Positions 1-64,000 of a stretch of 64,000 bases of DNA are shown here, piece by piece (positions within the stretch are counted from its first letter, which is position 1; every line of letters starts with the position of its first letter). Source of the DNA: an uncultured Solirubrobacteraceae bacterium (GTDB lineage: Bacteria > Actinomycetota > Thermoleophilia > Solirubrobacterales > Solirubrobacteraceae); the NCBI GenBank assembly GCA_964588985.1, contig CAZPQW010000018.1, positions 8,442-72,441 of the forward strand, read 5' to 3'. The translations under genes were made by a program, and so were the position numbers. The notes below the pieces were generated by a model. It searched no databases and was not told where the DNA came from. It saw only the letters and a program-made list of their open reading frames with translations.

Positions 1-1
1 C

Positions 2-208
2 GACGGCGAGCGCGTAGCAGTCTCGACCATGCCTCCTCCCACCATGCCTCCCCCCACCACGCCGCCCCCGACCATGCCGGCTCCGTCTGTGGCGCCCGGC
101 GCACACGCCTGCGCCGCCTGCGGGCAGGACAACCCGGCCGGGATGCGCTTTTGCCGAGGCTGCGGAGACAGTCTGACGGGCGCCTCGCAAACGCCGTCCC
201 CAAGCTAG
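2..208 (+). CDS. partial (5'-truncated) protein with Pro-rich linker and C-terminal zinc ribbon
   Basis: Frame 2 reads ...TMPPPTMPPPTTPPPTMPAP...CAACGQDNPAGMRFCRGCG..., stop TAG at 206-208. Not in the ORF track. Confidence 0.75.
   Translation, partial: DGERVAVSTMPPPTMPPPTTPPPTMPAPSVAPGAHACAACGQDNPAGMRFCRGCGDSLTGASQTPSPS
26..85 (+). repeat. four imperfect 15-nt tandem units (accatgcctcctccc-like) encoding TMPPP
   Basis: Seen directly; in frame within the partial CDS. Confidence 0.8.
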
Positions 209-260
209 CCGGCTCGCCGTTCAAAGCAGCGTTCACCGACAAGAGAGAAGGAGCAGATAG

Positions 261-812
261 ATGGCAGACAGGGCAACATGCGGTCAATGTTGTGCCACGA
301 TGGCCGCCGAGGATGCCTTCTGCGGTAGCTGTGGCTCTCCCGTATCCGCAGCAGCACCGACGGTGGTTCAGCCGGCCCCGCCGCGGACCCCGGCTCCAAG
401 CCAGCCGGTCGCTCCAGGACCGGCGGCGAGCGTTCCGGCGCCCGGCTGGTACCCGTCTCCCGACGGAAGCGGCCAGCGCTACTGGGACGGAGGGCAGTGG
501 ACGGGTCAGTCGAGCGGCTCGAGCACGGTCACGGTCGAACAGTCCCGTCCCTACCGGGTGCTTCGCACGGCGCGAGGGCTCTCGCTCCTGTTCGCCTGGC
601 TGACGCTCATCTTCGGCTCGATCGGGATCATCGTCGAGGTCGCGGGAGAGTCTGAAATCAACGTGGCGTCAGGGCTGTTCTTCCTGCTGCTGATCTTCCA
701 GATCGTGTGGCTCGGCCTCACGTGTGTGCTGCTGTTCTCCTATCCGGTCCTCATCAAGCTCTCGCTCGACAACGAGCGGGCTATGCGCGGCGCCGTTGGC
801 GGCGCGGCGTGA
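261..812 (+). CDS. zinc-ribbon + DUF2510-type membrane protein
   Basis: CGQC..CGSCG; PGWYPSPDGSGQRYWDGGQWT (DUF2510-like); two C-terminal TM helices; SD aaggag upstream. Confidence 0.8.
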   Translation: MADRATCGQCCATMAAEDAFCGSCGSPVSAAAPTVVQPAPPRTPAPSQPVAPGPAASVPAPGWYPSPDGSGQRYWDGGQWTGQSSGSSTVTVEQSRPYRVLRTARGLSLLFAWLTLIFGSIGIIVEVAGESEINVASGLFFLLLIFQIVWLGLTCVLLFSYPVLIKLSLDNERAMRGAVGGAA

Positions 813-837
813 TGACGGCCGCCGGCCGGAGGCATGG

Positions 838-1731
838 ATGAGCACCCCTACGACGGGCTCAACCTGCCAGGAGTGCGGCGCGGGGCGTCCTGCAGACGCG
901 AGGTTCTGCCGTCGTTGCGGCGCAGCGATCGCTGACAGCGGCGAAGCTCGCTCGACCGCTGCCGGCGCTTCGCCGCTCGGCGGATGCCCGAGCTGCCGAA
1001 CGGCTAACCCGCCAGGCACTCGCTTCTGCAGGAACTGCGGTCAATCTCTGGCGACCGCGACCGTGGCCGCGCGCGACCCCGCTCCGGCGGCCGCTTCGCC
1101 TGCTGTGCGGGCAGCATCCGCCGCGGAGCCGCCCAGATCCGCAGACGCAGGGAGGAACCGGCGGGTGATCGCGGCAGCTGCGCTGGCGCTCATGCTGGCC
1201 GTGGCCGGGGGAGCCACCGCATATCTGACCAGCAACCACCACGGCGCCCACCCGGCCACGCGTGCGGCCCACCCGTCTGCGGCCCGCAACCCGACGGCTG
1301 CTCTGGCCGCCGCGACGTCGAGCGCCGCGCCTACTTCCGGAGGTCCCGCATTCTCGGCCAGCGCCGCGCGCCGCGACATCGTTGGCCTGCTCGACACCTA
1401 TCAGAGCGCATACTCCGATCGAAGCACCGCAAGTCTGGCCCGCATCCTCTCGCCATCGGTGACGCGCCACGGACTGGCCGCCAGCGGTTGTGCCGTCTCG
1501 CACGGTCTGCAGGCCGTGCTCGGCGACTACCAGACTCAGTTCCAAGTCGGCACCGGCACCTACAGGCTGAACGGACTCTCCGAACAGACGATCGTTTTCG
1601 AGGGGACGACGGCGGCCCGCATCAGCGCGCGCTATCGAATCACCCCCGGCGGCAGCGGCTTCGTCAAATTCAAGTTCGGCGAAGCGGGCCGGGGATGGAA
1701 GATCAGCGAAATCTACGCTGCGTGCAGCTAG
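838..1731 (+). CDS. double zinc-ribbon, single-TM protein with NTF2-like extracellular C-terminus
   Basis: CQEC..FCRRCG and CPSC..FCRNCG; TM VIAAAALALMLAVAGG; ATG 838 after ggagg. Confidence 0.75.
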   Translation: MSTPTTGSTCQECGAGRPADARFCRRCGAAIADSGEARSTAAGASPLGGCPSCRTANPPGTRFCRNCGQSLATATVAARDPAPAAASPAVRAASAAEPPRSADAGRNRRVIAAAALALMLAVAGGATAYLTSNHHGAHPATRAAHPSAARNPTAALAAATSSAAPTSGGPAFSASAARRDIVGLLDTYQSAYSDRSTASLARILSPSVTRHGLAASGCAVSHGLQAVLGDYQTQFQVGTGTYRLNGLSEQTIVFEGTTAARISARYRITPGGSGFVKFKFGEAGRGWKISEIYAACS

Positions 1732-1776
1732 CGCTCGCCCGCGTCAGTCGCGAGCGTTATCGCGACAGCGGAGCGC

Positions 1777-2583
1777 CTATTTGACCGTGATCGTCCCGAA
1801 CATCCCCGCGGCACGGTGCCCGGGGGCCTGGCAGAAGAACGTGTACGTGCCCGGTTTCAGGTTGACCGTGACGGTCGCGGTGCCCTTGGTCGTGAACGTG
1901 CTCGCGCCCAGAACCGCGCCGCTGCCGCTCGCGCCGCCGGAGCCCGATTCGATCGCGATGTTGTGCGAGACGCCGGAGGTGTTGCCCATCGCGATCGTGA
2001 CCGAGCCGGGTTTCGCTTCAGCCTTGCTGGCAACGTAAGCGAGCTGACCGGAGGGGCTTGCGTCGATCTGGAGCTTGCCCGCCTTCTCCACGGCCGGCTT
2101 GCCCGCTCCGGGCGCTTCGACCGCGGTCGCGAGCAGCCCGTTGTCCTTGCCTGAGCGGTCGACCGCTTCCGAGACGTATGCCGCGATGTTCCGCAGCGTC
2201 TGGCCGCCGGTGATGTTTTTGGGCATCACGCCGCCGCGGTTGGGGTTGAGCACCTGGCCTTCGATCACGCCGCGCACCGAGCTGCGCTCGAGGCCTTCCG
2301 CGAGGCTCGACCGGAACGCTTCGTCGAGGTTCGGCCCCACGATGCCTTTCGTTTCGGCGCGCGCCAGCGTGTGGCAGGAGCCGCATTTGGCGACGAACGC
2401 CTGCTTGCCCGCGATCAGGTTGGCGTTGTCGGCGCCCTTGACAGAGCAGCCGGCCGCAGCCAGCGCGAGCGCGACGAGCAGGCCGCCGGATCCGGCGCGC
2501 AGCACGACGTCTAGCACGCCTCTGCGGGTCGCAGCGCTGGAGGTGTGGTGTGTGTGGAAGATGCTCATAAGCGGGCGGAACAC
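1777..2583 (-). CDS. lipoprotein fusing cytochrome c and a cupredoxin (plastocyanin/azurin-like) domain
   Basis: Lipobox AAGC; heme motif CGSCH with distal VMP; type-1 Cu ligands HN...CQAPGHRAAGM. True start may be downstream. Confidence 0.8.
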   Translation of the reverse strand: MFRPLMSIFHTHHTSSAATRRGVLDVVLRAGSGGLLVALALAAAGCSVKGADNANLIAGKQAFVAKCGSCHTLARAETKGIVGPNLDEAFRSSLAEGLERSSVRGVIEGQVLNPNRGGVMPKNITGGQTLRNIAAYVSEAVDRSGKDNGLLATAVEAPGAGKPAVEKAGKLQIDASPSGQLAYVASKAEAKPGSVTIAMGNTSGVSHNIAIESGSGGASGSGAVLGASTFTTKGTATVTVNLKPGTYTFFCQAPGHRAAGMFGTITVK

Positions 2584-2672
2584 TATCCGAACGGGCGGCT
2601 GCCTCGACGCCTGCCCGAGCGGCCGGATGCGCGCGCAACCCGTGCCATTCGCGCTCAGGTAAAGTGCCCGCC

Positions 2673-2936
2673 ATGAGCACGAACCAGCGCTACCGCCTAC
2701 GCAACCCCGCCACCGGCCGCGAGATCATCGCCGAGGCGACGCCCGGGGAGATCTACCTCGACCGCGACACCGGCAAGCCGATGGATGTCGTCGGGAAGGT
2801 GCTTCCCCTCGCGCCCTCCGCCTCGCGCCTTCCGTGGTCGGTCGAGAACCTCCGGTTCTGCCCCTGGTGCGACCAGATGGCGCAGAAGGACCTCAACGAC
2901 TGCCCCACGTGCCAAAGGCGCATGGGCCCGCTGTGA
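2673..2936 (+). CDS. small zinc-ribbon protein
   Basis: CPWC..CPTC; ATG 2673 lies 7 nt after TAAAGT, so probably leaderless. Confidence 0.7.
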   Translation: MSTNQRYRLRNPATGREIIAEATPGEIYLDRDTGKPMDVVGKVLPLAPSASRLPWSVENLRFCPWCDQMAQKDLNDCPTCQRRMGPL

Positions 2937-3325
2937 GAGCCCGTTTCGCGGTGAGCGCGTGCGTCGCGCTCCTGGCAGGCGTCTCACTCGGAGCGTGCGG
3001 CTCCAGCAGCGTCTCCGACGCGGTGCCCAAGAGCACGCCGGAAATCATCCCACCGTCGGACACGAGCGCGGAAAAGGCCGCCGTTCAGACAACCTCCACG
3101 TCGACCACGTCGACCAAAACCTCGACCAGCGCCTCGAGCGAAAGCTCCACCGGCGAATCCTCCTCCGAAGGCGAAAGCTCGACCGGCGAATCGTCCTCCG
3201 GCTCGGGCGAAGCGACCCCCTCGGGCGGCGCCTCGGCGGAAAAAGAAAAAGCGCCCGCCAAAGAAGAATCCAAAAAAGAATCCTCCGCCGAATCGAGCCC
3301 CACCGGCGGCTCCAGCGCTCCCTAG
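2933..3325 (+). CDS. Ser/Thr/Glu-rich low-complexity lipoprotein
   Basis: GTG overlapping the previous stop (GTGA); lipobox LGAC; duplicated ESSTGESSS. Confidence 0.7.
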   Translation: MRARFAVSACVALLAGVSLGACGSSSVSDAVPKSTPEIIPPSDTSAEKAAVQTTSTSTTSTKTSTSASSESSTGESSSEGESSTGESSSGSGEATPSGGASAEKEKAPAKEESKKESSAESSPTGGSSAP

Positions 3326-3332
3326 CTCAGAG

Positions 3333-4007
3333 CTACGGAGTGGAGACGAGCGTCGCGCTGTAGGTCAGGCGCGCGGTCTGGTAGAGGCAGTAGTACTGCG
3401 TGGACGAGCCGACCGTCGTCTGCGTGGTCTGCGAGCTCGTGCTCGTGCACCCGCCCTTGGGCCTGCTCGCGCGCCAGGAGGTGTCGTTGCCGAAGCCGAG
3501 CGCCAGCGCGGGCGCCCACGAGGGCACCGTGAGGGCGACCACGTCGCCCTTCTTCACCGGGATCGTCGTTTCGAGCGCGAACTGCGCGGTCTTGCCGAAG
3601 TACGGTTCGAGTTTGACCATCGGGCTCTGCGCGATCAGCTTGTAGGTCAGTTTGGCGTTGCGGACCGCGCGGACGATCGAGATGCCCGCTTCGGAGGGAC
3701 CGCCCTCGTTGGCGTTGAAGAACTTGACCTGGGTCGCGTTGGGCTTGCCCAGCGTGATCGTCCACGCCACGATCGTCCCGCTGCGCGGGGCGCTGAGGAT
3801 GTTGCGCGAGGTGCCCACCTTGACCTGGAAGCCGGTCGTGCGGCTGACCGCAAGGCAGGGGCTCGCGGGGCAGCTGGGGGCTGTGACGGGGGTGGTCGCG
3901 CCGATCACGCCCACTTCGCTGAGTGTCGCCGGCGCGGTGGCCGGGAGGATGAGCGCGAGCGCGAGGATCGCGGGGATGGCAAGGTGTAGTCGTCTCATAT
4001 GTGCCAT
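3333..4007 (-). CDS. secreted hypothetical protein
   Basis: Signal peptide ending APA; GC-rich third codon positions; Cys pairs. Confidence 0.7.
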   Translation of the reverse strand: MAHMRRLHLAIPAILALALILPATAPATLSEVGVIGATTPVTAPSCPASPCLAVSRTTGFQVKVGTSRNILSAPRSGTIVAWTITLGKPNATQVKFFNANEGGPSEAGISIVRAVRNAKLTYKLIAQSPMVKLEPYFGKTAQFALETTIPVKKGDVVALTVPSWAPALALGFGNDTSWRASRPKGGCTSTSSQTTQTTVGSSTQYYCLYQTARLTYSATLVSTP

Positions 4008-4049
4008 TCAACACGCCGTGGCGCTCTTTGTAGCGGTTGAATAATTTCG

Positions 4050-4463
4050 CTACCGCCCGCCGAGTTCCTGCGCCGCGGCCGCGATCTCCTCCGAGTCGCC
4101 CGCCGACGGCACCCACGGCAGCCGCAGCGGATCGTCCTCGTAGCGCGGGATCACGTGCACGTGGAAGTGGAACACCGTCTGCCAAGCGCTCGCGCCGCAC
4201 GAGTTGAGCAGGTTCACGCCGTCCGCCCCCAGGCGCTCCTCCATGCGCCCCGCGAGCCGTTGCGCCGCGATCGCCACGGCCTGCAGATCCTCCGGCTCGA
4301 CGCTCAGAAGATCTGTCGCGTGCGCCCGCGGGATCACGAGCGCGTGTCCGCGCGTCGCCGGGGCGATGTCCATGAAAGCGATCGTGCGCTCGTCTTCGTC
4401 GACGATCGTCGACGGCAGCTCGCCGGCGACGATCTTGCAGAAGATGCACGCTGGGTCGGTCAT
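4050..4463 (-). CDS. HIT family hydrolase
   Basis: CIFCKI N-terminus; histidine triad HFHVH. Confidence 0.93.
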   Translation of the reverse strand: MTDPACIFCKIVAGELPSTIVDEDERTIAFMDIAPATRGHALVIPRAHATDLLSVEPEDLQAVAIAAQRLAGRMEERLGADGVNLLNSCGASAWQTVFHFHVHVIPRYEDDPLRLPWVPSAGDSEEIAAAAQELGGR

Positions 4464-4476
4464 CGGTGAGGGAAGC

Positions 4477-5904
4477 CTAGATGTTCTCGCTCAGCTTGCG
4501 CGCGTGGTCGAGCGCCTGCTCGCGCGTGAGCACCTCGCCCGCGTACTGCGCCTCGGCGAGAGCCTCCAGCAGCTCCCCCACCCGCGGGCCCGTCGCGATG
4601 CCGAGCTCCGCCGCCAGCTCGTCGCCGCGCAGCAGCGGCCGCGGCGGGCCATCCGCGTGCCAGCCCAGCCCCGCCTCGAGCAGCTGGCGCGCGACGAGCA
4701 TGTGCTCCGCGATCGCCTCCTGTGCGCGGTCCCCGCGCGTCGCCAGACGGTCGGCGATCGACAGCAGCGTCACGTCGACCTCCACCGGCGCGCACCTGCG
4801 CATGTACGAGAACAGCGTGTGCTGCGACAGCGGCTGCGGCTCGTGGATCAGGAAGCCCGCGCGCAGGTGGTGGCGCACGAGCGCCGCCACGTGGGCGCGC
4901 AGGCGCTCGCTCGCGCGCAGACGCGTCAGCACCGTCCGCGCGAGCTGGGAGCCCAGCTCGTCGTGGCCGACGAACGTCACGCGCCCGTCGTGCTGGCGCA
5001 CCTCGCGGGTGGGGGGCTTGGCGGCGTCGTGCAGCAGCGCTCCCCAGCGCAGCGCCTCGCCGCGCGTCATCTCATCCGCGAGCGGCTCCGCGAGCAGCTG
5101 CGTCACCTGCTCCCCGTGCTCGCCGATCGCCGTGTCCAAAGTCTCGGCGTGTGTGGCCGCGCCGGTCGTCGTCAGCTCGACCGTTCCCTGGAGCACCTCG
5201 AGCGTGTGCTCGTACACGTCGAGGTGATGGAAGCGGCTCTGCTCGACGCCGCGCAGCTCCTCCAGCTCCGGCAGGACCGCCGCCGTCGCTCCGATCGCGC
5301 CCATCGTCTCGATGCCCTGCCGGGCGTGCGGGGTCGCGAGGATCCGGCGCAGCTCGACGAACACGCGCTCGCTGGAAACCTCGTACAGCCCTCGCGCCTC
5401 CGCCGCGGCGCCGCGCAGCGCCTGCTCGTCCGGCTCCATGCCCAGCTCGACCGCCACGCGCACCAGGCGCAGCACGCGCAGCGGGTCATCCGCGAACGCG
5501 CCCGGGCCGGCCATCCGCAGCCGCTTCGCGCGCAGGTCCTCGACGCCGCCCAGCGGGTCGATCGGCTCTCCCCCGTCCAGCTCGCGGGCGATCGCGTTGA
5601 CGGTGAAGTCGCGCAGCGCGAGGTCCGCCTCGATCGTCTCCCCGCGCAGCGGCTCCACGTCCACCTGCCACGAGCGGTCGCGCGCAACCACGCGCCAGGA
5701 CCCGAACTCCTCCGACAGAGCGAAGCACGCGGCGCGCCCTCCTGCACGAGCGACCGCGCGCGCGGCCTGTGCGGGGTCGCCGTCGACCACGATGTCGACG
5801 TCCGCCGTGTCCCTCCCCAGCAGCTCGTCGCGAACCGTCCCTCCCACCACCCACGCGGGCGTGCCCGCGAGCGCCGTGCGAACCACGTCGAGGCCGGGGC
5901 TCAT
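4477..5904 (-). CDS. class II tRNA nucleotidyltransferase (likely CC-adding type) with HD domain
   Basis: VGGTVRD..DVD, RDFTVNA, DDPLRVLR, LLHDAAKP. Confidence 0.85.
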   Translation of the reverse strand: MSPGLDVVRTALAGTPAWVVGGTVRDELLGRDTADVDIVVDGDPAQAARAVARAGGRAACFALSEEFGSWRVVARDRSWQVDVEPLRGETIEADLALRDFTVNAIARELDGGEPIDPLGGVEDLRAKRLRMAGPGAFADDPLRVLRLVRVAVELGMEPDEQALRGAAAEARGLYEVSSERVFVELRRILATPHARQGIETMGAIGATAAVLPELEELRGVEQSRFHHLDVYEHTLEVLQGTVELTTTGAATHAETLDTAIGEHGEQVTQLLAEPLADEMTRGEALRWGALLHDAAKPPTREVRQHDGRVTFVGHDELGSQLARTVLTRLRASERLRAHVAALVRHHLRAGFLIHEPQPLSQHTLFSYMRRCAPVEVDVTLLSIADRLATRGDRAQEAIAEHMLVARQLLEAGLGWHADGPPRPLLRGDELAAELGIATGPRVGELLEALAEAQYAGEVLTREQALDHARKLSENI

Positions 5905-5932
5905 GTCGAGCGCGCGTCCACCCCGCCCGCGC

Positions 5933-7120
5933 TCACGGCGCCGCGCCCGCGTCGATCGGCTTACCGTCGCGGTGGTAGATGCGCGGCACGCGCGGCGTCA
6001 GCGCGCACGTGACCTCGTAGTTGATCGTGTCGAGGCGGCGGGCGACCTCCTCCGCGGTGATCCGCTCGTTGCCCTGGATGCCGATCAGGATCGCGCGCTC
6101 GCCGCGCAGGCTCTCCACTCCGTCCTCCGCGCCGAGGTCCACCGTGATCGAGTCCATGCTCACCGTGCCCACCAGCGGATGGCGATGCCCGCCGATCAGC
6201 ACGTCCGCGTTGTTCGACAGCCCGCGCCGCCAGCCATCGCCGTAGCCGATCGGCAGCACCGCGATGCACGTGTCGTGCTCGGCCACGAACTGGCGCCCGT
6301 AGCCCGCGCTCTCCCCAACCGCGCACGGCTTGATCTCGGCCACGTAGGAGCTCAGCTCGAGCGCCGGCTCGAGCGCGCGCGCCGCGGGGTCCTTGCCGAA
6401 CGGGTCCATGCCGTAGATCGCGATTCCGCAGCGGACCATGTCGAACTGCGCATCCTCATCGCGCAGCATCGCCGCGCTGTTGGCCGCGTGGACGATCAGG
6501 TCCGGCTGCGCCTCCTTGAGGCCTCGTGACCAGGCCGTGAACGCCGCCAGCTGACCCGCGAAGAACCCGTCGTCGCGCAGGTCGTCCGCGGTCGCGAAGT
6601 GCGTCATCACGCCCACCAAGCTCACGCCCAGAGCCTCGCGCGCGGCGCTCGCCACGCGCGTCGCCTCGACGGGGTCGCGCGTGCCGAGGCGACCCATGCC
6701 CGAGTCGAACTTCACGTGCACCCGCCCGCCGCCGGCCGCCGAGACCATGTCCAGATAGCTCTCGTTCCACACCACCACGTCGGCGTCCGCCGCGAGCGCC
6801 TGCCTCAACTCGGCCTCCGTCAGCGGGCCCATCACGAGCACCCGCACCTCGCGCAGCCCCGCCTCGCGCAGCTCCCGCGCCTCACGCGGGCTCGCCACCG
6901 CCAGCCACGTCGCACCGCCCGCGATCGCCGCTCGCGCGCTCTGCACCGCCCCGTGGCCGTAGCCGTCGGCCTTCACCACCGCGCACAACGCCGCATCGTC
7001 GTGCAGCGCTGTGCGCAGGCGCGCGCAGTTGCGCGCGATCGCCGCCACGTTCACCATCGCCTGCGCCCTCAGTGCAGCCAGCTGCTCATCCTGCGTCCCC
7101 ACAGCGATCGGGTCAGCCAT
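5933..7120 (-). CDS. alr: alanine racemase
   Basis: VVKADGYGHG (PLP Lys), DSGMGRLG, GYG, GTVSMD, INYE; ATG 7120 overlaps the nnr stop. Confidence 0.95.
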   Translation of the reverse strand: MADPIAVGTQDEQLAALRAQAMVNVAAIARNCARLRTALHDDAALCAVVKADGYGHGAVQSARAAIAGGATWLAVASPREARELREAGLREVRVLVMGPLTEAELRQALAADADVVVWNESYLDMVSAAGGGRVHVKFDSGMGRLGTRDPVEATRVASAAREALGVSLVGVMTHFATADDLRDDGFFAGQLAAFTAWSRGLKEAQPDLIVHAANSAAMLRDEDAQFDMVRCGIAIYGMDPFGKDPAARALEPALELSSYVAEIKPCAVGESAGYGRQFVAEHDTCIAVLPIGYGDGWRRGLSNNADVLIGGHRHPLVGTVSMDSITVDLGAEDGVESLRGERAILIGIQGNERITAEEVARRLDTINYEVTCALTPRVPRIYHRDGKPIDAGAAP

Positions 7121-8672
7121 CGACTCCCCGCTCCTCTCCCTGCTCCCGGTATCCATCCACGCGTCCCGCCACGATCGCGTCGATCACGTCGCTCGCCACG
7201 ACGCCCTCCGCCAATTCGACTCTTCGGGCCGCCTCCCTGCCTGCGCGGGCGTGCAGCCACACTCCCGCCGCGGCCGCCGTGAACGCGTCGAGGCCCTGCG
7301 CGAGCAGCGCCGCGACGATGCCCGTGAGCACGTCGCCCGTGCCGGCTGTCGCCAGGGCCGGGCTCGCGCCGCGGCTCACCGCCACCGTCCCGTCGGGCGC
7401 CGCCACCAGCGTGTCGTCGCCCTTCAGCACCACCACCGCCGCCGAGCGCTCCGCCGCCTCGCGCACGTGGCGCAACCGGTCGCGTTCGACCTCCTCGCCG
7501 CCGTCGAGCTCCAGCAGCCGCGCCAGCTCGCCCGCGTGGGGCGTCAGCACAGTAGCGGCGCTCCGGCCCGCGAGGTCCTCGAGCCGGCCGGCATGGGCGT
7601 TCAGCCCGTCCGCGTCGAGCACCAGCGGGACCTGAGCGTCGTTCGCGAGCGTGCGCGCGAACGCAACCGCGCCGTCGCTGCGCCCCAGCCCCGGCCCGAG
7701 CGCGAGTGCGCCGCCGCGCTCGATCAAGCGCAGCACCTGCGCCACGCCCTCGGATGTAAGCGCGCCGTCCTCGTCGGGTAGACCGACGGTCATCAGCTCC
7801 GGCGTGCCGCTCGACGCGAGGATCGTCTGCAGCGACGCGGGCACGCACGCGGTCACGTAGCCAGCGCCGGCGCGCATGCTCGCGCGCGCCGTCATCGTCG
7901 GCGCGCCCGTCAGCCCGCGCGAGCCTCCCGCCACCAGCACGTGCCCCGAGGTGAACTTCGTCGAGGACGCGCCCCTGCGCGGAAGCAAAGCCAAAACCGA
8001 CGCCTCGATCAATCCAATCCTCGCCTCGCCAGGAGCGCCGCGCGGGATGCCGATGTCGACCGTCTCGACCTCCCCAGCGTGCGCCTTGCCAGGGCGGATC
8101 CACAGTCCCGGCTTGGCCGCGTGGAACGTCACCGTCCGGTCGGCCCACACCGCCCTGCCTGCGACCACGCCCGTGGACGCGTCCACGCCGCTCGGCACGT
8201 CCACCGCGATCACCTGAGCGCTCGAGGAGTTGATCGCGTCGATCGCGTCGGCGACCGCGCCGCGCGGCTCGCCCTCGAACCCCGTGCCCAGGAGCGCGTC
8301 CACGACCACCCCGCAGCTCTCGAGCGGCCCGTCCAGCTGCGCGGGCGGCGCACCCGAGAGCCGTTCGAGGTTCGTCAGCGCGTCGCCCTTGAACTCGCCC
8401 GATGGCGCGGTGCAGATCACGCTCACCGCCCGTCCCGCGTCGCGCAGCAGCCGCGCCACCACGAGGCCGTCGCCGCCGTTGTTGCCCTTGCCGCACACAA
8501 CCGTCACCGGGCCATCCGGGGCTGCGCTCTCCACCGCCCGTGCCACCGCCGCCCCGGCGCGCTCCATCAGGTCGAGCCCCGGCACGCCGCGCTCGTCGAT
8601 CGCCCAGCGGTCCACAGCGCGCATCGACTCCGCAGGCAGCAACGGCGTCAGCCAAGGGGGCAGCGCGTTCAC
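7113..8672 (-). CDS. nnr: bifunctional NAD(P)H-hydrate epimerase/dehydratase
   Basis: LMERAG, GKGNNGGDG, DALLGTG, DVPSG; GPGLG, DADGLN, TPHAGE, TAGTGDVL. Confidence 0.93.
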   Translation of the reverse strand: MNALPPWLTPLLPAESMRAVDRWAIDERGVPGLDLMERAGAAVARAVESAAPDGPVTVVCGKGNNGGDGLVVARLLRDAGRAVSVICTAPSGEFKGDALTNLERLSGAPPAQLDGPLESCGVVVDALLGTGFEGEPRGAVADAIDAINSSSAQVIAVDVPSGVDASTGVVAGRAVWADRTVTFHAAKPGLWIRPGKAHAGEVETVDIGIPRGAPGEARIGLIEASVLALLPRRGASSTKFTSGHVLVAGGSRGLTGAPTMTARASMRAGAGYVTACVPASLQTILASSGTPELMTVGLPDEDGALTSEGVAQVLRLIERGGALALGPGLGRSDGAVAFARTLANDAQVPLVLDADGLNAHAGRLEDLAGRSAATVLTPHAGELARLLELDGGEEVERDRLRHVREAAERSAAVVVLKGDDTLVAAPDGTVAVSRGASPALATAGTGDVLTGIVAALLAQGLDAFTAAAAGVWLHARAGREAARRVELAEGVVASDVIDAIVAGRVDGYREQGEERGVDG

Positions 8673-8745
8673 GATGAAGCGATGCTAGATGGTTGCTCCG
8701 TCGGTGGCACTCGCTGTCTCCAGCGCCATCCGAAAGGGCTCCCGA

Positions 8746-10620
8746 TTACTCGACCGTGACCGTCTTCGCGAGGTTGCGGGGCTGGTCCACGTTCAGGCCG
8801 CGGCGCCGGGCGATGTCATACGCGAGCACCTGCAGCGGGATCACCGCGAGCATCGGCTGCAGCATCCAGTCGACCGCCGGCACCGTCAGCACCGCGTCCG
8901 CGTGCTGGGCGACGCGCTCGTCGCCCTCGGTGGTGACCGCGATCACGTGCGCCCCGCGGGCCTGCACCTCCTGCATGTTCGACGCGACCTTCTCCAGCAC
9001 CGGCGAGTCGGTGGCCACGCACACCACGGGGGTTGAGTCGTCCAACAGCGCGATCGGGCCGTGCTTCATCTCGCCGGCCGCATATGCGTCGGTGGCTATG
9101 TAGGAGATCTCCTTCAACTTCAACGCGCCCTCCAGGGCGGCGGGCAGGCCTATGTGGCGGCCTATATATAGAAAGAAATCGCTGCCCCAGTAGCGCTCCG
9201 CGACCGGCTTCACCTGCGCCTCCACGCCACTCAGCACGTGCTCGATCGAGTGCGGCAACCGCTTGACCTCGCCCACCAGCTCGGTCAGCCGCTCGGGCGC
9301 GAGCGTGCCGCGCAGCTCCGCTAGGCGCAGGCCGAGCAGGTACATCACCGCGACCTGGCACAGGAACGTCTTCGTCGCCGCGACCCCCACCTCGAGGCCC
9401 GCGCGGGTGAACAGCACGCCGTCGGAGTCGCGTGTCGCCTGCGACCCCATCACGTTCGTCACAGCTAACACCCTCGCGCCGCGTTCGCGCGCCAGGCGCA
9501 TCGCCGCGAGCGTGTCCGCCGTCTCGCCCGACTGCGTGATCCCAATCACCAGGTCACCGGAGCCGACCACGGGGTTGCGGTAGCGGTACTCGGACGCGAC
9601 GTCCATCTCCACCGGTATGCGCGCCCACTCTTCGATCGCGTAGCGGCCGATCATGCCCGCGTGGTAGGAGGTGCCGCACGCGACGATCACGATCCGCTGC
9701 ACGTCCCGCAGGAGCGCCTCGTCGAGCGCGCCGTCCTCCCGCAGGTCCACGCCGTCGCCGCGCGCCGTGCGGTCTGACACCGCGTCCGCCACCGCGTCGG
9801 CCTGTTCGTGGATCTCCTTCAGCATGAACGTCTCGTAGCCGCCCTTCTCGGCGGTCTCCTCGTCCCAGTCGACCGTGTGCTCCGGCCGCTCCACCGGCTC
9901 GCCCGCGGCCGTCGTGATCGTCACGCCCGCGGGCGTCAGCACCACGATCTCGCCGTTTTCGACGTACTGCACGCGCCGGGTCTGCGCGAGGAAGCCGGGC
10001 ACCGCTGAAGCGATGAACTGCTCGCCGTCGCCGCGACCCACGATCAGCGGGCACTCCTTGCGCGCGCCCACCAGCACCTCCGGCTCGTCCGCGCTCATCG
10101 CCACGAATGCGTAGTGGCCCTCCAGCTGCGCGTACGCCGCGCGCACCGCGTCCGCCAGGTCGCCGTCGTAGAGGGTCGCGATCAGGTGCGCGATCACCTC
10201 CGCGTCGGTCTCTGAGGTGAACGTGCTGCCCTGCTCCAGCAGTCGCTCCTTCAGCGCCATGTAGTTCTCCACGATCCCGTTCACCACCACGTGCACGCGG
10301 TTGCCCGTGTCGTAGTGCGGATGGGCGTTCTCCTCAGTCACGCGCCCGTGGGTCGCCCAGCGCGTGTGGCCGATGCCAGTCGTCGCGACGCGCTCCGCCA
10401 CCGCCACACCGCCGCCGTTGGACGCGGCTGCCCGGTCGGCGCTGTCGAGCTTGGCCTGCAGCGCGGAGAGGTTGCCCACCGCGCGCACCGCGTCGATGTG
10501 ATCCTCGGCTATGACCGAGATGCCGGCGGAGTCATAGCCGCGGTACTCGAGCTTGGTCAACCCCGCGAGCAGCAGCTCCCGCACAGGACGCGAACCGACG
10601 TAGCCGACGATGCCGCACAC
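8746..10620 (-). CDS. glmS: glutamine--fructose-6-phosphate transaminase
   Basis: MCGIVG, EYRGYDSAG, GHTRWATHG, QSGETADT, PRNLAKTVTVE. Confidence 0.98.
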   Translation of the reverse strand: MCGIVGYVGSRPVRELLLAGLTKLEYRGYDSAGISVIAEDHIDAVRAVGNLSALQAKLDSADRAAASNGGGVAVAERVATTGIGHTRWATHGRVTEENAHPHYDTGNRVHVVVNGIVENYMALKERLLEQGSTFTSETDAEVIAHLIATLYDGDLADAVRAAYAQLEGHYAFVAMSADEPEVLVGARKECPLIVGRGDGEQFIASAVPGFLAQTRRVQYVENGEIVVLTPAGVTITTAAGEPVERPEHTVDWDEETAEKGGYETFMLKEIHEQADAVADAVSDRTARGDGVDLREDGALDEALLRDVQRIVIVACGTSYHAGMIGRYAIEEWARIPVEMDVASEYRYRNPVVGSGDLVIGITQSGETADTLAAMRLARERGARVLAVTNVMGSQATRDSDGVLFTRAGLEVGVAATKTFLCQVAVMYLLGLRLAELRGTLAPERLTELVGEVKRLPHSIEHVLSGVEAQVKPVAERYWGSDFFLYIGRHIGLPAALEGALKLKEISYIATDAYAAGEMKHGPIALLDDSTPVVCVATDSPVLEKVASNMQEVQARGAHVIAVTTEGDERVAQHADAVLTVPAVDWMLQPMLAVIPLQVLAYDIARRRGLNVDQPRNLAKTVTVE

Positions 10621-10680
10621 CTGTTCGAAGATACCAGCGGCACCCCACGGCTCCGCTTGGGCTGGACGGAAGGCCGAGCC

Positions 10681-12003
10681 TCAGGCGAGCTCGCGCTCGA
10701 CGACCCCGACCAAGCGCATGCACACGTCCTGCGCCTCCTGCTCGGTGGGCGCCTCCACCATCACGCGCACCAGCGGCTCGGTGCCGCTGGGGCGCACGAG
10801 CACGCGTCCGCGGCCGCTGAGCTCGCGCTCGGCGTCGTCCACCGCTGCGTCGAGGCCGCCCGCGTGCTTGATCGCGTCGCGGTCGCGCACGCGCACGTTC
10901 ACCAGCCGTTGCGGGAGCTTCGTCATAGCGTCGCGCTCGCTCAGCCTGCGCCCGCCGAGCGCCTCGAGCGTCAGCAGCGCGCTCGCGATGCCGTCGCCGG
11001 TGCGGTTGAAGCCCATCTCGATGATGTGCCCCGACTGCTCGCCTCCGAGCATCCAGCCGCGTGCGCGCAGCTCCTCGAGCACGTAGCGGTCGCCCACGTT
11101 CGCGGTCGCCACCTCCACGCCCTCGCGTTTCATCGCCGCGTGAAAGCCGTAGTTGGTCATCACCGTCACCGCCACCCCGTTGCCCGCGAGGCGCCCGCTG
11201 TCGCGCAGGTGAAGCGTCGCGAGCGCCATCAGCTCGTCGCCGTCGACCACCTCGCCGCGGTCGTCCACCGCGAGCACGCGGTCGCCGTCGCCGTCGAACG
11301 CGAAGCCGATCGAGTGCCCACCCGCCACGACCTGCTCGGCGAGGCTCTCGATGTGCGTGGAGCCGCAGCCGGCGTTGATGTTGCGCCCGTCGGGCTCGTC
11401 CGCGATCGCCGTCACCTTCGCGCCGAGGCGCCTGAAGATCTCCGGCGCGACCTGGAACGTCGCGCCGTTGGCGCAGTCCAGCAGCACGTCCACCCCGTGG
11501 AGGTCGAGGCCCGCGAAGCGTGTGTGCAGCTCGCGCAGGTAGTCCTCGGGCGCTCCGCGCAGCTCGCGCACGTGCCCGATCTTCGACGCCGTGTCCGGCC
11601 GGGCGGGGCTCTCCAGCTCCCGCTCGATCGCGAGCTCCGTCTCGTCGGTGAGCTTGTAGCCGTCGCCGCCGAAGAACTTGATTCCGTTGTCCTCGTAGGG
11701 GTTGTGCGACGCGGACAGCACCACCGCGAGGTCGAAGCCGTAGCGGCCGATCAGCAGCGGCGCGGCGGGCGTGGGCAGCACGCCTCCGAGCAGCGCGTCG
11801 CCGCCCGCCGCGCTCACGCCCGCCGCGAGCGCGGCCTGCAGCATCTCTCCCGACTGGCGCGTGTCGCGCACGATCAGCACGCGCGCGTGCTCCACGCCGG
11901 TCTGGTGCGTCGCCGCACGGCCGAGGCCCAGCGCGAGCTCGGCCGACAGGAACTCACCGGCGACGCCTCGAACGCCGTCGGTCCCGAACAACTTGCGGGT
12001 CAT
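10681..12003 (-). CDS. glmM: phosphoglucosamine mutase
   Basis: FGTDGVRG, SASHNP, DGDGDR, GEQSGH, RPSGTEP. Confidence 0.97.
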   Translation of the reverse strand: MTRKLFGTDGVRGVAGEFLSAELALGLGRAATHQTGVEHARVLIVRDTRQSGEMLQAALAAGVSAAGGDALLGGVLPTPAAPLLIGRYGFDLAVVLSASHNPYEDNGIKFFGGDGYKLTDETELAIERELESPARPDTASKIGHVRELRGAPEDYLRELHTRFAGLDLHGVDVLLDCANGATFQVAPEIFRRLGAKVTAIADEPDGRNINAGCGSTHIESLAEQVVAGGHSIGFAFDGDGDRVLAVDDRGEVVDGDELMALATLHLRDSGRLAGNGVAVTVMTNYGFHAAMKREGVEVATANVGDRYVLEELRARGWMLGGEQSGHIIEMGFNRTGDGIASALLTLEALGGRRLSERDAMTKLPQRLVNVRVRDRDAIKHAGGLDAAVDDAERELSGRGRVLVRPSGTEPLVRVMVEAPTEQEAQDVCMRLVGVVERELA

Positions 12004-12031
12004 GCTGGCCCCCTTCTCAGCTAGCTAGGAA

Positions 12032-12889
12032 CTAGCGCTTCGAGAACTGCGGCTTCTTGCGCGCCTTCTTCAGACCGGCCTTCTTGCGCTCCTTGGCGCG
12101 CGAGTCGCGCGTCAGGAAGCCGCGGCGCTTGAGCTCGCCACGCAGGTTCGGGTCTGCCTCCAGCAGCGCACGCGACACGCCGTGGCGCAGCGCGCCGGCC
12201 TGTGCGGAGATGCCGCCGCCGTGGAGTCGCGCGACGACGTCCATCTTCTCCTGGAAGCCGACCGTCTCGAGCGGCTGACGGATGTTGCGCTGGAGGGTGA
12301 TGCGCGGGAAGTGCTGCTCCAGCGTGCGCCCGTTGATCGTGTAGGTGCCGGTGCCGGGGCGCAGCGTCACGCGGGCGATCGCCGTCTTGCGCTTGCCCGT
12401 CGCGCGGTAGCGCGCGCCGGAGGCGAGGTCGATCGCGGCGGTTGAGATCGGTTCGGAGAGCGGTTCGTCCTGCTCCTCCTCGGCGTCCGAGTCCGTGTCC
12501 TCCGACTCCTCGCCGATCGCGTAGGGGTCGATGTACTCGTCGGCGCTGCTGCTGCTGCTGCGGCCGAGGGGGTCGACGCCCTCGGGGACGATGTCCACTT
12601 CGAGATGGGCTCCGGGCACCGCGGGCTTCTCGCGCGGAGCGGGCTCCTCTTCCTCGTCCTCCTCCACCGCGGCCTCGACCGCGACCTTGTCTTCGGCCTC
12701 CTCGAGCGCCTCCAGCGGTGCGTCCTCGATCGAGCCCGCGATCTCCTCGGCGTCGGCTGTGGGGACCGCGTGGCCCTCGCCTGCCGGCTGGTGCTCGGCG
12801 CTCGTCTCGGCTGGCTGCTCCGCGCTTGCCTCGGCGGCGGGCTGCTCCTCGGGGGTCTCCCCCGCTGCGGTTGTCTCGTCGTCTGCCAT
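12032..12889 (-). CDS. rpsI: 30S ribosomal protein S9 with ~160-aa acidic N-terminal extension
   Basis: [40 protein letters not shown]. Confidence 0.97.
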
Positions 12890-13335
12890 CAGGCCTCTAT
12901 CTCAAGGGGTTGGGGGTTCTGAGCGACATGCGGGTGCTCTGGCCCGGCGTAGATCTTCAGCTTGGTGATCTGCTTGCGCGCGAGGCGATTGCGGGGCATC
13001 ATGCCTTTGACCGCGAGGCGGATGATCTCCTCGGGGCGTCGGGCGAGCATCTCCTCGAACGTGCGCGAGCGCAGGCCGCCCGGGTAGCCGGAGTGGCGGT
13101 AGTAGCGCTTGTCGGCGCGCTTGTTGCCGCTGACGTGGATCTTCTCCGCGTTTACGACCACGACGAAGTCGCCGGTGTCGATGTGCGGCGTGTACTCGGG
13201 CTTGCGCTTGCCGCGCAGCACGTCCGCGATCTGTGTCGCGAGGCGTCCGAGCGTCTTGCCGTTCGCGTCGACGATGAGCCAGTTGCGCTCACGGTCGGTC
13301 GGCTTCGCGACGTATGTCTTCTGGGAGGGGGCCAT
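12889..13335 (-). CDS. rplM: 50S ribosomal protein L13
   Basis: [32 protein letters not shown]. Confidence 0.98.
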
Positions 13336-13406
13336 AACGTGAAAAAGGCCACGCGAGAGCGCGCGGCGCTGGATGCATCATAGGCGAAGTTGCGTTCGCT
13401 CGCGGA

Positions 13407-15023
13407 CTACTCCCACTCGATCGTGCCGGGCGGCTTCGACGTGATGTCGAGAACCACCCGGTTGACCTCGCGCAGCTCGTTGATCATGCGCGAGGCGATC
13501 GTCTCGAGCAGGTCGTACGGGAGTCTCGCCCAGTCGGCTGTCATGGCGTCGTCGCTGGTGACCGCGCGCACGACGACCACGTAGCCGTACGTGCGCTCGT
13601 CGCCCTGCACGCCGACGGTGCGCACGTCGGGGAGCACGCAGAAGGACTGCCACAGCTCGCGGTAGAGCCCCGCCTTGCGGATCTCCTCCTGGAGGATGTG
13701 GTCGGCCTCGCGCAGCACGTCGAGGCGCTCCTTGGTCGCTTCGCCGCCGACGACGCGGATCGCGAGGCCCGGCCCGGGGAAGGGCTGGCGCCAGACGAGC
13801 CGTTCGGGCAGACCCAGCTCGGCCCCGACGGCGCGCACCTCGTCCTTGAACAGGGCGCGAAGCGGCTCGACGAGCTCGAACTGGAGGTCGTCGGGCAGGC
13901 CGCCGACGTTGTGGTGGGACTTGATCGTCGCCGCGCCGGTGCCGCCGCCGGACTCGATCACGTCGGAGTAGAGCGTGCCCTGGACGAGGAACGCGGCGCT
14001 GTCCCCGCCGTCGGCGCCGACGAGCTTCTCGGCCTCCTCCTCGAACACGCGGATGAACTCCGCGCCGATCGCTTTGCGCTTCGCCTCGGGCTCGGTGACG
14101 CCCTTGAGCTTGTCGAGGAAGCGCGTCTCGGCGTCGACCGCGACGAGCGGCACCTTGAACGTGTCGCGGAAGGTCTTGACGACCTGTTCTCCCTCGTCCT
14201 TGCGCATCAGGCCGTGGTCGACGAACACGCACGTGAGCTGCTCTCCGACGGCGCGGTGCACGAGCAGCGCGGCCACCGAGGAGTCGACGCCGCCGGAGAG
14301 CCCGCAGATGACGTTGCCGTCCCCCACCTGTTCGCGGATGCGGCGGATCTGTTCCTCGACGATCGACGCCGCCGACCACGTCGGCTCGCAGCCGCACACC
14401 TCGGTGAGGAAGCGCGTGAGGATCTCCTGCCCGTAGGGGGTGTGGACGACCTCGGGGTGGAACTGAATGCCGTAGATCGAGCGCTCGGTGTCCTCCACCG
14501 CGGCGACGGGCGAGCTGGTGGAGGAGGCGAGCGCGGTGAAGCCGGGGGGCGCCTCGTAGACGGTGTCGCGGTGGGACATCCAGCAGGTCTGCTCGCGCGG
14601 CATGCCCTTGAGCAGCGTGCCCGTGTCGGACACGTGCAGGTCGGAGCGCCCGAACTCCCCCACCTCCGCCTGCTCGACGCGCCCGCCGAGCGAGTGGACG
14701 AGCAGCTGCATGCCGTAGCAGATGCCCATCACCGGGACGCCCAGCTCGAGCAGGCCGAGATCGAGCGGCGGCGCGCCGTCGGCGTACACCGATGCGGGGC
14801 CGCCGGAGAGGATGATCCCGCGCGGTTTGCGCCGAGCGACCTCCTCCAGCGGGACGTGGTGCGGCAGCAGCTCGCTGAACACGCCGCAGTCGCGGACCCT
14901 GCGGGCGATCAGCTGCGAGTACTGACCGCCGTAGTCGAGGACGATTATCTCTTCGGTTGCCGCGGGCGCGATGCTCGGTGGCTCGGCGACCGCCTCAGAC
15001 GCCGTGACAGCCGAACTAGTCAT
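13407..15023 (-). CDS. guaA: GMP synthase (glutamine-hydrolysing)
   Basis: [37 protein letters not shown]. Confidence 0.98.
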
Positions 15024-16209
15024 TGACGAGCTGTGCGACCTTCCCGTTCGTGGCGCCCATGCCGACGCCCTGGTCGCGCTGCAGCGCCTTGCCCTCGGTC
15101 TGCAGGGCGGGCGCGACGACTACCTCGGCGCGGTTGAACTCGGCGAGGTCCTTGTGTCCGCAGGTGGCCATCGAGGTGCGCAGGCCGCCGAACAGGTTGA
15201 ACGTGCCGTCGTTCTCGCGCGCGGGACCGGTGAGGATCTCCTCGAGCGTGCCGTTCTGCGTGGTCGCGACGCGTGCGCCGCGCGGGAGCGTGGGATGGAA
15301 CGTGGCCATGCCCCAGTGGAAGCCCCGTCCGGGGGCCTCGTAGGCGCGCGCGAGCGGGGAGCCGATCATCACTGCGTCGGCGCCGAGCGCGATCGCCTTG
15401 GAGACGTCGCCGCCGTTGCGCATGCCGCCGTCGGCGATCACCTGGCTGTACTCGCCGGTCTCGAGCATGTGCGTCGAGCGGGCGTGGGCCACGTCGGCGA
15501 TCGCTGTCGCCTGCGGCACTCCGATCCCGAGCACTCCGCGCGTGGTGCACGCCGCGCCGGGGCCGACCCCGACGAGCACGCCGGCGGCGCCGGTGCGCAT
15601 CAGGTGCAGACCCGTGTGGTAGGACGCGCAGCCGCCGACGACGACGGGCACGTCGAGCGACGGGATGAACTCCTTCAGGTTGAGCGGCTCGGAGACGGTC
15701 GAGACGTGTTCGCCGGAGACGACGGTGCCCTGGATGACGAGCACGTCGAGGCCCGCCTCCAGCGCGATCTCGTGATAGGCGAGCACGCGCTGCGGCGTGA
15801 GCGACGCGGCGACGACGACCTTCTGTTCCTTGATCTCGCGGATGCGCTGGGCGATCAGCTCGGGCTTGACGGGCTCGGCGTAGATCTCCTGCATCTCGCG
15901 CGTGGCGAGGTCCTTGGGCAGGTGGGAGATGCGCTCGAGCTGCTCCTCGGCGTCCTCGTAGCGGGTGAAGATCCCCTCGAGGTTGAGCACCGCGAGGCCG
16001 CCCAGCCGCCCGACGATGCCGGCGGTCTCGGGGGATACGACGCCGTCCATCGCGGAGGCGAGCATCGGCAGGTCGAACTGGTAGGGCCCGAGCTTCCAGG
16101 AGATGTCGATGTCGTCGGGGTCGCGCGTGCGCCGGGAAGGAACTATCGCGATGTCGTCGAACCCGTATGCACGGCGAGCTTTCTTGCCGCGGCCGATTTC
16201 TATCTCCAT
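15016..16209 (-). CDS. GuaB3-family IMP dehydrogenase-related protein
   Basis: [39 protein letters not shown]; no CBS domains. Confidence 0.92.
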
Positions 16210-16328
16210 TGCCGGATCCTCTCAGTTGCCGCGGACGAGAAAACCCCGCGCGAAGCGGGGCCAAAAGAGGGTTGGCGGGGCGCCTGAAGAGCCTTGTAGG
16301 TGACCGCTGCCAAGTGAAGACGAGCATA
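16210..16328 (-). promoter_or_regulatory. guaB3 promoter (extended -10 TGc-TATGCT) and structured 5' leader with an intrinsic terminator; candidate attenuator/riboswitch
   Basis: -10 at 16328-16323; hairpin CCCCGC-UUCGC-GCGGGG-UUUUCU at 16260-16238, upstream of SD GAGGA and ATG 16209. Confidence 0.55.
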
Positions 16329-16374
16329 GCAATCGTCACACCGGCCCTATTGCCCTTGGATATGCTCGATCGCT

Positions 16375-18663
16375 ATGGGCGACGCCGCGAGCACGCGCTA
16401 TCAACCGCATGAGATCGAGGCCCGCCGCCAGGCCGCGTGGCGCGAGCGCGACGCGTTCAGGACGCCGCCGCTGAGCGAGGAGCAGCCGCACCTCTACATC
16501 AAGCCCTCGGCGCCGTTCACGTCGGGCAACGTGCACATCGGGCACGTGCGCAGCTACTCGATCGGAGACGCGTACGCGCGTTTTCGCCGCGCGCGCGGCG
16601 AGGCGGTGCTGTTCGCGTTCGGCTTCGACGCGTTCGGCCTGCCGGCGGAGCTCGGCGCGATCGCCGGCGGGGAGTCCCCCAGCGAGTGGGTCAACCGCTG
16701 CGCGGAGCACATGACGGGACAGCTGGACAGGCTGGGCTTCTCGTTCGACTGGGAGCGCTCGTTCCTGAGCTCCGACGCGAACATGTACCGCTGGTCGCAG
16801 TGGCTGTTCCTGGTGCTGCTGGAGGCGGGCCTGATCTACCACGGCAGCGGCAACGTCGACTGGTGCGACAACTGCGAAACGACTTTGGCGTCGATCCAGG
16901 TCGAGGCGGGCGGCACGTGCTGGCGCTGTCATGGACCGGTCAGGTTGATCGAGCTGCCGCAGTGGTATCTGCGCATTAGCGCCTATCTGCAGGAGAACGA
17001 TGCTCGTTTGCAAGAGCGCGCGGACAGCGGGATCTGGGACGAGGTGTCGCTGGCGTCCCAGCAGATCGTGTTGGGACGGGTCGACGGCGTGGAGGTGGAG
17101 ATGCGCGCCACCGACTCCACGGGCGACGTGCTGACGGTGTTCACGCCCTACGGCGACGCGGTGTCGGAGGCGCGCTTCGTGCTGCTCTCCGCGCGCCATC
17201 CCGACGTCGAGAGCTGGGCATCGGACCCGGCGGTGCTCGAGCAGCTGGAGCAGCTGCGCGCGGGCGGCTGGGAGCGCAGCGCGCGCGAGGCGGAGACGAT
17301 CCCGGTGATCGACACCGGGCGTACGGTCGCGGGTCCGGACGGCGTGGCGCTGCCGGTGCTGGTCTCGCCTGTAGTGGACTCGCGCTTCGGGCCGACGGCG
17401 GTGCTGGGCGTGCCCTCGCGCGACCGTACCGACGAGGTGCTCGCGGGGCGGCTGGGGATCGAGGTGCCGGAGGACGAGGCTGACGAGGCTGCGCGGGGCG
17501 CCGGAGCGAGCGATGGCGTCGGCCCCTCCCCCACGGCCCAAGCCGCGGTGCGCTACCGCGCGTTCGACTTTGTGGTCTCGCGCCAGCGCTCGTGGGGCAC
17601 GCCGATCCCGATCGTGTACTGCGACTCGTGCGGCACGGTGCCGGTGCCGCGCGATCAGCTGCCGGTGCTGCTGCCGCTGGACATCCACCCGACGGGGACT
17701 GGCAACCCGCTGGCGGAGATGGAGGAGTTCGTGAACACGACGTGCCCGACGTGCGGCGGGCCGGCGCGACGTGAGACGGACACGCTGGACTGCCACTTCG
17801 ACGCGCTGTGGCTGTGGGTTCCCGCGTGCGTTCCGCCCGAGAATCGCGAGGACACGTTGGAGGAGATATTCGCGCTGGCGGACCTGCGCCACTGGCTGCC
17901 GTCGGAGCGCCTGGTGGCGGGCTCGGACAGCGGCAACTTCGTGTTCGACCAGCGGACGGTGACGAAGGCGCTGCGCGACATCGGCCCGCTGTCGTTCCTC
18001 GAGGATGGCGAGCCGTTCGCGGGTTGCCTGTTCCACGAGATGGTGATCAGCGAGGGGCGCAAGATGAGCAAGCACCTCGGCAACGTGGTCGACCCGGACG
18101 AGCTGATCGCGCGCTACGGCGCGGACACGGTGCGTCTGGCCGTTCTCTACGCCGCGCGCCCCCAGCGGTCGTTGAACTGGAGCGACTCGGCGGTGCTGCG
18201 CTGCCACAGGTTCCTGACGCAGGTGTGGGAGTACTCGCACGCGCGGATCGCGCGCGCCGCCGCCGTGGACCCCGAGGTCGCCGCGGCGGATACGGCCGTG
18301 GGCGAGGACGGCGAGCCGGTGAGAGACAACACGGAGCACTTCAGGGCGCAGCTGTCGAAGTGGTGCGCGAACGGCGTGGAGAAGATCACCGAGGACATGG
18401 AGGCGCTGGAGATGCACAGCGCGGTGCGCAACGTGATGCGCCTGTTCGACCGCATCAAGGACTTCGAGAAGCGAGTGCTCGCAAGACAGGACGAGCTGAG
18501 CCGCGCGAACCTCGACGCGCTGCTCGACGCGCTCGGCGTGCTCGCCCAAACCCTCGGCCCGTTCGCCCCGCACATGGCCGAGGAGCTGTGGATGACACTG
18601 GGAAACACGGAGCACAACACACAGACGCCGTGGCCAGGCGTATCGTCTCAGGTACTCGCATGA
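16375..18663 (+). CDS. leucyl-tRNA synthetase paralog (class Ia), amino-acid pocket remodelled, C-terminal domain absent
   Basis: HIGH, FDAFGLPAE, SRQRSWGTPIP, KMSKHLGN, GADTVRL, PFAPHMAEELW. Confidence 0.9.
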   Translation: MGDAASTRYQPHEIEARRQAAWRERDAFRTPPLSEEQPHLYIKPSAPFTSGNVHIGHVRSYSIGDAYARFRRARGEAVLFAFGFDAFGLPAELGAIAGGESPSEWVNRCAEHMTGQLDRLGFSFDWERSFLSSDANMYRWSQWLFLVLLEAGLIYHGSGNVDWCDNCETTLASIQVEAGGTCWRCHGPVRLIELPQWYLRISAYLQENDARLQERADSGIWDEVSLASQQIVLGRVDGVEVEMRATDSTGDVLTVFTPYGDAVSEARFVLLSARHPDVESWASDPAVLEQLEQLRAGGWERSAREAETIPVIDTGRTVAGPDGVALPVLVSPVVDSRFGPTAVLGVPSRDRTDEVLAGRLGIEVPEDEADEAARGAGASDGVGPSPTAQAAVRYRAFDFVVSRQRSWGTPIPIVYCDSCGTVPVPRDQLPVLLPLDIHPTGTGNPLAEMEEFVNTTCPTCGGPARRETDTLDCHFDALWLWVPACVPPENREDTLEEIFALADLRHWLPSERLVAGSDSGNFVFDQRTVTKALRDIGPLSFLEDGEPFAGCLFHEMVISEGRKMSKHLGNVVDPDELIARYGADTVRLAVLYAARPQRSLNWSDSAVLRCHRFLTQVWEYSHARIARAAAVDPEVAAADTAVGEDGEPVRDNTEHFRAQLSKWCANGVEKITEDMEALEMHSAVRNVMRLFDRIKDFEKRVLARQDELSRANLDALLDALGVLAQTLGPFAPHMAEELWMTLGNTEHNTQTPWPGVSSQVLA

Positions 18664-19988
18664 GTCTTCAGACCGCAAAGAGCCCCTCGAAGCAGCGGAC
18701 GCGCTCGTGCGCGACCGGCCTGGCGTGCCACCGCTGCGACAACCACTACGCCCTCGAGGACACGGTGTTCTCGTGCCCGGACTGCGGCAAGGGCCTCGAC
18801 GTGGTCTACGACTACGAGCTGGCGGCGAGCCACTTCAGGGACTTCCCAAGCTCGGAACGCCCGCAGAACATCTGGCACTTCGAGGAGCTGCTGCCGATCG
18901 TGGACGCGGCGGCACAGGCGCGCGTGGGTCAGTTCTCCGGCTACACGCCGCTGATCCGCGCGGATCGGCTGGGCGCGGAGCTTGGGCTGAACAACCTGTA
19001 CCTGAAGGACGACTCGAGCAACCGCCCGAGCCTCTCCTACAAGGACCGCGTGGTGTCGATGTCGATTGCGCGCCTGTTGGAGCGCGGCAAGACGGAGATC
19101 GGCTGCGTGTCGACCGGCAACGTGGGCACCGCGGTGGCGTCGCTCGCGGCGAAGGCGGGCGTGGACGCGTACGTGTTCTACCCCAACGCGCTGGAGGACA
19201 TGAAGGCGCGGGCGTGCATGGCGCTCGGCGCGAAGGTGTGCCAGGTGGAGGGCAACTACGACGAAGCGAACCGCCGCTGCCGCGAAATCGCGGAAGCGAC
19301 GGGCATGGACTTCGCGAACATCACGCTGCGCCCGTTCTACGCGGAGGGCGCGAAGACAGCGGCGTTCGAGATCGTGGAGCAGCTCGGCTGGAACTCGCCA
19401 GACCACATCATCACGGCGGCCGCCGGCGGCACGCTTTCGTCGCGCCTACACAAGGGCCTCGACGAGCTGCAGCTGCTGGGCCTGTCGGAGACGGACGGCA
19501 CGCGCATCCACATCGCCCAGCCGAGCGGCTGCAACCCGATCGCGACGGCGATCCTGGCCGAGGAGGCGGAGGTCCACCCGGTGACGCCGGAGACGGCGGC
19601 GCACTCGCTGGCGATCGGCGCCCCCGGCGACGGCTACTTGGTGATCGACGCGGTGCGCAAACGCGGCGGCACGGGCGGGTTCGCGAGCGACCCGGAGATC
19701 TTCGCGGGCATCGACCTGCTGGCGGCGACCGAGGGTCTGTTGACGGAGCCCGCGGGCGGCACGACGATCGCGGTGCTTGAGAAGCTCGCGGCGGTCGGTC
19801 GCTTCGCCCCCGACGACACGGTGGTGGCGATCATCACGGGCAACGGGCTGAAGACGCTGTACGACCACCCGCAGAAGCCGTGGCCGGCGAAGGTGGACTG
19901 CGAGCTGGACGCGATGATGGCGGCGCTCGAGGAGCTCAAGAGCGGCGGCTCGCTGATCGACAGCGCTCGCGAGCAACTGCACCCGTAG
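18660..19988 (+). CDS. threonine-synthase-like fold-type II PLP enzyme
   Basis: ATGA overlap with the LeuRS-paralog stop; CHRC..CPDC zinc ribbon, SYKDR, STGN, YAEGAKT, TEPAGG, ITGNGLK. Confidence 0.9.
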   Translation: MSLQTAKSPSKQRTRSCATGLACHRCDNHYALEDTVFSCPDCGKGLDVVYDYELAASHFRDFPSSERPQNIWHFEELLPIVDAAAQARVGQFSGYTPLIRADRLGAELGLNNLYLKDDSSNRPSLSYKDRVVSMSIARLLERGKTEIGCVSTGNVGTAVASLAAKAGVDAYVFYPNALEDMKARACMALGAKVCQVEGNYDEANRRCREIAEATGMDFANITLRPFYAEGAKTAAFEIVEQLGWNSPDHIITAAAGGTLSSRLHKGLDELQLLGLSETDGTRIHIAQPSGCNPIATAILAEEAEVHPVTPETAAHSLAIGAPGDGYLVIDAVRKRGGTGGFASDPEIFAGIDLLAATEGLLTEPAGGTTIAVLEKLAAVGRFAPDDTVVAIITGNGLKTLYDHPQKPWPAKVDCELDAMMAALEELKSGGSLIDSAREQLHP

Positions 19989-20008
19989 GGAACGGCCGGA
20001 GGCTCGAG

Positions 20009-21223
20009 CTGCAGGGGGCACGGCAATCGTGGCGGGCGGTCGGGGCGTATGCGCTCGCGGCGGCCGCGAGCCAGATGCTGTGGCTGACGTTCGCTCCGAT
20101 CACGACCGCGAGCGCGCACCACTTCCACGTCTCCGAAGCGACCGTGGGGTGGCTGTCGGAGGTGTTCCCGCTGGTGTACGTGCTGCTGGCGATCCCCGCG
20201 GGGATGGCGCTCGACCGCTGGTTCCGTCCGGCGTTGATCGCGGGCGCGACGCTGACGGCGCTCGGCGGGCTGGTGCGCCTCGGTGGGGATGGGTTCGGCG
20301 TGGCGTTGGCGGGCCAGGTGCTCGTGGCGGTGGGCCAGCCATTCGTGCTGAACGCGATCACGAAGCTCGCGGGCGAGTACCTGCCGGCGGAGAAACGCCC
20401 GGAGGGGATCTCCTACGGCTCGGCGGGCATCTTCGGCGGGATGCTCCTCGGGCTCGGGCTGGGTCCCGTGTTGGGCAGCTCCGGCAACCTGCACACGCTG
20501 CTGTTGGTCAACGCCGTCTTCGCGAGCGTGGCGCTGGTGGCGCTCGCCGCGGCTCTGCGCGCGCCTGGGATCGGCGGCGAGCACGAGGACACGCTGGAGC
20601 CGAGCGGCCTGCGTGCGGTGTGGAACGACCGCCTGATCCGCAACGTCGCGGGCGTGTCGTTCCTCGGCTTCGGCGTGTTCGTGGCGGTGACGACGTGGCT
20701 TCAGGCGCTGCTCAGCCACTCGGGCGTGTCCTCCGACACCGCCGGCGGGCTGCTCGTGGGCATGGTCGTGGTGGGGATCGTAGGCTCGGCGGTGGTGCCG
20801 GCGGCGGTCGCGAGACGCGGACAGACCTTTGGGCTGATGCGCGTCTCGGCGCTCGGCGCGTCGTTCGCGTGCCTGATGCTCGCGACCCTGGACTGGCTCC
20901 CCGGCTTCGCGGTGGCGGTGGCGCTGATCGGCTTCCTGCTGATCACGAGCCTGCCGGTGATGCTCGAGCTGACCGAGCGGCGGGCGGGCGTGAACGGCGG
21001 CAGCGCGACGGCGCTGATGTGGATGGCCGGCCAGGGCGGCGGCATCGTGATCGCGGTGATCGTGCAGGTGGTGGTCCACCACCCCACCGTCGCGTTCGTG
21101 CTGATGGCGGTGGCCGCGGCGGGCGCGCTGCCTTTGATCGACGCGGCGTCGCGGGTTGCGGAGGCTGAGGATCTGGGCTTGGCGCAGGCCGATGAGGCGA
21201 TCACGCTACGCGTCGGCGCCTAG
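20009..21223 (+). CDS. MFS transporter
   Basis: About 12 hydrophobic helices; motif-A-like GMALDRWFR. Start uncertain: in-frame CTG 20009 sits 6 nt after GGAGG. Confidence 0.85.
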   Translation: MQGARQSWRAVGAYALAAAASQMLWLTFAPITTASAHHFHVSEATVGWLSEVFPLVYVLLAIPAGMALDRWFRPALIAGATLTALGGLVRLGGDGFGVALAGQVLVAVGQPFVLNAITKLAGEYLPAEKRPEGISYGSAGIFGGMLLGLGLGPVLGSSGNLHTLLLVNAVFASVALVALAAALRAPGIGGEHEDTLEPSGLRAVWNDRLIRNVAGVSFLGFGVFVAVTTWLQALLSHSGVSSDTAGGLLVGMVVVGIVGSAVVPAAVARRGQTFGLMRVSALGASFACLMLATLDWLPGFAVAVALIGFLLITSLPVMLELTERRAGVNGGSATALMWMAGQGGGIVIAVIVQVVVHHPTVAFVLMAVAAAGALPLIDAASRVAEAEDLGLAQADEAITLRVGA

Positions 21224-21606
21224 CGACGCGCAACAGAAGAGAGCGCGAGTGCCGTCGGCATTTGCGGTTTTTACACCGCGGCCGGTTTGGCGGTCGTTCC
21301 TCAACGGAACACTCACGCTCTCTGGGGCGATCATGATCGACCTGGCTGCCGAGGTCATCGCGGCAAACTACCCGCACGCGATGAGGGTTCGGCCGCAGCA
21401 GTGGCGTCAACGCAGCGGCCAAGGCCTGACGCCGGATCGACCGCTGTGCATCACCCTTCCAGCCCTGATGCTGGCACCAGGCGCGCGGTGAGGTCGCAGC
21501 GGCGGCTGGAGCGCTGGGTGCACGGGGCAGCGACGCCGATCGCCAGGCGAGTGGTGAACGCCTTCTCTACATCGGGCCGGAAACCCAAGAACACCGTGGC
21601 GCATCG

Positions 21607-22110
21607 TCAGTCCTCGCAGATGTCGGCGGTCTGGGCAGCGGTGATGCGGACGATCTCGCGCGGATCGAGCAGCACCGAGTGGCGGTGGTCGCCGGCTGGG
21701 CAGAGGATCTGCTCGTGCCCCGTGAGCGCGCTGTCGATCACCTCGGCCGCTGGGACCATCGGGCCGAAGGGCGGGACGGCGCCGACTTCCAGCAGCGGGA
21801 AGTCCCGGGCGATCTCGTCCTCGCTCGCGAGCCGCAGCTGTCGCGTGGCGCCGAGCAGATCGCGGAGCTTGTGCAGATCGAGGCGGTCGGAGGCGGGTAT
21901 CGCGGCGATCACGTAGATGTCGCCGTCGTGCAGCACGATCGTCTTCGCGACCCGGCCGGGCGGAAGATGCGCGGCGCGCGCCTCAGCAGCTGCGCTCGTC
22001 GTCCGTGCGTGCTCGACGAGCTCATACGACGTACCCGTACCCTGCAGAAACCCGGTGATCGCGTCGACGCGAGTGGTCTCGACCGCGCCCGACGCTCCGT
22101 CATTCAGCAT
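21607..22110 (-). CDS. YbaK/ProX-family aminoacyl-tRNA deacylase
   Basis: VAKTIVL (conserved Lys), LASEDE, GAVPPFG, AGDH. Confidence 0.88.
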   Translation of the reverse strand: MLNDGASGAVETTRVDAITGFLQGTGTSYELVEHARTTSAAAEARAAHLPPGRVAKTIVLHDGDIYVIAAIPASDRLDLHKLRDLLGATRQLRLASEDEIARDFPLLEVGAVPPFGPMVPAAEVIDSALTGHEQILCPAGDHRHSVLLDPREIVRITAAQTADICED

Positions 22111-22298
22111 CGTTCTCCCCTCCCTCGAAATTGGTCCTGTGCATCGTGCTTGAGACGCTACGCCTGTGGGGATGCGGCGTTATACGGGGAAACCACGGGA
22201 GTGGGTCGCGGGACTATACGCCTGGCAAATAGATCAACATCGGCGTTCACTACGGTCATTGCCGTGGGTTTCTACCCCACCTGTCAGGCGTGTCGGGA

Positions 22299-22351
22299 AT
22301 AGAAAAACCCCGCCGTAGCGGGGCTTTTCCTTAGCGGGTCGATAAGCCGGA
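22299..22351 (-). repeat. direct repeat copy 1 (attR-like): rnpB 3' end plus terminator
   Basis: 52/53 nt identical to 23838-23890; the only difference is 22316 t vs 23855 g, in the hairpin loop. Confidence 0.95.
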
Positions 22352-22456
22352 GGTTTGGGACTCGGTTAGGACGCGCCGCCGACCTGCTTCAGGAGGACGG
22401 CCGGTATGCCGATTGGCTGGATAGCCTCCACAGAAGGCGTTACGCTCTGATTGACG

Positions 22457-22648
22457 ATGACTTTGCGGATAGAACATGTTGACGTTCAGGTGCTTCTCGA
22501 TGAAGAGGAGAGGGATCGCCGCGCCGATGAGGTGGCGCTGCGATCTGGACGTAAGACGCACGAGCAGCTCAAGCGCGAAAACGAGGTCTTTGCGCTTCCG
22601 CCGAGTCGCATTCGGATCAACCTCGACTCAGCGCACTCTCTTTCCTGA
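22457..22648 (+). CDS. small protein, possible antitoxin/partner of the downstream nucleotidyltransferase
   Basis: 63-aa ORF ending 23 nt before the NTase-like gene. Confidence 0.55.
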   Translation: MTLRIEHVDVQVLLDEEERDRRADEVALRSGRKTHEQLKRENEVFALPPSRIRINLDSAHSLS

Positions 22649-22671
22649 GCGACGATTCCAGAGCCGCACAC

Positions 22672-23477
22672 GTGGCTGAGGAGCATCAGAGCGAGGCCGA
22701 GCTGCCTCCGCTGAAGATCGACGAAACCGAGCGCATCATCGCTCGCCTTGAGCAAGTCGTCCGCGATCGGCGAGTCGTCCTTGTCGGTGGACAGGCAGTC
22801 GCCATTTGGGCATCGAAGCTCGCAGATCGGATAGCGGACACGCTCGTCGAGGCAGTGGCGAGTCGAGATATCGATCTTCTCGGCAACTCCTCGGACCTCC
22901 GACAGTCAGCCGAACTACTCGGCGGACGTATCCGCGTAGCTACTTGGGAGGACCGCACACCCTTACCGGCGTCGCCATCTTCCTCGACAACGAAGGTCAC
23001 GAGCGCCGCCTCGATGTCTTGGCAAGCATCTACGGAATGAACTCCGACGACATCAGACAGACAGCCATCGAGGCAGAGTTGCTCGTGGAAGATGATCGGC
23101 TCGTTCATGTCTGGGTGATGCACCCAGAGCGCTGCATGGAGAGCCGCGTCCACAACAGCGCTCTCTCGAACAAGCAAACGGACCTCGCCTGGCGCCAGCT
23201 CCGAGCCTCCATCCTCTGCGCGCGTGCGTTCAGCCAACTACTACTCGATGAGCGCGGCGAGGCCGCGGTCCGCGACGTTCTGAAGCTCAACGAGCCCATC
23301 TTCCGTTTCGCGCAGCAAGACCGCTGCTCGGCGCTCGCGTCCGACAGAGGGATCGATGCTTTCGACGCCGTGCTCGATGACGAGCGGCTGCCCGATCAGT
23401 TCAGGACAGTCCGGCTGCCCCAGATGCAGGACAGGATTCTGACCGTGCGCCAACAACAACGCGACCGCACGTTGTGA
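22672..23477 (+). pseudogene. Pol-beta-superfamily nucleotidyltransferase-like gene with a 1-nt frameshift near 22963
   Basis: Frame A: VVLVGGQAVAIW..SRDIDLLG..EDRTP. Frame B continues TGVAIF..RRLDVL..VMHPERCMESRVHN. Confidence 0.7.
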
Positions 23478-23837
23478 ACACCACCCCGATGCCAGGGCAT
23501 CCTGGCGGGCATCTGTTCGTCGACGGCGGGAGGGGCCCGCTTGGCACGGCGCCGCCATCAACTCGGCGCAACGTAGGGACGCCACGACGATCGCAGAGTG
23601 CGCACCAGCAGATCCCCGGATGCCTCCTACTCAGCGCACCCAAGGCTCCATCGGAGCGATAGCGCCGATACCGACCGGAAGCAGGCTGCGGGCGACCGGT
23701 GCTCCTGCTAGAACTTGCGTCGCGGTGTGGAGCGCTGCCGGCCAGAGGTCGGGTGCCCGCGCCGAGCGATCCCATAGAAATCGCCGTCGTCATCCGGTTC
23801 CAGCGCTTAGCGTGTTTAGTCTCCAGCTACTGAACAC

Positions 23838-23890
23838 ATAGAAAAACCCCGCCGGAGCGGGGCTTTTCCTTAGCGGGTCGATAAGCCGGA
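23838..23890 (-). repeat. direct repeat copy 2 (attL-like), within and after the intact rnpB
   Basis: Matches copy 1. Confidence 0.95.
23840..23868 (-). terminator. rnpB intrinsic terminator
   Basis: AAAAGCCCCGC-UCCG-GCGGGG-UUUUUCU on the minus strand. Confidence 0.85.
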
Positions 23891-24197
23891 TCCTGTCGTT
23901 GAGCAGCCATCCATCTGAGCGGCCTACCTGGACCTCGGCGGGCAGCCTGCAAACGGTCCCGTTTGGCCTTGCATCGAGTGGGGTTTGCCCAGCCGCCGCG
24001 TCACCGCGACGCTGGTGCGCTCTTACCGCACCATTTCACCCTTGCCGGCCCGCCGTTCACGTGGGACGGCGGACGTAGGCGGTTTGTTTCTGTGGCACTT
24101 TCCCGCGGGTTTCCCCGGGTCGATACCTCGACCACCCTGCCCTGTGATGTCCGGACTTTCCTCGAAGGCTTGCGCCTCCGCGGCTGCCTGACCTGCA
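23872..24197 (-). ncRNA. rnpB: RNase P RNA (bacterial type A)
   Basis: GAGGAAAGTCCGG, AGTGCCACAGAAA, GGTGAAATGGTGCGGTAAGAGCGCACC, GGCAAACCCC..GCAAG, ACAGGATCCGGCTTA; P1 GCAGGUC/GACCCGC. Confidence 0.97.
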
Positions 24198-24277
24198 CGG
24201 TCAACGTAGCGCGCGAGAGGCGCTCTGTGAAGGGGTGGGTTCGCACGCCCGACCGCGGGCAGCGAGGCGGCTGGAGC

Positions 24278-24901
24278 TCAGACCCGCCTGAGCAGACCCA
24301 CGACGCGGCCGAGCACCTTGACCTCTTTGCTGCGGATCGGCTCCATCGTCTCGTTTTCGGGCTGCAGCCTGACGTGGTCCTTTTCGCGGAAGAAGCGCTT
24401 CACGGTGGCCTCCTCGCCCAGCAGCGCGACCACCACGTCTCCATCCGTGGCGGTGTCCTGCGGATGCACGACCACGTAGTCGCCTTCGAGGATGCCCGCG
24501 TCCTTCATCGAGTCGCCGCGGATGCGCAGCACGTACTCGCCGTCGGCACCCCCCGCGATCTCGGGGATGGACACGTATTCCTCGATGTTCTCCTCAGCGA
24601 GCGTCGGCTGCCCTGCGGCGACCGAACCGACGAGCGGGAGACCTTCCGAGCGGACGATGCCCCGCACGCTGTCAACCGCGCTTTCCACAGCCCGATCGAG
24701 CAGCTCGATCGCCCGGGGCTTGGAGGGGTCGCGCCGTAGCAGCCCGATCTTCTCGAGGTTCGCCAAATGAGCATGCACGGTCGAGGAGGATGCGAGGCCA
24801 ACCGCCTTGCCGATGTCACGCACCGTCGGTGGATATCCGTACTTCGCCGAGTACTTGCGGATGAAGTCGAAGATCTCCTGCTGGCGCTTCGTCAGATCCA
24901 T
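24278..24901 (-). CDS. lexA: SOS repressor LexA
   Basis: MDLTKRQQEI, PPTVRDIG, VAAG cleavage site, GDSM, TVKRF. Confidence 0.97.
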   Translation of the reverse strand: MDLTKRQQEIFDFIRKYSAKYGYPPTVRDIGKAVGLASSSTVHAHLANLEKIGLLRRDPSKPRAIELLDRAVESAVDSVRGIVRSEGLPLVGSVAAGQPTLAEENIEEYVSIPEIAGGADGEYVLRIRGDSMKDAGILEGDYVVVHPQDTATDGDVVVALLGEEATVKRFFREKDHVRLQPENETMEPIRSKEVKVLGRVVGLLRRV

Positions 24902-24941
24902 GCCTGGATGCCTCCCAGCTCGGGTTGACCGTGTGCTCCAA

Positions 24942-24955
24942 CGAACATGTGTTCG
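24942..24955. promoter_or_regulatory. LexA SOS box
   Basis: CGAACATGTGTTCG matches the Gram-positive CGAAC-N4-GTTCG consensus, 40 nt upstream of lexA. Confidence 0.9.
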
Positions 24956-25046
24956 CACTGTAGCGACGGTCGTGGACGGATGCAACATCTGGCACCCGCA
25001 GCCCACCCGCTGCCAGCCTCATCCCGAGGCTATACTCGCCCACTCT

Positions 25047-25132
<86 letters not shown>

Positions 25133-25169
25133 TTCGCTCCGTGTACCACCTGCTTGGTACACTGCGTAG

Positions 25170-25412
25170 ATGGCTTCGACGTCTCGTGTTCAGGTCACGC
25201 TCGACGCGGAGCTCGCCGCTGCGGTGGAGGAGTTCGGGGGGGCTGAGCCGCGGTCTCGTGCCGTGCGAGATCTGGCCGTCCGTGGTGCTGAGGCAATGCG
25301 CGCGGAGCGCGCGGGCAGACGCGACGCACAGGAGCATTTGATCCGGATTGCGGCGGGCGAGGACGACGGCTACGACTTCGCCGTCTCAGAGCAGCTTCAT
25401 GCCGCCCGCTGA
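25170..25412 (+). CDS. VapB-like ribbon-helix-helix antitoxin
   Basis: RVQVTLD..RSRAVRDLA; overlaps the PIN gene. Confidence 0.75.
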   Translation: MASTSRVQVTLDAELAAAVEEFGGAEPRSRAVRDLAVRGAEAMRAERAGRRDAQEHLIRIAAGEDDGYDFAVSEQLHAAR

Positions 25413-25830
25413 GCCTTACGGCTCCGGCGGACTGCTCGTATTCGATACCTCGGCCTGGAACCGTCAGCGAGATCCGCAGGTGCTCGCACGATGGCTCGCC
25501 ACTGCAAGCGCCAACCTGCTTGCTGTTTGTCCCGTAGTGGCGCTGGAGTTGCTCGCGAGCGCCCGTGACGAGCAGAAGTTCGCCGACCTCGATCGCACCT
25601 TCACGTCGCTACCTGCGGCCCCCGTCACACGTAGTGCCTGCGCAGCGGCCCTCAGCGTCTCACGCGAGCTGCGCGGCGAGCGGCGCATACCTGCAGCCGA
25701 CTACCTGATAGCGGCTGCCGCGGCTGGACGCGGCGCCGGAGTACTCCACTACGACCATCACTTCGACCCACTCTGCCGCGCACTCGGCATCGAGAGCGTG
25801 TGGGTCGCAGAGCCCGGCTCCGTCGACTGA
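25399..25830 (+). CDS. VapC-like PIN-domain toxin
   Basis: VFDTSAW, LELL, ADYLIAA, HYDHHF. Confidence 0.88.
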   Translation: MPPAEPYGSGGLLVFDTSAWNRQRDPQVLARWLATASANLLAVCPVVALELLASARDEQKFADLDRTFTSLPAAPVTRSACAAALSVSRELRGERRIPAADYLIAAAAAGRGAGVLHYDHHFDPLCRALGIESVWVAEPGSVD

Positions 25831-25891
25831 TCCGCACCTGGACTTCATGGTTTGATCGGCGTCCAGGCTGCCGCATTTTGGCAGCAGGCAC

Positions 25892-26359
25892 TCAGGCGCT
25901 GATCCGCCCAGGGCGCAGGGGCCGCACGTGCTCTTGGACTTTTCGGAGCGCGGCAGTGACGCTCGCGAGCTCGGAGCGGCTGAGATGAGCCAGATAGTGC
26001 TCCTTGATTCCCCGCCTGTGAACCGAACGCGCGGCCTCTAGCGCCTTGACGCCCTGGGGCGTGATCAGTACGCGCACGACGCGCCGGTCCTCCGGAGGTC
26101 GCTCGCGGCGCACCAGGCCGGCTTCCTCCATGCGGTCGATGACCCGGGTCAGTCCGCTCTTGCTCGCCAGGATGCGATCGGCCAGTTCGGTCATGTTCGC
26201 CCCTTCCGAGGCCTCCTCAAGATGCACGAGGGCGTCATACCAGTCGAGACTCATCCCGCGCTCGGCCTGCATCTCGTCGTCGAGGATGTCGTTCAGCGCC
26301 CACGCGGTCTCCAGGAAGACGCGCCAGTCGATCAGGTCTTGGCGGGAAGGCGTTGACAC
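25892..26359 (-). CDS. MarR family regulator
   Basis: SKSGLTRVIDRMEEAGLVRR..DRR..ITPQG. Start approximate. Confidence 0.9.
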   Translation of the reverse strand: MSTPSRQDLIDWRVFLETAWALNDILDDEMQAERGMSLDWYDALVHLEEASEGANMTELADRILASKSGLTRVIDRMEEAGLVRRERPPEDRRVVRVLITPQGVKALEAARSVHRRGIKEHYLAHLSRSELASVTAALRKVQEHVRPLRPGRISA

Positions 26360-26371
26360 AGCATGCTCCAC

Positions 26372-26418
26372 TCTGCAATAGTCCAACTTGCAACTATTCA
26401 TTTACGGACTAATGCAGA
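26372..26418. promoter_or_regulatory. probable MarR operator
   Basis: Inverted repeat TCTGCAATAGTCC..GGACTAATGCAGA (12/13) plus AATAGT-N10-ACTATT, between divergent genes. Confidence 0.55.
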
Positions 26419-26445
26419 TCGTAGCAGTCTGAAAAGGAGACCCAA

Positions 26446-26715
26446 ATGGTACGTATGTTCGTCAAGCACCAGGTCGCTGATTACCCCGCGTGGCGCGAGG
26501 TCTACGACAGCATCGACGACACCCGCAGCCGGTATGGCGTGACGGCCAAGGCCGTCTACTGCTCGACCAGCGATCAGTGCGACGTGACGGTCTCACACGA
26601 CTTCGACAGCGAGGACGCCGCGCACAGTTTCGCCGAGTCGCCCGAGCTGCATGAGGCGATGGGTCGCGCCGGGGTGCAGGGCGCCCCCGAGATCTGGTTC
26701 ACGACGCCCGCCTGA
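26446..26715 (+). CDS. small dimeric alpha-beta barrel (cyclase/ABM-like) protein
   Basis: HQVADYPAWR..VSHDF..AMGRAGVQGAPEIWF; SD aggag. Confidence 0.75.
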   Translation: MVRMFVKHQVADYPAWREVYDSIDDTRSRYGVTAKAVYCSTSDQCDVTVSHDFDSEDAAHSFAESPELHEAMGRAGVQGAPEIWFTTPA

Positions 26716-26859
26716 GGCGCCCACCCTGGCGGCATCCCTGAGCGAGCCTACGAGCCGGTGACGCTCGTGGAGCTCGGCGGTCCCACGGCGCTCTGCGCCT
26801 AACGATCCAGAGACGACCAGCTGGGCCGGTCCACGCCGGCCGGCCCAGTCCTCCAAAAG

Positions 26860-26989
26860 CGGGAGCTCTGGCTGCTGTCTCGACCTGCGGCGGCGGAAGC
26901 ATCCGAAGGTAATCAGCCGGCAGCTCGTGGCTCGCATCCCAGAACTCCAACCCCACGATCTCCCCCGCGCTCAGGTCAACGTGAATCAT
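26860..26989 (-). pseudogene. DUF2283-like fragment
   Basis: IHVDLSAGEIVGLEFWDAS resembles the C-terminal half of DUF2283; the N-terminal YD..D..YI part is not seen. Boundaries approximate. Confidence 0.4.
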
Positions 26990-27342
26990 CAGAGCCCGAG
27001 TTTGCGTACGCCTGCCTCGTCGAAGCCGAAGTGGTGACCAACCTCGTGACGCACCGTCTTGATCACGTGCGCCCGGAGGCGGTTGGGATCGTCGCCGAAG
27101 TCGCGTACGAGCGTGTCGCGAAAGATCAGGATCTCATCTGGCAAGCCGCCACCCCCGAAGAATGGGGTACCACGTAGCCGAGAGCCGACGTACATGCCGT
27201 AAGCATGGTTCTCCGCGCCGCGGTCGGAAACGACGACCGCCACGTGCTCCAGCGCTCGTTGGAACGCGATCGGAAGTTCGTCGAGCGCTGAGCTTACGAG
27301 TGCCTCAAACTCCTGCTCGCTGTTGTGTCGGGGCTTGCCCAT
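26989..27342 (-). CDS. zincin-like minimal metallopeptidase
   Basis: YGMYVG..PDEILIF..TVRHEVGHHFG. Confidence 0.85.
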   Translation of the reverse strand: MGKPRHNSEQEFEALVSSALDELPIAFQRALEHVAVVVSDRGAENHAYGMYVGSRLRGTPFFGGGGLPDEILIFRDTLVRDFGDDPNRLRAHVIKTVRHEVGHHFGFDEAGVRKLGL

Positions 27343-27351
27343 GACTCGAAC

Positions 27352-27870
27352 TCAGCGGACTACTGCCGAGACCTTTCGGCGAAACGCGACAGGATCGATC
27401 GCCGGGTAGCGGAAGAGCTCCGGCTCGATTGCGTCGTAGAGCTCGTGCAGCCTGGATGGCTCTACGAGCCCGGACTCCATCATGTGCCGGACATCATCGA
27501 GGTCTTGGCTGAACCCACGCTCGATCTTGGACAACGCTTGCGAGTAGAAGTCGAAGTGATGGATATCGACGTTGCCCTCCCGGAATACAAACGGGCTGCG
27601 ATCCCGCCAGCCCGGCAGCTCGGGGATGAAGTCCGGCGGCGAGGCCAGCTCGATGTTCACGCCAAGATCCTCCTTCAATGCGGGAAGCTCTCGTAGCAGT
27701 GAGTCGATGTCCGGTTCGAGCCTCATATCGACATCTACGGTTGAGCCCCGCCAGCCTTCGAGCACTGCCGTGGCGCCTCCCGTCAAGTAGATTCTCGTCG
27801 GCGCGCTTGCCACCCGTCCGAGGCGGCGAGCCAGCTCCCGCAGCCGAGTCTCGTCAACCGGCGGACGCAT
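27352..27870 (-). CDS. DUF6036-like nucleotidyltransferase
   Basis: YLTGGATAVLEGWRGSTVDVD..QALSKIERG..DLDD. Confidence 0.8.
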   Translation of the reverse strand: MRPPVDETRLRELARRLGRVASAPTRIYLTGGATAVLEGWRGSTVDVDMRLEPDIDSLLRELPALKEDLGVNIELASPPDFIPELPGWRDRSPFVFREGNVDIHHFDFYSQALSKIERGFSQDLDDVRHMMESGLVEPSRLHELYDAIEPELFRYPAIDPVAFRRKVSAVVR

Positions 27871-28138
27871 GCTCGGCCGCCCGTGCAAAGCTCACCACAC
27901 GAGCGACCAGCGCGTTGTAGCGACTGTGAGGCCCCTCATCGGACTCGGTGAGCAGTTCATAGAGACGATGGGATGGCTGCGCTCCCCCACCCTGCGGCAC
28001 ATCGATCCCGATCGCACGCAGCCGAGGCGCAGCCATGGCGACGAGCAATGCCGACTCGGTCTCCCTGCCCGCCGCGAGATCATCGAGGCCCACACTTACG
28101 ATCTCGTATCCAGGCAGGTCATCTCGAACTTCCGACAC
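27854..28138 (-). CDS. small helical partner of the DUF6036-like NTase
   Basis: LPGYEIV..GLDDL..HSRYNALVARVVSF; overlaps the downstream gene. Confidence 0.7.
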   Translation of the reverse strand: MSEVRDDLPGYEIVSVGLDDLAAGRETESALLVAMAAPRLRAIGIDVPQGGGAQPSHRLYELLTESDEGPHSRYNALVARVVSFARAAEHASAG

Positions 28139-28215
28139 GCCCAGATCCTAGGCGATCCGTGAGAACACCTTTGAGAACATCGCCCCTCCGCACTCTCCAA
28201 TGCGTCCAGAAGCAC

Positions 28216-28641
28216 TCAGCATGTCGGCTGCCGGCGCCACGCCGCAAGCGCCATGCCGCAGAACCCGGTCGTCGTAGCCACGAACGACCCGACGGTGCAC
28301 GCGATGTAGACGGGGTGCCGGTCGATGTCGGGCTTGATCGCGAGTGGCAGGAAGGCCATCGCGTTCGTCCACGCGCCGATGCCCAGCGCGGTCGCGGCGA
28401 CTTTGGGCGGGTCTGGCACGGCGAGCCCACACGCGATCGTGGCCGTCCCGAGCATCGCGAGATCCAGATGCCACTGGCGAACCCTCGGCGTGCTCTTCAG
28501 ACCTATCCGCTCCGCCAGGTCGGGCCGCGTTCTCGCGAGCGTGTAAACCCATCCGGTCAACGCGCCAGCCGCGAGCTCGGCAAGGCCGGACCTGACGAGC
28601 GGGGACGGAGTGCTTCCGCTCGTGCGGCTCAATGGCCACAT
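28216..28641 (-). CDS. 4-TM membrane protein, hydroxylaminobenzene-mutase-like
   Basis: GALTGW..RVRQWHLD..GAWTNA. Family call from recall; start uncertain. Confidence 0.5.
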   Translation of the reverse strand: MWPLSRTSGSTPSPLVRSGLAELAAGALTGWVYTLARTRPDLAERIGLKSTPRVRQWHLDLAMLGTATIACGLAVPDPPKVAATALGIGAWTNAMAFLPLAIKPDIDRHPVYIACTVGSFVATTTGFCGMALAAWRRQPTC

Positions 28642-28827
28642 CCAGACGCAGGAGTGATCGTCATCGCTGCACTCTAAGGCCTTGGGGTAGAGCCGGAGAC
28701 TGGAAACCGAGCCGGGCATCGCTTCTCCCACAAGTGAGCAAGGGACAAGCGCATCGCTCGTGACAGATGTGACAGCTCTCACCTCCCCGTGAGGTCGCGC
28801 TTAGCTTGACGGTGCAACCTCGAGGTC

Positions 28828-29850
28828 ATGCTGTTCCAATCGAGACGCCGGAAGGCACGGTGGCCGATGCTCGCGACGGTCGTCGTAGCGGCCGCCGTTC
28901 CGGTCGCTGTCCTCACGGTCGACACCGACCACGACGGGGTCTCCCGCGCCTCGGCCGCCGCCGGCCCCGGCTGGCAGTCCGGCGCGACAGCCTGCGCCAG
29001 CGCCAGCGCCGCCATCTCCGCCGTCGACATGGCGGTCGCGCGCCACATCTACACCGACGAGCTCCACGGCAGTGAGACCAAGGCCGACATCGGCCGTATC
29101 GCCAGCTCCCAGGCGCTTCTCAGCGCGATGGCCGGTTCCAATCCGGCCGCTGTCCAGGCAGCCGTCCATGCGCTCGTCTACGCCCCCCACTGGCACATCG
29201 TCCGGCTACGAGTGCTGAAGGCGGGCAAGGTCCTCTCCGACATCGGCGGGCCCTACATCATCGCGCCCGTCACCGGGACGCTCAGATGGCACGGCCGCAC
29301 GGTCGGCAGCTACGTGATGTCGGTTCAGGACGACGTCGGCTTCGTCAAGCTCGTCAGCCGCTTCATCGGCACCCCGATCGACGTCTACCGCAACGGCTCA
29401 TTCCTGATGGGAACGCTCAAGCCGGCCCCGAGCACGGTGAGCAATGGAGCGGTGGTGACCGTCGCGGGGAGCACCTACCGCGCGAGCGTGATGCGAGCCG
29501 GGGCCTTTCCCAAAGGCTCTCTCCAGATCGCCCTCTTCACGAAGGAACCCACCGCTTCAAGCGGTAGCTGTGCGACGGTGCGCAGCGCCGCCTGGGGAAG
29601 CGTCGCGGCTCACATCGCCGCCCGCTTCAAACCACTCCCAAGCCACTACAAGGATCTGGTCAACGTCGTGCGCGCGACGACCAACGCCGCGACCTTCGTA
29701 CGCGCCGGGTCGAAGCAGCTCGCGGGCGGTCCCGGCCCGGCGAGGCTCCCGCTCAGCGGCACCGTCACCTACCGCGGTCGGTCGTGGTCGGTGTTCTCCT
29801 TCGAGCCTGTTCCTCCAGCGCGGATCTACGTGCTGACCCACAAGGAATGA
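28828..29850 (+). CDS. exported hypothetical protein, possibly Cache-like
   Basis: N-terminal signal/TM; no second TM or output domain. Confidence 0.65.
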   Translation: MLFQSRRRKARWPMLATVVVAAAVPVAVLTVDTDHDGVSRASAAAGPGWQSGATACASASAAISAVDMAVARHIYTDELHGSETKADIGRIASSQALLSAMAGSNPAAVQAAVHALVYAPHWHIVRLRVLKAGKVLSDIGGPYIIAPVTGTLRWHGRTVGSYVMSVQDDVGFVKLVSRFIGTPIDVYRNGSFLMGTLKPAPSTVSNGAVVTVAGSTYRASVMRAGAFPKGSLQIALFTKEPTASSGSCATVRSAAWGSVAAHIAARFKPLPSHYKDLVNVVRATTNAATFVRAGSKQLAGGPGPARLPLSGTVTYRGRSWSVFSFEPVPPARIYVLTHKE

Positions 29851-29853
29851 AGC

Positions 29854-30651
29854 TCACACCCGCAGCCAGGCATGGTCCGGATCGTCCTGGAAGCGCCACT
29901 CCCGGCGCGGGCCGGCCATCACGTTGAGGTAGTAGAGCTCGTAGCCCGGCATCGCCGCCACCACGTGGTATCCGCGCGGCACCAGCACCACATCCCCGTC
30001 ACCCACCGCAATCGTCTCGTCCAGGGTGCGATCGTCGGTGTAGACCCGCTGCAGCGCGAAGCCACGCTCGGGCCTGAACCGGTGGTAATAGGTCTCCTCC
30101 AAGAACGATTCGTGCGGCGGGTCGTCTCGCTCGTGCTTGTGGGGGGGAAAGCTCGACCAGTTCCCCGGTGGGGTGAGCACCTCCACCACGAGCAGCGACT
30201 CCGCGGCGCGGTCGTCCATCAGGACCGGGTGGACCGCCCGGAAGGTGTTCCCCTCTCCCCTCCCCTGCACCTCCACGTCCGTGATGAGGATCGGATGCAG
30301 GCCGGAGTCGGGAGTTCCGGGCGCCCAGCACAGCGCCACCTCTGATGCGTCGCTCACCGCCTCCACCGTGAGGCTGCAGCCTGCGGGCACATACGCGGCG
30401 CTCGGCGGTCCGTCGAAGACGCTCTCCCGGCCGCCGATCTCAACGGCCCCCGTGCCCAGATCCACCGCCACGTGGCCGCTGAGCACCACCACGCAGAGCT
30501 CGCGCCGCTCCTCCCCCCACTCGCGCCGCTCGCCGCGCATGAGGCGCACCACGGAGAACCCGATGTAGCGCCAGCCGGCGGACGCCGGAGTGACGTCCAC
30601 CAGCGTCCCGTCCTCTCCGGCCGCGCCCGCACGAATCAGCAGGTCACTCAT
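29854..30651 (-). CDS. iolB: 5-deoxy-glucuronate isomerase
   Basis: EVLTPPGNWSSFPPHKH, EETYYH, VPRGYH, YLNVMAG. Confidence 0.93.
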   Translation of the reverse strand: MSDLLIRAGAAGEDGTLVDVTPASAGWRYIGFSVVRLMRGERREWGEERRELCVVVLSGHVAVDLGTGAVEIGGRESVFDGPPSAAYVPAGCSLTVEAVSDASEVALCWAPGTPDSGLHPILITDVEVQGRGEGNTFRAVHPVLMDDRAAESLLVVEVLTPPGNWSSFPPHKHERDDPPHESFLEETYYHRFRPERGFALQRVYTDDRTLDETIAVGDGDVVLVPRGYHVVAAMPGYELYYLNVMAGPRREWRFQDDPDHAWLRV

Positions 30652-32542
30652 CGGAGCCTCCAGGCCGCAGGTGTGTCCGCTGACGCTCGCGCTCCTCGAG
30701 GTAGAGCGCTCGCGCCTCACGCACCTCGGGGCGGTCGGAGACCTCCGCCACCGGAACCTCCCACCACGACTCATACGAGGGCGTCTCCACACGGCGGTCG
30801 GCGGTGACGTGCACCACAACCACGCCCCCTGCCTCGCGAGCCCGCGATAGCGCCCCCGGAAGATCGTCGATGCCCTCCGCGCGGATCACCTCCGCGCCCA
30901 GGCTCTGCGCGTTCGCCGCCAGGTCGATCGGCAGGTCGAGCCGCTCGTCCTCGAGGTCGCTGTCGAGCGACACGCCGTCCGCGACGCTGCGGCGATAGCG
31001 CGTGCCGAAGCCATCCGTGCCGAGCGAGCGCGACAGCGCCCCGATCGACGCGAAGCCGCGGTTGTCGATCAGCACCACGATCAGCTTCACGCCCTCCTGC
31101 ACCGCGGTCGCGATCTCCGAGCTGAGCATCAGATACGACCCGTCGCCCACGATCGCGAACACTTCCCTCTGCGGCGCGGCGAGCTTCACCCCGAGCGCAC
31201 CCGCGATCTCATAGCCCATCGTCGAGTACCCGTACTCCACGTGGTAGGAGCCGGGGCGGCGTGCCCGCCACAGCTTGTGCAGGTCGCCCGGAGCCGAGCC
31301 CGCCGCGGCCACCACCACGTCCTGCGCCTCCGCCGCCGCCTCCACCGCGCCGATCACCTCGGCCTGGGCGGGCAGCGGAGTGTGGCGCTGACCGTAGAGG
31401 CGCAGCACCTCCTCGTCCCACGCCGCTCTCAGCACCGCCACCTCGGCGGCGTAGGCGGACTCGACGGCGTGGCCTTCGAGCGCGACCGTCAACGCTTCGA
31501 TCGCCGCGCGCGCATCGGCGTCGAGCTGCAGCCCGGAGTGCTTCGCGAGGTCGATGCTCGCCACATTCACGTTCACGAAGCGCACGTCCGGCGAGGCGAA
31601 CGCGGTCTTCGACGCGGTCGTGAAGTCGCTCCAGCGCGTGCCGACCCCGATCACCAGATCGGCCGTCGCGGCCAGGCGGTTCGCCGCGAGGGTCCCGGTC
31701 GCGCCGATCCCGCCGAGCGCGCCCGGCTCCTGCCACGGCAGCGATCCCTTGCCTGCCTGGGTCTCCGCCACGGGGATCCCCGTCTGGGCGCTCAGCCGCG
31801 CCAGCGCCTCGCTAGCCTCCGAGTAGATCACGCCACCGCCCGCGACGATCAGCGGCCTGCGCGCCACGCGAATCAACGACACCGCCTCTGCCAGCGCGCC
31901 CGCCTCGGGCGGACGGCGGCGGATCACCCAAGTGCGGGGCGCGAACAGCTCCTCGGGGAACTCGTGCGCTTCCACCTGCACGTCCTGCGGCAGGCACAGC
32001 GTCACCGCCCCCGTCTCGGCGGGGTCGCTCAGCACGCGCATCGCCTCCAGCGCCGCCGACGCGAGCTGCTCGGGGCGCTGGATCCGGTCGAAGTAGCGCG
32101 ACACCGGGCGCAGGCAGTCGTTCACCGTCACGTCGCCCGCCCACGACTGCTCGAGCTGCTGCAGCACCGGGTGAGGGCCGCGCGTCGCAAACACGTCGCC
32201 CGGCAGCAGCAGCACAGGCAGGCGGTTGATCGTCGCCGCCGCCGCGCCCGTCACGAGGTTCGTCGCTCCCGGCCCGATCGACGTCGTGCACGCCATCGTC
32301 GACAGCCGCAGCCGCTCGCGCGCGAAGCCCGCCGCGGTGTGGACCATCGCCTGCTCGTTGCGCGCCAGGTAGTAGGGCATCTGCTCGCGCTGCGCGAGCA
32401 GCGCCTCGCCCACCCCCGCGACGTTGCCGTGACCGAAGATGCCGAGGCAGCCCTCGAAGAAGCGCCCGCGCCGACCGTCGCGCTCTACGTACTGCACTGA
32501 GAGAAAGCGGATGAGCGCCTGCGCGACCGTGACGTTAGGCAT
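30644..32542 (-). CDS. iolD: trihydroxycyclohexane-1,2-dione acylhydrolase
   Basis: TVAQAL, GIFGHGNVAG, NEQAM, EYGYSTMGYE, GDGSYLM. Confidence 0.95.
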   Translation of the reverse strand: MPNVTVAQALIRFLSVQYVERDGRRGRFFEGCLGIFGHGNVAGVGEALLAQREQMPYYLARNEQAMVHTAAGFARERLRLSTMACTTSIGPGATNLVTGAAAATINRLPVLLLPGDVFATRGPHPVLQQLEQSWAGDVTVNDCLRPVSRYFDRIQRPEQLASAALEAMRVLSDPAETGAVTLCLPQDVQVEAHEFPEELFAPRTWVIRRRPPEAGALAEAVSLIRVARRPLIVAGGGVIYSEASEALARLSAQTGIPVAETQAGKGSLPWQEPGALGGIGATGTLAANRLAATADLVIGVGTRWSDFTTASKTAFASPDVRFVNVNVASIDLAKHSGLQLDADARAAIEALTVALEGHAVESAYAAEVAVLRAAWDEEVLRLYGQRHTPLPAQAEVIGAVEAAAEAQDVVVAAAGSAPGDLHKLWRARRPGSYHVEYGYSTMGYEIAGALGVKLAAPQREVFAIVGDGSYLMLSSEIATAVQEGVKLIVVLIDNRGFASIGALSRSLGTDGFGTRYRRSVADGVSLDSDLEDERLDLPIDLAANAQSLGAEVIRAEGIDDLPGALSRAREAGGVVVVHVTADRRVETPSYESWWEVPVAEVSDRPEVREARALYLEERERQRTHLRPGGSDE

Positions 32543-33500
32543 TCGCGCCCCCCAGAAGCGTGTCGAGCTCCTCCTGCGTGGGCATCTCCGGCGCGCACGC
32601 CAGCCGCGACGCCACGAGCGCACCCGCCGCGTTCGCCGCTCGCAGGGTGCGCTCGAGACCCCAGCCGTGGATCGTGCCGGCGCACAGCGCTCCGCCGAAC
32701 GCGTCGCCCGCGCCGAGGCCGTTGACCACGTCGAGCGTGAACGGCTCCAGCTCAACCTCCTCGCCGTCGCGACTCAGCGCGTAAACGCCCTCCGGGCCAC
32801 GCTTGACGATCGCAACCTCCACCCCCGCGTCCAGCAGCGCGCGCGCCGCCGCCCGCGGCTCGCGCTCGCCGGTCGCCATGTGCGTCTCCTCGCGGTTGCC
32901 CACCGCGACCGTCGCGTGCGCGAGCGCTTCGCGGGTGTGGATTCCCGCCTGCTCCTCGGAGTCCCAGAAGGAAGGTCGGTAGTCGAGGTCGTGGATCGTC
33001 ACCCGGCCGTCGGCCGGGGAGCCAGAGCGGGCGGCGAGCGCGCCCAGCACCGCGCTTCGACTCGGCTCCTCCGATAGGCCCGTCCCGGTCGTCCAGAACA
33101 CGCGCGCCGCCGCGATCGCGTCGAGGTCGAGCTCCTCGAGCGATATCTGCATGTCGGGCGCGCTCGGCTCGCGGTAGAAGAGGATCGGGAAGTCGTCGGG
33201 CGGGAACAGCTCGCAGAACACCAGCGGCGTGCGCAGGCGCTCATCGACGCCCACCCAGCGGTCGTCGACCCCGTAGCGGCGCAGCTCCTCGCGCAGGTAG
33301 CCGCCGAACGCGTCGTCCCCCACCTTGGTGATCACCGCCGCGCTGACGCCCAGCCGCGCCGCGGCGACCGCCACGTTCGTCGCGCTCCCGCCGAGACTCT
33401 TCGCGAACGTCCGCACCTCCGCGAGCGAGCAGCCGCTCTGCAGCGGGTACAGGTCGACCCCGATGCGGCCGGTTGCGATCAGGTCGAACGGCTCGCTCAC
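32535..33500 (-). CDS. iolC: 5-dehydro-2-deoxygluconokinase
   Basis: GRIGVDLYP, GGSATNVA, DLDYRP, NGLGAGDAFG. Confidence 0.93.
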   Translation of the reverse strand: MSEPFDLIATGRIGVDLYPLQSGCSLAEVRTFAKSLGGSATNVAVAAARLGVSAAVITKVGDDAFGGYLREELRRYGVDDRWVGVDERLRTPLVFCELFPPDDFPILFYREPSAPDMQISLEELDLDAIAAARVFWTTGTGLSEEPSRSAVLGALAARSGSPADGRVTIHDLDYRPSFWDSEEQAGIHTREALAHATVAVGNREETHMATGEREPRAAARALLDAGVEVAIVKRGPEGVYALSRDGEEVELEPFTLDVVNGLGAGDAFGGALCAGTIHGWGLERTLRAANAAGALVASRLACAPEMPTQEELDTLLGGANA

Positions 33501-34408
33501 AGACCGTGCTCCCGCAGGTACGCGCGGTTGAGCGCCTGGTCGACGAAGCAGTGCTGGTCGTCGAGCGGGTCGGGGAAGATGTCCTGCTCGACCACCAGCC
33601 AACCCGAGTAGCCGATCTCGTCGATCGTCGCCAACACCCCCTCGAGGTCGATGTCGCCCTCGCCGAGCACGCAGAACGCGCGGCGCTCCCAGATCTCCTG
33701 GAACGGGGCGCGCTCGCGCACGATCCCCTCCACCACCTCTCTGCGCGCGTCCTTCACGTGCAGGTGGTTGATCCGCCCCGCCCAGTCGCGCAGCGCCGTC
33801 ACCGGGTCGCCGCCGCCGATCAGCAGATGTCCCGTATCGAGGCAGATCCCCACGTCGCTCAGCTCCATCACGCGCTCGATCTCCCACACCGCCTCCACAT
33901 ACGTCGCGGTGTGGTGGTGGAACGTCGGCTCGTAGCCGCGCTCGCGGCAGCGGTCAACGACCCGTGCGAGGCCGTCCGCGAAGCGCTTCCAGCCCGACTC
34001 GCCGAGCCCGAGCGTCCTGTCGGTGGCGGCGCCGCCGGGGTTCTCGAAGCGCACCTCGGCGCCCGCGTCGGCGAGCGTCGGGCGCGGCGGCGGACCGTCG
34101 CCGCCCGCTGTCAGGTCGAACACGTCGAGAAGCTCATCGACGCGCCCCATCTCCTGCGCGAGCGCCGCCGGGTCGGTGAACGGCAGCCCCAGATAGCCCC
34201 CCGCGAGCGACAGCTCGCGCTCGCTCAACCGCTTGGCTAGCTCCTCACCGATGCCGAGGTAGCCCACCGGCCCGAGGTCGATGCCCGCGTAGCCTGCCTC
34301 GGAGACGCCGTCGAGCAGCGTCACCGGGTCGGGCACGTTCGGGTAGACGCCGATCGTGATCTCGAACGCGCCGTAGCTGCAGGGTGCGTTTGCGATGACG
34401 ACGCTCAT
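33497..34408 (-). CDS. iolE: inosose dehydratase-like TIM barrel (IolE/MocC family)
   Basis: NAPCSYG, HHHTATYVE, DTGH, HVKD, VEQD; iol context. Confidence 0.75.
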   Translation of the reverse strand: MSVVIANAPCSYGAFEITIGVYPNVPDPVTLLDGVSEAGYAGIDLGPVGYLGIGEELAKRLSERELSLAGGYLGLPFTDPAALAQEMGRVDELLDVFDLTAGGDGPPPRPTLADAGAEVRFENPGGAATDRTLGLGESGWKRFADGLARVVDRCRERGYEPTFHHHTATYVEAVWEIERVMELSDVGICLDTGHLLIGGGDPVTALRDWAGRINHLHVKDARREVVEGIVRERAPFQEIWERRAFCVLGEGDIDLEGVLATIDEIGYSGWLVVEQDIFPDPLDDQHCFVDQALNRAYLREHGL

Positions 34409-35328
34409 GCTCCCACCGCCGAGCCGTTGCGCGCCTGCTCGAAGATCTCCACGAAGGACCCGTACGCGTCCGCGATCTGCTCCGCCGCGGCCTCGCGGTC
34501 GATCTCCCCCGCGCTGTGGCGTCGCAGCGCGGGCCACCAGATCGAGCGGCCGATCGCGAAGCCCGCGAAGCCCTCCACGCCGGCCACGGTACGTAGCCAC
34601 TCATCCACCCGCTCGGCGGGCGCGCCGCTGCCGAGCACCACGCAGACCACCTCCTCGCGCCCATCGCGCCGTGCCGCCTCCACGATCGCCTCAGCCGCGT
34701 CGCGGTCGCGCATCCCCTCGACCTTCCAGATCCCGGGCTCGACGCCCGCCTGCCGCAGCTCGCCGATCGCGACACGGATCAGCTCGGGCCGCAGCTGCTC
34801 CTCGAAGCGCTCGACATCGCCCTCGACGCTTGCGAGCTGCGCGGGCGTCGGCTCGACGATCAGCTCGAGCAGGAAGCTGCGCTCGTGGGCGGACAGCCAG
34901 TCCGACAGCACGCGCAGGCGCTCCCCCTGGACCGCGTTGCCGTCGCGGTCGCCCTCGGCGTTGTAGCGCACGAGGACCTTCGTGATGTCGGGGTCCGCCG
35001 CGAGGATCTCCTCGCCGAACCTGTCGCCGTGGTTGAACTCGAAGATCTCGCGATCCGACCGCTCCGCGGGCATCGCCACGAGGATGCCGAGCTCGCGCGC
35101 CGGCGCCACGAGCTCCGCGCCGAACTCGTCGTCGACGAGGATCCCGAGTCCCTCGGGGGTGCTCGCCGCGGCGAGCCGCACGCCCTCGAGGATCAGGCGC
35201 TTGGCGTCCTGGATCGTCTCCCGCTGCTCGTCGCTCAGCGCGCCGTCGGCGCCGACGAGCTCGCGTCGGAAGAAGCCGCGATGGTCGAACGCGAGGAAAT
35301 ACAGCTTGTCGTTGCTTGTGGAAGGCAC
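34405..35328 (-). CDS. DUF2090-family class I aldolase-like protein
   Basis: LAFDHRG, KVLVRYN, IWKVEG, GFAIGRSIW. Confidence 0.8.
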   Translation of the reverse strand: MPSTSNDKLYFLAFDHRGFFRRELVGADGALSDEQRETIQDAKRLILEGVRLAAASTPEGLGILVDDEFGAELVAPARELGILVAMPAERSDREIFEFNHGDRFGEEILAADPDITKVLVRYNAEGDRDGNAVQGERLRVLSDWLSAHERSFLLELIVEPTPAQLASVEGDVERFEEQLRPELIRVAIGELRQAGVEPGIWKVEGMRDRDAAEAIVEAARRDGREEVVCVVLGSGAPAERVDEWLRTVAGVEGFAGFAIGRSIWWPALRRHSAGEIDREAAAEQIADAYGSFVEIFEQARNGSAVGA

Positions 35329-35358
35329 GGGGTTCGTTTCCTGTCTGTCGTAGGAGGT

Positions 35359-36843
35359 TCAGCTGTCGACGAAATAGCCGGCGCTGGTGGCGCCGTCGGA
35401 GAAGAAGCGGCTGGTGATCGTCTTCTTGCGCGTGAAGAAGTCGACCCCGTCGGTGCCGTGCGCGTGCAGGTCGCCGAGGAAGGAGTCCTTCCAGCCCGAG
35501 AACGGGAAGAACGCGACCGGCGCCGCGACGCCGATGTTCACGCCCACCATCCCCGCCTCGACGCTGTGGCGCACGCGGCGCACGGCCGCGCCGGACTCGG
35601 TGAAGATCGACATGCCGTTGCCGAACGCGCTCGCGTTCACCACCGCGATCGCCTCGTCGAGCGTCTCCACGTGGATCACGCTCAGCACCGGGCCGAAGAT
35701 CTCCTCGCGTGCGATCCGCATCCGCGGCGTCACGCCGTCGAGGATCGTCGGGCCGACCAGGCACCCGCCCACGCCGGTCGCGTCGCGCCCGTCGAGCAGC
35801 AGGCCGGCGCCTTCGCTCACGCCCTGCTCGATCCAGCCGGCGACCCGCTCGCGCGCGGCGGGCGAGACGAGCGGGCCGACGTCGGTCGTCTCGAGCATCG
35901 CGTCGCCGACCGTCAGCTCCCGGCTCGCCTGCTCCAGGGCTCCCATGAGCCGCTCGCGCGCCGCGCCGACCGTCACGAGCACCGAGCCGGCCATGCAGCG
36001 CTGCCCGGCGGCGCCGAACGCCGACGCGACGATCCCCGCGACGGTTCGGTCGACGACCGCGTCGGGCATCACGATCATGTGGTTCTTCGCGCCGCCGAGC
36101 GCCTGCACGCGCTTGCCGGTGGCCGCCGCCCGCGAGTACACGAGCTTCGCGACCGGCGCCGAGCCGACGAACGAGATCGCGTCGATGCCGGGGTGCTCGA
36201 GCATCCCCTCCACGACCTCCCGCCCGCCGTTGACGAGGTTCACCACGCCGTCGGGCAGGCCGAGCTCGTCGAGCGCCTGAAACGCGATCTGCTGGGTCAG
36301 AGGAACCTGCTCGGAGGGCTTGAGGATGAACGTGTTGCCGCACGCGATCGCGAACGGCAGGAACCAGAACGGCACCATCGCGGGGAAGTTGAACGGCGCG
36401 ATCGCCGCGCACACCCCGACCGGCTGGCGCACGGTTTCGCAGTCCACGCCCCGCGCGACGTCCTCCAGCACGCGGCCCTGCATCGTGGTGGGCACCGCAC
36501 ACGCGCACTCCACCATCTCGATCATCCGCGCCACCTCCGCGCGTGCGTCGCCGATCGTCTTGCCGAGCTCCGCGGTGACCGCCCGCGCGAGATCCTCACG
36601 GCGCGCGTCCAGCAGCCCGCGCAGCTCGAACAGCCGCCTTGCGCGCTCGATCACGCTCACCTCGCGCCACGCCGGGAGCGCCGCGCGCGCGGCCGCGACC
36701 GCCGCGTCGAGATCCCCGCCGGTGGACATCGGCACACGCGCGAGCAGCTCGCCACTGGAGGGGTTCGTCACGTCGAGCCATTCCTCCGCGCTCGCCGCGG
36801 TCCAGCTCCCGCCTACGTAGTTCTGCAGCATCTCCGCGCTCAT
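35359..36843 (-). CDS. iolA: CoA-acylating (methyl)malonate-semialdehyde dehydrogenase (IolA/MmsA)
   Basis: PFNFPAMVP, GGAKNH, AGQRCMA, EEIFGPV, FSGWKDSFLGDLH. Confidence 0.92.
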   Translation of the reverse strand: MSAEMLQNYVGGSWTAASAEEWLDVTNPSSGELLARVPMSTGGDLDAAVAAARAALPAWREVSVIERARRLFELRGLLDARREDLARAVTAELGKTIGDARAEVARMIEMVECACAVPTTMQGRVLEDVARGVDCETVRQPVGVCAAIAPFNFPAMVPFWFLPFAIACGNTFILKPSEQVPLTQQIAFQALDELGLPDGVVNLVNGGREVVEGMLEHPGIDAISFVGSAPVAKLVYSRAAATGKRVQALGGAKNHMIVMPDAVVDRTVAGIVASAFGAAGQRCMAGSVLVTVGAARERLMGALEQASRELTVGDAMLETTDVGPLVSPAARERVAGWIEQGVSEGAGLLLDGRDATGVGGCLVGPTILDGVTPRMRIAREEIFGPVLSVIHVETLDEAIAVVNASAFGNGMSIFTESGAAVRRVRHSVEAGMVGVNIGVAAPVAFFPFSGWKDSFLGDLHAHGTDGVDFFTRKKTITSRFFSDGATSAGYFVDS

Positions 36844-37997
36844 CGCGATGCTCCGCCGACAGGCTCGAGCGCCCAGTCGGGAAGTCGGCTGGGCTGCTCG
36901 ACGGGTTCGCCGCTCATGTGCGAGCGGATGATCGAGTGACACAGCGCCACGTCGCTCAGCCCGTCGATCACGTTCGTGCGCGGATCGCGGCCGTGTTCGA
37001 TCGCGTCGGCGAGCTCGATCAACTCGCGCTTGAAGGCCTCCTGGTAGGAGAGGACCTCGACCGTGCGCGTGGAGTGCGTGGTGCCCGTCTCACCCGCCTC
37101 GGTCACGAGCTGGCTCGGCATGTCGCGCAGGTACGGTGAGGGCAGTTCGAGCGTCAGCCGGCGCTCGAGCCCGAAGAACGCGAGCTTCTGGCTGTAGCGC
37201 GCCATGCCCGGCAGGTTGACCCACGAGAGGTGGCACTCAGTCGAGCCGAAGCGCATCTCGATGTGTGTCACCTCGCGCCCCACGTTCGCGTGGCGGACCA
37301 CGTCGGGCTCGCCGAGCGCGCCGCGCAGCATGTTTAGCTCGTGGATGAGGTTGCACAGCAGCATGTAGCGGTAGCAGTGCAGCGTCTCCGGGTCCGCGTC
37401 GGGGAGCGCGCGGTGCAGCCGCGCGGCGTGCTCGGCGCGCAGCTGCGCCAGGCGCTCGGCCGGGGCGCCCTCGATCGGGAGCAGGCCGTAGTGCTGCACG
37501 TAGGGCTCGAACGGCGACTCCAGCGTGGTGCTCTGCACGAGCGGCACCGACACGCCGGGGAGCAGCTCGAGCAGCCGTTCGTAGGCCGGGTCGTAGCGCT
37601 TGTGGGTGCCGATCATGAAAGCAACGCCCGCGCCGCGCACCGCCTCGAACACCTCGCGGCCCTCCTCCAGGCCGAAGCACATCGGCTTCTCCACGAACAC
37701 ATGGCAGCCGGCAGCGATCGCCGCGAGCGCGAGCGGCGCGTGACTGTCGGGGGTCAGGTCGAGCACCACGTCCAGGCCCGCCTGGGCGAGCATCTGCTCG
37801 TAGTCGGTGAACGCCACGCCGGCTCCATATCTCTGTGCACAGCCCGCCGCGAGCGACTCGCTGATGTCGCACACCGCCGCCAGCTCGTAGCGGTCCGACA
37901 GCGCGACGAGGTGAGGCAGGTGCATGACCTGCGCGATCACGCCGCAGCCGACCACACCAACACGCAGACGCCTGTGCGTCGCTTCTCGAGCATCCAT
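36840..37997 (-). CDS. Gfo/Idh/MocA oxidoreductase
   Basis: GVVGCG, HVFVEKP, KRYDP. Confidence 0.88.
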   Translation of the reverse strand: MDAREATHRRLRVGVVGCGVIAQVMHLPHLVALSDRYELAAVCDISESLAAGCAQRYGAGVAFTDYEQMLAQAGLDVVLDLTPDSHAPLALAAIAAGCHVFVEKPMCFGLEEGREVFEAVRGAGVAFMIGTHKRYDPAYERLLELLPGVSVPLVQSTTLESPFEPYVQHYGLLPIEGAPAERLAQLRAEHAARLHRALPDADPETLHCYRYMLLCNLIHELNMLRGALGEPDVVRHANVGREVTHIEMRFGSTECHLSWVNLPGMARYSQKLAFFGLERRLTLELPSPYLRDMPSQLVTEAGETGTTHSTRTVEVLSYQEAFKRELIELADAIEHGRDPRTNVIDGLSDVALCHSIIRSHMSGEPVEQPSRLPDWALEPVGGASR

Positions 37998-38000
37998 TCG

Positions 38001-38882
38001 TTATCTCCTTGCGGTTGCGGGCGCGATCGCGGTCCGTGGGCGCCGACCAAAGGCGCTCGTGTTGCGGACACGTCGGATCAGGATCGGCAGGGCGAGCCCG
38101 AGCGCTCCGAGAGTCAGCGACGCCGCGATCAGGATCGTGGCGACGGCGTTGACTTCCGGAGTGATGCCGAACTTGACCTGCGTGTAGATGTAGATCGGCA
38201 GCGTGTTGCCGCCGCCGATCAGGAACAGCGTGATGACGAACTCGTCGAGTGAAAGAGTGAACGCGAACAGCGCGCCGGCCACTATCGCCGGCGCGAGCAG
38301 CGGCAGCACGATGCGGCGCAGCACCTGCCAGGAGCTCGCGCCGAGGTCGGCCGCGGCGCGCTCGAGCGAACGGTCGAAGCCCTCGAGGCGCGAGGCCACG
38401 ACGAGGATCACGAACGGCGTCACGTACACGCTCTGCCCGATCACCGCCGTCTGCGAGGAGAGCATCACGTGCAGCACGCTCGTGAAGAACGTCAGAAGCG
38501 ACACTCCGATCAGCAGTCCCGGGATCAGGATCGGCAGGATCAGTGCGACGCGCAGCCCGCTGCGGAACGGTATGTGGGAGCGGACCAGCGGGAACGCCGC
38601 GCAGGTGCCGACGATCGTGGCGATCGCGGTCACCTCGAGTGCGATTTTGAGCGTTTCCTCGACCGCTTCCTTGATCTGTTCGTTGTTGAAAGCGTCGGTG
38701 TACCAGTGCGTCGTCCAGCCCGTGATCGGGAGCGTGCCGTATTTGTTGGCGTTGAAGCTGAACAGCACGAGCAGGACGATCGGCGCGAACAGGAAGAAGT
38801 AGACGAGCGTCGCCCACGAGGCCAGGCCGGCCCGGATCAGGCGCTTGCGCGGCGCGACGATGTCGGCGCCCTCAAGTGCCAT
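38001..38882 (-). CDS. ABC permease, PotC-like
   Basis: EAA loop LERAAADLGA; FTLSLDEF; TPEVNA. Confidence 0.9.
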   Translation of the reverse strand: MALEGADIVAPRKRLIRAGLASWATLVYFFLFAPIVLLVLFSFNANKYGTLPITGWTTHWYTDAFNNEQIKEAVEETLKIALEVTAIATIVGTCAAFPLVRSHIPFRSGLRVALILPILIPGLLIGVSLLTFFTSVLHVMLSSQTAVIGQSVYVTPFVILVVASRLEGFDRSLERAAADLGASSWQVLRRIVLPLLAPAIVAGALFAFTLSLDEFVITLFLIGGGNTLPIYIYTQVKFGITPEVNAVATILIAASLTLGALGLALPILIRRVRNTSAFGRRPRTAIAPATARR

Positions 38883-39792
38883 GGGTGGGTCCCAGGTTTA
38901 GGCGCTTGCGGGTGAGAACCAGCAGGGCGCCGATGAACAGGGCTATAAGCAGCGAAACGGCGGCGCCGCGCGTGTACTGCGCGCCCTGGAAGAAGTTCAC
39001 CACGAGGTTGCCGATCATCACCCCGCGCGTGCCGCCGACGATCTGCGGCGTCAGGTACTCGCCGATCACCGGCACGAACACGAAGATCACCGCCGTCGTC
39101 ATCCCGGGCCGGATCTGCGGCAGCAGGATCTTGACGAGCGCGCGACGGGGCGAGGCGCCGAGATCCATCGCGGCGTACAGCAGCCGCCAGTCGAAGCGCT
39201 CGAGCGCCGCGAACAGCGTCAGCGCGGCGAACGGGAAGTACAGGTAGACCAGCACGAGGATCACCGCGGCGCGGTTGTAGAGCAGGAAGCCGAGCGGCCC
39301 GCCGATCAGCCCGATGCCCTCGAGCGCCTTGTTGAGCACCCCGCTCGGGCCGAGGATCGTCGACCACGCGGTGACGCGCAGCAGGTAGCTGGTCCAGAAG
39401 GGGATGATGATCAGCGCGAGCAGCGGCCGCCGCCGCGCCGGGCTCACATAGCGGGCCAGCCAGTAGACGAGCGGGAACGCCGCCGCGATCGCCAGCGCGG
39501 TCGCCAGCGCGGCGACCCACAGCGTGTCGAGCATCGTCGCCACGTACGTCGATGTGCCGAAGAAGTAGGTGTAGTTTTCGAACGTCCAGTGGTGGACGAC
39601 GTTGTAGTTCTCGACCGTCCAGAAGCTGTAGAGGACGATCAGCACGATCGGCGCCAGGAAGAAGCCTCCATAGAGCACGAGCGCCGGCGAGAAGCCTGCG
39701 TAGGCGCGCCATCCCTGCACGCGCCTACGCAGACCCTCCCTCGCCGAGCCCGCCGATGCGGAGGCATGCATCGGTTGGGCTGCCGAGCTCAA
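38872..39792 (-). CDS. ABC permease, PotB-like
   Basis: PFWTSYLLR; AAMDLGA; GEYLTP. Start TTG 39792 or ATG 39771. Confidence 0.9.
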   Translation of the reverse strand: MSSAAQPMHASASAGSAREGLRRRVQGWRAYAGFSPALVLYGGFFLAPIVLIVLYSFWTVENYNVVHHWTFENYTYFFGTSTYVATMLDTLWVAALATALAIAAAFPLVYWLARYVSPARRRPLLALIIIPFWTSYLLRVTAWSTILGPSGVLNKALEGIGLIGGPLGFLLYNRAAVILVLVYLYFPFAALTLFAALERFDWRLLYAAMDLGASPRRALVKILLPQIRPGMTTAVIFVFVPVIGEYLTPQIVGGTRGVMIGNLVVNFFQGAQYTRGAAVSLLIALFIGALLVLTRKRLNLGPTHGT

Positions 39793-39793
39793 C

Positions 39794-40900
39794 TCAGACT
39801 CCGAACACCTGGTTGAAAGCGTCGATGTAGGCCTGCTCGTTGCCCGAGGGTCCCTTCAGGTGCATTTCCAGGGCGCGCTCCGGCGTGTTGTAGAAGAGGC
39901 CGTCCGCACGGTCCTTGTACCCCTGGTTGACGAGCAGCTTGTAGGCCTGCTCGTTGAACAACGGACGCCCGTTGGCGATGAAGTTCTGGGCGATCCACTT
40001 CGCCTGGGCGATCGAGTTCATGAACTGTGGGAAGCGGTTGCGGTGCTTGGAGGCCTTGACGATCTGCTCGCCGTCAATGAAGCCGACGACCCCCTCGCTG
40101 GGCGTAGCCATCTTCACCGTCGGGCCGCCCGCTTCCTTGACGCGGAACTGGGTCCCGAGGTTGCAGATCACCATCGCCGCCGAGCCGTCGGCGAGCGCCC
40201 GGACGGTTTCGGAGTTCTGCGAGACGAGCTTCAGGAACGCGGGCTTCGCCGCCTTCAGGAACTGCTGGGCTTTGGCGATTTCCGCGGTGCTCATATTGTA
40301 CGGCTGCTTCGAGCCGGTCGCCAGGCCGGCCATCGCCATCAGGTCGGCGGGCTGGTTTTCGGCGACGACCTTGCCGGCGTACTTGGCTTCCGTCAGGACG
40401 TGCCAGGAGGTCGGCGCGGGCGAGACCTTCGCGGGGTCGTAGTAGATCTGCACGGTCGACCATCCGTTGGGGTAACCGAGGTAGCCGCCGCCCACCTCCC
40501 AGAAGGGGAACGAGCGCGCGAGCGGGTAGAGCTGCGAGGACGCCGCGATCGAGTTGATGTCGAACGGTTCGTTGAGGCCTTCGGAGTGGTACTTCTGCAT
40601 CCACAGCGCGTCCGCGGAGACGACGTCGTACTGCGAACCGGTCTGTTTGATCTTCAGGAAGCCGTCCGAGTCTTCGTTCTCGAGGCTGGGTCGGGCGGTG
40701 ATGCCGGTTTCCTTGGCCACCGCGGCCAGCTGCGCCGGCAGGTAGTGGTCGTTCCAGGTCTCCCAGTTGAGCGTCACCGCCCCGGTCGCCGAGCCGAGGC
40801 TTTTGCTCGAGCCCCCGCAGGCCGTCAGGTAGAAGCCAACCGTTCCCAGCGCACCGAACTTGAGCGCGTCGCGACGCGTGAGTGTTCTTTCGTCCTGCAT
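39794..40900 (-). CDS. ABC substrate-binding lipoprotein, PotD/PotF-like, Tat-exported
   Basis: TRRDALK twin-Arg; LTAC lipobox; PTSW; PSEG. Confidence 0.85.
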   Translation of the reverse strand: MQDERTLTRRDALKFGALGTVGFYLTACGGSSKSLGSATGAVTLNWETWNDHYLPAQLAAVAKETGITARPSLENEDSDGFLKIKQTGSQYDVVSADALWMQKYHSEGLNEPFDINSIAASSQLYPLARSFPFWEVGGGYLGYPNGWSTVQIYYDPAKVSPAPTSWHVLTEAKYAGKVVAENQPADLMAMAGLATGSKQPYNMSTAEIAKAQQFLKAAKPAFLKLVSQNSETVRALADGSAAMVICNLGTQFRVKEAGGPTVKMATPSEGVVGFIDGEQIVKASKHRNRFPQFMNSIAQAKWIAQNFIANGRPLFNEQAYKLLVNQGYKDRADGLFYNTPERALEMHLKGPSGNEQAYIDAFNQVFGV

Positions 40901-40915
40901 GCTCGACCTACCCCC

Positions 40916-41983
40916 TTACCGTGTTGTTTCGAGCAGCGTGGCGTCGCCAGCTGCCCACGTGACCAGCACCACCGATTCGTCCGCGAACTGCTCCGCGTCC
41001 GCCCTTGTGACCGCTGCGGCGAGCTCGGTTCCGAGCCGGTCGCAGCGAATCGTCAGCCTCGTGTGACTGCCCAGGAACGAGCGCTGGATCACGCGGCCCC
41101 TGAGGCCCTCGCGCGACTCCGCCCGCTCGAGGACGGTGATCGCCTCCGGGCGCACGGCGAGCACCGCCTTCTTCCAGCGCTCGCCGTTCACCTCGCAGGC
41201 CAGCGCACTGCCGTCGCCCGCCAGCACGGTGCCGTCCTCGCTCAGCGACACCTCCACGAAGTTCGACTCGCCGATGAAGTCGGCCACGAAGCGCGAGCCG
41301 GGGCGCCGGTAGATCTCCTCCGGAGTGCCGACCTGTTCGAGGCGCCCCTCGTGCATAACGGCGATGCGATCGGCCATCGCCATCGCCTCGTCCTGGTCGT
41401 GGGTCACGAACACGAACGTGGTTCCCACCTCACGGTGGATGTTGGAAAGCTCGATCTGCAGCCGCCGCCGCAGCTTGAGGTCGAGCGCGCCGAGCGGCTC
41501 GTCGAGCAGCAGCACCGCGGGCCGGTTCACCAGCGCCCGTGCGACCGCTACCCGCTGCTGCTGGCCGCCGGAGAGTTCGCTGGGCCGCCGCTCACCCTGT
41601 TCCTCCAGGCCCACCAGCGCGAGCGCGTCGGCGACGCGCTCGTCGATCTCCGAGCGCTTGACCTTGTTCATCGCAGGCCCGAACGCGACGTTGTCGCGCA
41701 CCGTCATGTGCGGGAACAGGGCGTAGCTCTGGAAGACGGTGTTGACGTTGCGCCGGTGCGGAGGGATCTCGTTGGCGCGCCTGCCGGCGATCAGGATCTC
41801 GCCGCCGCTCGCCTCGACGAACCCGCCGATCAGGTTGAGCGTCGTCGTCTTGCCGCAGCCGGAAGGGCCGAGCAGGCAGAAGAACTCGCCGTCCTTGATC
41901 TCCAGGTCGATCGGCTCGAGCGCCACGTGCTTGCCGTAGCGCTTTTCCACGCCGCGGAGCTCGATCGCGTTCTCGCCGCTCAC
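40916..41983 (-). CDS. ABC ATPase, PotA-like
   Basis: GPSGCGKT, VFQSYALFPH, LSGGQQQR, LLLDEP, VTHDQ; C-terminal TOBE. Confidence 0.92.
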   Translation of the reverse strand: MSGENAIELRGVEKRYGKHVALEPIDLEIKDGEFFCLLGPSGCGKTTTLNLIGGFVEASGGEILIAGRRANEIPPHRRNVNTVFQSYALFPHMTVRDNVAFGPAMNKVKRSEIDERVADALALVGLEEQGERRPSELSGGQQQRVAVARALVNRPAVLLLDEPLGALDLKLRRRLQIELSNIHREVGTTFVFVTHDQDEAMAMADRIAVMHEGRLEQVGTPEEIYRRPGSRFVADFIGESNFVEVSLSEDGTVLAGDGSALACEVNGERWKKAVLAVRPEAITVLERAESREGLRGRVIQRSFLGSHTRLTIRCDRLGTELAAAVTRADAEQFADESVVLVTWAAGDATLLETTR

Positions 41984-43032
41984 GCGATCGCCTCTCCGAG
42001 CGAGGAGGTCGCGTCGTACTCGCATCCGCAGGATCGCCGCAGCACGAGCTTCACCTCGATCTTCGACTCGCTCCAGGTCGGCGTGTCGGCGTCGATCGCC
42101 GCCAGCAGCAGTCGCGCCGCCTCCGAGCCGATCGAGCGCGTGTCGTAGGAGATGGCGGTCAGCGGCGGCTCCAGCAGCGGGGCGAAGTAGACGTCGTCGA
42201 AGGACACGAGGGCGAGGTCCTGGGGTATCGACAGGCCGGAACCGCGGGCGGCCGCGAGTGCGCCGAGCGCGATCTCCGCGCTGGCCGCGACGATCGCCCG
42301 CGGACGCTCTCCGTGCCCGAGCAGCTCCACCGCCCCGCGGTAGCCGCTCGCGATCGTCCAGTCGCAGCTGCGCACGATCTCGGGGTCGACCGCCAGCGCG
42401 TTCGCCGCCATCGCGTCGGAGAAGCCGCGACGACGCTCTTTGCCGCTCGAGCGATCCTCGGGACCGGAGAGGTAGCCGATTCGGGTGTGGCCGTGTGAGG
42501 CGACGTGATCGACGAGCAGGCCGACCCCGCGCGCGTTCTCCAACACCACGTTGCCGACGCCCAGCCCCGGCAGCAACTCGTCGACACACACGCAGGGCGT
42601 GGAACCGAGCACCTCCTCGAGCGGCTCGGCGCCGACCGGCGCGGTTGACAACAGCAGCCCATCGACTTCCTGGTCTACGAGTGTCTGCAGCGCTTTGCCG
42701 ACTCGCTCGCTCTCCTCGCCGCTGTCGACGAGGATCAGCCGGTAGCCGTGCTCTTCGAGCATCGCCTGCGCTCCCTCCGTGACGCCGGCGTAGAAGGCGT
42801 GTGAGATGTTCGGCACGACGAGCCCGATCGTCAGGGACCGTCGCGTGCGAAGCGAGCGAGCAACTGGCGAAGGGCGAAAGCCAAGCTCCTCTGCCGCGCG
42901 CCGGACGGCGAGCCTCGTCTTGTCGGAAAGCTCCCCGCGTCCGTTCAGCGCTCGCGATGCCGTCGCGATCGACACGTTCGCGCGACTGGCGACGTCTGCG
43001 AGCAGTGGGCGACGAGTCTCGGTCGAGTGCAT
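41980..43032 (-). CDS. LacI family repressor
   Basis: LADVASRANVSIATASRALN; SFDD; PPLTAI. Confidence 0.93.
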   Translation of the reverse strand: MHSTETRRPLLADVASRANVSIATASRALNGRGELSDKTRLAVRRAAEELGFRPSPVARSLRTRRSLTIGLVVPNISHAFYAGVTEGAQAMLEEHGYRLILVDSGEESERVGKALQTLVDQEVDGLLLSTAPVGAEPLEEVLGSTPCVCVDELLPGLGVGNVVLENARGVGLLVDHVASHGHTRIGYLSGPEDRSSGKERRRGFSDAMAANALAVDPEIVRSCDWTIASGYRGAVELLGHGERPRAIVAASAEIALGALAAARGSGLSIPQDLALVSFDDVYFAPLLEPPLTAISYDTRSIGSEAARLLLAAIDADTPTWSESKIEVKLVLRRSCGCEYDATSSLGEAIA

Positions 43033-43043
43033 AGGCGCGAGAT

Positions 43044-43107
43044 CGTTTGCGCAAACGGTTGCGCAAACGATTGCGGCATTTTATACATTGCCGTATCTAA
43101 ACGTCAA
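43044..43107 (-). promoter_or_regulatory. sigma-A promoter (TTGACG-N18-TAAAAT) with tandem LacI-type operators
   Basis: -35 at 43107-43102, -10 at 43083-43078; GCAAACGGTTGC (43051-62) and GCAAACGATTGC (43063-74) cover the predicted start site. Confidence 0.75.
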
Positions 43108-43113
43108 CCCCAG

Positions 43114-44979
43114 TCAGCGATGTCGGATGAGGCGGACGTGCCGCGTCTCGATCTCTGAGGGAGCCGGCGATGGCTCTACGAGCCTGAGGCTCGCCCACAG
43201 CCTGCCGTGAGCTGCCTTCAAGAGCGCCCGGCCAGCCACGTCGAGCTTGAGTCCGATCGTGGCGGTCGTGCCAGGAGCGATGGCAAAGGTCGCGGTCCCG
43301 ATTTTCTCCACCTTCGTGCGGTGTCGTCGGCGGTGTGTCCTCACGCTCAGCGCGAGGCGGCCGACGCATCTCGTCGTTCCCGCGCAGGACAGCCTGACCA
43401 CTGCCCGACCGTTCCGATGAACGACGATCGCGGAGCCGACGAGCGACACGCGGGCACGTGGCACCGTCGTCGTGCGGTGCGGAGTTGGCGTGGTTCCGGC
43501 TGCCATCAGGCGGGTGTTGCCGAATTCGTCCCAGTAGCGCCCGAGCGCGGCACACGATCCCATCGCGGGACAGGCCAACATTTCGAGTTCGGCTCGGTTG
43601 CCAGATTGGCGACTTGGCACATCGAAAGGTGCGGTGATTTCGCTCGCCTGCCCCCATTCGCCCTTTGTCTCACCCACCGCCATCGCGTTTGGACCGAGGG
43701 TGTCGCTGTATTCGCCTGTTGCCACACACGAGTCCGACCCGGCGCACGCGACATATCGCAGCTCGGCGCTCGCCCTGCTGCCCGCAGCGGACGGCGGGGC
43801 GATCTCGCTCGCCCGACCCCAGATGCCGCCCGAGGCGCTCACCGCCACCGCATATCCTCCGCCTGACGAGCTGGTCTCGTCGTAGCCAACCGCGAAGCAC
43901 CGCCCCGATCGAGGACACGCGACCGAGCGCAAGGTCGTCGATTTCGCCAGCGGGTTCGGTGGCGGCGAAATCGGGCTCGCGGTGCCCCACTTGCCGTTGG
44001 ACTCGCTCACCCCGACGGCCAGGCCCCCGGAGCCCATGCCGACCGCGACGCACGGTCCCGAGGCCGGACATGCGACGGAGTAGAGGCGAACGTCAGCTGC
44101 GCTTTCGGGCGTGGACGTGATTTCACTGGCTGGCGCCCAGACGCCGTTTGACTCGGTCAGCCCCAACCCGCGCTGCTGATGCGAGACGTCGGTGTAGTCG
44201 CCGACGGCGACGCAGGGCCCCGAGGCCGTACATGCCAGAGGAGCCAGTTCGACGACGTAGTTCGATGCGTCGTTGGCCGGCAGGGAGATCTTCTGTGGCT
44301 GGCCCCACACCCCGTTCGACTCGCTCACGCCCATCACCCGCACCGACCCCGAGCGGCCGGTGCCGAGCGCGACACACGAGCCGGGGGCCCGGCATGCGAT
44401 CGACCGCAGAACGACCCCGGGAATCTCGATCGCCTGGCCCCACACTCCGCCCGACTCGCTCACCGCCATCGCCTGATCTTCATCCGAGCTGTCGAGGTAC
44501 TCCCCGATCGCAACACACGAGCCGGACGCTGGGCAGGCGACCGAATCGAGTCTCGCCTCGGTGAAGAGAGCATGACTCGATGGAGGCGTCACCTCGACCG
44601 CCTGGCTCCACACGTCACCGCCGGTCTCGCCCACCACCATCGCGTTCCCTCCGGTTGCTTCGCCGGAGCCATACGCTCCTACCGCGACGCACGCCCCGGA
44701 CGGCGGACACGCAACAGCGTCGAGTCGCCCGAACATCTGCGGCCCGGGGAAGCGGAACGGTCCGAAGAACGCATTCGCCGGCAACGCGACCCCGGTCGAA
44801 GGACCAGGGGGTAGAGACGCCGCGTCGGCGCTTGCGCCGCACGACACTACGATCGCCGCCACCACGGCGAGGACCCGTGCGCCCGCTGCGAGGCGACGGC
44901 GCCGATTCGAACCACGCGCCTGCGTCCCCCCATACGACCAGTTGCGATTGTTCGATCGCGACACTGACCGCCTAAACAT
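43114..44979 (-). CDS. secreted Cys-repeat (beta-propeller-like) protein
   Basis: Eight L-x-x-[VIL]-A-C-x5-C-x-A-x-G repeats; signal peptide; C-terminal beta-rich domain. Confidence 0.75.
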   Translation of the reverse strand: MFRRSVSRSNNRNWSYGGTQARGSNRRRRLAAGARVLAVVAAIVVSCGASADAASLPPGPSTGVALPANAFFGPFRFPGPQMFGRLDAVACPPSGACVAVGAYGSGEATGGNAMVVGETGGDVWSQAVEVTPPSSHALFTEARLDSVACPASGSCVAIGEYLDSSDEDQAMAVSESGGVWGQAIEIPGVVLRSIACRAPGSCVALGTGRSGSVRVMGVSESNGVWGQPQKISLPANDASNYVVELAPLACTASGPCVAVGDYTDVSHQQRGLGLTESNGVWAPASEITSTPESAADVRLYSVACPASGPCVAVGMGSGGLAVGVSESNGKWGTASPISPPPNPLAKSTTLRSVACPRSGRCFAVGYDETSSSGGGYAVAVSASGGIWGRASEIAPPSAAGSRASAELRYVACAGSDSCVATGEYSDTLGPNAMAVGETKGEWGQASEITAPFDVPSRQSGNRAELEMLACPAMGSCAALGRYWDEFGNTRLMAAGTTPTPHRTTTVPRARVSLVGSAIVVHRNGRAVVRLSCAGTTRCVGRLALSVRTHRRRHRTKVEKIGTATFAIAPGTTATIGLKLDVAGRALLKAAHGRLWASLRLVEPSPAPSEIETRHVRLIRHR

Positions 44980-45027
44980 GCAGCTGGGACTGAAGTTGCG
45001 CCGTCCAGTCCCCTCCCCGGCGGGGCC

Positions 45028-45402
45028 CTACTCCACGGGTCGATACCCGGAGCACAGCACGCGCATCCACACGATCCGCCCGTCGCGCTCGGAGAGGTAG
45101 GCCTGCTGCTCTAGCACGAACGGCCCGTCCACGTTGGTCCCGCTGAAGCGGTAGCCGACTCGTTCGCGGTCGGCGAACGCGTCCGTCTCGAGCCGGTCGA
45201 GCGTCTCGATCTCGTCTGAGTCCTTGAACCACTTCTGCAACACCTCCGAGACCACCGTCTCGGGGTCGCCCGCCTCCCAGTCGCGGCGCGGCGTCAGCGC
45301 GCGGAACTCGATCTCTGGATCCATCAGCTCGGCGACCCGGTCGAAGTCCTTGGCGGCGAGCGCACGCGCGAACGTTGCGCCAAGAGTCTGCTGTTCGGAC
45401 AT
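45028..45402 (-). CDS. SnoaL/NTF2-like protein
   Basis: FARALAAKDF..LMDPEIEF..DGRIVWMRVLCSG. Confidence 0.75.
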   Translation of the reverse strand: MSEQQTLGATFARALAAKDFDRVAELMDPEIEFRALTPRRDWEAGDPETVVSEVLQKWFKDSDEIETLDRLETDAFADRERVGYRFSGTNVDGPFVLEQQAYLSERDGRIVWMRVLCSGYRPVE

Positions 45403-45433
45403 GTGGCGAGTATCGCGCCCGTCAGGCGGGTCG

Positions 45434-46186
45434 TCAACCCACGTGTTCGACCATTACCGGCCCCGGACGCAGGACATCGGGGTCGTGGCCGGGCATGACC
45501 GTGAGGCCCGCGTCGCGCATCGCGCGCAGGCGATCCGCGGAGCGTCCCTGTTGCTCGTGATCGTCGGCGAAAATCGGAAAGCGGCGGTCGTCGAGACCGG
45601 TAGCGAAGTGGGCCACATCGGCGCCGAGCACCACGTCGCCGACACGAACAGATTGGTGACCGGGCGTGTGTCCAGAGGTGAGCAGCAGCTCGACGCTGCC
45701 GTCGCCGAGGAGGTCGCAATCTCCGTCGACCAACACCACCTCGCGGCCAGCGCCGGCGTAGTCGCGCGGTAGGTAGACGTTGCGCTGGACGGCCGCGTCG
45801 TCGTGCGCTGCCTCCCACTCGGTGCGCTGAACCACGACGGGCACGGATGCGGGGATGAGATGCAGTCCGCCGACGTGGTCCCAATGCAGGTGCGTCAGCA
45901 CGACCTTCGTCAGCGTCCCCACATCGATCCGCTCGGCAACGCTCTGCTCCTGCTCCATGGAGAACACCGAGAAGATATCCGGCCGCTCGTAGAAGGAGGC
46001 CGGATCCGCGATCGCCTCGGGGTTCAGCCCGGTGTCGATCAGGATCCGCTCGGTCGCCGTCTCGACCACGTACGCGGGCACGGGGTATCGAAACTGGCGA
46101 TCCATCTCCTCGCCCCTGCGCAGGATCCCGGCTGGAGCTGTGAACCAGCCCACGTCGAGCATCTCGATCTTCACGGTGTCCTCCAT
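45434..46186 (-). CDS. N-acyl-homoserine-lactonase-family metallo-beta-lactamase
   Basis: LIDTG, THLHWDHVGG, GHTPGH, GAD, PGHD. Confidence 0.85.
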   Translation of the reverse strand: MEDTVKIEMLDVGWFTAPAGILRRGEEMDRQFRYPVPAYVVETATERILIDTGLNPEAIADPASFYERPDIFSVFSMEQEQSVAERIDVGTLTKVVLTHLHWDHVGGLHLIPASVPVVVQRTEWEAAHDDAAVQRNVYLPRDYAGAGREVVLVDGDCDLLGDGSVELLLTSGHTPGHQSVRVGDVVLGADVAHFATGLDDRRFPIFADDHEQQGRSADRLRAMRDAGLTVMPGHDPDVLRPGPVMVEHVG

Positions 46187-46260
46187 CGCTCGTCGGGTGA
46201 GCAAGCACCGTAAGCGCCGCCGCGATACGAGATGCGACCTGTTGGATATGGTTTGCGACA

Positions 46261-47202
46261 ATGCGCGTTGGCATCGCCGTCCCTCCTGGCTGCTTTGACT
46301 CGGGCCTCGCCGTGCTGCTCGACGTGTTGCGCGCGGCCGACGCGCTTCGCCCCCAGGTCGACGCGGCGATCGACCCGATCGAGATCACGCTGATCGGCGG
46401 CGCCACGCGCACCGTCACCGGCGCGGGCTTCTCGATCGCGGTCGACAGGCGCGTCGGCGAGAACTCCGCGCTCCACGATCTCGACGTGCTCACCGTCCCG
46501 GGTCTCGGGGCGAGCACCGCTTCGGCACTCCAGGACACGCTCGCGAGCCGGCCACTTCGAGAGCTGCGCGGGTGGCTCGCCGATCAACACGAGGGCCTAC
46601 CGCTCGCGGCTGCCTGCACCGGCACGTTCGTGCTCGCCGAGGCCGGCCTGCTCGACGGCCGCACCGCCACGACCACCTGGTGGCTCGCGGGAGAGTTCGC
46701 CCGCCGCTACAAGCGCGTCGAGCTCGACATGTCGCGCATGGTCATCCACAGCGGCCCCGTCACCACCGCGGGAGCGGCGTTCGCGCACATCGACCTCGCG
46801 ATGAGCCTCGTCTCCCGCGCGAGCCCACGCCTCGCGGAGACGGTCGCGCGCTTCATGCTCGTCGACAAGCGCCCCGCGCTCAGCGTCGAGACCGCGATCG
46901 CCCACCTCGCCGACGCCGACGCGCTCGTCACAGAGTTCGAGGAATGGGTGCGCGCCCACCTCGACCAGGAGGACCTCAACGTCACAGCCGCCGCGCGCGC
47001 GATCGGAACGACCCGACGGACGCTCGAGCGTCGAACCCGCGTCCGAACCGGAGATACCCCCCACGCCCTGATCCAGCGCCTGCGCGTCGAGCGAGCCCGC
47101 CACCTGCGGCGCACGACGAGCCTCAGCTTCGAGCAGATCGCGCCGCGCGTCGGCTACAGGAACGCATCGACTCTGCGGGCGCTTCTGCGCCGAGCGGCGT
47201 GA
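46261..47202 (+). CDS. GlxA-family AraC regulator (DJ-1/PfpI + HTH)
   Basis: [16 protein letters not shown]; RRTLERR; [10 protein letters not shown]. Confidence 0.9.
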
Positions 47203-47227
47203 ACTTCGGAGGGACTACCCTCGACAC

Positions 47228-48037
47228 GTGCACCGACGCCAACGAGCAGGAAGCGTGACCGCGACCGCGCTCGTCCTGTGCCTCGCCGCATGCGGCGGGA
47301 CCACCACGCCGGCGACCGCGCCGCAGCCCTCGGCCTTGACGTCTGTCGCCACCACGGCGAGCGCCGCCACGGGCTCGATGAGCCCGCCAGCGACGGAACC
47401 AGCCTCGAGCCCACCTGTCACCAACCCGCGGACCCCTGCCCCAATCCCCGCCTCACTTCCCCAGCGCCCGCCGATCGTCCAGGACCCGATTCCGTTCGGG
47501 GCAAAGCGCAAGGCCGAGATGGTGGCCTATGCGCAGCGGCACTACGGCCTCGACACCTATCGCCTGGTCGATCCGCACGTGATCGTGATCCACTTCACCG
47601 AGACGCCCGACTTCCAGTCGACGTTCAACACGTTCGCGCCCGACGTGCCCGACCCGGAGTTGCACGAGCTGCCGAACACGTGCGCGCACTTCGTGATCGA
47701 CAAAGATGGCACTATCCACCAGCTCGTCCCCTTGGGCGTCATGTGCCGCCACACGGTGGGGCTCAACTGGACCGCGATCGGCATCGAGCATGTCGGCTAC
47801 AGCGACGCCGAAGTGCTCGGAGACCACGCGCAGATGCGCTCGAGCCTGCGACTGGTCAGCTGGCTGCGCTGCCGCTTCCACATCGCCGTCGCCAACGTGA
47901 TCGGCCACAACGAGAGCCTCTCGAGCCCCTACCACCACGAGCGTGTGGCGCGCCTGCGGACGCAGACCCACAGCGACTTCAACCATGCGGACATGACGAT
48001 CTACCGCAAACGACTGCGGGAAAGCCGCTCCTGCTAG
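47228..48037 (+). CDS. N-acetylmuramoyl-L-alanine amidase (Amidase_2) lipoprotein
   Basis: LAAC lipobox; IVIHFT, AHFVID, IGIEH, IGHNE, HSD. Confidence 0.85.
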   Translation: MHRRQRAGSVTATALVLCLAACGGTTTPATAPQPSALTSVATTASAATGSMSPPATEPASSPPVTNPRTPAPIPASLPQRPPIVQDPIPFGAKRKAEMVAYAQRHYGLDTYRLVDPHVIVIHFTETPDFQSTFNTFAPDVPDPELHELPNTCAHFVIDKDGTIHQLVPLGVMCRHTVGLNWTAIGIEHVGYSDAEVLGDHAQMRSSLRLVSWLRCRFHIAVANVIGHNESLSSPYHHERVARLRTQTHSDFNHADMTIYRKRLRESRSC

Positions 48038-48066
48038 AGCACGCGACGTGAGAGGCTGTCACTCTC

Positions 48067-49566
48067 GTGGCGCTCACCCGCAGACCTAGCCTCCGTAGCA
48101 GTGCCGCGGCGGCGTTCGCCGGCGTCGTCGGCTATGACCTGCTCCAGCGTCGCCGCGCGATCCTGCGCAACTTCCCAATCGTCGGGCACATCCGCTACGC
48201 GCTCGAGGCCTTCGGACCGGAGCTGCGCCAGTACATCGTCACCTCCAACAACGAGGAGCGGCCGTTCTCGCGCGACCAGCGCCGGTGGATCGAGGCCTCA
48301 TCCGAAGGCAAGCCGAACGTGTTCGGCTTTGGAACCGATGACGAGATGGAGGCCGTCGAGAGCCTGCTGATCATCAAGCACTCCCCCTTCCCGGCGCCCG
48401 TACCGGCGATCGGAGATCCGGGCAGCGCGCCGCGCTTCGCGATCCCCGCGAGGAAGAGGCTCGGGGCACTGCATCGCAGACGCCACATCTTCACGCCCGA
48501 GTCGGTCGTGAACCTGTCGGGGATGAGCTACGGCGCCCTCTCGCCCGTCGCCGTCGAGTCCCTCAACCGCGGCGCGCAGCTCGCCGGATGCCTGCACAAC
48601 ACCGGAGAGGGCGGCCTCGCGCCCGCTCACTGCAACGGAGGCGAGCTGGTGTTCCAGATCGGCACCGGCTACTTCGGCTGCCGCGACGAGCACGGCCGCT
48701 TCAGCCTCGAGCGGCTGCGCGAGCGAGTCAGCCAAGCGCCGGTGCGCGCGATCGAGATCAAGCTCTCCCAGGGCGCAAAGCCCGGACTCGGAGGGCTGCT
48801 TCCCGGCGTCAAGGTCACTCCCGAGATCGCCGCCATCCGCTGCGTCCCCGCCGGCCAGGACTGCGTCAGCCCGCCCGCGCACTCCGCGTTCTCTGACGTG
48901 GACGGGCTGATCGAGTTCATCGAGGCGATCGCCCAGGACACGGGCCTGCCGGTGGGCGTCAAGTCCGCGGTCGGCGAGAGCGGCTTCTGGGAGACGCTCG
49001 CCGAGCGCATGGCAAGCACCGGCGGCGGCCCCGACTTCATCAGCGTCGACGGCGGCGAGGGTGGCACGGGCGCCGCGCCGCTCTCGTTCGCGGACCACGT
49101 CGCACTGCCCTTCAAGCTGGGCTTCGCCCGCGTCTACGCCACCTTCGCCCGCGCCGGCCTCGCCGAAGACGTCGTGTTCATCGGCTCGGGGCGCCTCGGG
49201 TTCCCGGACTCCGCGCTGTTCGCCTTCGCGCTGGGCTGCGACCTCATCAGCGTCGGACGCGAGGCGATGCTCGCGATCGGCTGCATCCAGGCCCAGCGCT
49301 GCCACACCGGACGCTGCCCCACCGGCATCGCCACGCAGTCGCGCTGGCTGATGCACGGACTCGACCCCGAGCTCAAGTCGAGCCGCGCCGCGAACTACAT
49401 CGTCGCGTTCCGCGCCGAGCTGCTCGCCCTCGCGCGCACGTGCGGGGTGCCGCATCCCGCGCTCGTCACGCCCGAGCACATCGAGGTCGTCTCCGAGCGC
49501 TACGGCACCGCGTCCCTCACCGACGTCTTTGGCTACGAGCCGAGCTGGCCGCTGCGCTCGGCCTGA
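48067..49566 (+). CDS. FMN-binding glutamate synthase family protein
   Basis: MSYGALS, NTGEGG, EIKLSQGAKPG, DGGEGGTGAAP, CIQAQRCHTGRCPTG. Confidence 0.92.
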   Translation: MALTRRPSLRSSAAAAFAGVVGYDLLQRRRAILRNFPIVGHIRYALEAFGPELRQYIVTSNNEERPFSRDQRRWIEASSEGKPNVFGFGTDDEMEAVESLLIIKHSPFPAPVPAIGDPGSAPRFAIPARKRLGALHRRRHIFTPESVVNLSGMSYGALSPVAVESLNRGAQLAGCLHNTGEGGLAPAHCNGGELVFQIGTGYFGCRDEHGRFSLERLRERVSQAPVRAIEIKLSQGAKPGLGGLLPGVKVTPEIAAIRCVPAGQDCVSPPAHSAFSDVDGLIEFIEAIAQDTGLPVGVKSAVGESGFWETLAERMASTGGGPDFISVDGGEGGTGAAPLSFADHVALPFKLGFARVYATFARAGLAEDVVFIGSGRLGFPDSALFAFALGCDLISVGREAMLAIGCIQAQRCHTGRCPTGIATQSRWLMHGLDPELKSSRAANYIVAFRAELLALARTCGVPHPALVTPEHIEVVSERYGTASLTDVFGYEPSWPLRSA

Positions 49567-51011
49567 GGCGCAAGCTTCGCCATCGCGGCGAGCTCGCGCT
49601 GCAGGCGCACGATGATCGACTGCGGGTCGGGCACCAGCCGGGCGTGGACGAGCAGGCCGACGCTCACCTCGCCTCGGTAGCTGAAGATGCTCACGCTCAT
49701 GCCCACGCTGCCGGCGGTCGGCGCCCACACGAGCACCGCGCGCAGCGGCGTGCCGGCGAGGTAGACCGTCTCGCGCGGGCCGGGAACGTTGGTCATCACC
49801 GCTGTGGCCTTCGCGGTGAAGATGTCCACGATCCGGCTCTCGATCGCCGGCGGGGTCAGCCCGACCGCCTCGAGCACCGCGTAGGAAACGGGACCCTCAG
49901 GCGAGTGCTTGATCTCGTCCATGCGCAGCTTCAGCTCGTGCAGGCGCTCGCGGCGACTCGAGCGGTCGACCGGCAGCGTCAGGAAGACGAGGCCGAAGCG
50001 GTTGCCCAGCTCGCGCGGCACGGGCTCCCCGGCGGGCCGCAGGTTGTACGGCACCATCGTGCGAATCTCATGCGGCTCTTCACCACGGGCGATCAGGTAG
50101 CCGCGCAGCGCGCCGCTCACCGCGGCGAGCAGCACGTCGTTGACGGTCGCCCCCTGCGCGTGCGCGATCGCCTTTACCTCCTCGAGCGCCAGCGGCTTGC
50201 TCCACGTCACACCTCGCGCCGCGCCGAGGTCGCGCTTGAGCACGCTCGGGGTGTCGCCCGGCGTGAACAGAAGCTTCGCAAGGGCCTGGGCGTCGGCCGC
50301 GAGGCGATCGGCGAGCTCGAGCGCGTGGCGCGGTTCGACGATCGCTTCGACGCCCTCGTGCGCGACCGCGCGCGTGAGCCGGCTCGTCATCGACGCGACG
50401 CTCACCGCCGGAGCGACCACCGACGAGAGCACGTCCCCCGCCGCCGCCAGCGGCGCATCGACGGCCGCTCGCAGTTTCGAGCGCGGGTACGGCGGAGCCT
50501 GCGGTCGCCCCTCTTCCAGCTTGGTCCCCGGCTCGGGGTCTGTGAGCGAGAGCATCACCTGCGCGAGCGCGATCCCGTCCGCGATGCAGTGGTGCATGCG
50601 CACGATCACCGCGCACCCAGGCGCGGGACCGTCGATCAGGTACATGTCCCACAACGGCTTGTCGCGGTCCAGCGGGATCGACGCCAGGTCGCCCGCGAGC
50701 GCCTCGAGGGTCGTCTCGTCGCCCGGATCCGGCAGGCCGCGACGGTGCATGTGGCGGGCGATGTCGAAGTCGGCATCTGGCTCCCAGTGCGGTCCGCCCA
50801 GCGCCATCCGACTCTCCACGACGCGTTCGCGGAATCGAGGGTAGGCGTCGACGAGACGCGTGCGCACCACATCGGTGAGCGCGTCCCAGTCGAGCGGCTC
50901 GTCGAACAGCAGCACCGAGTTGATCACCATCAGGTTCGTCGGACGGTCCATGTGCAGCCACGCCGCGTCGGCGCTGGACATGTGACTGTGCGCGACGCTC
51001 ACGCTCGCCAT
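49533..51011 (-). CDS. wax ester synthase/diacylglycerol acyltransferase
   Basis: DAAWL, PLW, HHCIADG, TVNDV, TNVPGP. Confidence 0.92.
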   Translation of the reverse strand: MASVSVAHSHMSSADAAWLHMDRPTNLMVINSVLLFDEPLDWDALTDVVRTRLVDAYPRFRERVVESRMALGGPHWEPDADFDIARHMHRRGLPDPGDETTLEALAGDLASIPLDRDKPLWDMYLIDGPAPGCAVIVRMHHCIADGIALAQVMLSLTDPEPGTKLEEGRPQAPPYPRSKLRAAVDAPLAAAGDVLSSVVAPAVSVASMTSRLTRAVAHEGVEAIVEPRHALELADRLAADAQALAKLLFTPGDTPSVLKRDLGAARGVTWSKPLALEEVKAIAHAQGATVNDVLLAAVSGALRGYLIARGEEPHEIRTMVPYNLRPAGEPVPRELGNRFGLVFLTLPVDRSSRRERLHELKLRMDEIKHSPEGPVSYAVLEAVGLTPPAIESRIVDIFTAKATAVMTNVPGPRETVYLAGTPLRAVLVWAPTAGSVGMSVSIFSYRGEVSVGLLVHARLVPDPQSIIVRLQRELAAMAKLAPQAERSGQLGS

Positions 51012-51018
51012 CGAGCCC

Positions 51019-52836
51019 TCACTCCGGCTCGGAGTAGAGCGCGACGAAGAAGTCCGCGTAACGCTCGTACACGACCGCACGCTTCACCTTGAGCGTGGGT
51101 GTGAGCTCGCCCTCGGCCTGTGTGAGGTCGTGGTCGAGCACGCCGAAGCGCTTCACCTGCTCGATGCGAGCGAAGCGCGCGTTGGCGGCGTCGACATCGG
51201 CCTGCAGGATCTCGAGCACGCCCGGGTCCTTCGCCATGCTCGCGCGGTCATCGGAGATCCCGAGCTGCTTGGCGAGCTTCGGCGCCTCGTCGGCGTCGAG
51301 CGTGAGCATGCACACGAGGTAGGAGCGCCGGTCGCCGAACACCACAGCCTCGGCGATCCAGCGGGTCTCGCGCAGCGCGTTCTCGATGTTCACCGGGGTG
51401 ATGTTCTTGCCGCTCGAGGTGATGATCAGGTCCTTCTTACGGCCGGTGAGCGTGAGATAGCCGGCTGGCGAGACCGCTCCGATGTCGCCGGAGTACAGCC
51501 AGCCGTCGATCAGGGTCTCGGTGGTCGCCTTGGGATCGCGGTGGTAGCCGGCGAACACCTGTGGCCCGCGCAGCATCACCTCGCCCTCCTCGGTGACCAT
51601 CACTTCGCTGCCCGGCAGCGCTCGCCCGACGGAGCCGAACACGGGTGCGTTGGGCGGATTCAGTGTGGCGGTCGCGCAGCTCTCGGTCATGCCGTAGCCC
51701 TCCAGCACGACCACGCCGCACGCGTCGAAGAACTCGAGCAGCTCGTGGTCGATCGGCGCGGCGCCCACCATCGCGAGCTTCAGACGGGGGCCGAACAGCG
51801 AGCGCACCTTTGCCAGGGCGACGCGATCGGCGATCCTGAGCCGCAGGCTCGCCAACGGTCCGGGGCGCTTGCCGGCGCGCTCGGCGGTGCGCGCGCGACG
51901 CCCGACCTCGAGCGCCCACGCGAACATCAGCCGCGCGGGCGGGCCGCCGCCCTCGACCGCGCTGACGATGCCGGTGTGCAGCTTCTCGTAGATGCGAGGA
52001 ACCGCGACGAAGTGGGTCGGCTCGGATTCGGCGACCTCCTCGATGATCCGCTTGGGGTCGCCGCGCCAGTAGACGAGCGTTCCGCCGACGTCGAGCACGA
52101 CCATCTGCGCGACGCGCGCGAGCACGTGCGCGAGCGGCAGGAACATGTAGATAACCGGCTGGATGTCGTCGAGTTCGAGCTGCCCTCGATACATCGTCGT
52201 GGCCGCGAGGAAGTTCGCGTGTGTGAGCATGCAGCCCTTCGGCGGGCCGGTCGTCCCGGAGGTGTACACGAGCGTCGCCACGTCGTCCGGCTCGACCGCG
52301 CGCACCCGCCGCTCGATCTCCTCCTCGTCCACCTCCCCACTCCTCTCACACAGCTCCGCGAGCGTGATCGCGCCGTTGGCCTCGCCGTCGATCACCACCA
52401 CGTGCTCCAGGCGCGGACACTGGGCGCGGATCCGCTCGATCTTCGCCACCTGCGCCGCGTCCTCGCAGAACACCAGGCGTGCCTCGGAGTGCGAGAGCAC
52501 GTGCCGGCACTCCTCGGGCGAGTTGGTGTTGTAGATCGGCGCGACGACGGTCGCGGCGCATAGCGCGCCGGCCTCGCAGGTCGTCCAGTCGGCGCGGGTC
52601 GAGCAGAGGATCGAGACGACCTCGCCCGACTCGATACCCAGCGCGATCAGGCCACGGGCGATCTCTCGCGCTCGATCCCCGAGCTCGCGGTAGGTGATCG
52701 ACTGGAAACCCGCCGCGCCGGCGTGGCGCAGCGCGACGTCCTCACCACGCTCGGACGCCGAGAGAATCATGCGTCCGAGCGTGGTGGCGCCGGTGATGCG
52801 CTCGGCGACCGGGCGTAGTGCAGTGGTCGTGGCCAT
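51019..52836 (-). CDS. long-chain fatty acid--CoA ligase
   Basis: YTSGTTGPPKG, LPLAH, EGYGMTE, SGDIG, GRKKD, TPTLKVKR. Confidence 0.92.
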   Translation of the reverse strand: MATTTALRPVAERITGATTLGRMILSASERGEDVALRHAGAAGFQSITYRELGDRAREIARGLIALGIESGEVVSILCSTRADWTTCEAGALCAATVVAPIYNTNSPEECRHVLSHSEARLVFCEDAAQVAKIERIRAQCPRLEHVVVIDGEANGAITLAELCERSGEVDEEEIERRVRAVEPDDVATLVYTSGTTGPPKGCMLTHANFLAATTMYRGQLELDDIQPVIYMFLPLAHVLARVAQMVVLDVGGTLVYWRGDPKRIIEEVAESEPTHFVAVPRIYEKLHTGIVSAVEGGGPPARLMFAWALEVGRRARTAERAGKRPGPLASLRLRIADRVALAKVRSLFGPRLKLAMVGAAPIDHELLEFFDACGVVVLEGYGMTESCATATLNPPNAPVFGSVGRALPGSEVMVTEEGEVMLRGPQVFAGYHRDPKATTETLIDGWLYSGDIGAVSPAGYLTLTGRKKDLIITSSGKNITPVNIENALRETRWIAEAVVFGDRRSYLVCMLTLDADEAPKLAKQLGISDDRASMAKDPGVLEILQADVDAANARFARIEQVKRFGVLDHDLTQAEGELTPTLKVKRAVVYERYADFFVALYSEPE

Positions 52837-52851
52837 CACCGTTCTCCTAGC

Positions 52852-53544
52852 TCACTTGCTGCATTTCGAGGAGCTTGGGACTGTGAGCGTCGCTCCCGTT
52901 TGGTAGACGAAGCTGGACTTCACCGTGAACTTGCCCGCTTTGCACTTACCGGCCGTGATGAAGGCCTTCTTGCCGTGGCCGATCGTCTTGACATTCAGGG
53001 TGAGCGAGGTGATCACGACGTTCAGCCCGCCCGCGTTGATCACGGGCACTTCGGTTTTCACCTTGTTCGCCGAGACCTTGCCGTAGAGGATGATGCGCTG
53101 GCCGGTGGGGCCTGTTTTGTCAAGCAGGAAGATGATCTGGTTCTTGCCCGCGAACGCAGTCACGCTCTCGGGGATGATCGGCAGCACCGGCGCCCCGTTG
53201 GCGACACCGCTTCCCGAGCCGATCTTGCTCTTGGCGGGACAGGCGCTGCTTCCGAGCGCCTTGAGTTCTTCCTCGCTCGCCTTGCACTGCTTGATCGCCG
53301 AGCTCTTGAAGTTGAACTTGGTTGCGGTCGGCAGGGTGATGGTGAGCGTCTTCAACCCCTGTGGCTGCATGGCGCCGGGGTCGGTCGACAGCAGGGCGGC
53401 TTTCAAGCCCGTTGGCTTGCCGGCCTTCACCGCTGTGAGGGCGACGTTCGCGGTCTGGGTGAACTGCGCGCTTGCATAGGCGAGGCTCGCGATGCTCAGC
53501 ATCCCGACGGCCAGCAGCGCGGCTGTGAACTTGAGCGTTCTCAT
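52852..53544 (-). CDS. secreted Lys-rich beta protein
   Basis: Signal peptide; CP.KSKIGSG; ATGA-coupled to the MMPL gene. Confidence 0.7.
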   Translation of the reverse strand: MRTLKFTAALLAVGMLSIASLAYASAQFTQTANVALTAVKAGKPTGLKAALLSTDPGAMQPQGLKTLTITLPTATKFNFKSSAIKQCKASEEELKALGSSACPAKSKIGSGSGVANGAPVLPIIPESVTAFAGKNQIIFLLDKTGPTGQRIILYGKVSANKVKTEVPVINAGGLNVVITSLTLNVKTIGHGKKAFITAGKCKAGKFTVKSSFVYQTGATLTVPSSSKCSK

Positions 53545-56500
53545 TGGATCGTCTCCTTGGTGCGTTCTGGCGGATTCGCGCTCGGCGGTGAATTCGTACC
53601 GGTGGAGTGCATTGGGGCGACACTACGGCCGTCGCCGTTGGGGGTCATCGGGGTGCTCTGCGGCTCCGGGGTCAGTAGTTCAATGCGGCCGGGACGGGTC
53701 GGCCACCACGCGCGGCGCCCGAGCGCCTCGACGGCGGCCGGAAGCAACACGGGCCTCACGAGGAACGCGTCGAGCCCGACGGCGATCGCCACCCCGACGC
53801 CGAACTCGCGCACCGTCAAGAGACCGCTCGTCGCGAACGGGATGGCCACGGCGATCATCAGCAGGCCCGCACCGGTGCTCGCGGCGGCCGTCGCGCGCAG
53901 GGCGACGTCGAGCGCGTGGTCCACATCCGCGCCGAGCACGAGCTCCTCACGGGTGCGTGCGAGCAGCACCACGAGGAACACGAGCGAGATGCCGAAGATC
54001 GCGGTGAAGATCCCGACGATCGACATCGGGTCGATGTAGCCGGGTCCGCCGAGCGGCGGGTTGGAGCCGCCGAACAGCAGCTCCATCGCGCCGAACGTCG
54101 CAGCGGCGGTGAGCAGGTTGAAGGCGACCGCGACGATCGGCAGCAGCACCGCCCGCAGGGCGAGGCCGAGGGTCAGCGCGATCGCGAGGGCGAGCGCGAC
54201 GATCACCCACGGCAGGCGCGCGTTGGTGGCGCTGGTGAAGTTGGCGAGGTTGCCCGCCGGGCCGCCGACCGCCACCTCGAGGTGGCTGCGTGCGGCGAAG
54301 CGCTTTGCGAGCACGTCGAGTCGTTCGCCGAGCTGGGCCGTACGGGAGGAGCTCGAGGGGTAGCGCGAGACGACCACGATCTGTCCGGCGTTGCCGCCGC
54401 GCCCGACGTTGAGGGCGAACCCGGCCGCGTTGCTGCTCGCGGGCGGCGCACCGGCGATCGCGGCGAGCAGGAAGTAGCCGGAGTTGAACAGGCCGGGCGA
54501 TTTTTCGCCGAGTTCTTCGAGGCCCTTCGGCGAGGGCAGCGAGCGGCGGAACTTCGCCACGCTCGACTGCATCACGCCGAGGCCGTTGACGAGCCGTCCC
54601 GTCGGGGAGATCCCGCCCGCGAGGCCGCTTTCCAGCTGGCCCGTGCCGCTCGTAAGCTGCCCGAGGCCCGCTTCGAGCGAGCCCGCGCCGTCGCGGAGCT
54701 TCGTGAGTCCCGCGGTCAGCTGTGAGCCTCCTCCGGAGAGCGCGCCGATGCCCGTGGCGAGCTGGGAGTTGCCCTTGCGGAGCTTCGCGAGGCCCGCCTG
54801 CAGCTTCGCCGCGCCGGTGCGCAGTTCTCCGAGCGCTCGCGCCAGGAACGAGCCCTGCGTGGCGGAGCCGCTCGCGATCCCGGCCGCGCCCTTGGCGGCG
54901 GGAATGGCGCCGGTGAGACCGCTGGAGAGCGTGCCGAGCGTGCCGCTCGCGTGTTCGAGCGCGGAGAGGGTTTCGCCGTAGCGAGGGTCGCTCTTGCCGG
55001 CGCTCATGCCGCGCAGCGCTTCGAGCGCGCCGGAGAGATCGCCGGACGCGCTCTGGGCCTGGCCCTGGAGGCTGCCGAGCGCTTCGCTCGTGCTCGCGGT
55101 CAGCCCCGCGAGTTGCTTGAGCGAGGGCAGGCCCGCGGCGACCGGCGCGTGGGCCGAGCCGATCCCGTTGGTGAGTTCGATCGAGCCGGCGAGGGCCTGC
55201 GTCGCGCCGGCCTTGAGCGCGTTGGCGCCACTCAACGCCTGACCGAGGCCCGTTGAGAGCTGCGCCGAGCCGCTACGTGCGGCGGCAAGTCCGGCGTGCA
55301 GCTGCGCGGATCCGCTCGCCGCGGCGCCCGAGCCGCTGTGCAGCTGGCCGGCGCCAGCGCTCGCCGACTGCAGGCCGCCCTGCAGTTGCTTGGCGCCGCT
55401 GCCGGCTTCCCCGAGACCGTTGACGAGGCGCTGCAGGTCGCTCTTGCCGCCGGTCAGCAGCTTGCTCGATTCCTTCAGCTGGCCTGGGAGCGTGCCGAGC
55501 GGCTTCGTTTCCTTGCTCAGGCCGCCTGGTCCCGCGACGGAGGCCACGCGACGGTCGCTCGCGATCTGTTCCTGCAGTTGATCGAGCTTTTCGAGGGTCG
55601 CTGCGGTCGTGATCGGGCCATTGCGGCTCGAGACGATCAGGTTGTATGGGGTCGGCCAGCCGGGACCCATGACTCGGGCGACCTCCTCGAAGGACTGCCG
55701 CGCCTGGTTGCCCTTGGGCAGCTGGCTGACGTCTGGCGGCCCGGTCTTCAGCGACAGCGCGGGGATCGCGAGGGCGAGCAGCGCGGCTGTGGCGAGGGCG
55801 CCCGCGATCACCGCCCGGTGCCTGACCCACGCGCCCGCGCCGACGAGCCGGTCCCAGTCGCGTGTGACGAGCGCCGGCGCCGAGACGCGCGCTCGGATGA
55901 CGTCGCGACCGAACAGGGCGAGCGCGGCTGGCATCACGACGACGGCGCCGCCGACCGCGAGCGCCGAGCAGAGCAGCACGCCGACTCCGAGCGAGGTGAG
56001 GATCTTCGTGGGCGCGATGGCGGTGGCGAGCAGCAACGCGAGGATCAGGCCCGTGCCCGCGAACAGCACCGCCCGACCGGCGGTCGCCACGGCCGTCGAG
56101 AGGGCGTCTGTGGTGTCGAGCGAGTCAGCGTCCGCACGCCGCGTCTGGCGGTGGAGGCGGTCGAGGATCAGCAGCGAGTATCCGACTCCGAGGGCGAGCC
56201 CCGTCATCGACGCGAGCGCGACCGCGATCGGATCGACTTCGATCACGCGGCCCAGCAGCGCCATCAAGCCGTAGGCGGAAAGCACGGTGCCGGCGCCGAC
56301 GAGCGTCACGATCGCGGCGGCGAGCGGCGCGCGCAGAGCGACCAGCAGCAGCAGGAAGAGGATCCCGACGGCGATCAGCTCCGATCGCAGAGTCGTGCTC
56401 AGCGCCTGATCCTTGAGAGCGCGGTCGATCGACGGCTGGCCCGTCACGCTCGCGTGCAGCGGGCTCGTGACGTCGCGTGCCACCAGCCGTTCGATCGCGG

Positions 56501-56903
56501 GCTGGTCCTGGTTGACGACATCCTTTTCGGGGCGGTCGACCGAGACGACGATCATCGCCGCGCTCGCCGACGGGCGCAGTCCCTGCGAGGCGGAGCCGGC
56601 GTCCCACGCGGAGAGCGCGCGCGTGTGCGAACGCCTGACGAGATCGCGCACGAGGCGCGGGCCCTCGCGATTGAGCTGAGCGCTCGGCCCCTCCAACAAA
56701 ATCGGCACCAGCTGCGTCGGCCCGAACTGCGCGTTCGCGAGCTGCTGTGCGCGCGAGGACTCCGTTCCCGGCACGACCACGATCGACGGCGAGAGCGAGT
56801 GCGACACGCCCAGCCCGATCAGGCTCAACGCGACCGCGACGAGGCCCCATGCGAGCAGTGCTGCTTTCGGGCGTGCGATCGAGAGTCGAGCCAGTCGGAA
56901 CAT
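53541..56903 (-). CDS. MMPL (RND) family transporter with a long Gly/Leu heptad insert
   Basis: Two TM bundles; xxxLxxG heptad repeats; DAFLVRPVLLPA..WWP. Confidence 0.88.
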   Translation of the reverse strand: MFRLARLSIARPKAALLAWGLVAVALSLIGLGVSHSLSPSIVVVPGTESSRAQQLANAQFGPTQLVPILLEGPSAQLNREGPRLVRDLVRRSHTRALSAWDAGSASQGLRPSASAAMIVVSVDRPEKDVVNQDQPAIERLVARDVTSPLHASVTGQPSIDRALKDQALSTTLRSELIAVGILFLLLLVALRAPLAAAIVTLVGAGTVLSAYGLMALLGRVIEVDPIAVALASMTGLALGVGYSLLILDRLHRQTRRADADSLDTTDALSTAVATAGRAVLFAGTGLILALLLATAIAPTKILTSLGVGVLLCSALAVGGAVVVMPAALALFGRDVIRARVSAPALVTRDWDRLVGAGAWVRHRAVIAGALATAALLALAIPALSLKTGPPDVSQLPKGNQARQSFEEVARVMGPGWPTPYNLIVSSRNGPITTAATLEKLDQLQEQIASDRRVASVAGPGGLSKETKPLGTLPGQLKESSKLLTGGKSDLQRLVNGLGEAGSGAKQLQGGLQSASAGAGQLHSGSGAAASGSAQLHAGLAAARSGSAQLSTGLGQALSGANALKAGATQALAGSIELTNGIGSAHAPVAAGLPSLKQLAGLTASTSEALGSLQGQAQSASGDLSGALEALRGMSAGKSDPRYGETLSALEHASGTLGTLSSGLTGAIPAAKGAAGIASGSATQGSFLARALGELRTGAAKLQAGLAKLRKGNSQLATGIGALSGGGSQLTAGLTKLRDGAGSLEAGLGQLTSGTGQLESGLAGGISPTGRLVNGLGVMQSSVAKFRRSLPSPKGLEELGEKSPGLFNSGYFLLAAIAGAPPASSNAAGFALNVGRGGNAGQIVVVSRYPSSSSRTAQLGERLDVLAKRFAARSHLEVAVGGPAGNLANFTSATNARLPWVIVALALAIALTLGLALRAVLLPIVAVAFNLLTAAATFGAMELLFGGSNPPLGGPGYIDPMSIVGIFTAIFGISLVFLVVLLARTREELVLGADVDHALDVALRATAAASTGAGLLMIAVAIPFATSGLLTVREFGVGVAIAVGLDAFLVRPVLLPAAVEALGRRAWWPTRPGRIELLTPEPQSTPMTPNGDGRSVAPMHSTGTNSPPSANPPERTKETIQ

Positions 56904-57051
56904 GTCCAAAAGCTAAATCCCATGCACTCAGCCGACATCCGGGAGAGTTGCGGTCGCTCGTAGGTAGTTATCGGCGAGCTTCGCCGTCGAGACGTCGGCC
57001 TGGATGGGCTAGGGTCTGTGTGGTCGTTCAATCCAACTTCGGAGGCTCCGC

Positions 57052-57501
57052 GTGGCAAACCTGGGCGGCAGCGCAAGCGTCGAGATCGATGCCCCGATCG
57101 AGGAGGTCTGGGAGGCGGTCGAGGACGTGCTCACAGCACCCGACTGGCAGGGCGGCCTCGACAAGATCACCGCGATCGAGCACGACGACGCGGGACGCCC
57201 AACGCTCGTGGAGACCGAGAACGACATCAAGGTCCGACGGATCAAGGCGCACGTCCGCTTCAGCTACGAGGCACCCGTGCGCCTCTCCTGGACGCAGGAG
57301 AAGGGCGACATGAAGTCGGTCGAGGGCGCGTGGGATCTCGAGGATCTCGGCGAGGGCCGCACGCGTGCGACGTACACGCTCGACGCGGATCCCGGGCGCG
57401 TGCTGGGACTGATCATCCGCGGGCCCGTGGAGGCCGCGACTCGAGCGCTGTTCGTCAACGGGCGCCCCGGCGAGCTGCAGCGACGCGTCACCGGGGCCTG
57501 A
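57052..57501 (+). CDS. SRPBCC/START-like lipid-binding protein
   Basis: EIDAPIEEVW..PDWQ..GDMKSVEGAWDL. Confidence 0.85.
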   Translation: MANLGGSASVEIDAPIEEVWEAVEDVLTAPDWQGGLDKITAIEHDDAGRPTLVETENDIKVRRIKAHVRFSYEAPVRLSWTQEKGDMKSVEGAWDLEDLGEGRTRATYTLDADPGRVLGLIIRGPVEAATRALFVNGRPGELQRRVTGA

Positions 57502-57505
57502 ACGC

Positions 57506-57826
57506 TCAGGAAGACCGCTTCTTCGGTTTCCGCTTGACCCCAGCGGCGGCCTTCGCCAGGTCTGTCGGCTGACGCAGCGCACCGACCGTCCACTCGAAGC
57601 GCTCGGCCTGGTGCTTCATCAGAGCGGCCGTCTCCTCCAGCGCGCGCCCCGCCGACTCGAGTGCTTCGGCCTGCCGGCGCAGCGTCACGCCCGTTTCCTC
57701 GAGCAGGTCGAAGACCGCGTCAACCGGCGCGACCACGCGCGCGGCCAGATCGCCCTGCAGCTTGCGCTCGCGCTCGACGAGCTCCTGCACGAGCTTGGGC
57801 AGATCGTGGATGTTGAACTCGGGCAT
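57506..57826 (-). CDS. small coiled-coil protein with basic tail
   Basis: Amphipathic helices; C-terminal KRKPKKR. Confidence 0.65.
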   Translation of the reverse strand: MPEFNIHDLPKLVQELVERERKLQGDLAARVVAPVDAVFDLLEETGVTLRRQAEALESAGRALEETAALMKHQAERFEWTVGALRQPTDLAKAAAGVKRKPKKRSS

Positions 57827-57873
57827 CGGTATCGGAAGCTAGCAGCGGCAGGCCCCGACAGTAGACTGCGCTC

Positions 57874-58212
57874 ATGGATGCAGATCGCGCACGCCAACTG
57901 CTCGCCCAAGAGCGAGAGCGGATCGAGCGGGCGATCGCCGGGCTCGAGACCGCGGAGAGCGAAGCGGCCGCCGAGCAGAGCGAACCGGGCGAAGGCGGCT
58001 CGGAGGACCTCTACCAGAAGGAGCTCGACACCGGCCTGGGCGAGGATCTCGCCGACCAACTCGCCGCCGTCGATCGCGCCGAGGCGCGACTCGAGGCCGG
58101 CACGTATGGCCTGTCGGTCGAGAGCGGCGAGCCGATCCCGGACGCGCGACTCGAGGCTCTACCTACGGCCGAGCGCACCGTCGAGGAGCAGGCGGCGCTC
58201 GGTCAGGCCTGA
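57874..58212 (+). CDS. TraR/DksA-family protein lacking Zn-finger cysteines
   Basis: RAEARLEAGTYGLSVESGEPIPDARLEALPTAERTVEEQ. Confidence 0.8.
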   Translation: MDADRARQLLAQERERIERAIAGLETAESEAAAEQSEPGEGGSEDLYQKELDTGLGEDLADQLAAVDRAEARLEAGTYGLSVESGEPIPDARLEALPTAERTVEEQAALGQA

Positions 58213-58327
58213 CTCGGCTTCGTAGCGCCCCGAAGTGACCCGAAGCTTGGTTCCGTAGTCATCCCCGACCAAGCTGCGGAGGCTCACCGATGGCGGTCTG
58301 ACACCGGCCGCGTACGCTGCGCCCACG

Positions 58328-58522
58328 ATGCTTTTGATCGCTGTCCCTCTGATCTGGCTGGCCGTCACCGCGCTTGTGGTGGCGGCGTGTCGGATGTCTG
58401 CCCGCGCCGACGAGGGACGCACTTCAAAGGCGGATTCATCTCCCGCCGCTCAGTGCGGTTACGTAGTTCACATCAACCGTCCGCGGCAGATCCACAATGT
58501 CAGCGGCGCGGGTTTGAGTTAA
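58328..58522 (+). CDS. small membrane protein
   Basis: Single TM followed by ACRMSARAD. Confidence 0.45.
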   Translation: MLLIAVPLIWLAVTALVVAACRMSARADEGRTSKADSSPAAQCGYVVHINRPRQIHNVSGAGLS

Positions 58523-58739
58523 TTTCGCCAGGACGTTCACATTCGCCGGCGCAGGTTTCTGCCTCCGCGCTCGGCGCTCATAGAAGTGCCCCCTCCCCAT
58601 GATCGCGGCTCCCCGTTCTCACGTGCTTTGCTTGCTCTCGCGCGTGGAGCGGGGAGCGGGTCATCCTCGAACGCAAGGCAGAGAATCTCGGCTCAGGCTC
58701 GGCAACGCGCTAGCCTGAACGTATGCTCCTCACCAAAGC

Positions 58740-59063
58740 GTGGAACAAGTGACGAGCTTCTTCGTCGGTGGCGTCGACTCAAAGGGAGCCAAGGCCGAGG
58801 CGGCCTACAGCAAGCTCCTCGAGCGCTCGCTCATCGCCACCGGCTGTCCCGCGCGCTCGCGTCGCATCTTCAAGCTGAGCTGTCGCTTCGACGGTCAGGA
58901 CAGGGAGATCGAGGTCGGAAAGCCTCTGCCCAACGGCGACGTCGTCGCCGCGATTCTCGACCACGGGCGCTTCGAGTCGTTCTGCGTGCTCACCGACAAG
59001 GCGGGCGATCGCGCTTCGGCGCGCGTCAGCCACCCCGTCTACTCGGTGACCGAGTTCTCCTGA
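58740..59063 (+). CDS. hypothetical protein
   Basis: GC-biased codons; RRIFKLSCRFDG..EVG..AILDHG. Confidence 0.6.
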   Translation: MEQVTSFFVGGVDSKGAKAEAAYSKLLERSLIATGCPARSRRIFKLSCRFDGQDREIEVGKPLPNGDVVAAILDHGRFESFCVLTDKAGDRASARVSHPVYSVTEFS

Positions 59064-59072
59064 GCTACCCGC

Positions 59073-59558
59073 TCAGGCGGTCCCGCGCAGCCCGTTCGTG
59101 ACGTCGTTGCAGCGCTCGCACACGGACTCGGGGATCACGCCGACGCGCATCAGCAGCGCGAACGCCCTGCAGCCGAGGCAGAGGCCGAACACCGACTCGA
59201 GCGTCGCGGCCACGATCAGCATGCCGAGCAGCACGTAGGCGGGAACGCGCAGGTCGAATCCCAGCGCGAGCACCGCGGCGGAGACCGAGAAGGCGGCGCC
59301 CATGCCCTGCGCGAAGCGCTTCGGCGGCCCTGGAACCAGACGCGGGGCGACGTGGAGCTTGGGGACGATCACGCGGGTCACGAGCTGCCCGAGTGGGCTC
59401 AGCGTCGGACCGCTCAGCACACGCGCGAGGAAGCCGTAGGCGATCGCCGCCGTGAGCCACGGCGCGTCCAACGCGATCGTGAGCGCGCTCAGCAGCACCA
59501 CGCCGCCTGCGACGAGACGCGCCGATACCTCGTTGACCGGGTCCGGGAAGGAGAACAT
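59073..59558 (-). CDS. DUF4395 membrane protein
   Basis: MFSFPDPVNE, GPTLSPL, PKRFAQ, LESVFGLCLGC. Confidence 0.85.
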   Translation of the reverse strand: MFSFPDPVNEVSARLVAGGVVLLSALTIALDAPWLTAAIAYGFLARVLSGPTLSPLGQLVTRVIVPKLHVAPRLVPGPPKRFAQGMGAAFSVSAAVLALGFDLRVPAYVLLGMLIVAATLESVFGLCLGCRAFALLMRVGVIPESVCERCNDVTNGLRGTA

Positions 59559-59642
59559 TCCGCACTGATCATATCGACAACTGAAGGTTCGACGTCCATA
59601 CCACCGCACTCTCGACGCGCGATCTGCAGTACCGTGCCGCCC

Positions 59643-60971
59643 GTGACCCTCGATGAGCTGAAGGACGCGGTCGCCCAGGGGACGGTCGACACCGTGGTGC
59701 TGGCGATGACCGACATGCAGGGGCGCCTGCAGGGTAAGCGCCTGACCGCGACGCACTTCCTCGCGGAGGTCGCCCACCACGGTGCTGAGGGCTGCAACTA
59801 CCTGCTTGCGGTCGACGTGGACATGCGCACGGTCGACGGCTACGAGATGTCCTCGTGGGAGCGCGGCTACAGCGACATGGTGCTCAAGCCCGACCTCGAC
59901 ACGCTGCGTCCCGTGCCGTGGCAGGAGGGAACGGTCGTGTGTCTGACCGACGTCGCGTGGCCGGACGGCTCGGACGTGCTCGCCTCCCCGCGCCAGATCC
60001 TGCGTCGTCAGCTCGCGCGCCTCGCCGAGCGCGGCTGGAGCGCCAACGCGGGCACCGAGCTCGAGTTCATCGTGTTCCTCGACACCTACGAGGAGGCGTG
60101 GCACAAGGGCTACCGCGACCTGCGCCCGGCGAACCTCTACAACGTCGACTACTCGCTGCTCGGCACCGCGCGCGTGGAGCCGCTGATCCGCCTGATCCGC
60201 AACAGCATGGCGGGCGCCGGGATGGTCGTGGAGGACTCCAAGGGCGAGTGCAACTACGGCCAGCACGAGATCAACTTCCACTACGCCGACGCACTGCGCA
60301 CCGCGGACGAGCACTCGATCTACAAGAACGGCGCGAAGGAGATCGCCGCCGAGCAGGGCATGGCGATCACGTTCATGGCCAAGCTCGACGAGCGCGAGGG
60401 CAACTCGTGCCACATCCACTTCTCCCTCGCCGACGAGCACGGCCCTCTGTTCGCGCGCGACGAGGCCGTGTTCAACTCGTTCCTCGCCGGACAGCTCGCG
60501 TGCCTGCGCGAGATGACGCTGCTGCTCGCGCCGCACGTGAACTCCTACAAGCGCTTCGCCGCCGGCAGCTTCGCCCCGACGACCGTCGCGTGGGGCCACG
60601 ACAACCGCACGTGCTCGCTGCGAGTGGTCGGCCACGGCGCGGGCAAGCGCTTCGAGAACCGCGTCGGCGGCGCCGATCTCAACCCGTATCTCGCGCTCAG
60701 CGCGATCATCGCCTCGGGCCTGCACGGCATCGACGCGGGCCTCGAGCTGGAGCCGGCGCTGGAGGGCAACGCTTACGCCGCGAGCGAGCGTCCGCGCCTG
60801 CCGGAGACTTTGCGCGACGCGCGCGAGCTGTTCGCCGCGAGCGAGATCGCGCGGGAGGCGTTCGGGCAGGAGGTCGTGGCGCACTACCTCAACGCGGCCG
60901 ACGTGGAGCTTGCCGCGTTCCAGGCGGCGGTCACCGACTGGGAGCGCGTGCGCGGGTTCGAGCGCCTGTGA
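59643..60971 (+). CDS. glutamine synthetase-like gamma-glutamyl-amine ligase
   Basis: DMQGRLQGKR, TELEF, GQHEIN, GNSCHIH, NSYKR, DNRT, ENR. Start GTG 59634 or 59643. Confidence 0.9.
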   Translation: MTLDELKDAVAQGTVDTVVLAMTDMQGRLQGKRLTATHFLAEVAHHGAEGCNYLLAVDVDMRTVDGYEMSSWERGYSDMVLKPDLDTLRPVPWQEGTVVCLTDVAWPDGSDVLASPRQILRRQLARLAERGWSANAGTELEFIVFLDTYEEAWHKGYRDLRPANLYNVDYSLLGTARVEPLIRLIRNSMAGAGMVVEDSKGECNYGQHEINFHYADALRTADEHSIYKNGAKEIAAEQGMAITFMAKLDEREGNSCHIHFSLADEHGPLFARDEAVFNSFLAGQLACLREMTLLLAPHVNSYKRFAAGSFAPTTVAWGHDNRTCSLRVVGHGAGKRFENRVGGADLNPYLALSAIIASGLHGIDAGLELEPALEGNAYAASERPRLPETLRDARELFAASEIAREAFGQEVVAHYLNAADVELAAFQAAVTDWERVRGFERL

Positions 60972-60992
60972 GGACGTCTAGGATCTAGAGCT

Positions 60993-61742
60993 GTGGCGGG
61001 CAGTCGCGAGAACCGGATCGCCGCCGCCGGCACGCTCACGGCTCCGGAGGCGGTGTTCGCGCCCGTGCGCTCCTACACCGCGTTCGAGGAGACCGTCGAC
61101 CGGCTGGGCAACGCGATCAAACTCGGCCTGCTCGCACCCGGCTCGCGTCTGCCCGCGGAGCGCGAGCTGTGCACGCGCCTGGGTATCGCGCGCTCGACGT
61201 TGCGCCAGGCGCTCACCGCGCTTACGCAGAGCGGGCACGTGTTCGCCACGCGCGGGCGCGGCGGCGGCACGTTCGTCTCCGATCCGCAGCCGCCCGCCGA
61301 GGAGCCCTCACCGGAGATGCTCGCGCAGTGGCACGAGACCTGCGACCGGCGCCTCGCCGTCGAGCTGGGCGTGGCGGTGCTCGCGGCCGAACGGGCGCAG
61401 ACGGAGGACCTCGACGCGCTCGACGAGATCGCGCGGACCCTGGAGGGGTCGCTCGAGGACTTCGCCGCCTACCGCCAAGCGGACGTGCGCCTGCACGTTG
61501 GGCTCGCCGAAGCGGCGCGCTCGCAGAGCCTCGTGCAGGCGATGACCGAAGTGCAGGGAGCGATGACCGACCTGATCTCCCACATCGCGCACCCACCGCA
61601 GGTGCTCGCGTCCTCCAACGCCCAGCACCGCAGGCTGCTCGCGGCGGTCAGGGAGCGTGATGCGATGCGCGCCGCGCGCGCCATCACCGAGCACCTGCAG
61701 GGCACCGAGCACATCCTCGCGGGCCTGCTCCCGGGCGGCTGA
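60993..61742 (+). CDS. GntR/FadR family regulator
   Basis: RLPAEREL..RSTLRQAL..RGRGGGTFV; FCD domain. Confidence 0.92.
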   Translation: MAGSRENRIAAAGTLTAPEAVFAPVRSYTAFEETVDRLGNAIKLGLLAPGSRLPAERELCTRLGIARSTLRQALTALTQSGHVFATRGRGGGTFVSDPQPPAEEPSPEMLAQWHETCDRRLAVELGVAVLAAERAQTEDLDALDEIARTLEGSLEDFAAYRQADVRLHVGLAEAARSQSLVQAMTEVQGAMTDLISHIAHPPQVLASSNAQHRRLLAAVRERDAMRAARAITEHLQGTEHILAGLLPGG

Positions 61743-61819
61743 AAGCCGGCCGCCCGGCGCGCCGAAACGGCGTTGGCCACGTGTCCGAGCGCTGATAGCA
61801 CAGGTTTGGGCGAATGGGC

Positions 61820-61849
61820 TTGACTTCTGTCCGTGATCGCGCGTATTGT
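61820..61849 (+). promoter_or_regulatory. sigma-A promoter TTGACT-N18-TATTGT
   Basis: Upstream of the permease SD ggggag. Confidence 0.6.
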
Positions 61850-61898
61850 CACGATCGAAGGACGGAAGATCAAACCTTTTCTCTTAGGGGGAGCGTAG

Positions 61899-63503
61899 AT
61901 GAGCACAGCTCAGGGCACGATGGGCACCGACGAGCAGCGCCTCGCCGAGCTCGGCTACAAGCAGGAGCTCAAGCGCGGTTGGAGCGGCTTCTCCAACTTC
62001 GCGATCTCGTTCTCGATCATCTCCGTCCTGGCGGGATGCTTCACGACCTACGGCCAGGCGCTGAAGAACGGCGGACCGGTCGCGATCTCGATCGCATGGC
62101 CGCTGATCAGCGTGATGGTCCTGATGGTCGCCTTCTCGATGGCCGAGCTCGCCTCCTCGATGCCCACCGCGGGCGGCATCTACTACTGGGCCTCCAAGCT
62201 CGGCGGCGCCGGCTGGGGCTGGTTCACGGGCTGGTTCAACCTGATCGGCCTGGTCGCCGTGGTCGCCTCGGTCGACTACGTCTGCGCGAGCTTCCTGATG
62301 AACCTGCTGGGCCTCTACAACGTCCACTTCATCTTCAACTTCACCAAGGCGGCGGCGTTCACGGACGTGCACTACAGCGCCCATGTGAACTTCGCGCTGT
62401 TCGCGTTCCTGCTGGCGCTGCACGGGATGATCAACGTCTTCTCCAGCCACCTCGTCTCGATCTTCAACGGCATCTCGGTGTGGTGGCACGTGATCGGTGT
62501 CGCGGTGATCGTCGTGCTGCTGATCGCCGTGCCGAGCCACCACGCCTCGCTGTCCTACGTGTTCGGCCACCACGCCAACCTGTCGGGCTTCGGCGGGCAC
62601 ATGTACTGGTTCTATGTGCTGCCACTCGGGTTCCTGCTGACGATGTACACGATCACCGGCTACGACGCCTCGGCTCACGTCTCCGAGGAGACGCACGGGG
62701 CCGAACACTCGGCGCCCAAAGGCATCTGGCGCTCGGTCTTCTACTCCGCCGTGATCGGCTGGATCGTGCTGCTGGCGATCACGTTCGCGATCCCATCCGG
62801 AAAGCCCGGCACGGAAGCGTATGAAGCCGGCCTCCCGGCGCTCGCGATCATCGAGTCGGCGCTCAGCTCAAGCGCGGCCAAGGCGGTGATCCTGATCTCC
62901 ACGATCGGGCAGATCTTCTGTGGCATGGCCTGCGTCACGAGCGCCTCACGGATGACGTTCGCCTTCTCGCGCGACGGTGCTGTACCGGGCCACAACCTGT
63001 GGCGGCGCCTGGGCCCGAACAAGACCCCCACCTGGGCGGTGCTGTTCGTGATCATGTTCGCCCTGATCATCACGATCCCGGCGTACTTCCCGAACCACCT
63101 CGGCACGCCGGTCGCGTTCCTCGCGGTCACCTCGATCTCGGTGATCGGACTGTACATCGCGTACACGATCCCGGTGTTCCTGCGCTGGCGGATGAAGAGC
63201 GAGTTCAAAGCCGGCTCGTGGACGCTCGGGGACAAATACAAATGGATGAACCCGGCGGCGTTCCTCTGGGTCGGCCTGTGCGTGATCATCTTCTGCCTGC
63301 CGTTCGCGCCAGCCGGCGTGTTCTTCAAGAGCGGGTTCGAATGGTCAGCGGTCAACTACGCGCCGCTGGTCACGATCGGCGTGATGGCAGCCGTGACGAT
63401 CTGGTACGCCGTCTCGGCGAAAAAGACGTTCAAGGGCCCGATTCGCACGATTGACGAGCTCGACGCCGAAGTGTCGCTGCCGCCGATCGCCGAGGCTCCG
63501 TAG
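61899..63503 (+). CDS. APC amino acid/amine permease
   Basis: LGYKQEL, NFAISFSIIS, MPTAGG, GYDASAH..EET, FSRDG. Confidence 0.92.
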   Translation: MSTAQGTMGTDEQRLAELGYKQELKRGWSGFSNFAISFSIISVLAGCFTTYGQALKNGGPVAISIAWPLISVMVLMVAFSMAELASSMPTAGGIYYWASKLGGAGWGWFTGWFNLIGLVAVVASVDYVCASFLMNLLGLYNVHFIFNFTKAAAFTDVHYSAHVNFALFAFLLALHGMINVFSSHLVSIFNGISVWWHVIGVAVIVVLLIAVPSHHASLSYVFGHHANLSGFGGHMYWFYVLPLGFLLTMYTITGYDASAHVSEETHGAEHSAPKGIWRSVFYSAVIGWIVLLAITFAIPSGKPGTEAYEAGLPALAIIESALSSSAAKAVILISTIGQIFCGMACVTSASRMTFAFSRDGAVPGHNLWRRLGPNKTPTWAVLFVIMFALIITIPAYFPNHLGTPVAFLAVTSISVIGLYIAYTIPVFLRWRMKSEFKAGSWTLGDKYKWMNPAAFLWVGLCVIIFCLPFAPAGVFFKSGFEWSAVNYAPLVTIGVMAAVTIWYAVSAKKTFKGPIRTIDELDAEVSLPPIAEAP

Positions 63504-63516
63504 GGCGGGCGGAGCG

Positions 63517-64000
63517 CTGAGCGAACACCTGGCAGTCCTCGAGCCCGCCACCGAGGAGGTCCTCGCAGAGGTCCGCCGGTCGGGCGTCGAGGAGGTAGAC
63601 GCGGCGGTTCGCGCGGCGCGGGCCGCGTTGCCGGCGTGGCGCGCGCTCGCACCCGGTGAGCGCGCGCGACTGCTGCGCGCGCTAGCGGACGAGCTGGAGT
63701 CGCACCTGGAGGAGCTAGCGGTGCTGGAGGCGCGCAACGCGGGCAAGGCGATCTCCGACGCGCGCGGGGAGATGGGCATGGTGGTGGACACGTTCCGCTA
63801 CTACGCCGGCGCACCCGAGCGGCTGCTCGGCGACACGATCCCCGTGGCCGGCGGGCAGGCGTTCACGGTGCGCGAGCCGGTCGGCGTGGTGGGGTTGATC
63901 ACGCCGTGGAACTTCCCGCTTACGATCGCCTCATGGAAGCTCGCTCCGGCGCTCGCCGCGGGCAACACGGTGGTGCTGAAGCCCGCCGAGCTGACGCCGC
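63517..64000 (+). CDS. aldehyde dehydrogenase (3'-truncated by window edge)
   Basis: [52 protein letters not shown]. Start uncertain (CTG 63517). Confidence 0.9.

Follow-up and report, generated by a model that had tools for sequence, protein, structure and literature searches.

Organization of the locus

The window analysed here is a 64,000-nucleotide stretch of the genome of an uncultured Solirubrobacteraceae bacterium, and it carries three co-oriented open reading frames (ORFs) on the plus strand, as stated in a preliminary description of this DNA. According to ORF and profile matches, the first (16375-18663, plus strand; P0001, 762 amino acids) encodes a paralog of leucyl-tRNA synthetase (LeuRS), and the second (18660-19988, plus strand; P0002, 442 amino acids) a paralog of threonine synthase (ThrC), a ThrC-like enzyme dependent on pyridoxal phosphate (PLP). 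The third (P0003, up to 21223, plus strand) encodes a transporter of the major facilitator superfamily (MFS), which matches the Pfam family MFS_1 with 107.4 bits against a gathering score of 33.4. The stop codon of the LeuRS-like gene overlaps the start codon of the ThrC-like gene in an ATGA at 18660-18663, the coupling overlap claimed previously, and together the two genes form a module of 3.6 kb. On the other side, the minus-strand ORF at 15016-16209 passes the GuaB3 family model TIGR01304 (533.9 bits versus a cut-off of 342.1), which bears out the description of the unit as divergent from guaB3; this gene, related to IMP dehydrogenase (IMPDH), is considered here as positional context only.

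A TATGCT sequence at 16361-16366, 8 nucleotides upstream of the ATG at 16375, had also been pointed out, and it lies within the conserved box CCTTGGATATGCTCGA (16354-16369, plus strand). In an alignment of 38 orthologous intergenic regions the TATGCT box was at least 90% conserved, as was a second box, GAGCATAGCAA (16322-16332, minus strand), an inverted copy of the box at 16361-16367 whose minus-strand reading holds TATGCTC. The TATGCT is likely the -10 element for a transcript of the LeuRS paralog that has little or no leader, and the TATGCTC on the minus strand is likely the -10 element for the divergent guaB3. A scan of the upstream region with a simple sigma-70 consensus found no promoter.

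The start of the MFS gene was less readily placed. A spacing of about 20 nucleotides after the ThrC-like gene, as first described, is possible only from a CTG at 20009; between the ThrC-like stop (TAG, 19986-19988) and the ATG at 20075, the MFS frame contains no ATG, GTG or TTG. The real candidates are a GTG at 19880, which entails a 109-nucleotide overlap with the ThrC-like gene, and the ATG at 20075, which would truncate the protein into its first Pfam-matched helix. Just past the MFS stop, the terminator scan found a terminator-like hairpin followed by a run of T (21244-21266, plus strand). Since two such sites occurred in the region versus a mean of 1.8 in shuffled sequences, this terminator is weak when taken alone.

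The locus is surrounded by core genes (glmS, glmM, rpsI, guaA, guaB3, RNase P RNA and lexA) rather than embedded in a biosynthetic cluster, contrary to what the idea of a biosynthetic system had suggested, and its neighbourhood contains no inhibitor gene cluster. The only tRNA gene in the window encodes a normal long-arm tRNA-Leu(GAG) at 25046-25133; none lies inside the LeuRS-like/ThrC-like unit. The genome also encodes an odd 73-nucleotide tRNA(UAA), on another contig, beside an ArgRS-like gene.

Separate canonical copies of both genes, whose presence was a premise of the earlier proposal, were found. A canonical leuS is present in two parts, one closing contig C17 and the other opening contig C10, and two further thrC copies, a hom-linked one on C12 and a zinc-ribbon one on C9, score 286.6 and 287.4 bits on TIGR00260, versus 208-209 bits for P0002. 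The LeuRS-like and ThrC-like genes are thus true paralogs that stand beside canonical copies.

Conservation of the gene pair

Among 80 related loci from metagenome-assembled genomes, the ThrC paralog lies directly downstream of the LeuRS paralog in 79; the remaining locus holds an additional LeuRS-like copy, and its genome carries a standard pair as well. Coordinates from 36 genomes in the genus place the two genes side by side in 34 and show a break at contig ends in the remaining two. The guaB3 gene adjoins the pair in 77 of the 80 loci of the genus. In family f4 (genera g41, g159 and g171), the pair is present in all 14 fetched loci, there without guaB3. In genus g159, an opposite-strand XRE-type gene intervenes between the two genes (nine of the 14 fetched f4 loci), so tight coupling of the pair is not universal. 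None of the 24 genomes outside the genus in our sample of relatives contained a ThrC paralog of more than 46% identity.

The MFS gene was found in none of the 80 related loci, and the genes downstream of the pair vary (for example, TetR/MarR and lipase genes in L027 and an AlkZ-like gene in L038). In two other runs, soil contigs with about 91-93% similarity do bridge the ThrC-like gene and the MFS gene. Because the MFS gene is missing from all 80 related loci, a trio with an exporter is not the unit: of the synteny first supposed, the pair stood and the third member did not. The conserved unit is the pair, which is kept across genera and genomic contexts, and the MFS gene is a recent, local and lineage-specific addition outside the conserved module. 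The conserved neighbours of the pair include no dedicated tRNA, carrier protein or transferase.

The LeuRS paralog

P0001 scores 451 bits on TIGR00396, below the cut-off of 548.4; a relative's canonical copy reaches 966 bits. It comprises a Rossmann core, ZN1, a CP1-like domain and a helix-bundle domain, and its predicted fold is LeuRS-like (pTM 0.77; TM 0.69 to the LeuRS of N. gonorrhoeae). With canonical bacterial LeuRS (TIGR00396; 1H3N/2V0C, 4AQ7, 7NUA) it shares the fold, the domain order, a CP1 at the bacterial position and about 35-41% identity, but the canonical KMSKS reads KMSKH. HIGH lies at H54-H57 and KMSKH at 563-567; these motifs and the alpha-amino Asp are kept in 120 of 120 close homologs of the P0001 subfamily, where H54, H57, D85, K563, M564, S565, K566 and H567 are invariant. 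Both zinc clusters are also retained (C164, C167, C182, C185, C416, C419, C457 and C460, invariant in 38 of 38 aligned sequences).

Two domains have been lost. In the alignment, the leucine-specific domain (T. thermophilus residues 578-636) is replaced by about five residues, and the C-terminal tRNA-binding domain is absent: the protein ends near T. thermophilus residue 805 of 878, with 8 residues after position 755 versus about 70 or more in the canonical rows.

The amino acid pocket has been rebuilt. In T. thermophilus numbering, with positions mapped by alignment, the leucine side-chain pocket, which we take to consist of M40, F41, Y43, F501, S504, Y507, H541 and H545, is replaced at all eight positions (M40S, F41A, Y43F, F501H, S504A, Y507L, H541S and H545F; residues S45, A46, F48, H474, A477, L480, S519 and F522 of P0001), and E540D and Y548D are changed in addition. 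Between 118 and 120 of the 120 close homologs share each of the new residues, and among relatives of 46-58% identity the pocket residues differ by subfamily. Among the 72 aligned proteins that have the C-terminal domain, whose pocket signatures read M[FYL]Y, FSY and EHHY, F501 is kept in 65, E540 in 67 and Y548 in 70. Given the rebuilt pocket, a plain LeuRS or a resistance copy of the AgnB2 type is unlikely.

In CP1, the editing motif TTRPDT reads TPYGDA (T248P, R249Y and T252A, with T247 and D251 kept), and position 252 is Ala in 110 of the 120 close homologs. Both editing-site Asp residues are kept as D350 and D353 (canonical D344 and D347). Invariant positions number 32 of 133 in CP1 versus 41 of 65 in the pocket segment. 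PDB entries exist for the T252A mutant of E. coli LeuRS.

The ThrC paralog

P0002 has an N-terminal four-Cys zinc ribbon, a PLP lysine (K128) and an STGN motif; all 34 sequences compared share K128 and S151-N154. At 208.2 bits on TIGR00260 it passes the thrC equivalog cut-off of 167.1, and its product could thus be plain threonine. Its identity to the zinc-ribbon ThrC on C9 (PRK08197 type) is 46%, and with that protein it has the zinc ribbon, the PLP lysine, STGN and an LRP[YF]YAEG loop in common. Nonetheless, 47 positions are fixed differently in 91 paralogs versus 21 housekeeping copies of the C9 type. Paralog-specific changes include a one-residue Arg insertion and an F-to-Y replacement beside the PLP lysine, as well as others in the loop after STGN and in the PLP-phosphate loop.

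A wider family of short LeuRS-like proteins

In the tree, short LeuRS-like proteins separate from canonical LeuRS as a clade of 44 rows (SH-like support 95) with a core of 39 rows (SH-like support 100), and our searches found no published description of this family. Its partners differ by lineage, being ThrC-like proteins, short proteins resembling LeuA/homocitrate synthase, or a GNAT domain, which in one LeuRS-like cluster is fused at the N-terminus. In genus g3, the LeuA/homocitrate-synthase-like partner occurs in three of three loci; it is about 390 amino acids long with an HMGL-like domain only, and the LeuA_dimer regulatory domain is absent from all three proteins.

HIGH or KMSKS has been lost in 19 of the 39 representative core-clade clusters, which persist as full-length ORFs and keep the CP1-site residues: T257 in 17 of the 19, P258 in 15, H or Y at 259 in 15, D350 in 18 and D353 in 17, together with the family-specific D335 and R337 (15 and 17, respectively). 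These residues are equally well kept in clusters with and without HIGH/KMSKS. Adenylation is therefore perhaps not the common function of the family.

Discussion

The paralogy and synteny of the pair, the domain losses, the retention of the catalytic motifs and the replacement and invariance of the pocket are direct observations. From them we infer catalysis, a substrate link between the two enzymes and an acceptor, and the reading that we favor, tentatively and at a little under even chances, is a module of two enzymes that between them make an amino acid other than leucine and activate it with ATP. If the ThrC paralog has ThrC-type chemistry, it would act on an O-phospho-amino acid, and so produce or convert the non-leucine amino acid. 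The LeuRS paralog, no longer selective for leucine, would bind that amino acid through its retained alpha-amino Asp and a rebuilt, larger and more polar pocket, form the aminoacyl-adenylate via HIGH and KMSKH, and hand the acyl group to an acceptor. Synthesis of the ThrC paralog is presumably coupled to translation of the LeuRS-like gene, and in this lineage only, the MFS protein may move substrate or product. As to the acceptor, we lean slightly towards a tRNA-type 3'-ribose over a small-molecule nucleophile, because the helix bundle and a CP1 pocket with both amino-anchoring Asp residues are conserved, and because the pair has no other conserved acceptor gene as its neighbour. Against the favored reading stand the missing leucine-specific and C-terminal domains, which LeuRS uses for tRNA-Leu, and the lack of a dedicated tRNA, carrier protein or transferase beside the pair. 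The thrC cut-off passed by P0002, the loss of HIGH or KMSKS in 19 of the 39 core-clade clusters and the XRE-type gene that parts the two genes in g159 also speak against it.

Repurposed class I synthetases offer a comparison. The class I core of MetRS-like hydrazine synthetases adenylates an amino acid for transfer beyond the cognate tRNA. Likewise, the HIGH/KMSKS core of MshC (CysRS-like) and SbzA (IleRS-like) adenylates an amino acid for non-translational transfer, according to the portion cited here of a 2022 review of aminoacyl-tRNA synthetase (aaRS) duplications (PMC9437257). P0001 differs from these cases in its LeuRS parent, in retaining CP1 and the helix bundle, and in having no cluster context. 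In the same portion of that review, the table gives no "paralog function" for any LeuRS-derived paralog (PMC9437257). Archaeal LeuRS duplicates are known, namely LeuRS-I of Sulfolobaceae and LeuRS2 of haloarchaea, in which CP1 is disrupted and/or the C-terminus diverges and which aminoacylate poorly or not at all, as described in the cited portions of PMC9437257 and PMC4005665, but which still make leucyl-adenylate and bind tRNA-Leu (cited portion of PMC9437257). P0001 departs from them in its replaced pocket, in being a bacterial-type protein and in its linkage to a ThrC paralog. A LeuRS-derived family with intact motifs, a subfamily-specific pocket rebuild and a stable link to amino-acid-pathway paralogs is notable.

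In the SepRS/SepCysS and PylS/PylBCD systems, the gene of an unusual aaRS is accompanied by one or more genes for producing or completing its amino acid, and SepCysS is PLP-dependent. A bolder form of the favored reading, which we regard as improbable, would parallel these systems: the LeuRS paralog would esterify a tRNA with an amino acid other than leucine, which the ThrC paralog would either produce or complete on that tRNA. The pair, however, has no dedicated tRNA in or beside the module, and ThrC belongs to PLP fold type II, which is not known among tRNA-dependent PLP enzymes. If true, this would represent a new tRNA-dependent amino acid route, or a system resembling a 21st amino acid or deliberate mistranslation, and the clade would bring together enzymes of aaRS origin whose "specificity code" has diversified, each matched to an amino-acid-forming partner of its own.

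Some of the same features could be explained by regulation. HisZ, a HisRS paralog, has lost aminoacylation catalysis. The LeuRS paralog could likewise be an amino-acid-sensing, non-translational subunit that binds and controls the neighbouring enzyme, the ThrC paralog or, in g3, the short LeuA-like protein; we consider this unlikely, if less so than the tRNA-based form above. Both partners are amino-acid-pathway enzymes, the g3 partner lacks LeuA_dimer in all three proteins, the ATGA overlap suggests synthesis of both proteins in equal dose, and the 19 motif-less clusters remain full-length. The precedent comes from the cited part of the review, where HisZ controls the short form of HisG (PMC9437257); the likeness lies in an aaRS paralog encoded beside an amino-acid-pathway enzyme and, in g3, in a partner without its usual regulatory domain. 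On the other hand, no catalytic motif has been lost in the P0001 subfamily: HIGH, KMSKH and the alpha-amino Asp are invariant in 120 of 120 homologs, and a pure sensor would not need them. Moreover, we know of no feedback regulation of bacterial ThrC. The retention of the CP1-site residues irrespective of HIGH/KMSKS could instead mean that the remodelled editing pocket deacylates or binds an aminoacyl ester, such as a tRNA wrongly charged with a by-product of the threonine pathway, and that the synthetic site is secondary. The Ala at position 252 in 110 of 120 homologs agrees with this, as T252A in E. coli LeuRS reportedly opens the editing pocket to leucine. Such a quality-control function is nevertheless doubtful, at about the level of the tRNA-based form: an invariant and subfamily-specific synthetic pocket is unexpected for an idle site, CP1 is less conserved than the pocket segment, and to our knowledge there is no free-standing editing factor of the LeuRS type.

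Lower still do we place the original three-gene proposal, under which an unusual amino acid would come from ThrC and be ligated by the LeuRS paralog, with the MFS protein as exporter of the product. Its three co-oriented genes end at a terminator-like hairpin and the similar soil contigs bridge ThrC-like and MFS genes, but the absence of the MFS gene from all 80 related loci, the variable downstream genes, the core-genome surroundings and the uncertain MFS start make it quite improbable. The proposal had also cited RhiB as a maker of non-proteinogenic amino acids; RhiB is reportedly not such a maker but a drug-insensitive ThrC copy for self-resistance. One paper on this subject states only that APPA inhibits threonine synthases. 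The least probable alternative, to which we give very little weight, is that the genes are spare or drug-resistant copies, an auxiliary LeuRS and threonine synthase for stress or inhibitors, after the manner of AgnB2 and drug-insensitive ThrC. Both proteins are full-length superfamily members, P0002 passes the thrC cut-off, and poorly aminoacylating LeuRS duplicates occur in archaea (LeuRS-I and LeuRS2; cited portions of PMC9437257 and PMC4005665). Yet all eight pocket positions are replaced, and the C-terminal domain is gone, the deletion of which abolished aminoacylation in the LeuRSs tested, with archaeal-type domains, in the cited portion of PMC4005665; nor is there an inhibitor gene cluster nearby. 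An AgnB2-type self-resistance copy in particular was set aside on account of the replaced pocket, the missing C-terminal domain and the core-gene neighbours.

Repurposed aaRS paralogs have led to new biochemistry before, including mycothiol, EF-P modification, hydrazine formation and deliberate mistranslation. Should the pair prove active, it would offer new amino acid ligase chemistry, a tRNA-dependent pathway or a regulatory use of an aaRS scaffold. The hosts of the pair are abundant uncultured Actinomycetota of soil and rhizosphere, among them several soil genera of Solirubrobacterales.

Organization of the locus and paralogy of its genes

As the preliminary description had it, three open reading frames (ORFs) lie on the plus strand: a LeuRS-like ORF of 762 amino acids (16375-18663) with Pfam class I aaRS, LeuRS-editing and anticodon-binding domains, a PALP-family ORF of 442 amino acids (18660-19988) whose best matches are threonine synthases, and an ORF with a Pfam MFS_1 match that ends at 21223 and has a terminator-like hairpin on its 3' side. 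The ATGA overlap between the first two genes is present at 18660-18663, the TATGCT box 8 nt 5' of the first ATG at 16361-16366, and the divergent GuaB3-family gene on the minus strand at 15016-16209. The claim that the MFS gene follows the ThrC-like gene by about 20 nt was not borne out; no in-frame ATG, GTG or TTG occurs between the stop codon (19986-19988) and ATG 20075, and the MFS start must therefore be either GTG 19880, which would overlap the ThrC-like gene by 109 nt, or ATG 20075. The pair of LeuRS- and ThrC-like genes is surrounded upstream by the core genes glmS, glmM, rpsI, guaA and guaB3, and downstream by the RNase P RNA gene, lexA and a normal tRNA-Leu(GAG). Past the MFS gene, the G+C content is 0.62 vs about 0.70 over 21287-23800, a stretch bounded at its end by the gene for RNase P RNA (23866-24199, minus strand); four of its ORFs (183-223 amino acids) were scanned with Pfam and gave no match.

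The genome consists of 48 contigs, with the window on C18. The LeuRS-like gene had been taken for a paralog, and a profile search did find a separate canonical leuS, split over the end of contig C17 (model positions 1-263) and the start of C10 (positions 246-842; 599.9 bits, above the cut-off), whereas the window protein, at 451 bits, falls short of the cut-off of 548.4. Two more copies of thrC were likewise found, at 286.6 and 287.4 bits (TIGR00260) vs 208 for the window copy. The LeuRS-like and ThrC-like genes of the window are both paralogs. The thrC copy on C9 shares the N-terminal zinc ribbon of the ThrC paralog, with 46% identity between them, and the copy on C12 sits behind a long upstream frame, presumably in the manner of hom-thrC. 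A role of the LeuRS paralog as a stand-in for a missing aaRS was dropped; among the families checked, ThrRS, two LysRS and IleRS-, ValRS-, MetRS- and CysRS-like matches were present. The two LysRS genes (C11:33666-35105 and C8:4195-5649, both on the minus strand) score 538.2 and 474.6 bits, both above the lysS equivalog cut-off of 427.6.

Remodeling of the two paralogs

Residues of the LeuRS paralog were mapped by alignment to T. thermophilus LeuRS (2V0C; Tth numbering). The HIGH motif (H54-H57), the Asp that binds the alpha-amino group (D80 Tth, here D85) and both four-Cys clusters are kept, and the KMSKS position reads KMSKH (563-567). The leucine-specific domain (Tth 578-636) is deleted, and the protein stops near Tth 805 of 878, so that the C-terminal tRNA-binding domain is missing. 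In one study, deletion of this domain abolished aminoacylation in the LeuRSs tested (PMC4005665). All eight positions that line the leucine side chain are replaced (M40S, F41A, Y43F, F501H, S504A, Y507L, H541S and H545F), accompanied by E540D and Y548D. In the editing domain (CP1), the motif TTRPDT has become TPYGDA (T248P, R249Y, T252A), with D344 and D347 retained. These pocket and motif residues are invariant or nearly so in 120 close homologs (75-100% identical). Invariant positions are densest in the core and pocket segment (41/65) and moderately frequent in CP1 (32/133) and the helix bundle (23/107), and the acidic linker has none (0/23). An AlphaFold2 model of the protein (pLDDT 76.4, pTM 0.77) gave TM scores of up to 0.70 to bacterial LeuRS structures.

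The ThrC paralog retains the four-Cys ribbon, the PLP lysine K128, the STGN motif and the PLP-phosphate loop, and has the LRP[YF]YAEG loop in common with the C9 housekeeping type. When 91 paralogs were compared with 21 housekeeping copies, 47 positions were fixed differently; they include an Arg insertion and an F-to-Y change beside the PLP lysine, changes after STGN and in the glycine-rich loop, and K315H. A complex prediction for this protein with residues 1-555 of the LeuRS paralog (the C-terminal 207 residues being omitted) returned 0.00 and 0.00, which is no call either way.

Conservation and spread of the pair

The trio had been proposed as a unit whose synteny could be followed across genomes. 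In 80 related MAG loci, the ThrC paralog lies directly downstream of the LeuRS paralog in 79 and an MFS gene (E <= 1e-10) in none; GuaB3 is divergent upstream in 77, and the genes downstream of the pair vary. The one locus that lacks a ThrC paralog, L061, carries a second LeuRS-like copy, and its genome has the standard pair as well. Compared with the window proteins, those of these loci are 92-98% (GuaB3), 78-95% (ThrC paralog) and 67-88% (LeuRS paralog) identical. The ThrC-like gene is joined to the MFS gene on soil contigs of about 91% and 93% similarity, so the MFS gene is common to very close relatives only. As read from coordinates in 36 sampled genomes of the window's genus, the two genes of the pair lie next to each other in 34 and are separated by contig ends in two; no ThrC paralog above 46% identity was found in the 24 genomes from other genera in the same draw.

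Across a sample of the order, 72 of 401 genomes contain the LeuRS paralog (E <= 1e-125), including all 21 sampled from genus g1, both from genus g129, 8/122 from family f3 and 40/122 from family f4. It was present in 7/401 genomes at the class level, and matches occurred in 4/401 at the phylum level, where two matches outside the order (39-40% identity, ORFs of 837-857 amino acids) are probably canonical LeuRS. In f4 (genera g41, g159 and g171), the ThrC paralog is downstream of the LeuRS paralog in all 14 fetched loci, without GuaB3, at identities to the window proteins of 62-68% and (by tblastn) 56-61%, respectively. In nine of these loci, the pair is interrupted by an XRE-type HTH gene that lies on the other strand. 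A 279-amino-acid ORF between the pair genes of one f4 genome (locus L139) was considered GNAT-like, an identity rejected when it gave no Pfam match.

By the source names of its close homologs, the organism belongs with uncultured Solirubrobacteraceae. DNA near-identical to the window is contained in rhizosphere and soil metagenome runs. In a soil metatranscriptome run (X24), contigs 90-95% alike (e.g., 17586-17951 and 19506-19663) cover parts of both pair genes, with patchy cover and possible DNA carry-over.

A family of short LeuRS-like proteins

A scan of 1.84 billion representatives yielded many 50%-identity clusters of LeuRS-like proteins of 700-760 amino acids. No description of such a short family, or of a LeuRS-like/ThrC-like pair, was found in the literature on LeuRS paralogs, threonine synthase and biosynthetic clusters, supplements aside; the part of a review that deals with LeuRS duplicates names LeuRS-I and LeuRS2 only, and gives no function for a LeuRS-derived paralog (PMC9437257). 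In an alignment of 117 representatives of at least 640 amino acids, six translated relatives and the query, proteins with the C-terminal domain read M[FYL]Y, TTRT, FSY, EHHY and KMSKS, and short proteins without it mostly have TP[HY]x, F501H, E540D, Y548D/N and KMSKH; positions 40, 41, 504, 507, 541 and 545 are subfamily-dependent among the short proteins. A FastTree was built from 52 short rows and from 28 of the 72 canonical rows. One clade (SH-like 95) unites 44 short rows, and within it a core of 39 (100) includes the window protein; the canonical rows form their own clade (98), and the eight other short rows are placed apart.

Members were found in Solirubrobacterales and in one Acidobacteriota MAG, and look-alike clusters of the ESM Atlas are mostly from Actinomycetota, with one from Pseudomonadota. 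A metagenome scan with the Acidobacteriota member, P0133, returned 80 loci at 33-37% identity and added no family members; 65 of the 80 carry TTRP and look canonical by that motif.

Partners differ among members. In genus g3, a short (~390 amino acids) LeuA/homocitrate-synthase-like enzyme, which has an HMGL-like domain alone and falls under every NCBIfam cut-off, is the immediate upstream neighbor in the same orientation, and lysA is divergent (3/3 loci). Second LeuRS-like copies in g1 and in one genome of genus g10 have a divergent isochorismatase-family gene (three loci). P0127 (909 amino acids; one cluster) is a fusion of a GNAT acetyltransferase domain, at the N-terminus (~60-135), with a short LeuRS-like protein that is catalytically intact. 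HIGH and KMSK are kept in 20 of the 39 core-clade rows and lost in 19, and both kinds of row retain the CP1-site residues T257, P258, H/Y259, D350 and D353, as well as two residues specific to the family, D335 and R337. Clusters P0129, P0134, P0140, P0142, P0147, P0148, P0152 and P0153 of the short clade are among those singled out for loss of HIGH or KMSKS. One motif-less gene, L111:5626-8007 on the plus strand, comes after lepB and rnhB in what looks like a row of housekeeping genes.

Possible functions of the LeuRS paralog

We file the LeuRS paralog as a repurposed aaRS paralog; it is very unlikely to be a plain LeuRS or a drug-resistant one. What the evidence appears to fit best is a catalytic, re-specified amino-acid-activating enzyme that would work with the ThrC paralog. 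This reading is favored because the catalytic motifs are invariant, because the pocket is invariant but non-leucine and its residues are subfamily-specific, and because the linkage outlasts changes of genomic context. Against these points must be set those for a HisZ-like regulatory subunit, a reading that deserves weight because the partners are pathway enzymes, the g3 partner lacks a regulatory domain and many relatives are motif-less. A function centered on the remodeled CP1 pocket deserves weight as well, this pocket being the best-kept site family-wide.

For a re-specified activating enzyme, two kinds of acceptor are suggested by different features. The helix bundle and the CP1 pocket with both amino-anchoring Asp residues are retained, and no further partner gene is conserved, which leans toward a tRNA-like acceptor. 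The missing C-terminal and leucine-specific domains, together with the precedents of MshC, SbzA and MetRS-like enzymes, lean toward a small molecule.

The intergenic region

Alignment of 38 intergenic regions shows two boxes with at least 90% conservation between guaB3 and the LeuRS paralog, GAGCATAGCAA (16322-16332) and CCTTGGATATGCTCGA (16354-16369). They carry TATGCTC in inverted orientation, about 30 nt apart. Most simply, they would be two divergent -10 elements, and the plus-strand box would then give rise to a leaderless message. A shared regulator site is also possible, since every position is conserved, beyond the T-A---T of a -10 element. The guaB3 leader of about 110 nt contains, on the minus strand between the gene and its putative -10 box, a G+C-rich hairpin (CCCCGC/GCGGGG) with a T run after it (16244-16262). 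It matches no Rfam family and may be an attenuator or another leader element.

Candidate tRNAs

A 73-nt class-I-shaped tRNA(UAA) with A73 (Rfam tRNA, 65.2 bits) lies outside the window at L157:5172-5244 on the minus strand, L157 being C5:99000-109500 of the same genome, which also has a normal long-arm tRNA-Leu(UAA). Directly downstream on the same strand is an ArgRS-like ORF (TIGR00456, 83.8 bits vs a cut-off of 261.65) that keeps LHVGH; other neighbors are a divergent P450, a flavin N-monooxygenase-like gene, an LmbU-family regulator and an acyl-CoA-dehydrogenase-like gene. By BLAST, the 73-nt tRNA occurs in 21 of 61 sampled relatives, all from the window's genus (21/37 genus genomes). Its anticodon is invariant, and changes in the anticodon stem are compensatory. 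In 20 fetched loci, the ArgRS-like gene is alongside in 14 and the P450 in 19. The locus resembles a small biosynthetic or recoding cluster in which an aaRS paralog is accompanied by a tRNA of its own. As a dedicated tRNA of the LeuRS paralog it was rejected; it adjoins the ArgRS-like gene, and it was not assigned to the LeuRS paralog because it occurs in 21 of the 37 genus genomes whereas the pair occurs in all.

The genome has 47 tRNAs, and its tRNA list lacks tRNA-Glu(UUC). A 97-nt tRNA-like gene at C27:31243-31339 on the minus strand, to which ARAGORN assigns a four-base anticodon, could by eye be a tRNA whose D region carries an insertion.

Follow-up and report, generated by a model that had tools for sequence, protein, structure and literature searches.

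The window analysed here, a 64,000-nucleotide stretch of a contig from an uncultured Solirubrobacteraceae bacterium, contains a gene for a protein derived from leucyl-tRNA synthetase (LeuRS), referred to below as P0001 or the paralog, followed by a gene of the threonine synthase (ThrC) type (Table 1). A preliminary description of this DNA had proposed an intact 762-residue reading frame for P0001, and re-reading of the ORF bears this out. The protein matches the Pfam models tRNA-synt_1, LeuRS editing domain (PF13603; 38.2 bits against a cut-off of 25) and Anticodon_1; the match to PF00133 (E = 1.2e-43) marks it as having the class I catalytic fold, for which PF00133 or PF09334 was taken as diagnostic. 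The NCBIfam model leuS_bact (TIGR00396) gives 451 bits, which falls below its curated cut-off of 548.4 and hence short of full membership, and a weak NCBIfam match to MshC is also seen. An AF2 model of P0001 has a pLDDT of 90.4 and a pTM of 0.90, and its best Foldseek matches are bacterial LeuRSs, with a TM score of 0.81 for the Neisseria gonorrhoeae enzyme and approximately 29-30% sequence identity in the Foldseek alignments. As modelled, the fold is that of a bacterial-type LeuRS, sharing with the known structures (N. gonorrhoeae 7NUA/6Q89, Thermus thermophilus 1H3N and E. coli 4AQ7) the Rossmann core with HIGH and KMSK, the Asp that binds the alpha-amino group, two Zn modules, a CP1 domain at the same insertion position and a helical anticodon-binding domain. 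Net charge and pI do not separate the paralogs from canonical LeuRSs.

Table 1. Features of the paralog and its partner gene, in window coordinates (P0001 residue numbers in parentheses)
Feature	Position	Strand	Evidence
LeuRS-derived paralog P0001	16375..18663	+	762-aa ORF; Pfam, NCBIfam, AF2, Foldseek
SAPFTSG (45-51) then HIGH (54-57)	16507..16545	+	SAPFTSG replaces MFPYPSG; HIGH kept
D85, alpha-amino-binding Asp of FDAFGLPAE	16627..16629	+	Invariant in alignments A1 and A2; 23/23 active-looking members
First Zn knuckle, C164/C167/C182/C185	16864..16929	+	Invariant columns, alignments A1 and A2
CP1 (editing-type) domain (~226-365)	17050..17469	+	PF13603 at residues 233-363; confidently folded model; dN/dS 0.43
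CP1 motif TPYGDA (257-262), in place of TTRPDT	17143-17160	+	Alignments, motif conservation
CP1 motif GPTAVLGVPSRDRTD (339-353)	17389-17433	+	Alignments; GTGAVM replaced by GPTAVL at 339-344
Acidic, Ala-rich linker (366-392), in place of last part of CP1	17470..17550	+	pLDDT <50 at 368-384; dN/dS 0.74
Second Zn knuckle, C416/C419/C457/C460	17620..17754	+	Invariant columns, alignments A1 and A2
DCHFDALWL (472-480), in place of DTFVDSSWY	17788..17814	+	Alignments
LVAGSDSGNFVFD (513-525), in place of YIGGxEHAxLHLLY	17911..17949	+	One-residue deletion; both pocket His lost
KMSKH (563-567)	18061..18075	+	K563, S565, K566 23/23; H567 20/23 active-looking members
ATGA overlap of paralog stop codon and ThrC paralog start codon	18660..18663	+	Sequence read directly
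ThrC paralog, 442 aa, N-terminal Cys4 ribbon	18660..19988	+	PALP domain; TIGR00260 208 bits vs cut-off 167

The motifs of P0001 were compared residue by residue in a HMMER alignment to N. gonorrhoeae LeuRS (7nua) and in alignments to the canonical LeuRSs of the same genus, and their conservation was assessed over 41 family representatives, comprising 23 active-looking members, which are 37-60% identical to P0001, and 18 members without HIGH and KMSK. The HIGH and KMSKH motifs, the Asp of FDAFGLPAE and the Zn knuckles, all listed as retained in the preliminary description, are present in these alignments. Judged by its residues, P0001 keeps the full class I adenylation apparatus, namely HIGH, KMSK, the ribose-binding acid (as Asp), the alpha-amino-binding Asp and both Zn modules. 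The adenylation and new pocket residues are near-invariant among the active-looking members: P47, F48, G51, H54 and H57, together with R403, R405 and W407 of the SRQRxWG strand, each occur in 23/23.

All three leucine-pocket motifs ((M/L)(F/L)PYPSG, DTFxxSSWY and GGxEHAxxHLLY), which the same-genus canonical LeuRSs keep, are replaced in P0001 and both pocket His residues are gone, as had been claimed. In the third motif IGGxEHAxLHLLY aligns with VAGSDSGN-FVFD (514-525), and relative to bacterial LeuRS GGxEH has thus become GxD, while KMSKS has become KMSKH. Whether homologues share the substitutions had been set as a test of the claim, and they do: F48 and D518 are found in all 23 active-looking members, C473 in 20/23, H474 in 21/23 and KMSKH in 20/23, and D476 and G516 are likewise present in 23/23. 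Position 519 is small in at least 16/23 (the top four residues being S, G, A and T) and position 522 is aromatic in 22/23. The alignments show a putative family-specific side-chain pocket made up of F48, T49, C473, H474, the small residue 519 and the aromatic residue 522; it gains a His and a Thr and should therefore be more polar, insofar as pocket chemistry can be read from an alignment. P0001 has no large leucine-specific insertion ahead of KMSK, but neither do the canonical LeuRSs of the lineage, so this absence does not set the paralog apart.

The genome also carries a canonical leuS, split across two contig ends: the C-terminal two-thirds on contig C10 alone scores 599.9 bits with TIGR00396 and the N-terminal piece lies on contig C17. 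Each of the 24 same-genus genomes (24/24) gives a paralog match at >50% identity and a canonical match at 35-41% identity. The possibility, raised beforehand, that the housekeeping LeuRSs of this lineage carry the same altered motifs does not hold, as in this genus they show the canonical motifs and a C-terminal domain with VNGK. A single clade with support of 100 holds the family in FastTree (42 of 129 rows), and IQ-TREE (LG+C20) places 26 family rows on one side of a branch with an SH-aLRT of 98; the canonical LeuRS of the host is nested among canonical bacterial LeuRS rows (16 rows on one side of a branch, SH-aLRT 95; IQ-TREE). The family signature consists of PFTSG..HxGH, (T/L)DCHxD, GxD followed by an aromatic residue, KMSKH, TP(H/Y)xxA, GxTAxLGxPxxDxxD and the lack of a C-terminal domain. 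P0001 carries this signature and belongs to the monophyletic group, for which there is no curated model, the NCBI name being `class I tRNA ligase family protein'. A scan of metagenome contigs yielded 77 loci with a family gene. A scan of reference contigs (one genome per GTDB species) with alignment A1, based on generic patterns, returned mostly canonical LeuRSs, with the family represented by L027-L029 only. All of the best 120 clusters listed share 75% identity or more with P0001. The ESM Atlas holds only clusters named `class I tRNA ligase family protein', mostly from Actinomycetota, and offers no functional lead. The family is old and separate, and occurs mainly in soil Solirubrobacterales, where it is common.

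On balance, we lean towards regarding P0001 as a neofunctionalised LeuRS descendant, an amino-acid-activating enzyme whose substrate would not be leucine. Its conserved gene partners plausibly point in the same direction. Three ThrC-type genes are matched in the genome, the partner of the paralog being the third; the housekeeping thrC lies separately on contig C12 in a hom-thrC-thrB arrangement (hom and thrB named from N-terminal sequence motifs), so the partner is not the housekeeping copy. With its STGN loop retained, the partner is by score a bona fide threonine synthase, and may simply make threonine. The pair is kept in 11/11 same-genus loci (in L016 only the N-terminal 39 residues of ThrC are seen before the contig end) and, across the P0001, L028 and G009C2 subclades, in 42 of the 43 metagenome loci with 2.5 kb or more of sequence downstream, the exception being L138, an L028-type locus without the ThrC paralog; these 43 informative loci fall in two different flanking contexts. 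The ThrC paralog occurs in 0/10 L029-type and 0/3 G031A-type loci with room downstream, and none was seen in G009, where the gene lies at a contig end. As read from the gene sequences, the paralog and a dedicated ThrC paralog are coupled in translation. Soil RNA library contigs of relatives (90-95% alike), available as assembled contigs only, cover parts of both genes, and one of 3,275 nt bridges the junction between them, from which neither transcription nor a single transcript follows. A complex prediction for paralog residues 1-555 with the full ThrC paralog, run without controls, scored 0.00 against a mark of 0.32.

Further along the strand, the gene of an MFS transporter (19880-21223) was weighed as a possible third member of the operon and rejected, since it follows ThrC in 0/18 P0001-type, 0/17 L028-type and 0/2 G009C2-type loci with room. 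Chance alone would account for the terminator-like hairpin at 21244-21266 (two found against 1.8 expected), and a search with Rfam revealed no regulatory RNA near the paralog gene. A small gene of the XRE-type HTH class adjoins the family gene in L028-type loci (13 loci) and in G031.

A sister subclade, 56-58% identical to P0001, has a different partner. In 5/5 of its loci a LysW-type carrier gene, recognized by a Cys4 ribbon and a C-terminal DWGE in a gene adjoining the family gene, stands directly upstream of the family gene, with a 1-nt overlap of stop and start codons in L112. The carrier matches the LysW/ArgW model with E = 3.5e-9, below the cut-off. The surrounding cluster encodes an HMGL-like synthase, a LysX-like ligase, ArgC, an amino-acid kinase, LysA and GntC/VioD-like PLP enzymes. 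Taken with the ThrC pair, this cluster indicates that the family recurs inside amino-acid-building gene sets. The carrier belongs to the sister subclade only; a motif scan found no LysW-type ORF in the window or its genome, and literature searches on LysW or the amino-group carrier protein together with a tRNA synthetase gave nothing relevant.

If P0001 is indeed an activating enzyme, it would still form an aminoacyl-adenylate, from an alpha-amino acid other than leucine. In the P0001 subclade the co-translated PLP enzyme of ThrC type would most likely make or process the substrate, which could be threonine or an amino acid resembling threonine or homoserine, formed from a phosphorylated precursor. 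Once activated, the substrate might then be handed to the 3' end of a tRNA, bound without an elbow domain, or to a non-tRNA nucleophile, and the conserved CP1 pocket could act as a second site for hydrolysis or for binding of an aminoacyl ester or acceptor. A bolder version, which as a whole we consider quite unlikely, would have a two-gene module in which the enzyme loads the ThrC-made amino acid (threonine, or a non-canonical hydroxy or phospho amino acid) onto tRNA as an extra class I specificity, serving tRNA-dependent metabolite or envelope synthesis or recoding, with LysW in the sister subclade and survival of CP1 alone where the ATP motifs are lost. The module was also considered as a substitute for a missing ThrRS, an idea set aside since the genome encodes a class II ThrRS (672.8 bits).

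MetRS-, IleRS-, CysRS-, SerRS-, LysRS- and GluRS-like proteins are known cases in which an aminoacyl-tRNA synthetase scaffold has been re-used. In the MetRS-like domain of hydrazine synthetases (abstract of PMC12376268), in SbzA (entered as IleRS-like in the table of a 2022 review; PMC9437257) and in the CysRS-like MshC, a class I scaffold activates amino acids for biosynthesis, and like P0001 these enzymes are encoded inside or beside amino-acid-building gene sets. None of the three, however, is derived from LeuRS or has a CP1 domain, and a non-tRNA acceptor is no more than a candidate for P0001; unlike the class I enzymes with such acceptors, P0001 lacks any partner domain for handling an acceptor, such as a cupin or GNAT. 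The review table names no LeuRS-like protein that acts outside charging (PMC9437257), and full-text literature searches found no description of such a LeuRS-like family. The CP1-less LeuRS of Mycoplasma mobile (3ZIU) illustrates the loss of a whole accessory domain from an enzyme that still folds; it keeps its leucine specificity, its structure holding Leu-AMS, whereas P0001 keeps CP1 and loses the leucine pocket and the C-terminal domain. The rebuilding of a class I pocket on conserved Cys-His, Thr and aromatic residues is a natural experiment in the change of amino-acid specificity, and the fixed partners, the ThrC paralog and the LysW carrier, narrow the search for substrate and acceptor. 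Should the acceptor be a tRNA, the family would represent a new natural synthetase specificity; should it not, the first LeuRS-derived biosynthetic ligase.

In the CP1 domain one point of the preliminary description needs correcting. The replacement of TTRPDT by TPYGDA (family consensus TP(H/Y)x(D/E)A) and of GTGAVM by GPTAVL is plain in the alignments. So is the shortening of the domain: PF13603 is matched over profile positions 4-135 of 185, residues 362-388 stand where N. gonorrhoeae LeuRS has 364-422, and CP1 has lost its C-terminal part, with residues 366-388 predicted to be disordered. The site had also been called degenerate, which is not upheld, as the CP1 motifs are a conserved family signature and both editing-site Asp residues are kept in a domain modelled with pLDDT mostly >85. 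These residues, D350 and D353, presumably correspond to D342 and D345 of E. coli LeuRS. To judge from its motifs, the site appears re-specified rather than degenerate. At the position of the specificity Thr of TTRPDT, which we take to be T252 of E. coli LeuRS, P0001 has Ala. In E. coli LeuRS the T252A substitution lets the editing site accept leucine, and T252A structures (5OMW and 5ON2) are among the Foldseek matches of P0001.

This Ala lends some weight to a function centred on CP1, in which the protein is mainly a hydrolase or binder working through the remodelled editing pocket, for example a trans-acting deacylase of a particular aminoacyl-tRNA or aminoacyl ester, and its synthetic site has a secondary or regulatory role. 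In the 18 members without HIGH and KMSK it is the CP1 residues that are best kept: T257, P347 and D350 are present in 18/18, L344 and D353 in 17/18 and P258 in 15/18. These members are polyphyletic within the family in both FastTree and IQ-TREE, which implies that loss of the ATP site has repeatedly left the CP1 pocket in place and suggests that CP1 has an activity that does not depend on aminoacylation. Since they make up 18 of the 41 representatives, adenylation is not the sole function of the family, and perhaps not its core. In the P0001 subclade, however, the catalytic halves are under tighter constraint (dN/dS of 0.22 for the N-terminal and 0.18 for the second half; NG86, n = 24 sequences) than CP1 (0.43), the anticodon-binding domain (0.44) or the linker (0.74), every adenylation residue is intact and CP1 itself is truncated, so for P0001 we hold a CP1-centred function to be rather unlikely.

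We give still less credence to a non-catalytic regulator or sensor that binds an amino acid, ATP or tRNA and controls neighbouring amino-acid-biosynthesis genes. Archaea offer a parallel in LeuRS-I (Sulfolobaceae) and LeuRS2 (Halobacteria), which like P0001 are extra LeuRS-type genes beside a working LeuRS; in the 2022 review their charging is impaired or absent and a role outside translation is suspected, and LeuRS-I binds tRNA-Leu and forms Leu-AMP yet cannot charge (PMC9437257). Amino-acid metabolism neighbours in two subclades and the adjoining XRE-type gene would suit such a role. In LeuRS-I the CP1 domain is disrupted and the C-terminal domain is acidic and divergent (PMC9437257), whereas P0001 is of bacterial type, with a rewritten leucine pocket, the CP1 Asp residues kept and the C-terminal domain simply absent. 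The strict conservation of catalytic residues and of a new, defined pocket favours chemistry over mere binding, and the Pfam search found no DNA-binding or signalling domain in P0001.

That P0001 is a second, divergent but genuine leucyl-tRNA synthetase, such as a stress or inhibitor-resistant isoform, seems very improbable. The leuS_bact model is its best family match, albeit below the curated cut-off, and JGI records call homologues `leucyl-tRNA synthetase'; all the leucine-pocket motifs are nevertheless replaced, and the trees show a long separation from canonical LeuRS (IQ-TREE). Downstream of the paralog, at a distance of 6.4 kb, there is a tRNA-Leu(GAG) gene, and 9 of the 27 P0001-type loci have one within 8 kb, but this is synteny only, as other subclades have tRNA-Gln, tRNA-Met or none nearby. 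The absence of the C-terminal domain, asserted beforehand, is confirmed: P0001 ends eight residues past WP, with residue 759 aligned to 811 of 877 in 7nua, and lacks the VNGK tRNA-elbow-binding domain, whereas canonical copies end ...VCQVNGKLRD.... E. coli LeuRS without its C-terminal domain loses charging altogether, which therefore argues against ordinary tRNA-Leu charging by P0001. A 73-nt class-I-shaped tRNA(UAA) in the genome, conserved in 13/24 same-genus genomes with compensatory changes, was examined as a dedicated partner; the pattern search misses it in the paralog-bearing G031 and G026 and in the same-genus G014, and the link is unsupported.

The claim that selection rather than decay shaped the gene has stood up, with dN/dS below 1 and lowest in the catalytic halves and with motifs shared across the family. 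The overall dN/dS of 0.30 exceeds that of the neighbouring GuaB3 (0.07), GuaA (0.15) and ThrC paralog (0.21) genes, and constraint is therefore only moderate. A decaying duplicate on its way to a pseudogene, which this higher ratio and stop codons in the copies of the low-completeness genomes G011, G012 and G019 might suggest, is hardly tenable given the intact ORF in the window, the lack of internal stop codons in the paralog matches of 21/24 same-genus genomes (those of G007 and G008 being in pieces), a domain-structured dN/dS pattern, a family signature conserved at 37-60% identity and a confidently predicted fold.

The LeuRS-derived paralog (P0001) is encoded by an open reading frame that was borne out as real, and leuS_bact is its top NCBIfam model, at 451 bits, under the cut-off of 548.4. 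Its motifs were compared through a residue-level HMMER alignment to N. gonorrhoeae LeuRS (7nua) and through alignments with canonical LeuRS of the same genus, and every motif statement of the preliminary description was upheld. The chain stops 8 residues past WP, at the point where, by the 7nua alignment, LeuRS would go on into its C-terminal domain of ~66 residues. CP1 is cut short towards its C-terminal end, where a disordered acidic linker takes over (pLDDT <50 at residues 368–384). An AlphaFold2 model built from a 57-row family alignment has a mean pLDDT of 90.4 and a pTM of 0.90, and its top PDB matches are bacterial LeuRS (TM 0.81, 29–30% identity).

Features of the paralog, its neighbours and selected genes of the same genome (window positions unless a contig or residue is named)
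Feature	Position	Strand	Detail
Paralog ORF, 762 aa	16375..18663	+	
Class I synthetase core, PF00133			E = 1.2e-43 (Pfam)
LeuRS editing domain, PF13603	residues 233–363		38.2 bits; profile positions 4–135 of 185 (Pfam)
Anticodon-binding domain			present (Pfam)
HIGH	residues 54–57		kept
KMSKH	residues 563–567		kept
D85	residue 85		kept
Two Cys4 knuckles			kept
SAPFTSG			canonical MFPYPSG
DCHFDALWL			canonical DTFVDSSWY
VAGSDSGN-FVFD			canonical IGGxEHAxLHLLY
TPYGDA			canonical TTRPDT
GPTAVL			canonical GTGAVM
GuaB3 and GuaA	13407–16209	-	
ThrC paralog, 442 aa	18660..19988	+	
RNase P RNA, class A	23866–24199	-	215.8 bits
tRNA-Leu(GAG)	25046–25133	+	
Canonical leuS, two pieces	C17:72958-73770; C10:1-1725		C10 piece by itself, 599.9 bits
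73-nt tRNA(UAA)	C5 104171–104243	-	class I shape, no long variable arm, A73, G1-C72
97-nt tRNA-like gene	C27 31243–31339	-	ARAGORN 4-base anticodon 'ggag' (Ser|Leu?)

The best 120 clusters listed by a word-indexed search are all of 745–796 aa, share at least 75% identity with the window protein and bear the names 'leucyl-tRNA synthetase' (JGI) and 'class I tRNA ligase family protein [Solirubrobacteraceae bacterium]' (NCBI). An exhaustive HMMER search over 50%-identity representatives added many relatives of 650–780 aa at 37–62% identity, and canonical LeuRS entered only after these, at about 35–38%. FastTree analysis of 129 rows united 42 short rows in one clade (support 100). In an IQ-TREE phylogeny (LG+C20, 52 rows, root not inferred) the 26 family rows all fall to one side of a branch (SH-aLRT 98), and a second branch (SH-aLRT 95) likewise has all 16 canonical rows to one side, the canonical LeuRS of Solirubrobacterales being nested within that set. 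These splits indicate that the family is old and separate and is no recent copy of the host leuS. Other short (~700–790 aa) LeuRS-like lineages were seen outside the family (P0225, P0267, P0233, P0166, P0253, P0156, P0157, P0169, P0190, P0205, P0207 and P0229); some carry DCH/DCY-type motifs and KMSKH without the C-terminal domain, and those placed in the trees join the canonical LeuRS side close to its base.

In a 41-row family alignment, 23 rows with HxGH and KMSK were classed as active-looking and 18 lack both. Homologues do share the substituted motifs, which are near-invariant in the active-looking rows: P47, F48, G51, H54, H57, D85, R403, R405, W407, D476, G516 and D518 occur in 23/23 each, an aromatic residue at 522 in 22/23, T49 and H474 in 21/23, and C473 and KMSKH in 20/23. 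Being common to relatives at 37–60% identity, these motifs form a conserved signature, the opposite of drift. As read from the sequences, the class I adenylation site is intact, the side-chain pocket is rebuilt and conserved, the CP1 pocket is likewise conserved and the tRNA-elbow domain is absent.

The canonical leuS of the window's genome is split across two contig ends. Its readable part, full-length LeuRS from two same-genus genomes and that of one genome of f3, another family of the order, carry the standard motifs MLPYPSG, FTTRPDT, GTGAIMAVPAHDxRD, DTFVDSSWYF, IGGVEHAILHLMYARF, KMSKS and VCQVNGK; the housekeeping enzymes of the lineage therefore do not share the changed motifs. They also lack a large insertion before KMSKS, so that its absence belongs to the lineage and does not set the paralog apart. 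All 24 same-genus genomes searched have both a paralog match above 50% identity and a canonical LeuRS at 35–41% identity; stop codons lie within the paralog copy of three low-completeness genomes (G011, G012 and G019), and the copy in G007 and G008 comes back in pieces. The paralog is present in two of the four f3 genomes (G026, 56%; G031, 58%) and was not found in the genomes searched from the families f2 (0/4), f4 (0/4), f5 (0/3) and f6 (0/1). In an even sample of the class, a match above 50% identity was obtained in only 4/301 genomes (the window's own G000, G235, G026 and G031).

Pairwise Nei–Gojobori dN/dS over 24 sequences of the window's subclade is 0.30 for the paralog overall, 0.22 for its N-terminal catalytic half, 0.18 for the second catalytic half, 0.43 for CP1, 0.44 for the anticodon-binding domain and 0.74 for the linker, compared with 0.21, 0.15 and 0.07 for the neighbouring ThrC paralog, GuaA and GuaB3 of the same loci, all of these being upper-leaning estimates because dS is probably lowered by GC3 pressure. 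The paralog is under purifying selection. Together with the canonical leuS elsewhere in the genome and the signature conserved across the family, this value bears out the earlier view that the gene is not decaying, and supports the assignment of P0001, from its sequence, as a paralog that is neither the housekeeping enzyme nor a relic.

The editing site had been described as degenerate, and this was mistaken. Both D350 and D353 are kept, and the CP1 motifs are the best-kept part of the 18/41 family representatives without ATP motifs: T257, P347 and D350 are found in 18/18, L344 and D353 in 17/18 and P258 in 15/18. These rows, which include P0138, P0140, P0145, P0146, P0150, P0151, P0159, P0165, P0170, P0174, P0180, P0193, P0194, P0213, P0231 and others, are scattered across the tree, with several independent origins. 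Retention of the CP1 motifs in such rows argues that the editing-type pocket is not degenerate; judged by its residues it is re-specified, with both Asp kept, and seems to serve a separate function.

The stop codon of the paralog and the start codon of the gene behind it overlap within ATGA (18660–18663); this second gene encodes a PLP enzyme with an N-terminal Cys4 ribbon that scores 208 bits against the thrC equivalog (cut-off 167). This ThrC paralog is the third ThrC-type gene of the genome, beside a housekeeping thrC on C12, in a putative hom-thrC-thrB arrangement (names read from N-terminal sequence motifs), and a second ribbon-type copy on C9. Divergently upstream of the paralog lie GuaA (GMP synthase) and GuaB3, of a family of IMP-dehydrogenase-related proteins and extremely conserved (93–97% identity). 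The order GuaB3/paralog–ThrC is kept in 11/11 same-genus loci, ThrC at L016 being visible only as its N-terminal 39 aa at a contig end. Metagenome contigs scanned with family-specific patterns yielded 80 loci, 77 with a family gene, typed by best match as P0001-type (27), L028-type (31), G009C2-type (3), L029-type (12), G031A-type (3) and P0126-like (1). Among the 43 P0001-, L028- and G009C2-type loci with at least 2.5 kb of downstream sequence, gene calls show the ThrC paralog as the next gene downstream, in the same orientation, in 37 and tblastn regains five of the six misses, giving 42/43 with L138 as the only exception. The flanks differ by type (GuaB3/GuaA versus GtrA, a glycosyltransferase and an ABC-type gene), and a pair kept between different flanks moves as one; conservation does not extend to the MFS gene that follows ThrC in the window (0/37 loci with room). 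Across 41 relatives searched, the ThrC paralog clade (>65% identity to the window copy) occurs only beside the synthetase-like gene, and the other genomes have only the 41–46% identical ThrC copy. The paralog is in fixed coupling with an amino-acid-forming PLP enzyme.

With His474 and Thr49 gained and both canonical His and the Tyr lost, the side-chain pocket would become more polar. The paralog would activate a non-leucine α-amino acid as the adenylate, and in the window's subclade the ThrC paralog would supply or process that amino acid; the comparative evidence supports the new specificity suggested in the preliminary description. The STGN loop of fold-type II PLP enzymes binds a free carboxylate, and its presence in the ThrC paralog speaks against a tRNA-bound ThrC substrate. 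Two acceptors may be considered for the adenylate. The SRQRxWG and Zn modules, invariant in active-looking members, are compatible with the 3′ end of a tRNA; no tRNA gene is consistently near the family gene, those nearby being tRNA-Leu(GAG) in nine P0001-type loci and tRNA-Gln or tRNA-Met in L028-type loci. A non-tRNA acceptor would fit the absence of the C-terminal domain as well as the biosynthetic contexts, and has precedents in the MetRS-like hydrazine synthetases (PMC12376268) and the IleRS-like SbzA (in a table of PMC9437257). The module as a substitute for a missing ThrRS was dropped, since a class II ThrRS is present in the genome.

Re-purposed synthetase paralogs are a known phenomenon, to which P0001 adds a new variant, derived from LeuRS, whose gene partners are unusually informative. 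In the accessible part of PMC9437257 the LeuRS duplicates are archaeal LeuRS-I and LeuRS2 only, with no LeuRS-like protein. Searches of full-text literature, with subscription-only papers and supplementary files outside their reach, found no description of a LeuRS-like protein and nothing relevant linking LysW or an amino-group carrier protein with a tRNA synthetase.

Other subclades have other partners. The L029-type subclade, active-looking and 48–53% identical to the window protein, has the ThrC paralog in 0/10 loci. Its gene adjoins a divergent isochorismatase-family gene in three genomes (L029, L110 at G009:C7 and L111 at G002:C1) and, in L029, is followed by an adjoining class II Asp/Lys/Asn-type synthetase gene; past the isochorismatase gene come HypE-like and HypF genes and a class III aminotransferase. 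The f3 cluster around the G031A-type gene is of the amino-group-carrier type (L107, G031:C1:230001-249000; L108, 249001-262000; L112; L161; L195; L206). In 5/5 loci this gene is preceded by an ORF of 56 aa that combines a Cys4 ribbon with a C-terminal DWGE. The ORF matches the LysW/ArgW carrier model short of the cut-off (E = 3.5e-9), and its stop overlaps the LeuRS-like start by one base in L112; the same motif scan found no LysW-like ORF in the window's genome. The strand order is an HMGL-like gene (isopropylmalate/homocitrate synthase family), the LysW-like carrier, the LeuRS-like gene and an XRE HTH gene, with LysA, a RimK/LysX-type ligase, ArgC and an amino-acid kinase divergent from them. 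Further on in G031 are two GntC/VioD-like PLP enzymes and a glutamine amidotransferase; 12 kb away lies another family member that lacks HIGH and KMSK and looks catalytically dead.

Near-identical DNA was found in 21 soil and rhizosphere metagenome runs, some of them possibly its source, and in small shares in three more runs labelled or presumed to be RNA libraries. Contigs of relatives (90–95% alike) in these RNA-type runs cover parts of the paralog and ThrC paralog, and one of 3,275 nt covers 18510–19970, bridging their junction; as contigs cannot show a single transcript and RNA libraries may hold DNA, this is a weak hint that both are expressed.

Window 22–30 kb has a G+C of 0.62–0.67, under its surroundings. 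Elsewhere in the genome, the 73-nt tRNA(UAA) accompanies a normal 87-nt tRNA-Leu(UAA) on C1 and is at most 53/73 identical to any other tRNA there. It recurs in 13/24 same-genus genomes (relatives L116–L128), where the anticodon never varies and the D and anticodon stems show compensatory changes, and was not found by pattern search in G031, G026, G039 and G014; it may have an unusual identity or serve to recode the rare UUA/UUG codons. tRNA-Glu(UUC) was not otherwise found in the genome, and the 97-nt tRNA-like gene, inspected by eye, could be read as a tRNA that has a UUC anticodon loop and carries ~24 inserted nt.

Follow-up and report, generated by a model that had tools for sequence, protein, structure and literature searches.

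It is a textbook rule that mobile DNA integrates at the 3′ ends of tRNA and tmRNA genes, and island-finding software is designed on this basis. Such tDNA islands have been catalogued by Islander (PMC4383910). They share several features with the locus analysed here and its relatives: an intact stable-RNA gene behind which lie foreign DNA and a displaced 3′ fragment, an element-borne tail that restores the gene, a tyrosine integrase at one end, and the occurrence of tandem arrays and decayed remnants. The differences lie in the target, which is rnpB rather than a tRNA or tmRNA gene, in the block of identity, which reaches 28 nt past the gene and through its terminator, and in the integrase of the relatives, which is short, Xer-like and adjoins the displaced fragment. 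A non-tRNA stable RNA gene has also been described as attB of a mobile element: phage phiEf11 integrates into ffs, the 4.5S RNA gene of Enterococcus faecalis, as confirmed by lysogenisation and PCR, and its authors name tRNA/tmRNA and csRNA genes as the non-coding RNA targets known to them (PMC12540744). The rnpB locus shares with phiEf11 the use of a non-tRNA stable RNA gene but differs in gene, host phylum and integrase, and the rnpB case is known by comparison alone. In the literature that we searched, rnpB is not described as an attachment site; the sequence-only reading of this DNA had called the target rarely reported, and the TIGER and Islander target lists may include some cases.

Our comparison of sequences suggests that mobile DNA probably docks at the essential rnpB gene in much the way it does at tRNA genes. 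The 64-kb stretch analysed here (the window, in whose numbering all coordinates are given) holds a full-length gene for bacterial class A RNase P RNA on the minus strand (rnpB, 23866-24199; Rfam RF00010, model positions 1-367, 215.8 bits vs a gathering score of 100) that is 89-98% identical to its counterparts in about 58 Solirubrobacterales contigs. A repeat search recovered a single direct repeat of 53 nt at 22299-22351 and 23838-23890, with 52/53 positions (98%) identical, 1539 bp from start to start and the orphan copy downstream of rnpB, exactly as the sequence-only reading had it. That the repeat consists of the rnpB tail and its terminator also holds, whereas the tail, previously put at about 19 nt, measures 25 nt by the Rfam boundary and is followed by 28 nt of terminator; the 19-mer is the portion of the tail up to GCT. 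This 19-mer has exactly two matches in the 64-kb window (up to 3 mismatches) vs 0.03 expected, and two matches were reached in 0/100 shuffles. Both copies lie on the minus strand. The attL-like copy (23838-23890) comprises the last 25 nt of rnpB and the terminator hairpin (stem-loop at about 23842-23867), and the attR-like orphan (22299-22351) comprises the displaced 25-nt tail and its hairpin, with the lone mismatch (22316 vs 23855) located within the 4-nt loop. An intact stable-RNA gene is accompanied here by a displaced 3′ fragment in direct orientation, as in tDNA islands. The window's sole tRNA, a tRNA-Leu at 25046-25133 behind which lies a PIN-domain pair, was considered as a second islet and rejected, since no 3′-end repeat occurs within 4 kb; it plays no part in the rnpB islet.

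Scanning species-representative genomes for an exact 18-mer of the rnpB tail yielded 117 loci, among them about 60 Solirubrobacterales genomes with an rnpB 89-98% identical to that of the window. The collection does not include the window's own genome, for which no excised circle or empty site was seen; the best rnpB match in it is 98.2% identical. The lexA-rnpB synteny is conserved in relatives, and synteny between them and the window resumes only at thrC. The interval in between is not a fixed feature of the lineage, a point on which the islet proposal had been open to refutation: it varies from 97 bp to about 84 kb. In 30 loci the gap does not exceed 8423 bp, and 9 more contigs show no thrC within 10 kb. 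In L002, whose rnpB is 89% identical to that of the window, the thrC stop lies 97 bp past the end of rnpB, so that this locus is effectively an empty site and provides the unoccupied site of an Islander-style comparison; L025 has a gap of 381 bp. Among close relatives (rnpB identity >97%) no empty site was found, and none carries the exact flanks of the window free of the islet. Extra exact rnpB tails occur in 6 of the roughly 60 related genomes (L003, L006/L083, L032, L033, L080 and L045), three of which hold three-copy arrays, the third copy of L032 being degenerate. A search for duplicated tails had been suggested from the window alone, and the relatives supply them. The possibility that the duplication is an artefact of assembly or binning is extremely remote: many relatives are metagenome-assembled genomes and assemblers can be misled by short repeats, but several assemblies made independently, among them megabase contigs and records labelled as whole chromosomes, have the same architecture, the flanks of the window are collinear with relatives on either side, and the two copies differ by one base.

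Much of the variability between rnpB and thrC is without link to an integrase. None of the 145 ORFs from 35 other loci has a tyrosine or serine recombinase domain, and the intervals of these loci contain metal-homeostasis and sugar genes and, in L074, three transposases. In L033, one secreted-protein gene is flanked by a 223-nt repeat (93.7% identity) that comprises the 3′ half of rnpB and the terminator, and the same gene adjoins a partial rnpB in L020; the rnpB fragments are far longer there (190 nt in L033, about 95 nt in L020), and an integrase is absent from both places. This arrangement fits another process, e.g. homologous Campbell-type insertion. A 305-aa ORF beside these fragments was examined as a candidate recombinase and assigned to the cargo, as it has a signal peptide and no family match. 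The L033 and L020 cases, together with the near-invariance of tail and terminator across the lineage, which makes homology available, could be taken to mean that the repeat in the window also arose without a site-specific recombinase, by Campbell-type recombination of foreign DNA, circular or linear, bearing an rnpB tail or by local duplication followed by insertion. For the window we regard this as very improbable. The repeat is only 53 nt long, which is short for RecA-dependent exchange; identical repeat boundaries (between T and CCGGC at one end, after CTAT at the other) recur at independent loci with differing cargo; and integrase genes and conserved inverted-repeat arms lie exactly at these boundaries.

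Known Xer-type systems include XerC/XerD, which act at dif, the CTX phage and integron integrases. Four contigs have all or the N-terminal part of a gene for a Xer-like tyrosine integrase, starting 27-57 nt from an orphan tail, although the loci were picked by the rnpB tail itself and the association of integrase and rnpB is therefore ascertained and not genome-wide. Integrase-bearing versions, which the earlier proposal had suggested looking for, thus exist: the genes are full-length in L003 and L080, with start codons 27 and 56 nt from the core, and N-terminal parts adjoin the orphans of L083 (cut by the end of the locus) and L032 (truncated), with further fragments inside the elements of L006, the L080 islet and L020. 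The integrase that an Islander-style definition places between gene and fragment is missing from the window islet; it is present in L003 and L080 and partly present in L032, L083 and L006. The full-length proteins contain Phage_integrase and Phage_int_SAM_1 domains (E 2e-36 in L003, 6.7e-36 in L080), and PF00589 and PF02899 span the proteins (308-315 aa), which have no arm-binding domain. XerC/XerD are the best NCBIfam models, both below cutoff (XerC 237.5 and 227.8 bits vs an equivalog cutoff of 335.15; XerD 218.5 and 213.4 bits vs 329.6), and on these scores the integrases would not be classed as XerC/XerD orthologs. The best PDB match is XerD 1a0p (E 1.6e-36), with whose motifs the stretches GLRRAEL, HTLRH, LGH and RYT align; we take these to represent the catalytic Arg, His-x-x-Arg, His/Trp and Tyr of tyrosine recombinases. 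Identity to known Xer proteins is about 34-36%, the best matches in phage and plasmid collections are again XerC/XerD (at most 36% identity), and the clade comprises 965 proteins at E <= 1e-40. In the same collections no record covers at least 80% of a 71-nt att query, and the matches obtained are generic terminator hairpins only. The relatives' integrase thus resembles Xer systems in domain make-up, length and catalytic motifs, but it is element-encoded, truncated in several loci, and located beside rnpB tails rather than dif. The sequence-only reading had inferred that an rnpB-specific integrase family may exist in this lineage, which the relatives support; the specificity of the clade for rnpB is putative.

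Type-1 elements terminate in imperfect inverted repeats of about 32 nt, and the outer repeat was scored by gapped alignment against shuffles because it contains an indel. The test is positive in L003, L006 and L080/L097; the terminal repeats score 14, 15 and 12, values that 0, 0 and 1 of 1000 shuffles attained. A natural arm-core-arm stretch of L003 folds as one hairpin of about 105 nt, and attP, as reconstructed, forms a hairpin from a long imperfect palindrome, reminiscent of the sites of CTX phage and of integron attC sites. Polymorphisms among att copies in arrays are compatible with a crossover in either of two places, the CCGGCT end and the terminator loop. Empty, occupied and integrase-bearing loci among the relatives together support the view, first put forward from the window alone, that the islet uses rnpB as its attachment site.

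The islet in the window is itself reduced. GC content is 0.58-0.63 across the roughly 1.49 kb between the repeats, against about 0.70 outside. A Pfam scan of 64 ORFs across the window gave no domain of an integrase, resolvase or transposase, and the integrase of the relatives, used as a tblastn query, has no match in the window at E <= 1e-4, so the integrase is as absent as the sequence-only reading had stated. On the rnpB side, blastn and alignment identify a conserved element end (P′ arm, 23687-23837, minus strand) that matches the DNA directly after rnpB in L097 at 85.6% identity over 180 nt (counting the terminator) and L006 at 82.9% over 146 nt; the 85.6% match, at 23687-23865, is to the rnpB-proximal end of a 78-kb element on the contig of L080. 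At about 23811-23833 this arm repeats, imperfectly and in inverted orientation, the other end of the element together with the rnpB tail, and the region is predicted to fold into extended hairpins. A structured RNA in the rnpB-side arm (150-180 nt) was tried and rejected: the covariation term from RNAalifold (6 sequences) was unfavourable, at +1.31, with mostly invariant pairs, and Rfam has no match in the arm. Next to the arm lies a segment of about 200 nt between two blastn matches (23490-23686) that has no match in any fetched locus and whose ORFs have no Pfam family match; it is likely a deletion or fusion junction of two element parts. The remainder (22351-23489) aligns with the islet of L080 over 1140 nt at 97.1% identity. 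At its far end, the junction between cargo and orphan repeat (22352-22450, ending ...AGTCCCAAACCT) is non-canonical: it does not contain the integrase-side arm of the element family, its sequence matches only the second orphan of L080, and an inverted-repeat test there was negative (score 6, reached by 541/1000 shuffles). A blastn-short search for a degenerate internal att site or an integrase remnant in the islets of the window and L080 returned chance-level matches only, the known arm aside.

These parts, read against the relatives, make it likely that the islet is what decay has left of at least one site-specific integrative element that used the rnpB 3′ end and terminator as attachment site. 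The circular form of such an element would carry an attP made up of the integrase-side arm, the last 19-25 nt of rnpB with the terminator, and the rnpB-side arm. The element would encode a Xer-like tyrosine recombinase of about 310 aa that lacks an arm-binding domain and recombines attP with the chromosomal rnpB tail, whereupon the element-borne tail and terminator would complete rnpB and the host's original tail would be displaced to the far end as the orphan. Tandem arrays would arise by repeated integration and would then be eroded by deletions. The window islet would have lost both its integrase and the integrase-side arm, leaving the rnpB-side arm of one element type fused to the distal cargo module of another. 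The repeat, the foreign composition, the missing recombinase, the broken gene and, in relatives, the empty and occupied sites, the integrases beside orphans and the terminal inverted repeats are observed directly; we infer the circular intermediate, that the integrase acts here, where strands are exchanged, and that an internal deletion took place. Since the cargo-orphan junction of the window differs from the canonical end of the element family, a deletion requires either a breakpoint that coincides with the core boundary or a second element type.

Alternatively, the islet could be a non-autonomous yet mobile mini-element on whose two 53-nt sites an integrase encoded elsewhere in the genome acts in trans. 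Both copies are intact save one loop base, and the Xer-type integrases of this group have no arm-binding domain; Xer-type recombinases usually require the core site only. The cargo is 97% identical between species vs about 91% for the core genome of the window organism and that of L080, which suggests recent transfer, and there are further integrase-less islets between rnpB tails, such as one of 1.8 kb in L006 that lies beside an integrase-bearing element. Nevertheless, we consider mobilisation in trans unlikely: the conserved integrase-side arm and its inverted repeat are missing from the islet, the cargo gene islB is a pseudogene, the sole mismatch falls in the terminator loop, which is one candidate region of strand exchange, and no integrase is encoded in the 64 kb. 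Of the two fates first proposed for the islet, a remnant or an element mobilised in trans, the remnant therefore fits the window better, given the missing integrase-side end and the frameshifted cargo gene.

The cargo consists of two genes on the plus strand. islB (22672-23477) encodes a nucleotidyltransferase-fold protein and is a pseudogene in the window, where its reading frames show it split into two frames by a single 1-nt deletion near 22962. In L080, another species, islB is one intact frame of 268 aa, and this region of the window is identical to the L080 DNA at 1022/1050 positions with one 1-nt gap; the L080 islet that harbours the intact gene still holds an integrase fragment. islB belongs to no sequence family in Pfam, NCBIfam or PADLOC, and a PDB profile search gave 0 matches at E <= 1. 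The AlphaFold2 model (mean pLDDT 87.5) has nucleotidyltransferases as its best Foldseek PDB matches, including MenT3/TglT and MenT1, with probability 1.0 to MenT3, MenT1, ANT(2″)-Ia and JHP933, although the query-normalised TM-scores of 0.34-0.43 are modest. The motif G-G-Q-A...S-x-D-x-D (G39 G40 Q41 A42 ... S64 D66 D68) is invariant in 27 homologs. islA, a 65-aa ORF from the ORF list that lies directly upstream (22451-22648), is 97% identical in amino acids to its L080 copy and has no family match in Pfam, NCBIfam or PADLOC. These family searches are empty, and the predicted function of the cargo derives only from the fold. From its position, islA may be a partner or antitoxin of islB, and the two could form a candidate toxin-antitoxin-like pair, the MenT-like fold being that of islB. 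With the nucleotidyltransferase pairs of the MenAT/AbiEii type they share the fold, the G-G...D-x-D motif, a small gene directly upstream and the location on mobile DNA; they differ from these in that islB has no sequence-family match and the window copy is broken.

If rnpB is indeed used in this way, the rule known from tRNA and tmRNA genes would extend to another stable RNA, encoded by a single-copy, essential gene and targeted by an abundant integrase clade of its own in a poorly studied soil lineage, and rnpB islands would represent a class that tDNA-based finders miss. The compact pair of candidate integrase (about 310 aa) and site (about 100 bp or less) might serve as a genetic tool for Actinomycetota. 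For the host, the question is raised whether an essential ribozyme tolerates a P1 strand supplied by mobile DNA. We regard it as quite unlikely that these sites recombine in folded, hairpin form, in the manner of CTX phage and of integron attC sites, and that repeated replacement of the tail explains the pattern seen in P1; single-strand recombination at rnpB sites is pure conjecture. The pattern at issue is that the 3′ strand of rnpB helix P1 is constant while the 5′ strand drifts to uncompensated mismatches.

The window carries a full-length bacterial class A RNase P RNA gene, rnpB, on the minus strand at 23866-24199 (Rfam RF00010, 215.8 bits, model positions 1-367), and a repeat search found a single long direct repeat near it. 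The two 53-nt copies, at 22299-22351 and 23838-23890, are identical at 52 of 53 positions with a spacing of 1539, which reproduces what had been described from the sequence alone. Each copy contains the rnpB tail and terminator as that reading stated, but the tail comprises the 25 terminal nt of the gene, starting TCCGGCTTATCG on the rnpB strand, rather than ~19. In the terminator 3' of it, a G+C-rich stem of 12-13 bp closes a 4-nt loop and is followed by a T run to CTAT; the sole mismatch between the copies is one base of this loop (22316 versus 23855). The duplication is real and far above chance, given this identity, the 2 occurrences of the previously noted 19-mer in 64 kb versus 0.03 expected, and a GC of 0.58-0.63 in the 1.49 kb between the copies versus ~0.70 in both flanks.

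An exact 18-mer of the rnpB tail, scanned against species-representative genomes, returned 117 loci (numbered with the prefix L). In 58 contigs, all from Solirubrobacterales/Solirubrobacteraceae and not including the window's own genome, rnpB is 89-98% identical to that of the window; two more contigs of the Solirubrobacterales group show only an orphan, i.e. a displaced tail copy, or a cut rnpB. The lexA gene lies immediately upstream of rnpB in nearly all 58 contigs, and downstream the relatives' similarity to the window does not return before the 3' end of thrC. The rnpB-to-thrC distance is 97 bp in L002, 381 bp in L025, 759 bp in L071 and 3.9 kb in the window, extends up to 8.4 kb among 30 loci and reaches ~84 kb in the contig of L080 and L097; no thrC was seen within 10 kb of rnpB in 9 contigs. 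L002 is in effect an empty site, of the kind that the sequence-only reading had proposed to look for in the rnpB 3' flank of relatives. Rfam detects a full rnpB in L002, L006, L020, L032 and L033 and a copy in L097 that is cut only at the locus end, and no rnpB gene in the L003 or L080 loci. Part of the length variation is unrelated to integrase-bearing elements: 145 ORFs in 35 other loci gave no hit to tyrosine or serine recombinase domains, many of these ORFs encode metal-homeostasis or sugar-metabolism proteins, and the L074 interval holds three transposases.

A search for duplicated rnpB 3' ends, likewise suggested earlier, found an extra exact tail copy in 6 of ~60 genomes. L003 is an orphan with the contig end 4.6 kb beyond; on one contig (L006/L034/L083), rnpB is followed by two orphans, at +1.8 kb and about +13.5 kb; in L032 the orphan lies at +3.8 kb and a third, degenerate copy at +8.8 kb; and the L097/L080 contig has rnpB with orphans at 78 kb and 80.7 kb. 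That the window's duplication is a misassembly is unlikely, given that independent assemblies show duplicated tails. L033 carries a 223-nt repeat (93.7% identical, oriented coordinates 9834-10053 and 11000-11222), and a homologous, Campbell-type insertion fits this locus and L020 better than it fits the 53-nt class. The L033 repeat consists of the 190 nt at the rnpB 3' end plus terminator and surrounds one secreted-protein gene (~280-305 aa, no family match), which also abuts a partial rnpB in L020 (oriented 14712-15900) and follows rnpB in L063 with no second rnpB copy. The orphan L045 (OY969911.1, ~761646) lies on the other strand, 1.74 Mb from its genome's rnpB (L004). It combines the canonical element end with 21 nt of the rnpB tail, lacks the terminator, adjoins a gene with an Xre/MbcA-type antitoxin domain and may represent an inversion or a relocated element end. 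Similar DNA, with a RES-domain gene, directly follows rnpB in L059.

Tyrosine recombinase genes adjoin the orphans on the opposite strand, and the integrase-bearing versions that had been anticipated in relatives thus exist. The genes beside the L003 and L080 orphans are full-length (315 and 308 aa, Phage_integrase plus Phage_int_SAM_1 with E 2e-36 and 6.7e-36, start codons 27 and 56 nt from the 53-nt core, 80% identical to each other). Partial ones occur in L083 (N-terminal 88 aa, cut at the locus end), L032 (N-terminal half only), L006 (C-terminal fragment), the L080 islet (80-aa fragment) and L020 (fragments). The best NCBIfam models for the two complete proteins are XerC and XerD, with scores under the equivalog cutoffs, and among solved structures E. 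coli XerD is the closest (E 1.6e-36); the GLRRAEL, HTLRH, LGH and RYT motifs align with it. In public protein data the clade comprises 965 proteins at E <= 1e-40; the best 120 of these are all 69-100% identical, and the source names are only 'XerD', 'XerC' or 'tyrosine-type recombinase/integrase'. Phage and plasmid collections hold no close relative (identity <= 36%). Cargo of the integrase-bearing elements includes large RHS-repeat proteins in both L003 (oriented 3-1640) and L006 (oriented 12455-16438), one of them with DUF6531. The L080 end of the 78-kb element encodes an SSB, a sigma-70 region 4 protein and a subtilase, and a group II intron D1-D4 match (RF02005, 119.4 bits) lies on the minus strand at original coordinates 624-846 of L006, close to the integrase fragment and near the far end of the 11.7-kb element.

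About 70 nt from integrase to core are conserved in L003, L080, L006 and L083, with the terminus GTGTYTAGTCT|CCGGC. On the other side, the DNA immediately past the rnpB terminator is conserved in the window, L097, L006, L003 and L108, more distantly in L015, L020 and L032, and starts with an inverted imperfect copy of the integrase-side end and rnpB tail. When the integrase-side arm plus core was aligned with gaps to the reverse complement of the rnpB-side arm, L003, L006 and L080/L097 scored 14, 15 and 12, with 0, 0 and 1 of 1000 shuffles scoring as high; the controls, rnpB itself and the L002 empty site, scored 6. Because another element end follows the orphan in L003, this locus shows the natural order arm-core-terminator-arm, which folds as one ~105-nt hairpin. 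From the inverted arms and this hairpin we therefore infer that attP, the site on the presumed circular form, is an extended imperfect palindrome with the terminator loop at its centre. Strand exchange could, as at tRNA targets, occur where the identity block has its CCGGCT end; the terminator loop is an equally plausible place, its 11-bp arms and short spacer being like those of a simple recombinase site.

The window itself, as claimed before, lacks such an enzyme: a scan of 64 ORFs gave no integrase, resolvase or transposase domain, and the remainder is ordinary chromosome (leuS, thrC, guaA, guaB, rplM, rpsI, glmS, glmM, lexA etc.). On the strand opposite to rnpB, the islet carries a 65-aa ORF, here called islA (22451-22648), and a gene split over two frames, islB (22672-23040 and 22806-23477), none of them matched in Pfam, NCBIfam or PADLOC. 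The L080 counterpart of islB is one unbroken 268-aa frame, from which the window DNA (1022/1050 identical) differs by one 1-nt gap near 22962, so the window copy is a pseudogene. For the intact protein there are 523 homologs, none of them named, and a G-G-Q-A ... S-x-D-x-D motif is invariant among those compared. Its AlphaFold2 model (mean pLDDT 87.5) best matches nucleotidyltransferase-fold proteins in Foldseek, among them the toxins MenT3/TglT and MenT1 and the enzymes ANT(2'')-Ia and JHP933 (E 5e-5 to 1e-3, probability 1.0, TM 0.34-0.43 on the query). Sequence searches (Pfam, NCBIfam, PADLOC, PDB profile) placed islB in no toxin-antitoxin family; on fold and gene order only, islA-islB may be read as a toxin-antitoxin-like pair. 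The 360 islet nt adjoining rnpB are non-coding, and ~200 nt (23490-23686) match none of the fetched loci and contain no supported ORF.

Two parts of the islet have counterparts on the L097/L080 contig. Window 22351-23489, which spans islB, islA and the junction, shares 97.1% identity over 1140 nt with the second L080 islet, which is flanked by two orphans and retains an integrase fragment, and 23687-23865 is 85.6% identical to the post-rnpB DNA of L097, the near end of the 78-kb element. The simplest reading would be an ancestral tandem array like that of L097/L080 whose interior was lost by deletion, so that the rnpB-side arm of one element would have become fused to the distal cargo of another. 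The cargo probably was transferred after the lineages split, as its 97% identity to the L080 organism, compared with ~91% for shared core DNA, points to. Xer-type recombinases usually need only the core site, and the islet is therefore possibly a mini-element that can still be mobilised. However, its cargo-orphan junction has no canonical arm, its cargo gene is broken and the loops mismatch, which argues against mobility in trans; of the two options in the sequence-only reading, that of a remnant fits better, and the window's own feature is probably a dead one. Its interest lies in the element family that it exposes.

These elements differ from islands in tRNA and other stable RNA genes in their target, rnpB, in an identity block that extends through the terminator, and in the short, Xer-like integrase that in relatives lies beside the displaced fragment. 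The consulted portions of the works searched do not report rnpB as an attachment site, and large island catalogues may contain cases. In 2025, ffs was described as a novel target among non-coding RNA genes, with only tRNA/tmRNA and csRNA given as precedents (PMC12540744).

In helix P1 of rnpB, all 42 loci compared share the 3' strand GACCCGC, whereas the 5' strand (window ~24185-24199) is mostly GCAGGTC, but also GCGGGTC, GCGGGCC or GTGGGTC, so that most rnpB genes, the window's included, have an uncompensated A.C or C.A mismatch. The constancy may be an ascertainment bias, since loci were chosen by an exact 3' 18-mer; it could also come from repeated replacement of the tail by element copies. 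Between orphan and thrC, the window has a YbaK-like tRNA-editing gene (21607-22110), found in 0 relatives, and an MFS transporter (19880-21223), found only in L040. Past the window orphan, the first bases (TCCCGACACGCC) are similar to the final part of the element-end motif, which hints at an older remnant. At 25046-25830, tRNA-Leu(GAG), with no repeat of its 3' end within 4 kb, is immediately followed by a small ORF (weak NikR-like, ribbon-helix-helix match) and a PIN-domain gene, which look like a VapBC-type pair. A DUF6036 nucleotidyltransferase gene overlapping a 94-aa upstream ORF (27352-28138, minus strand) forms a second nucleotidyltransferase-type two-gene module, <5 kb from the islet.
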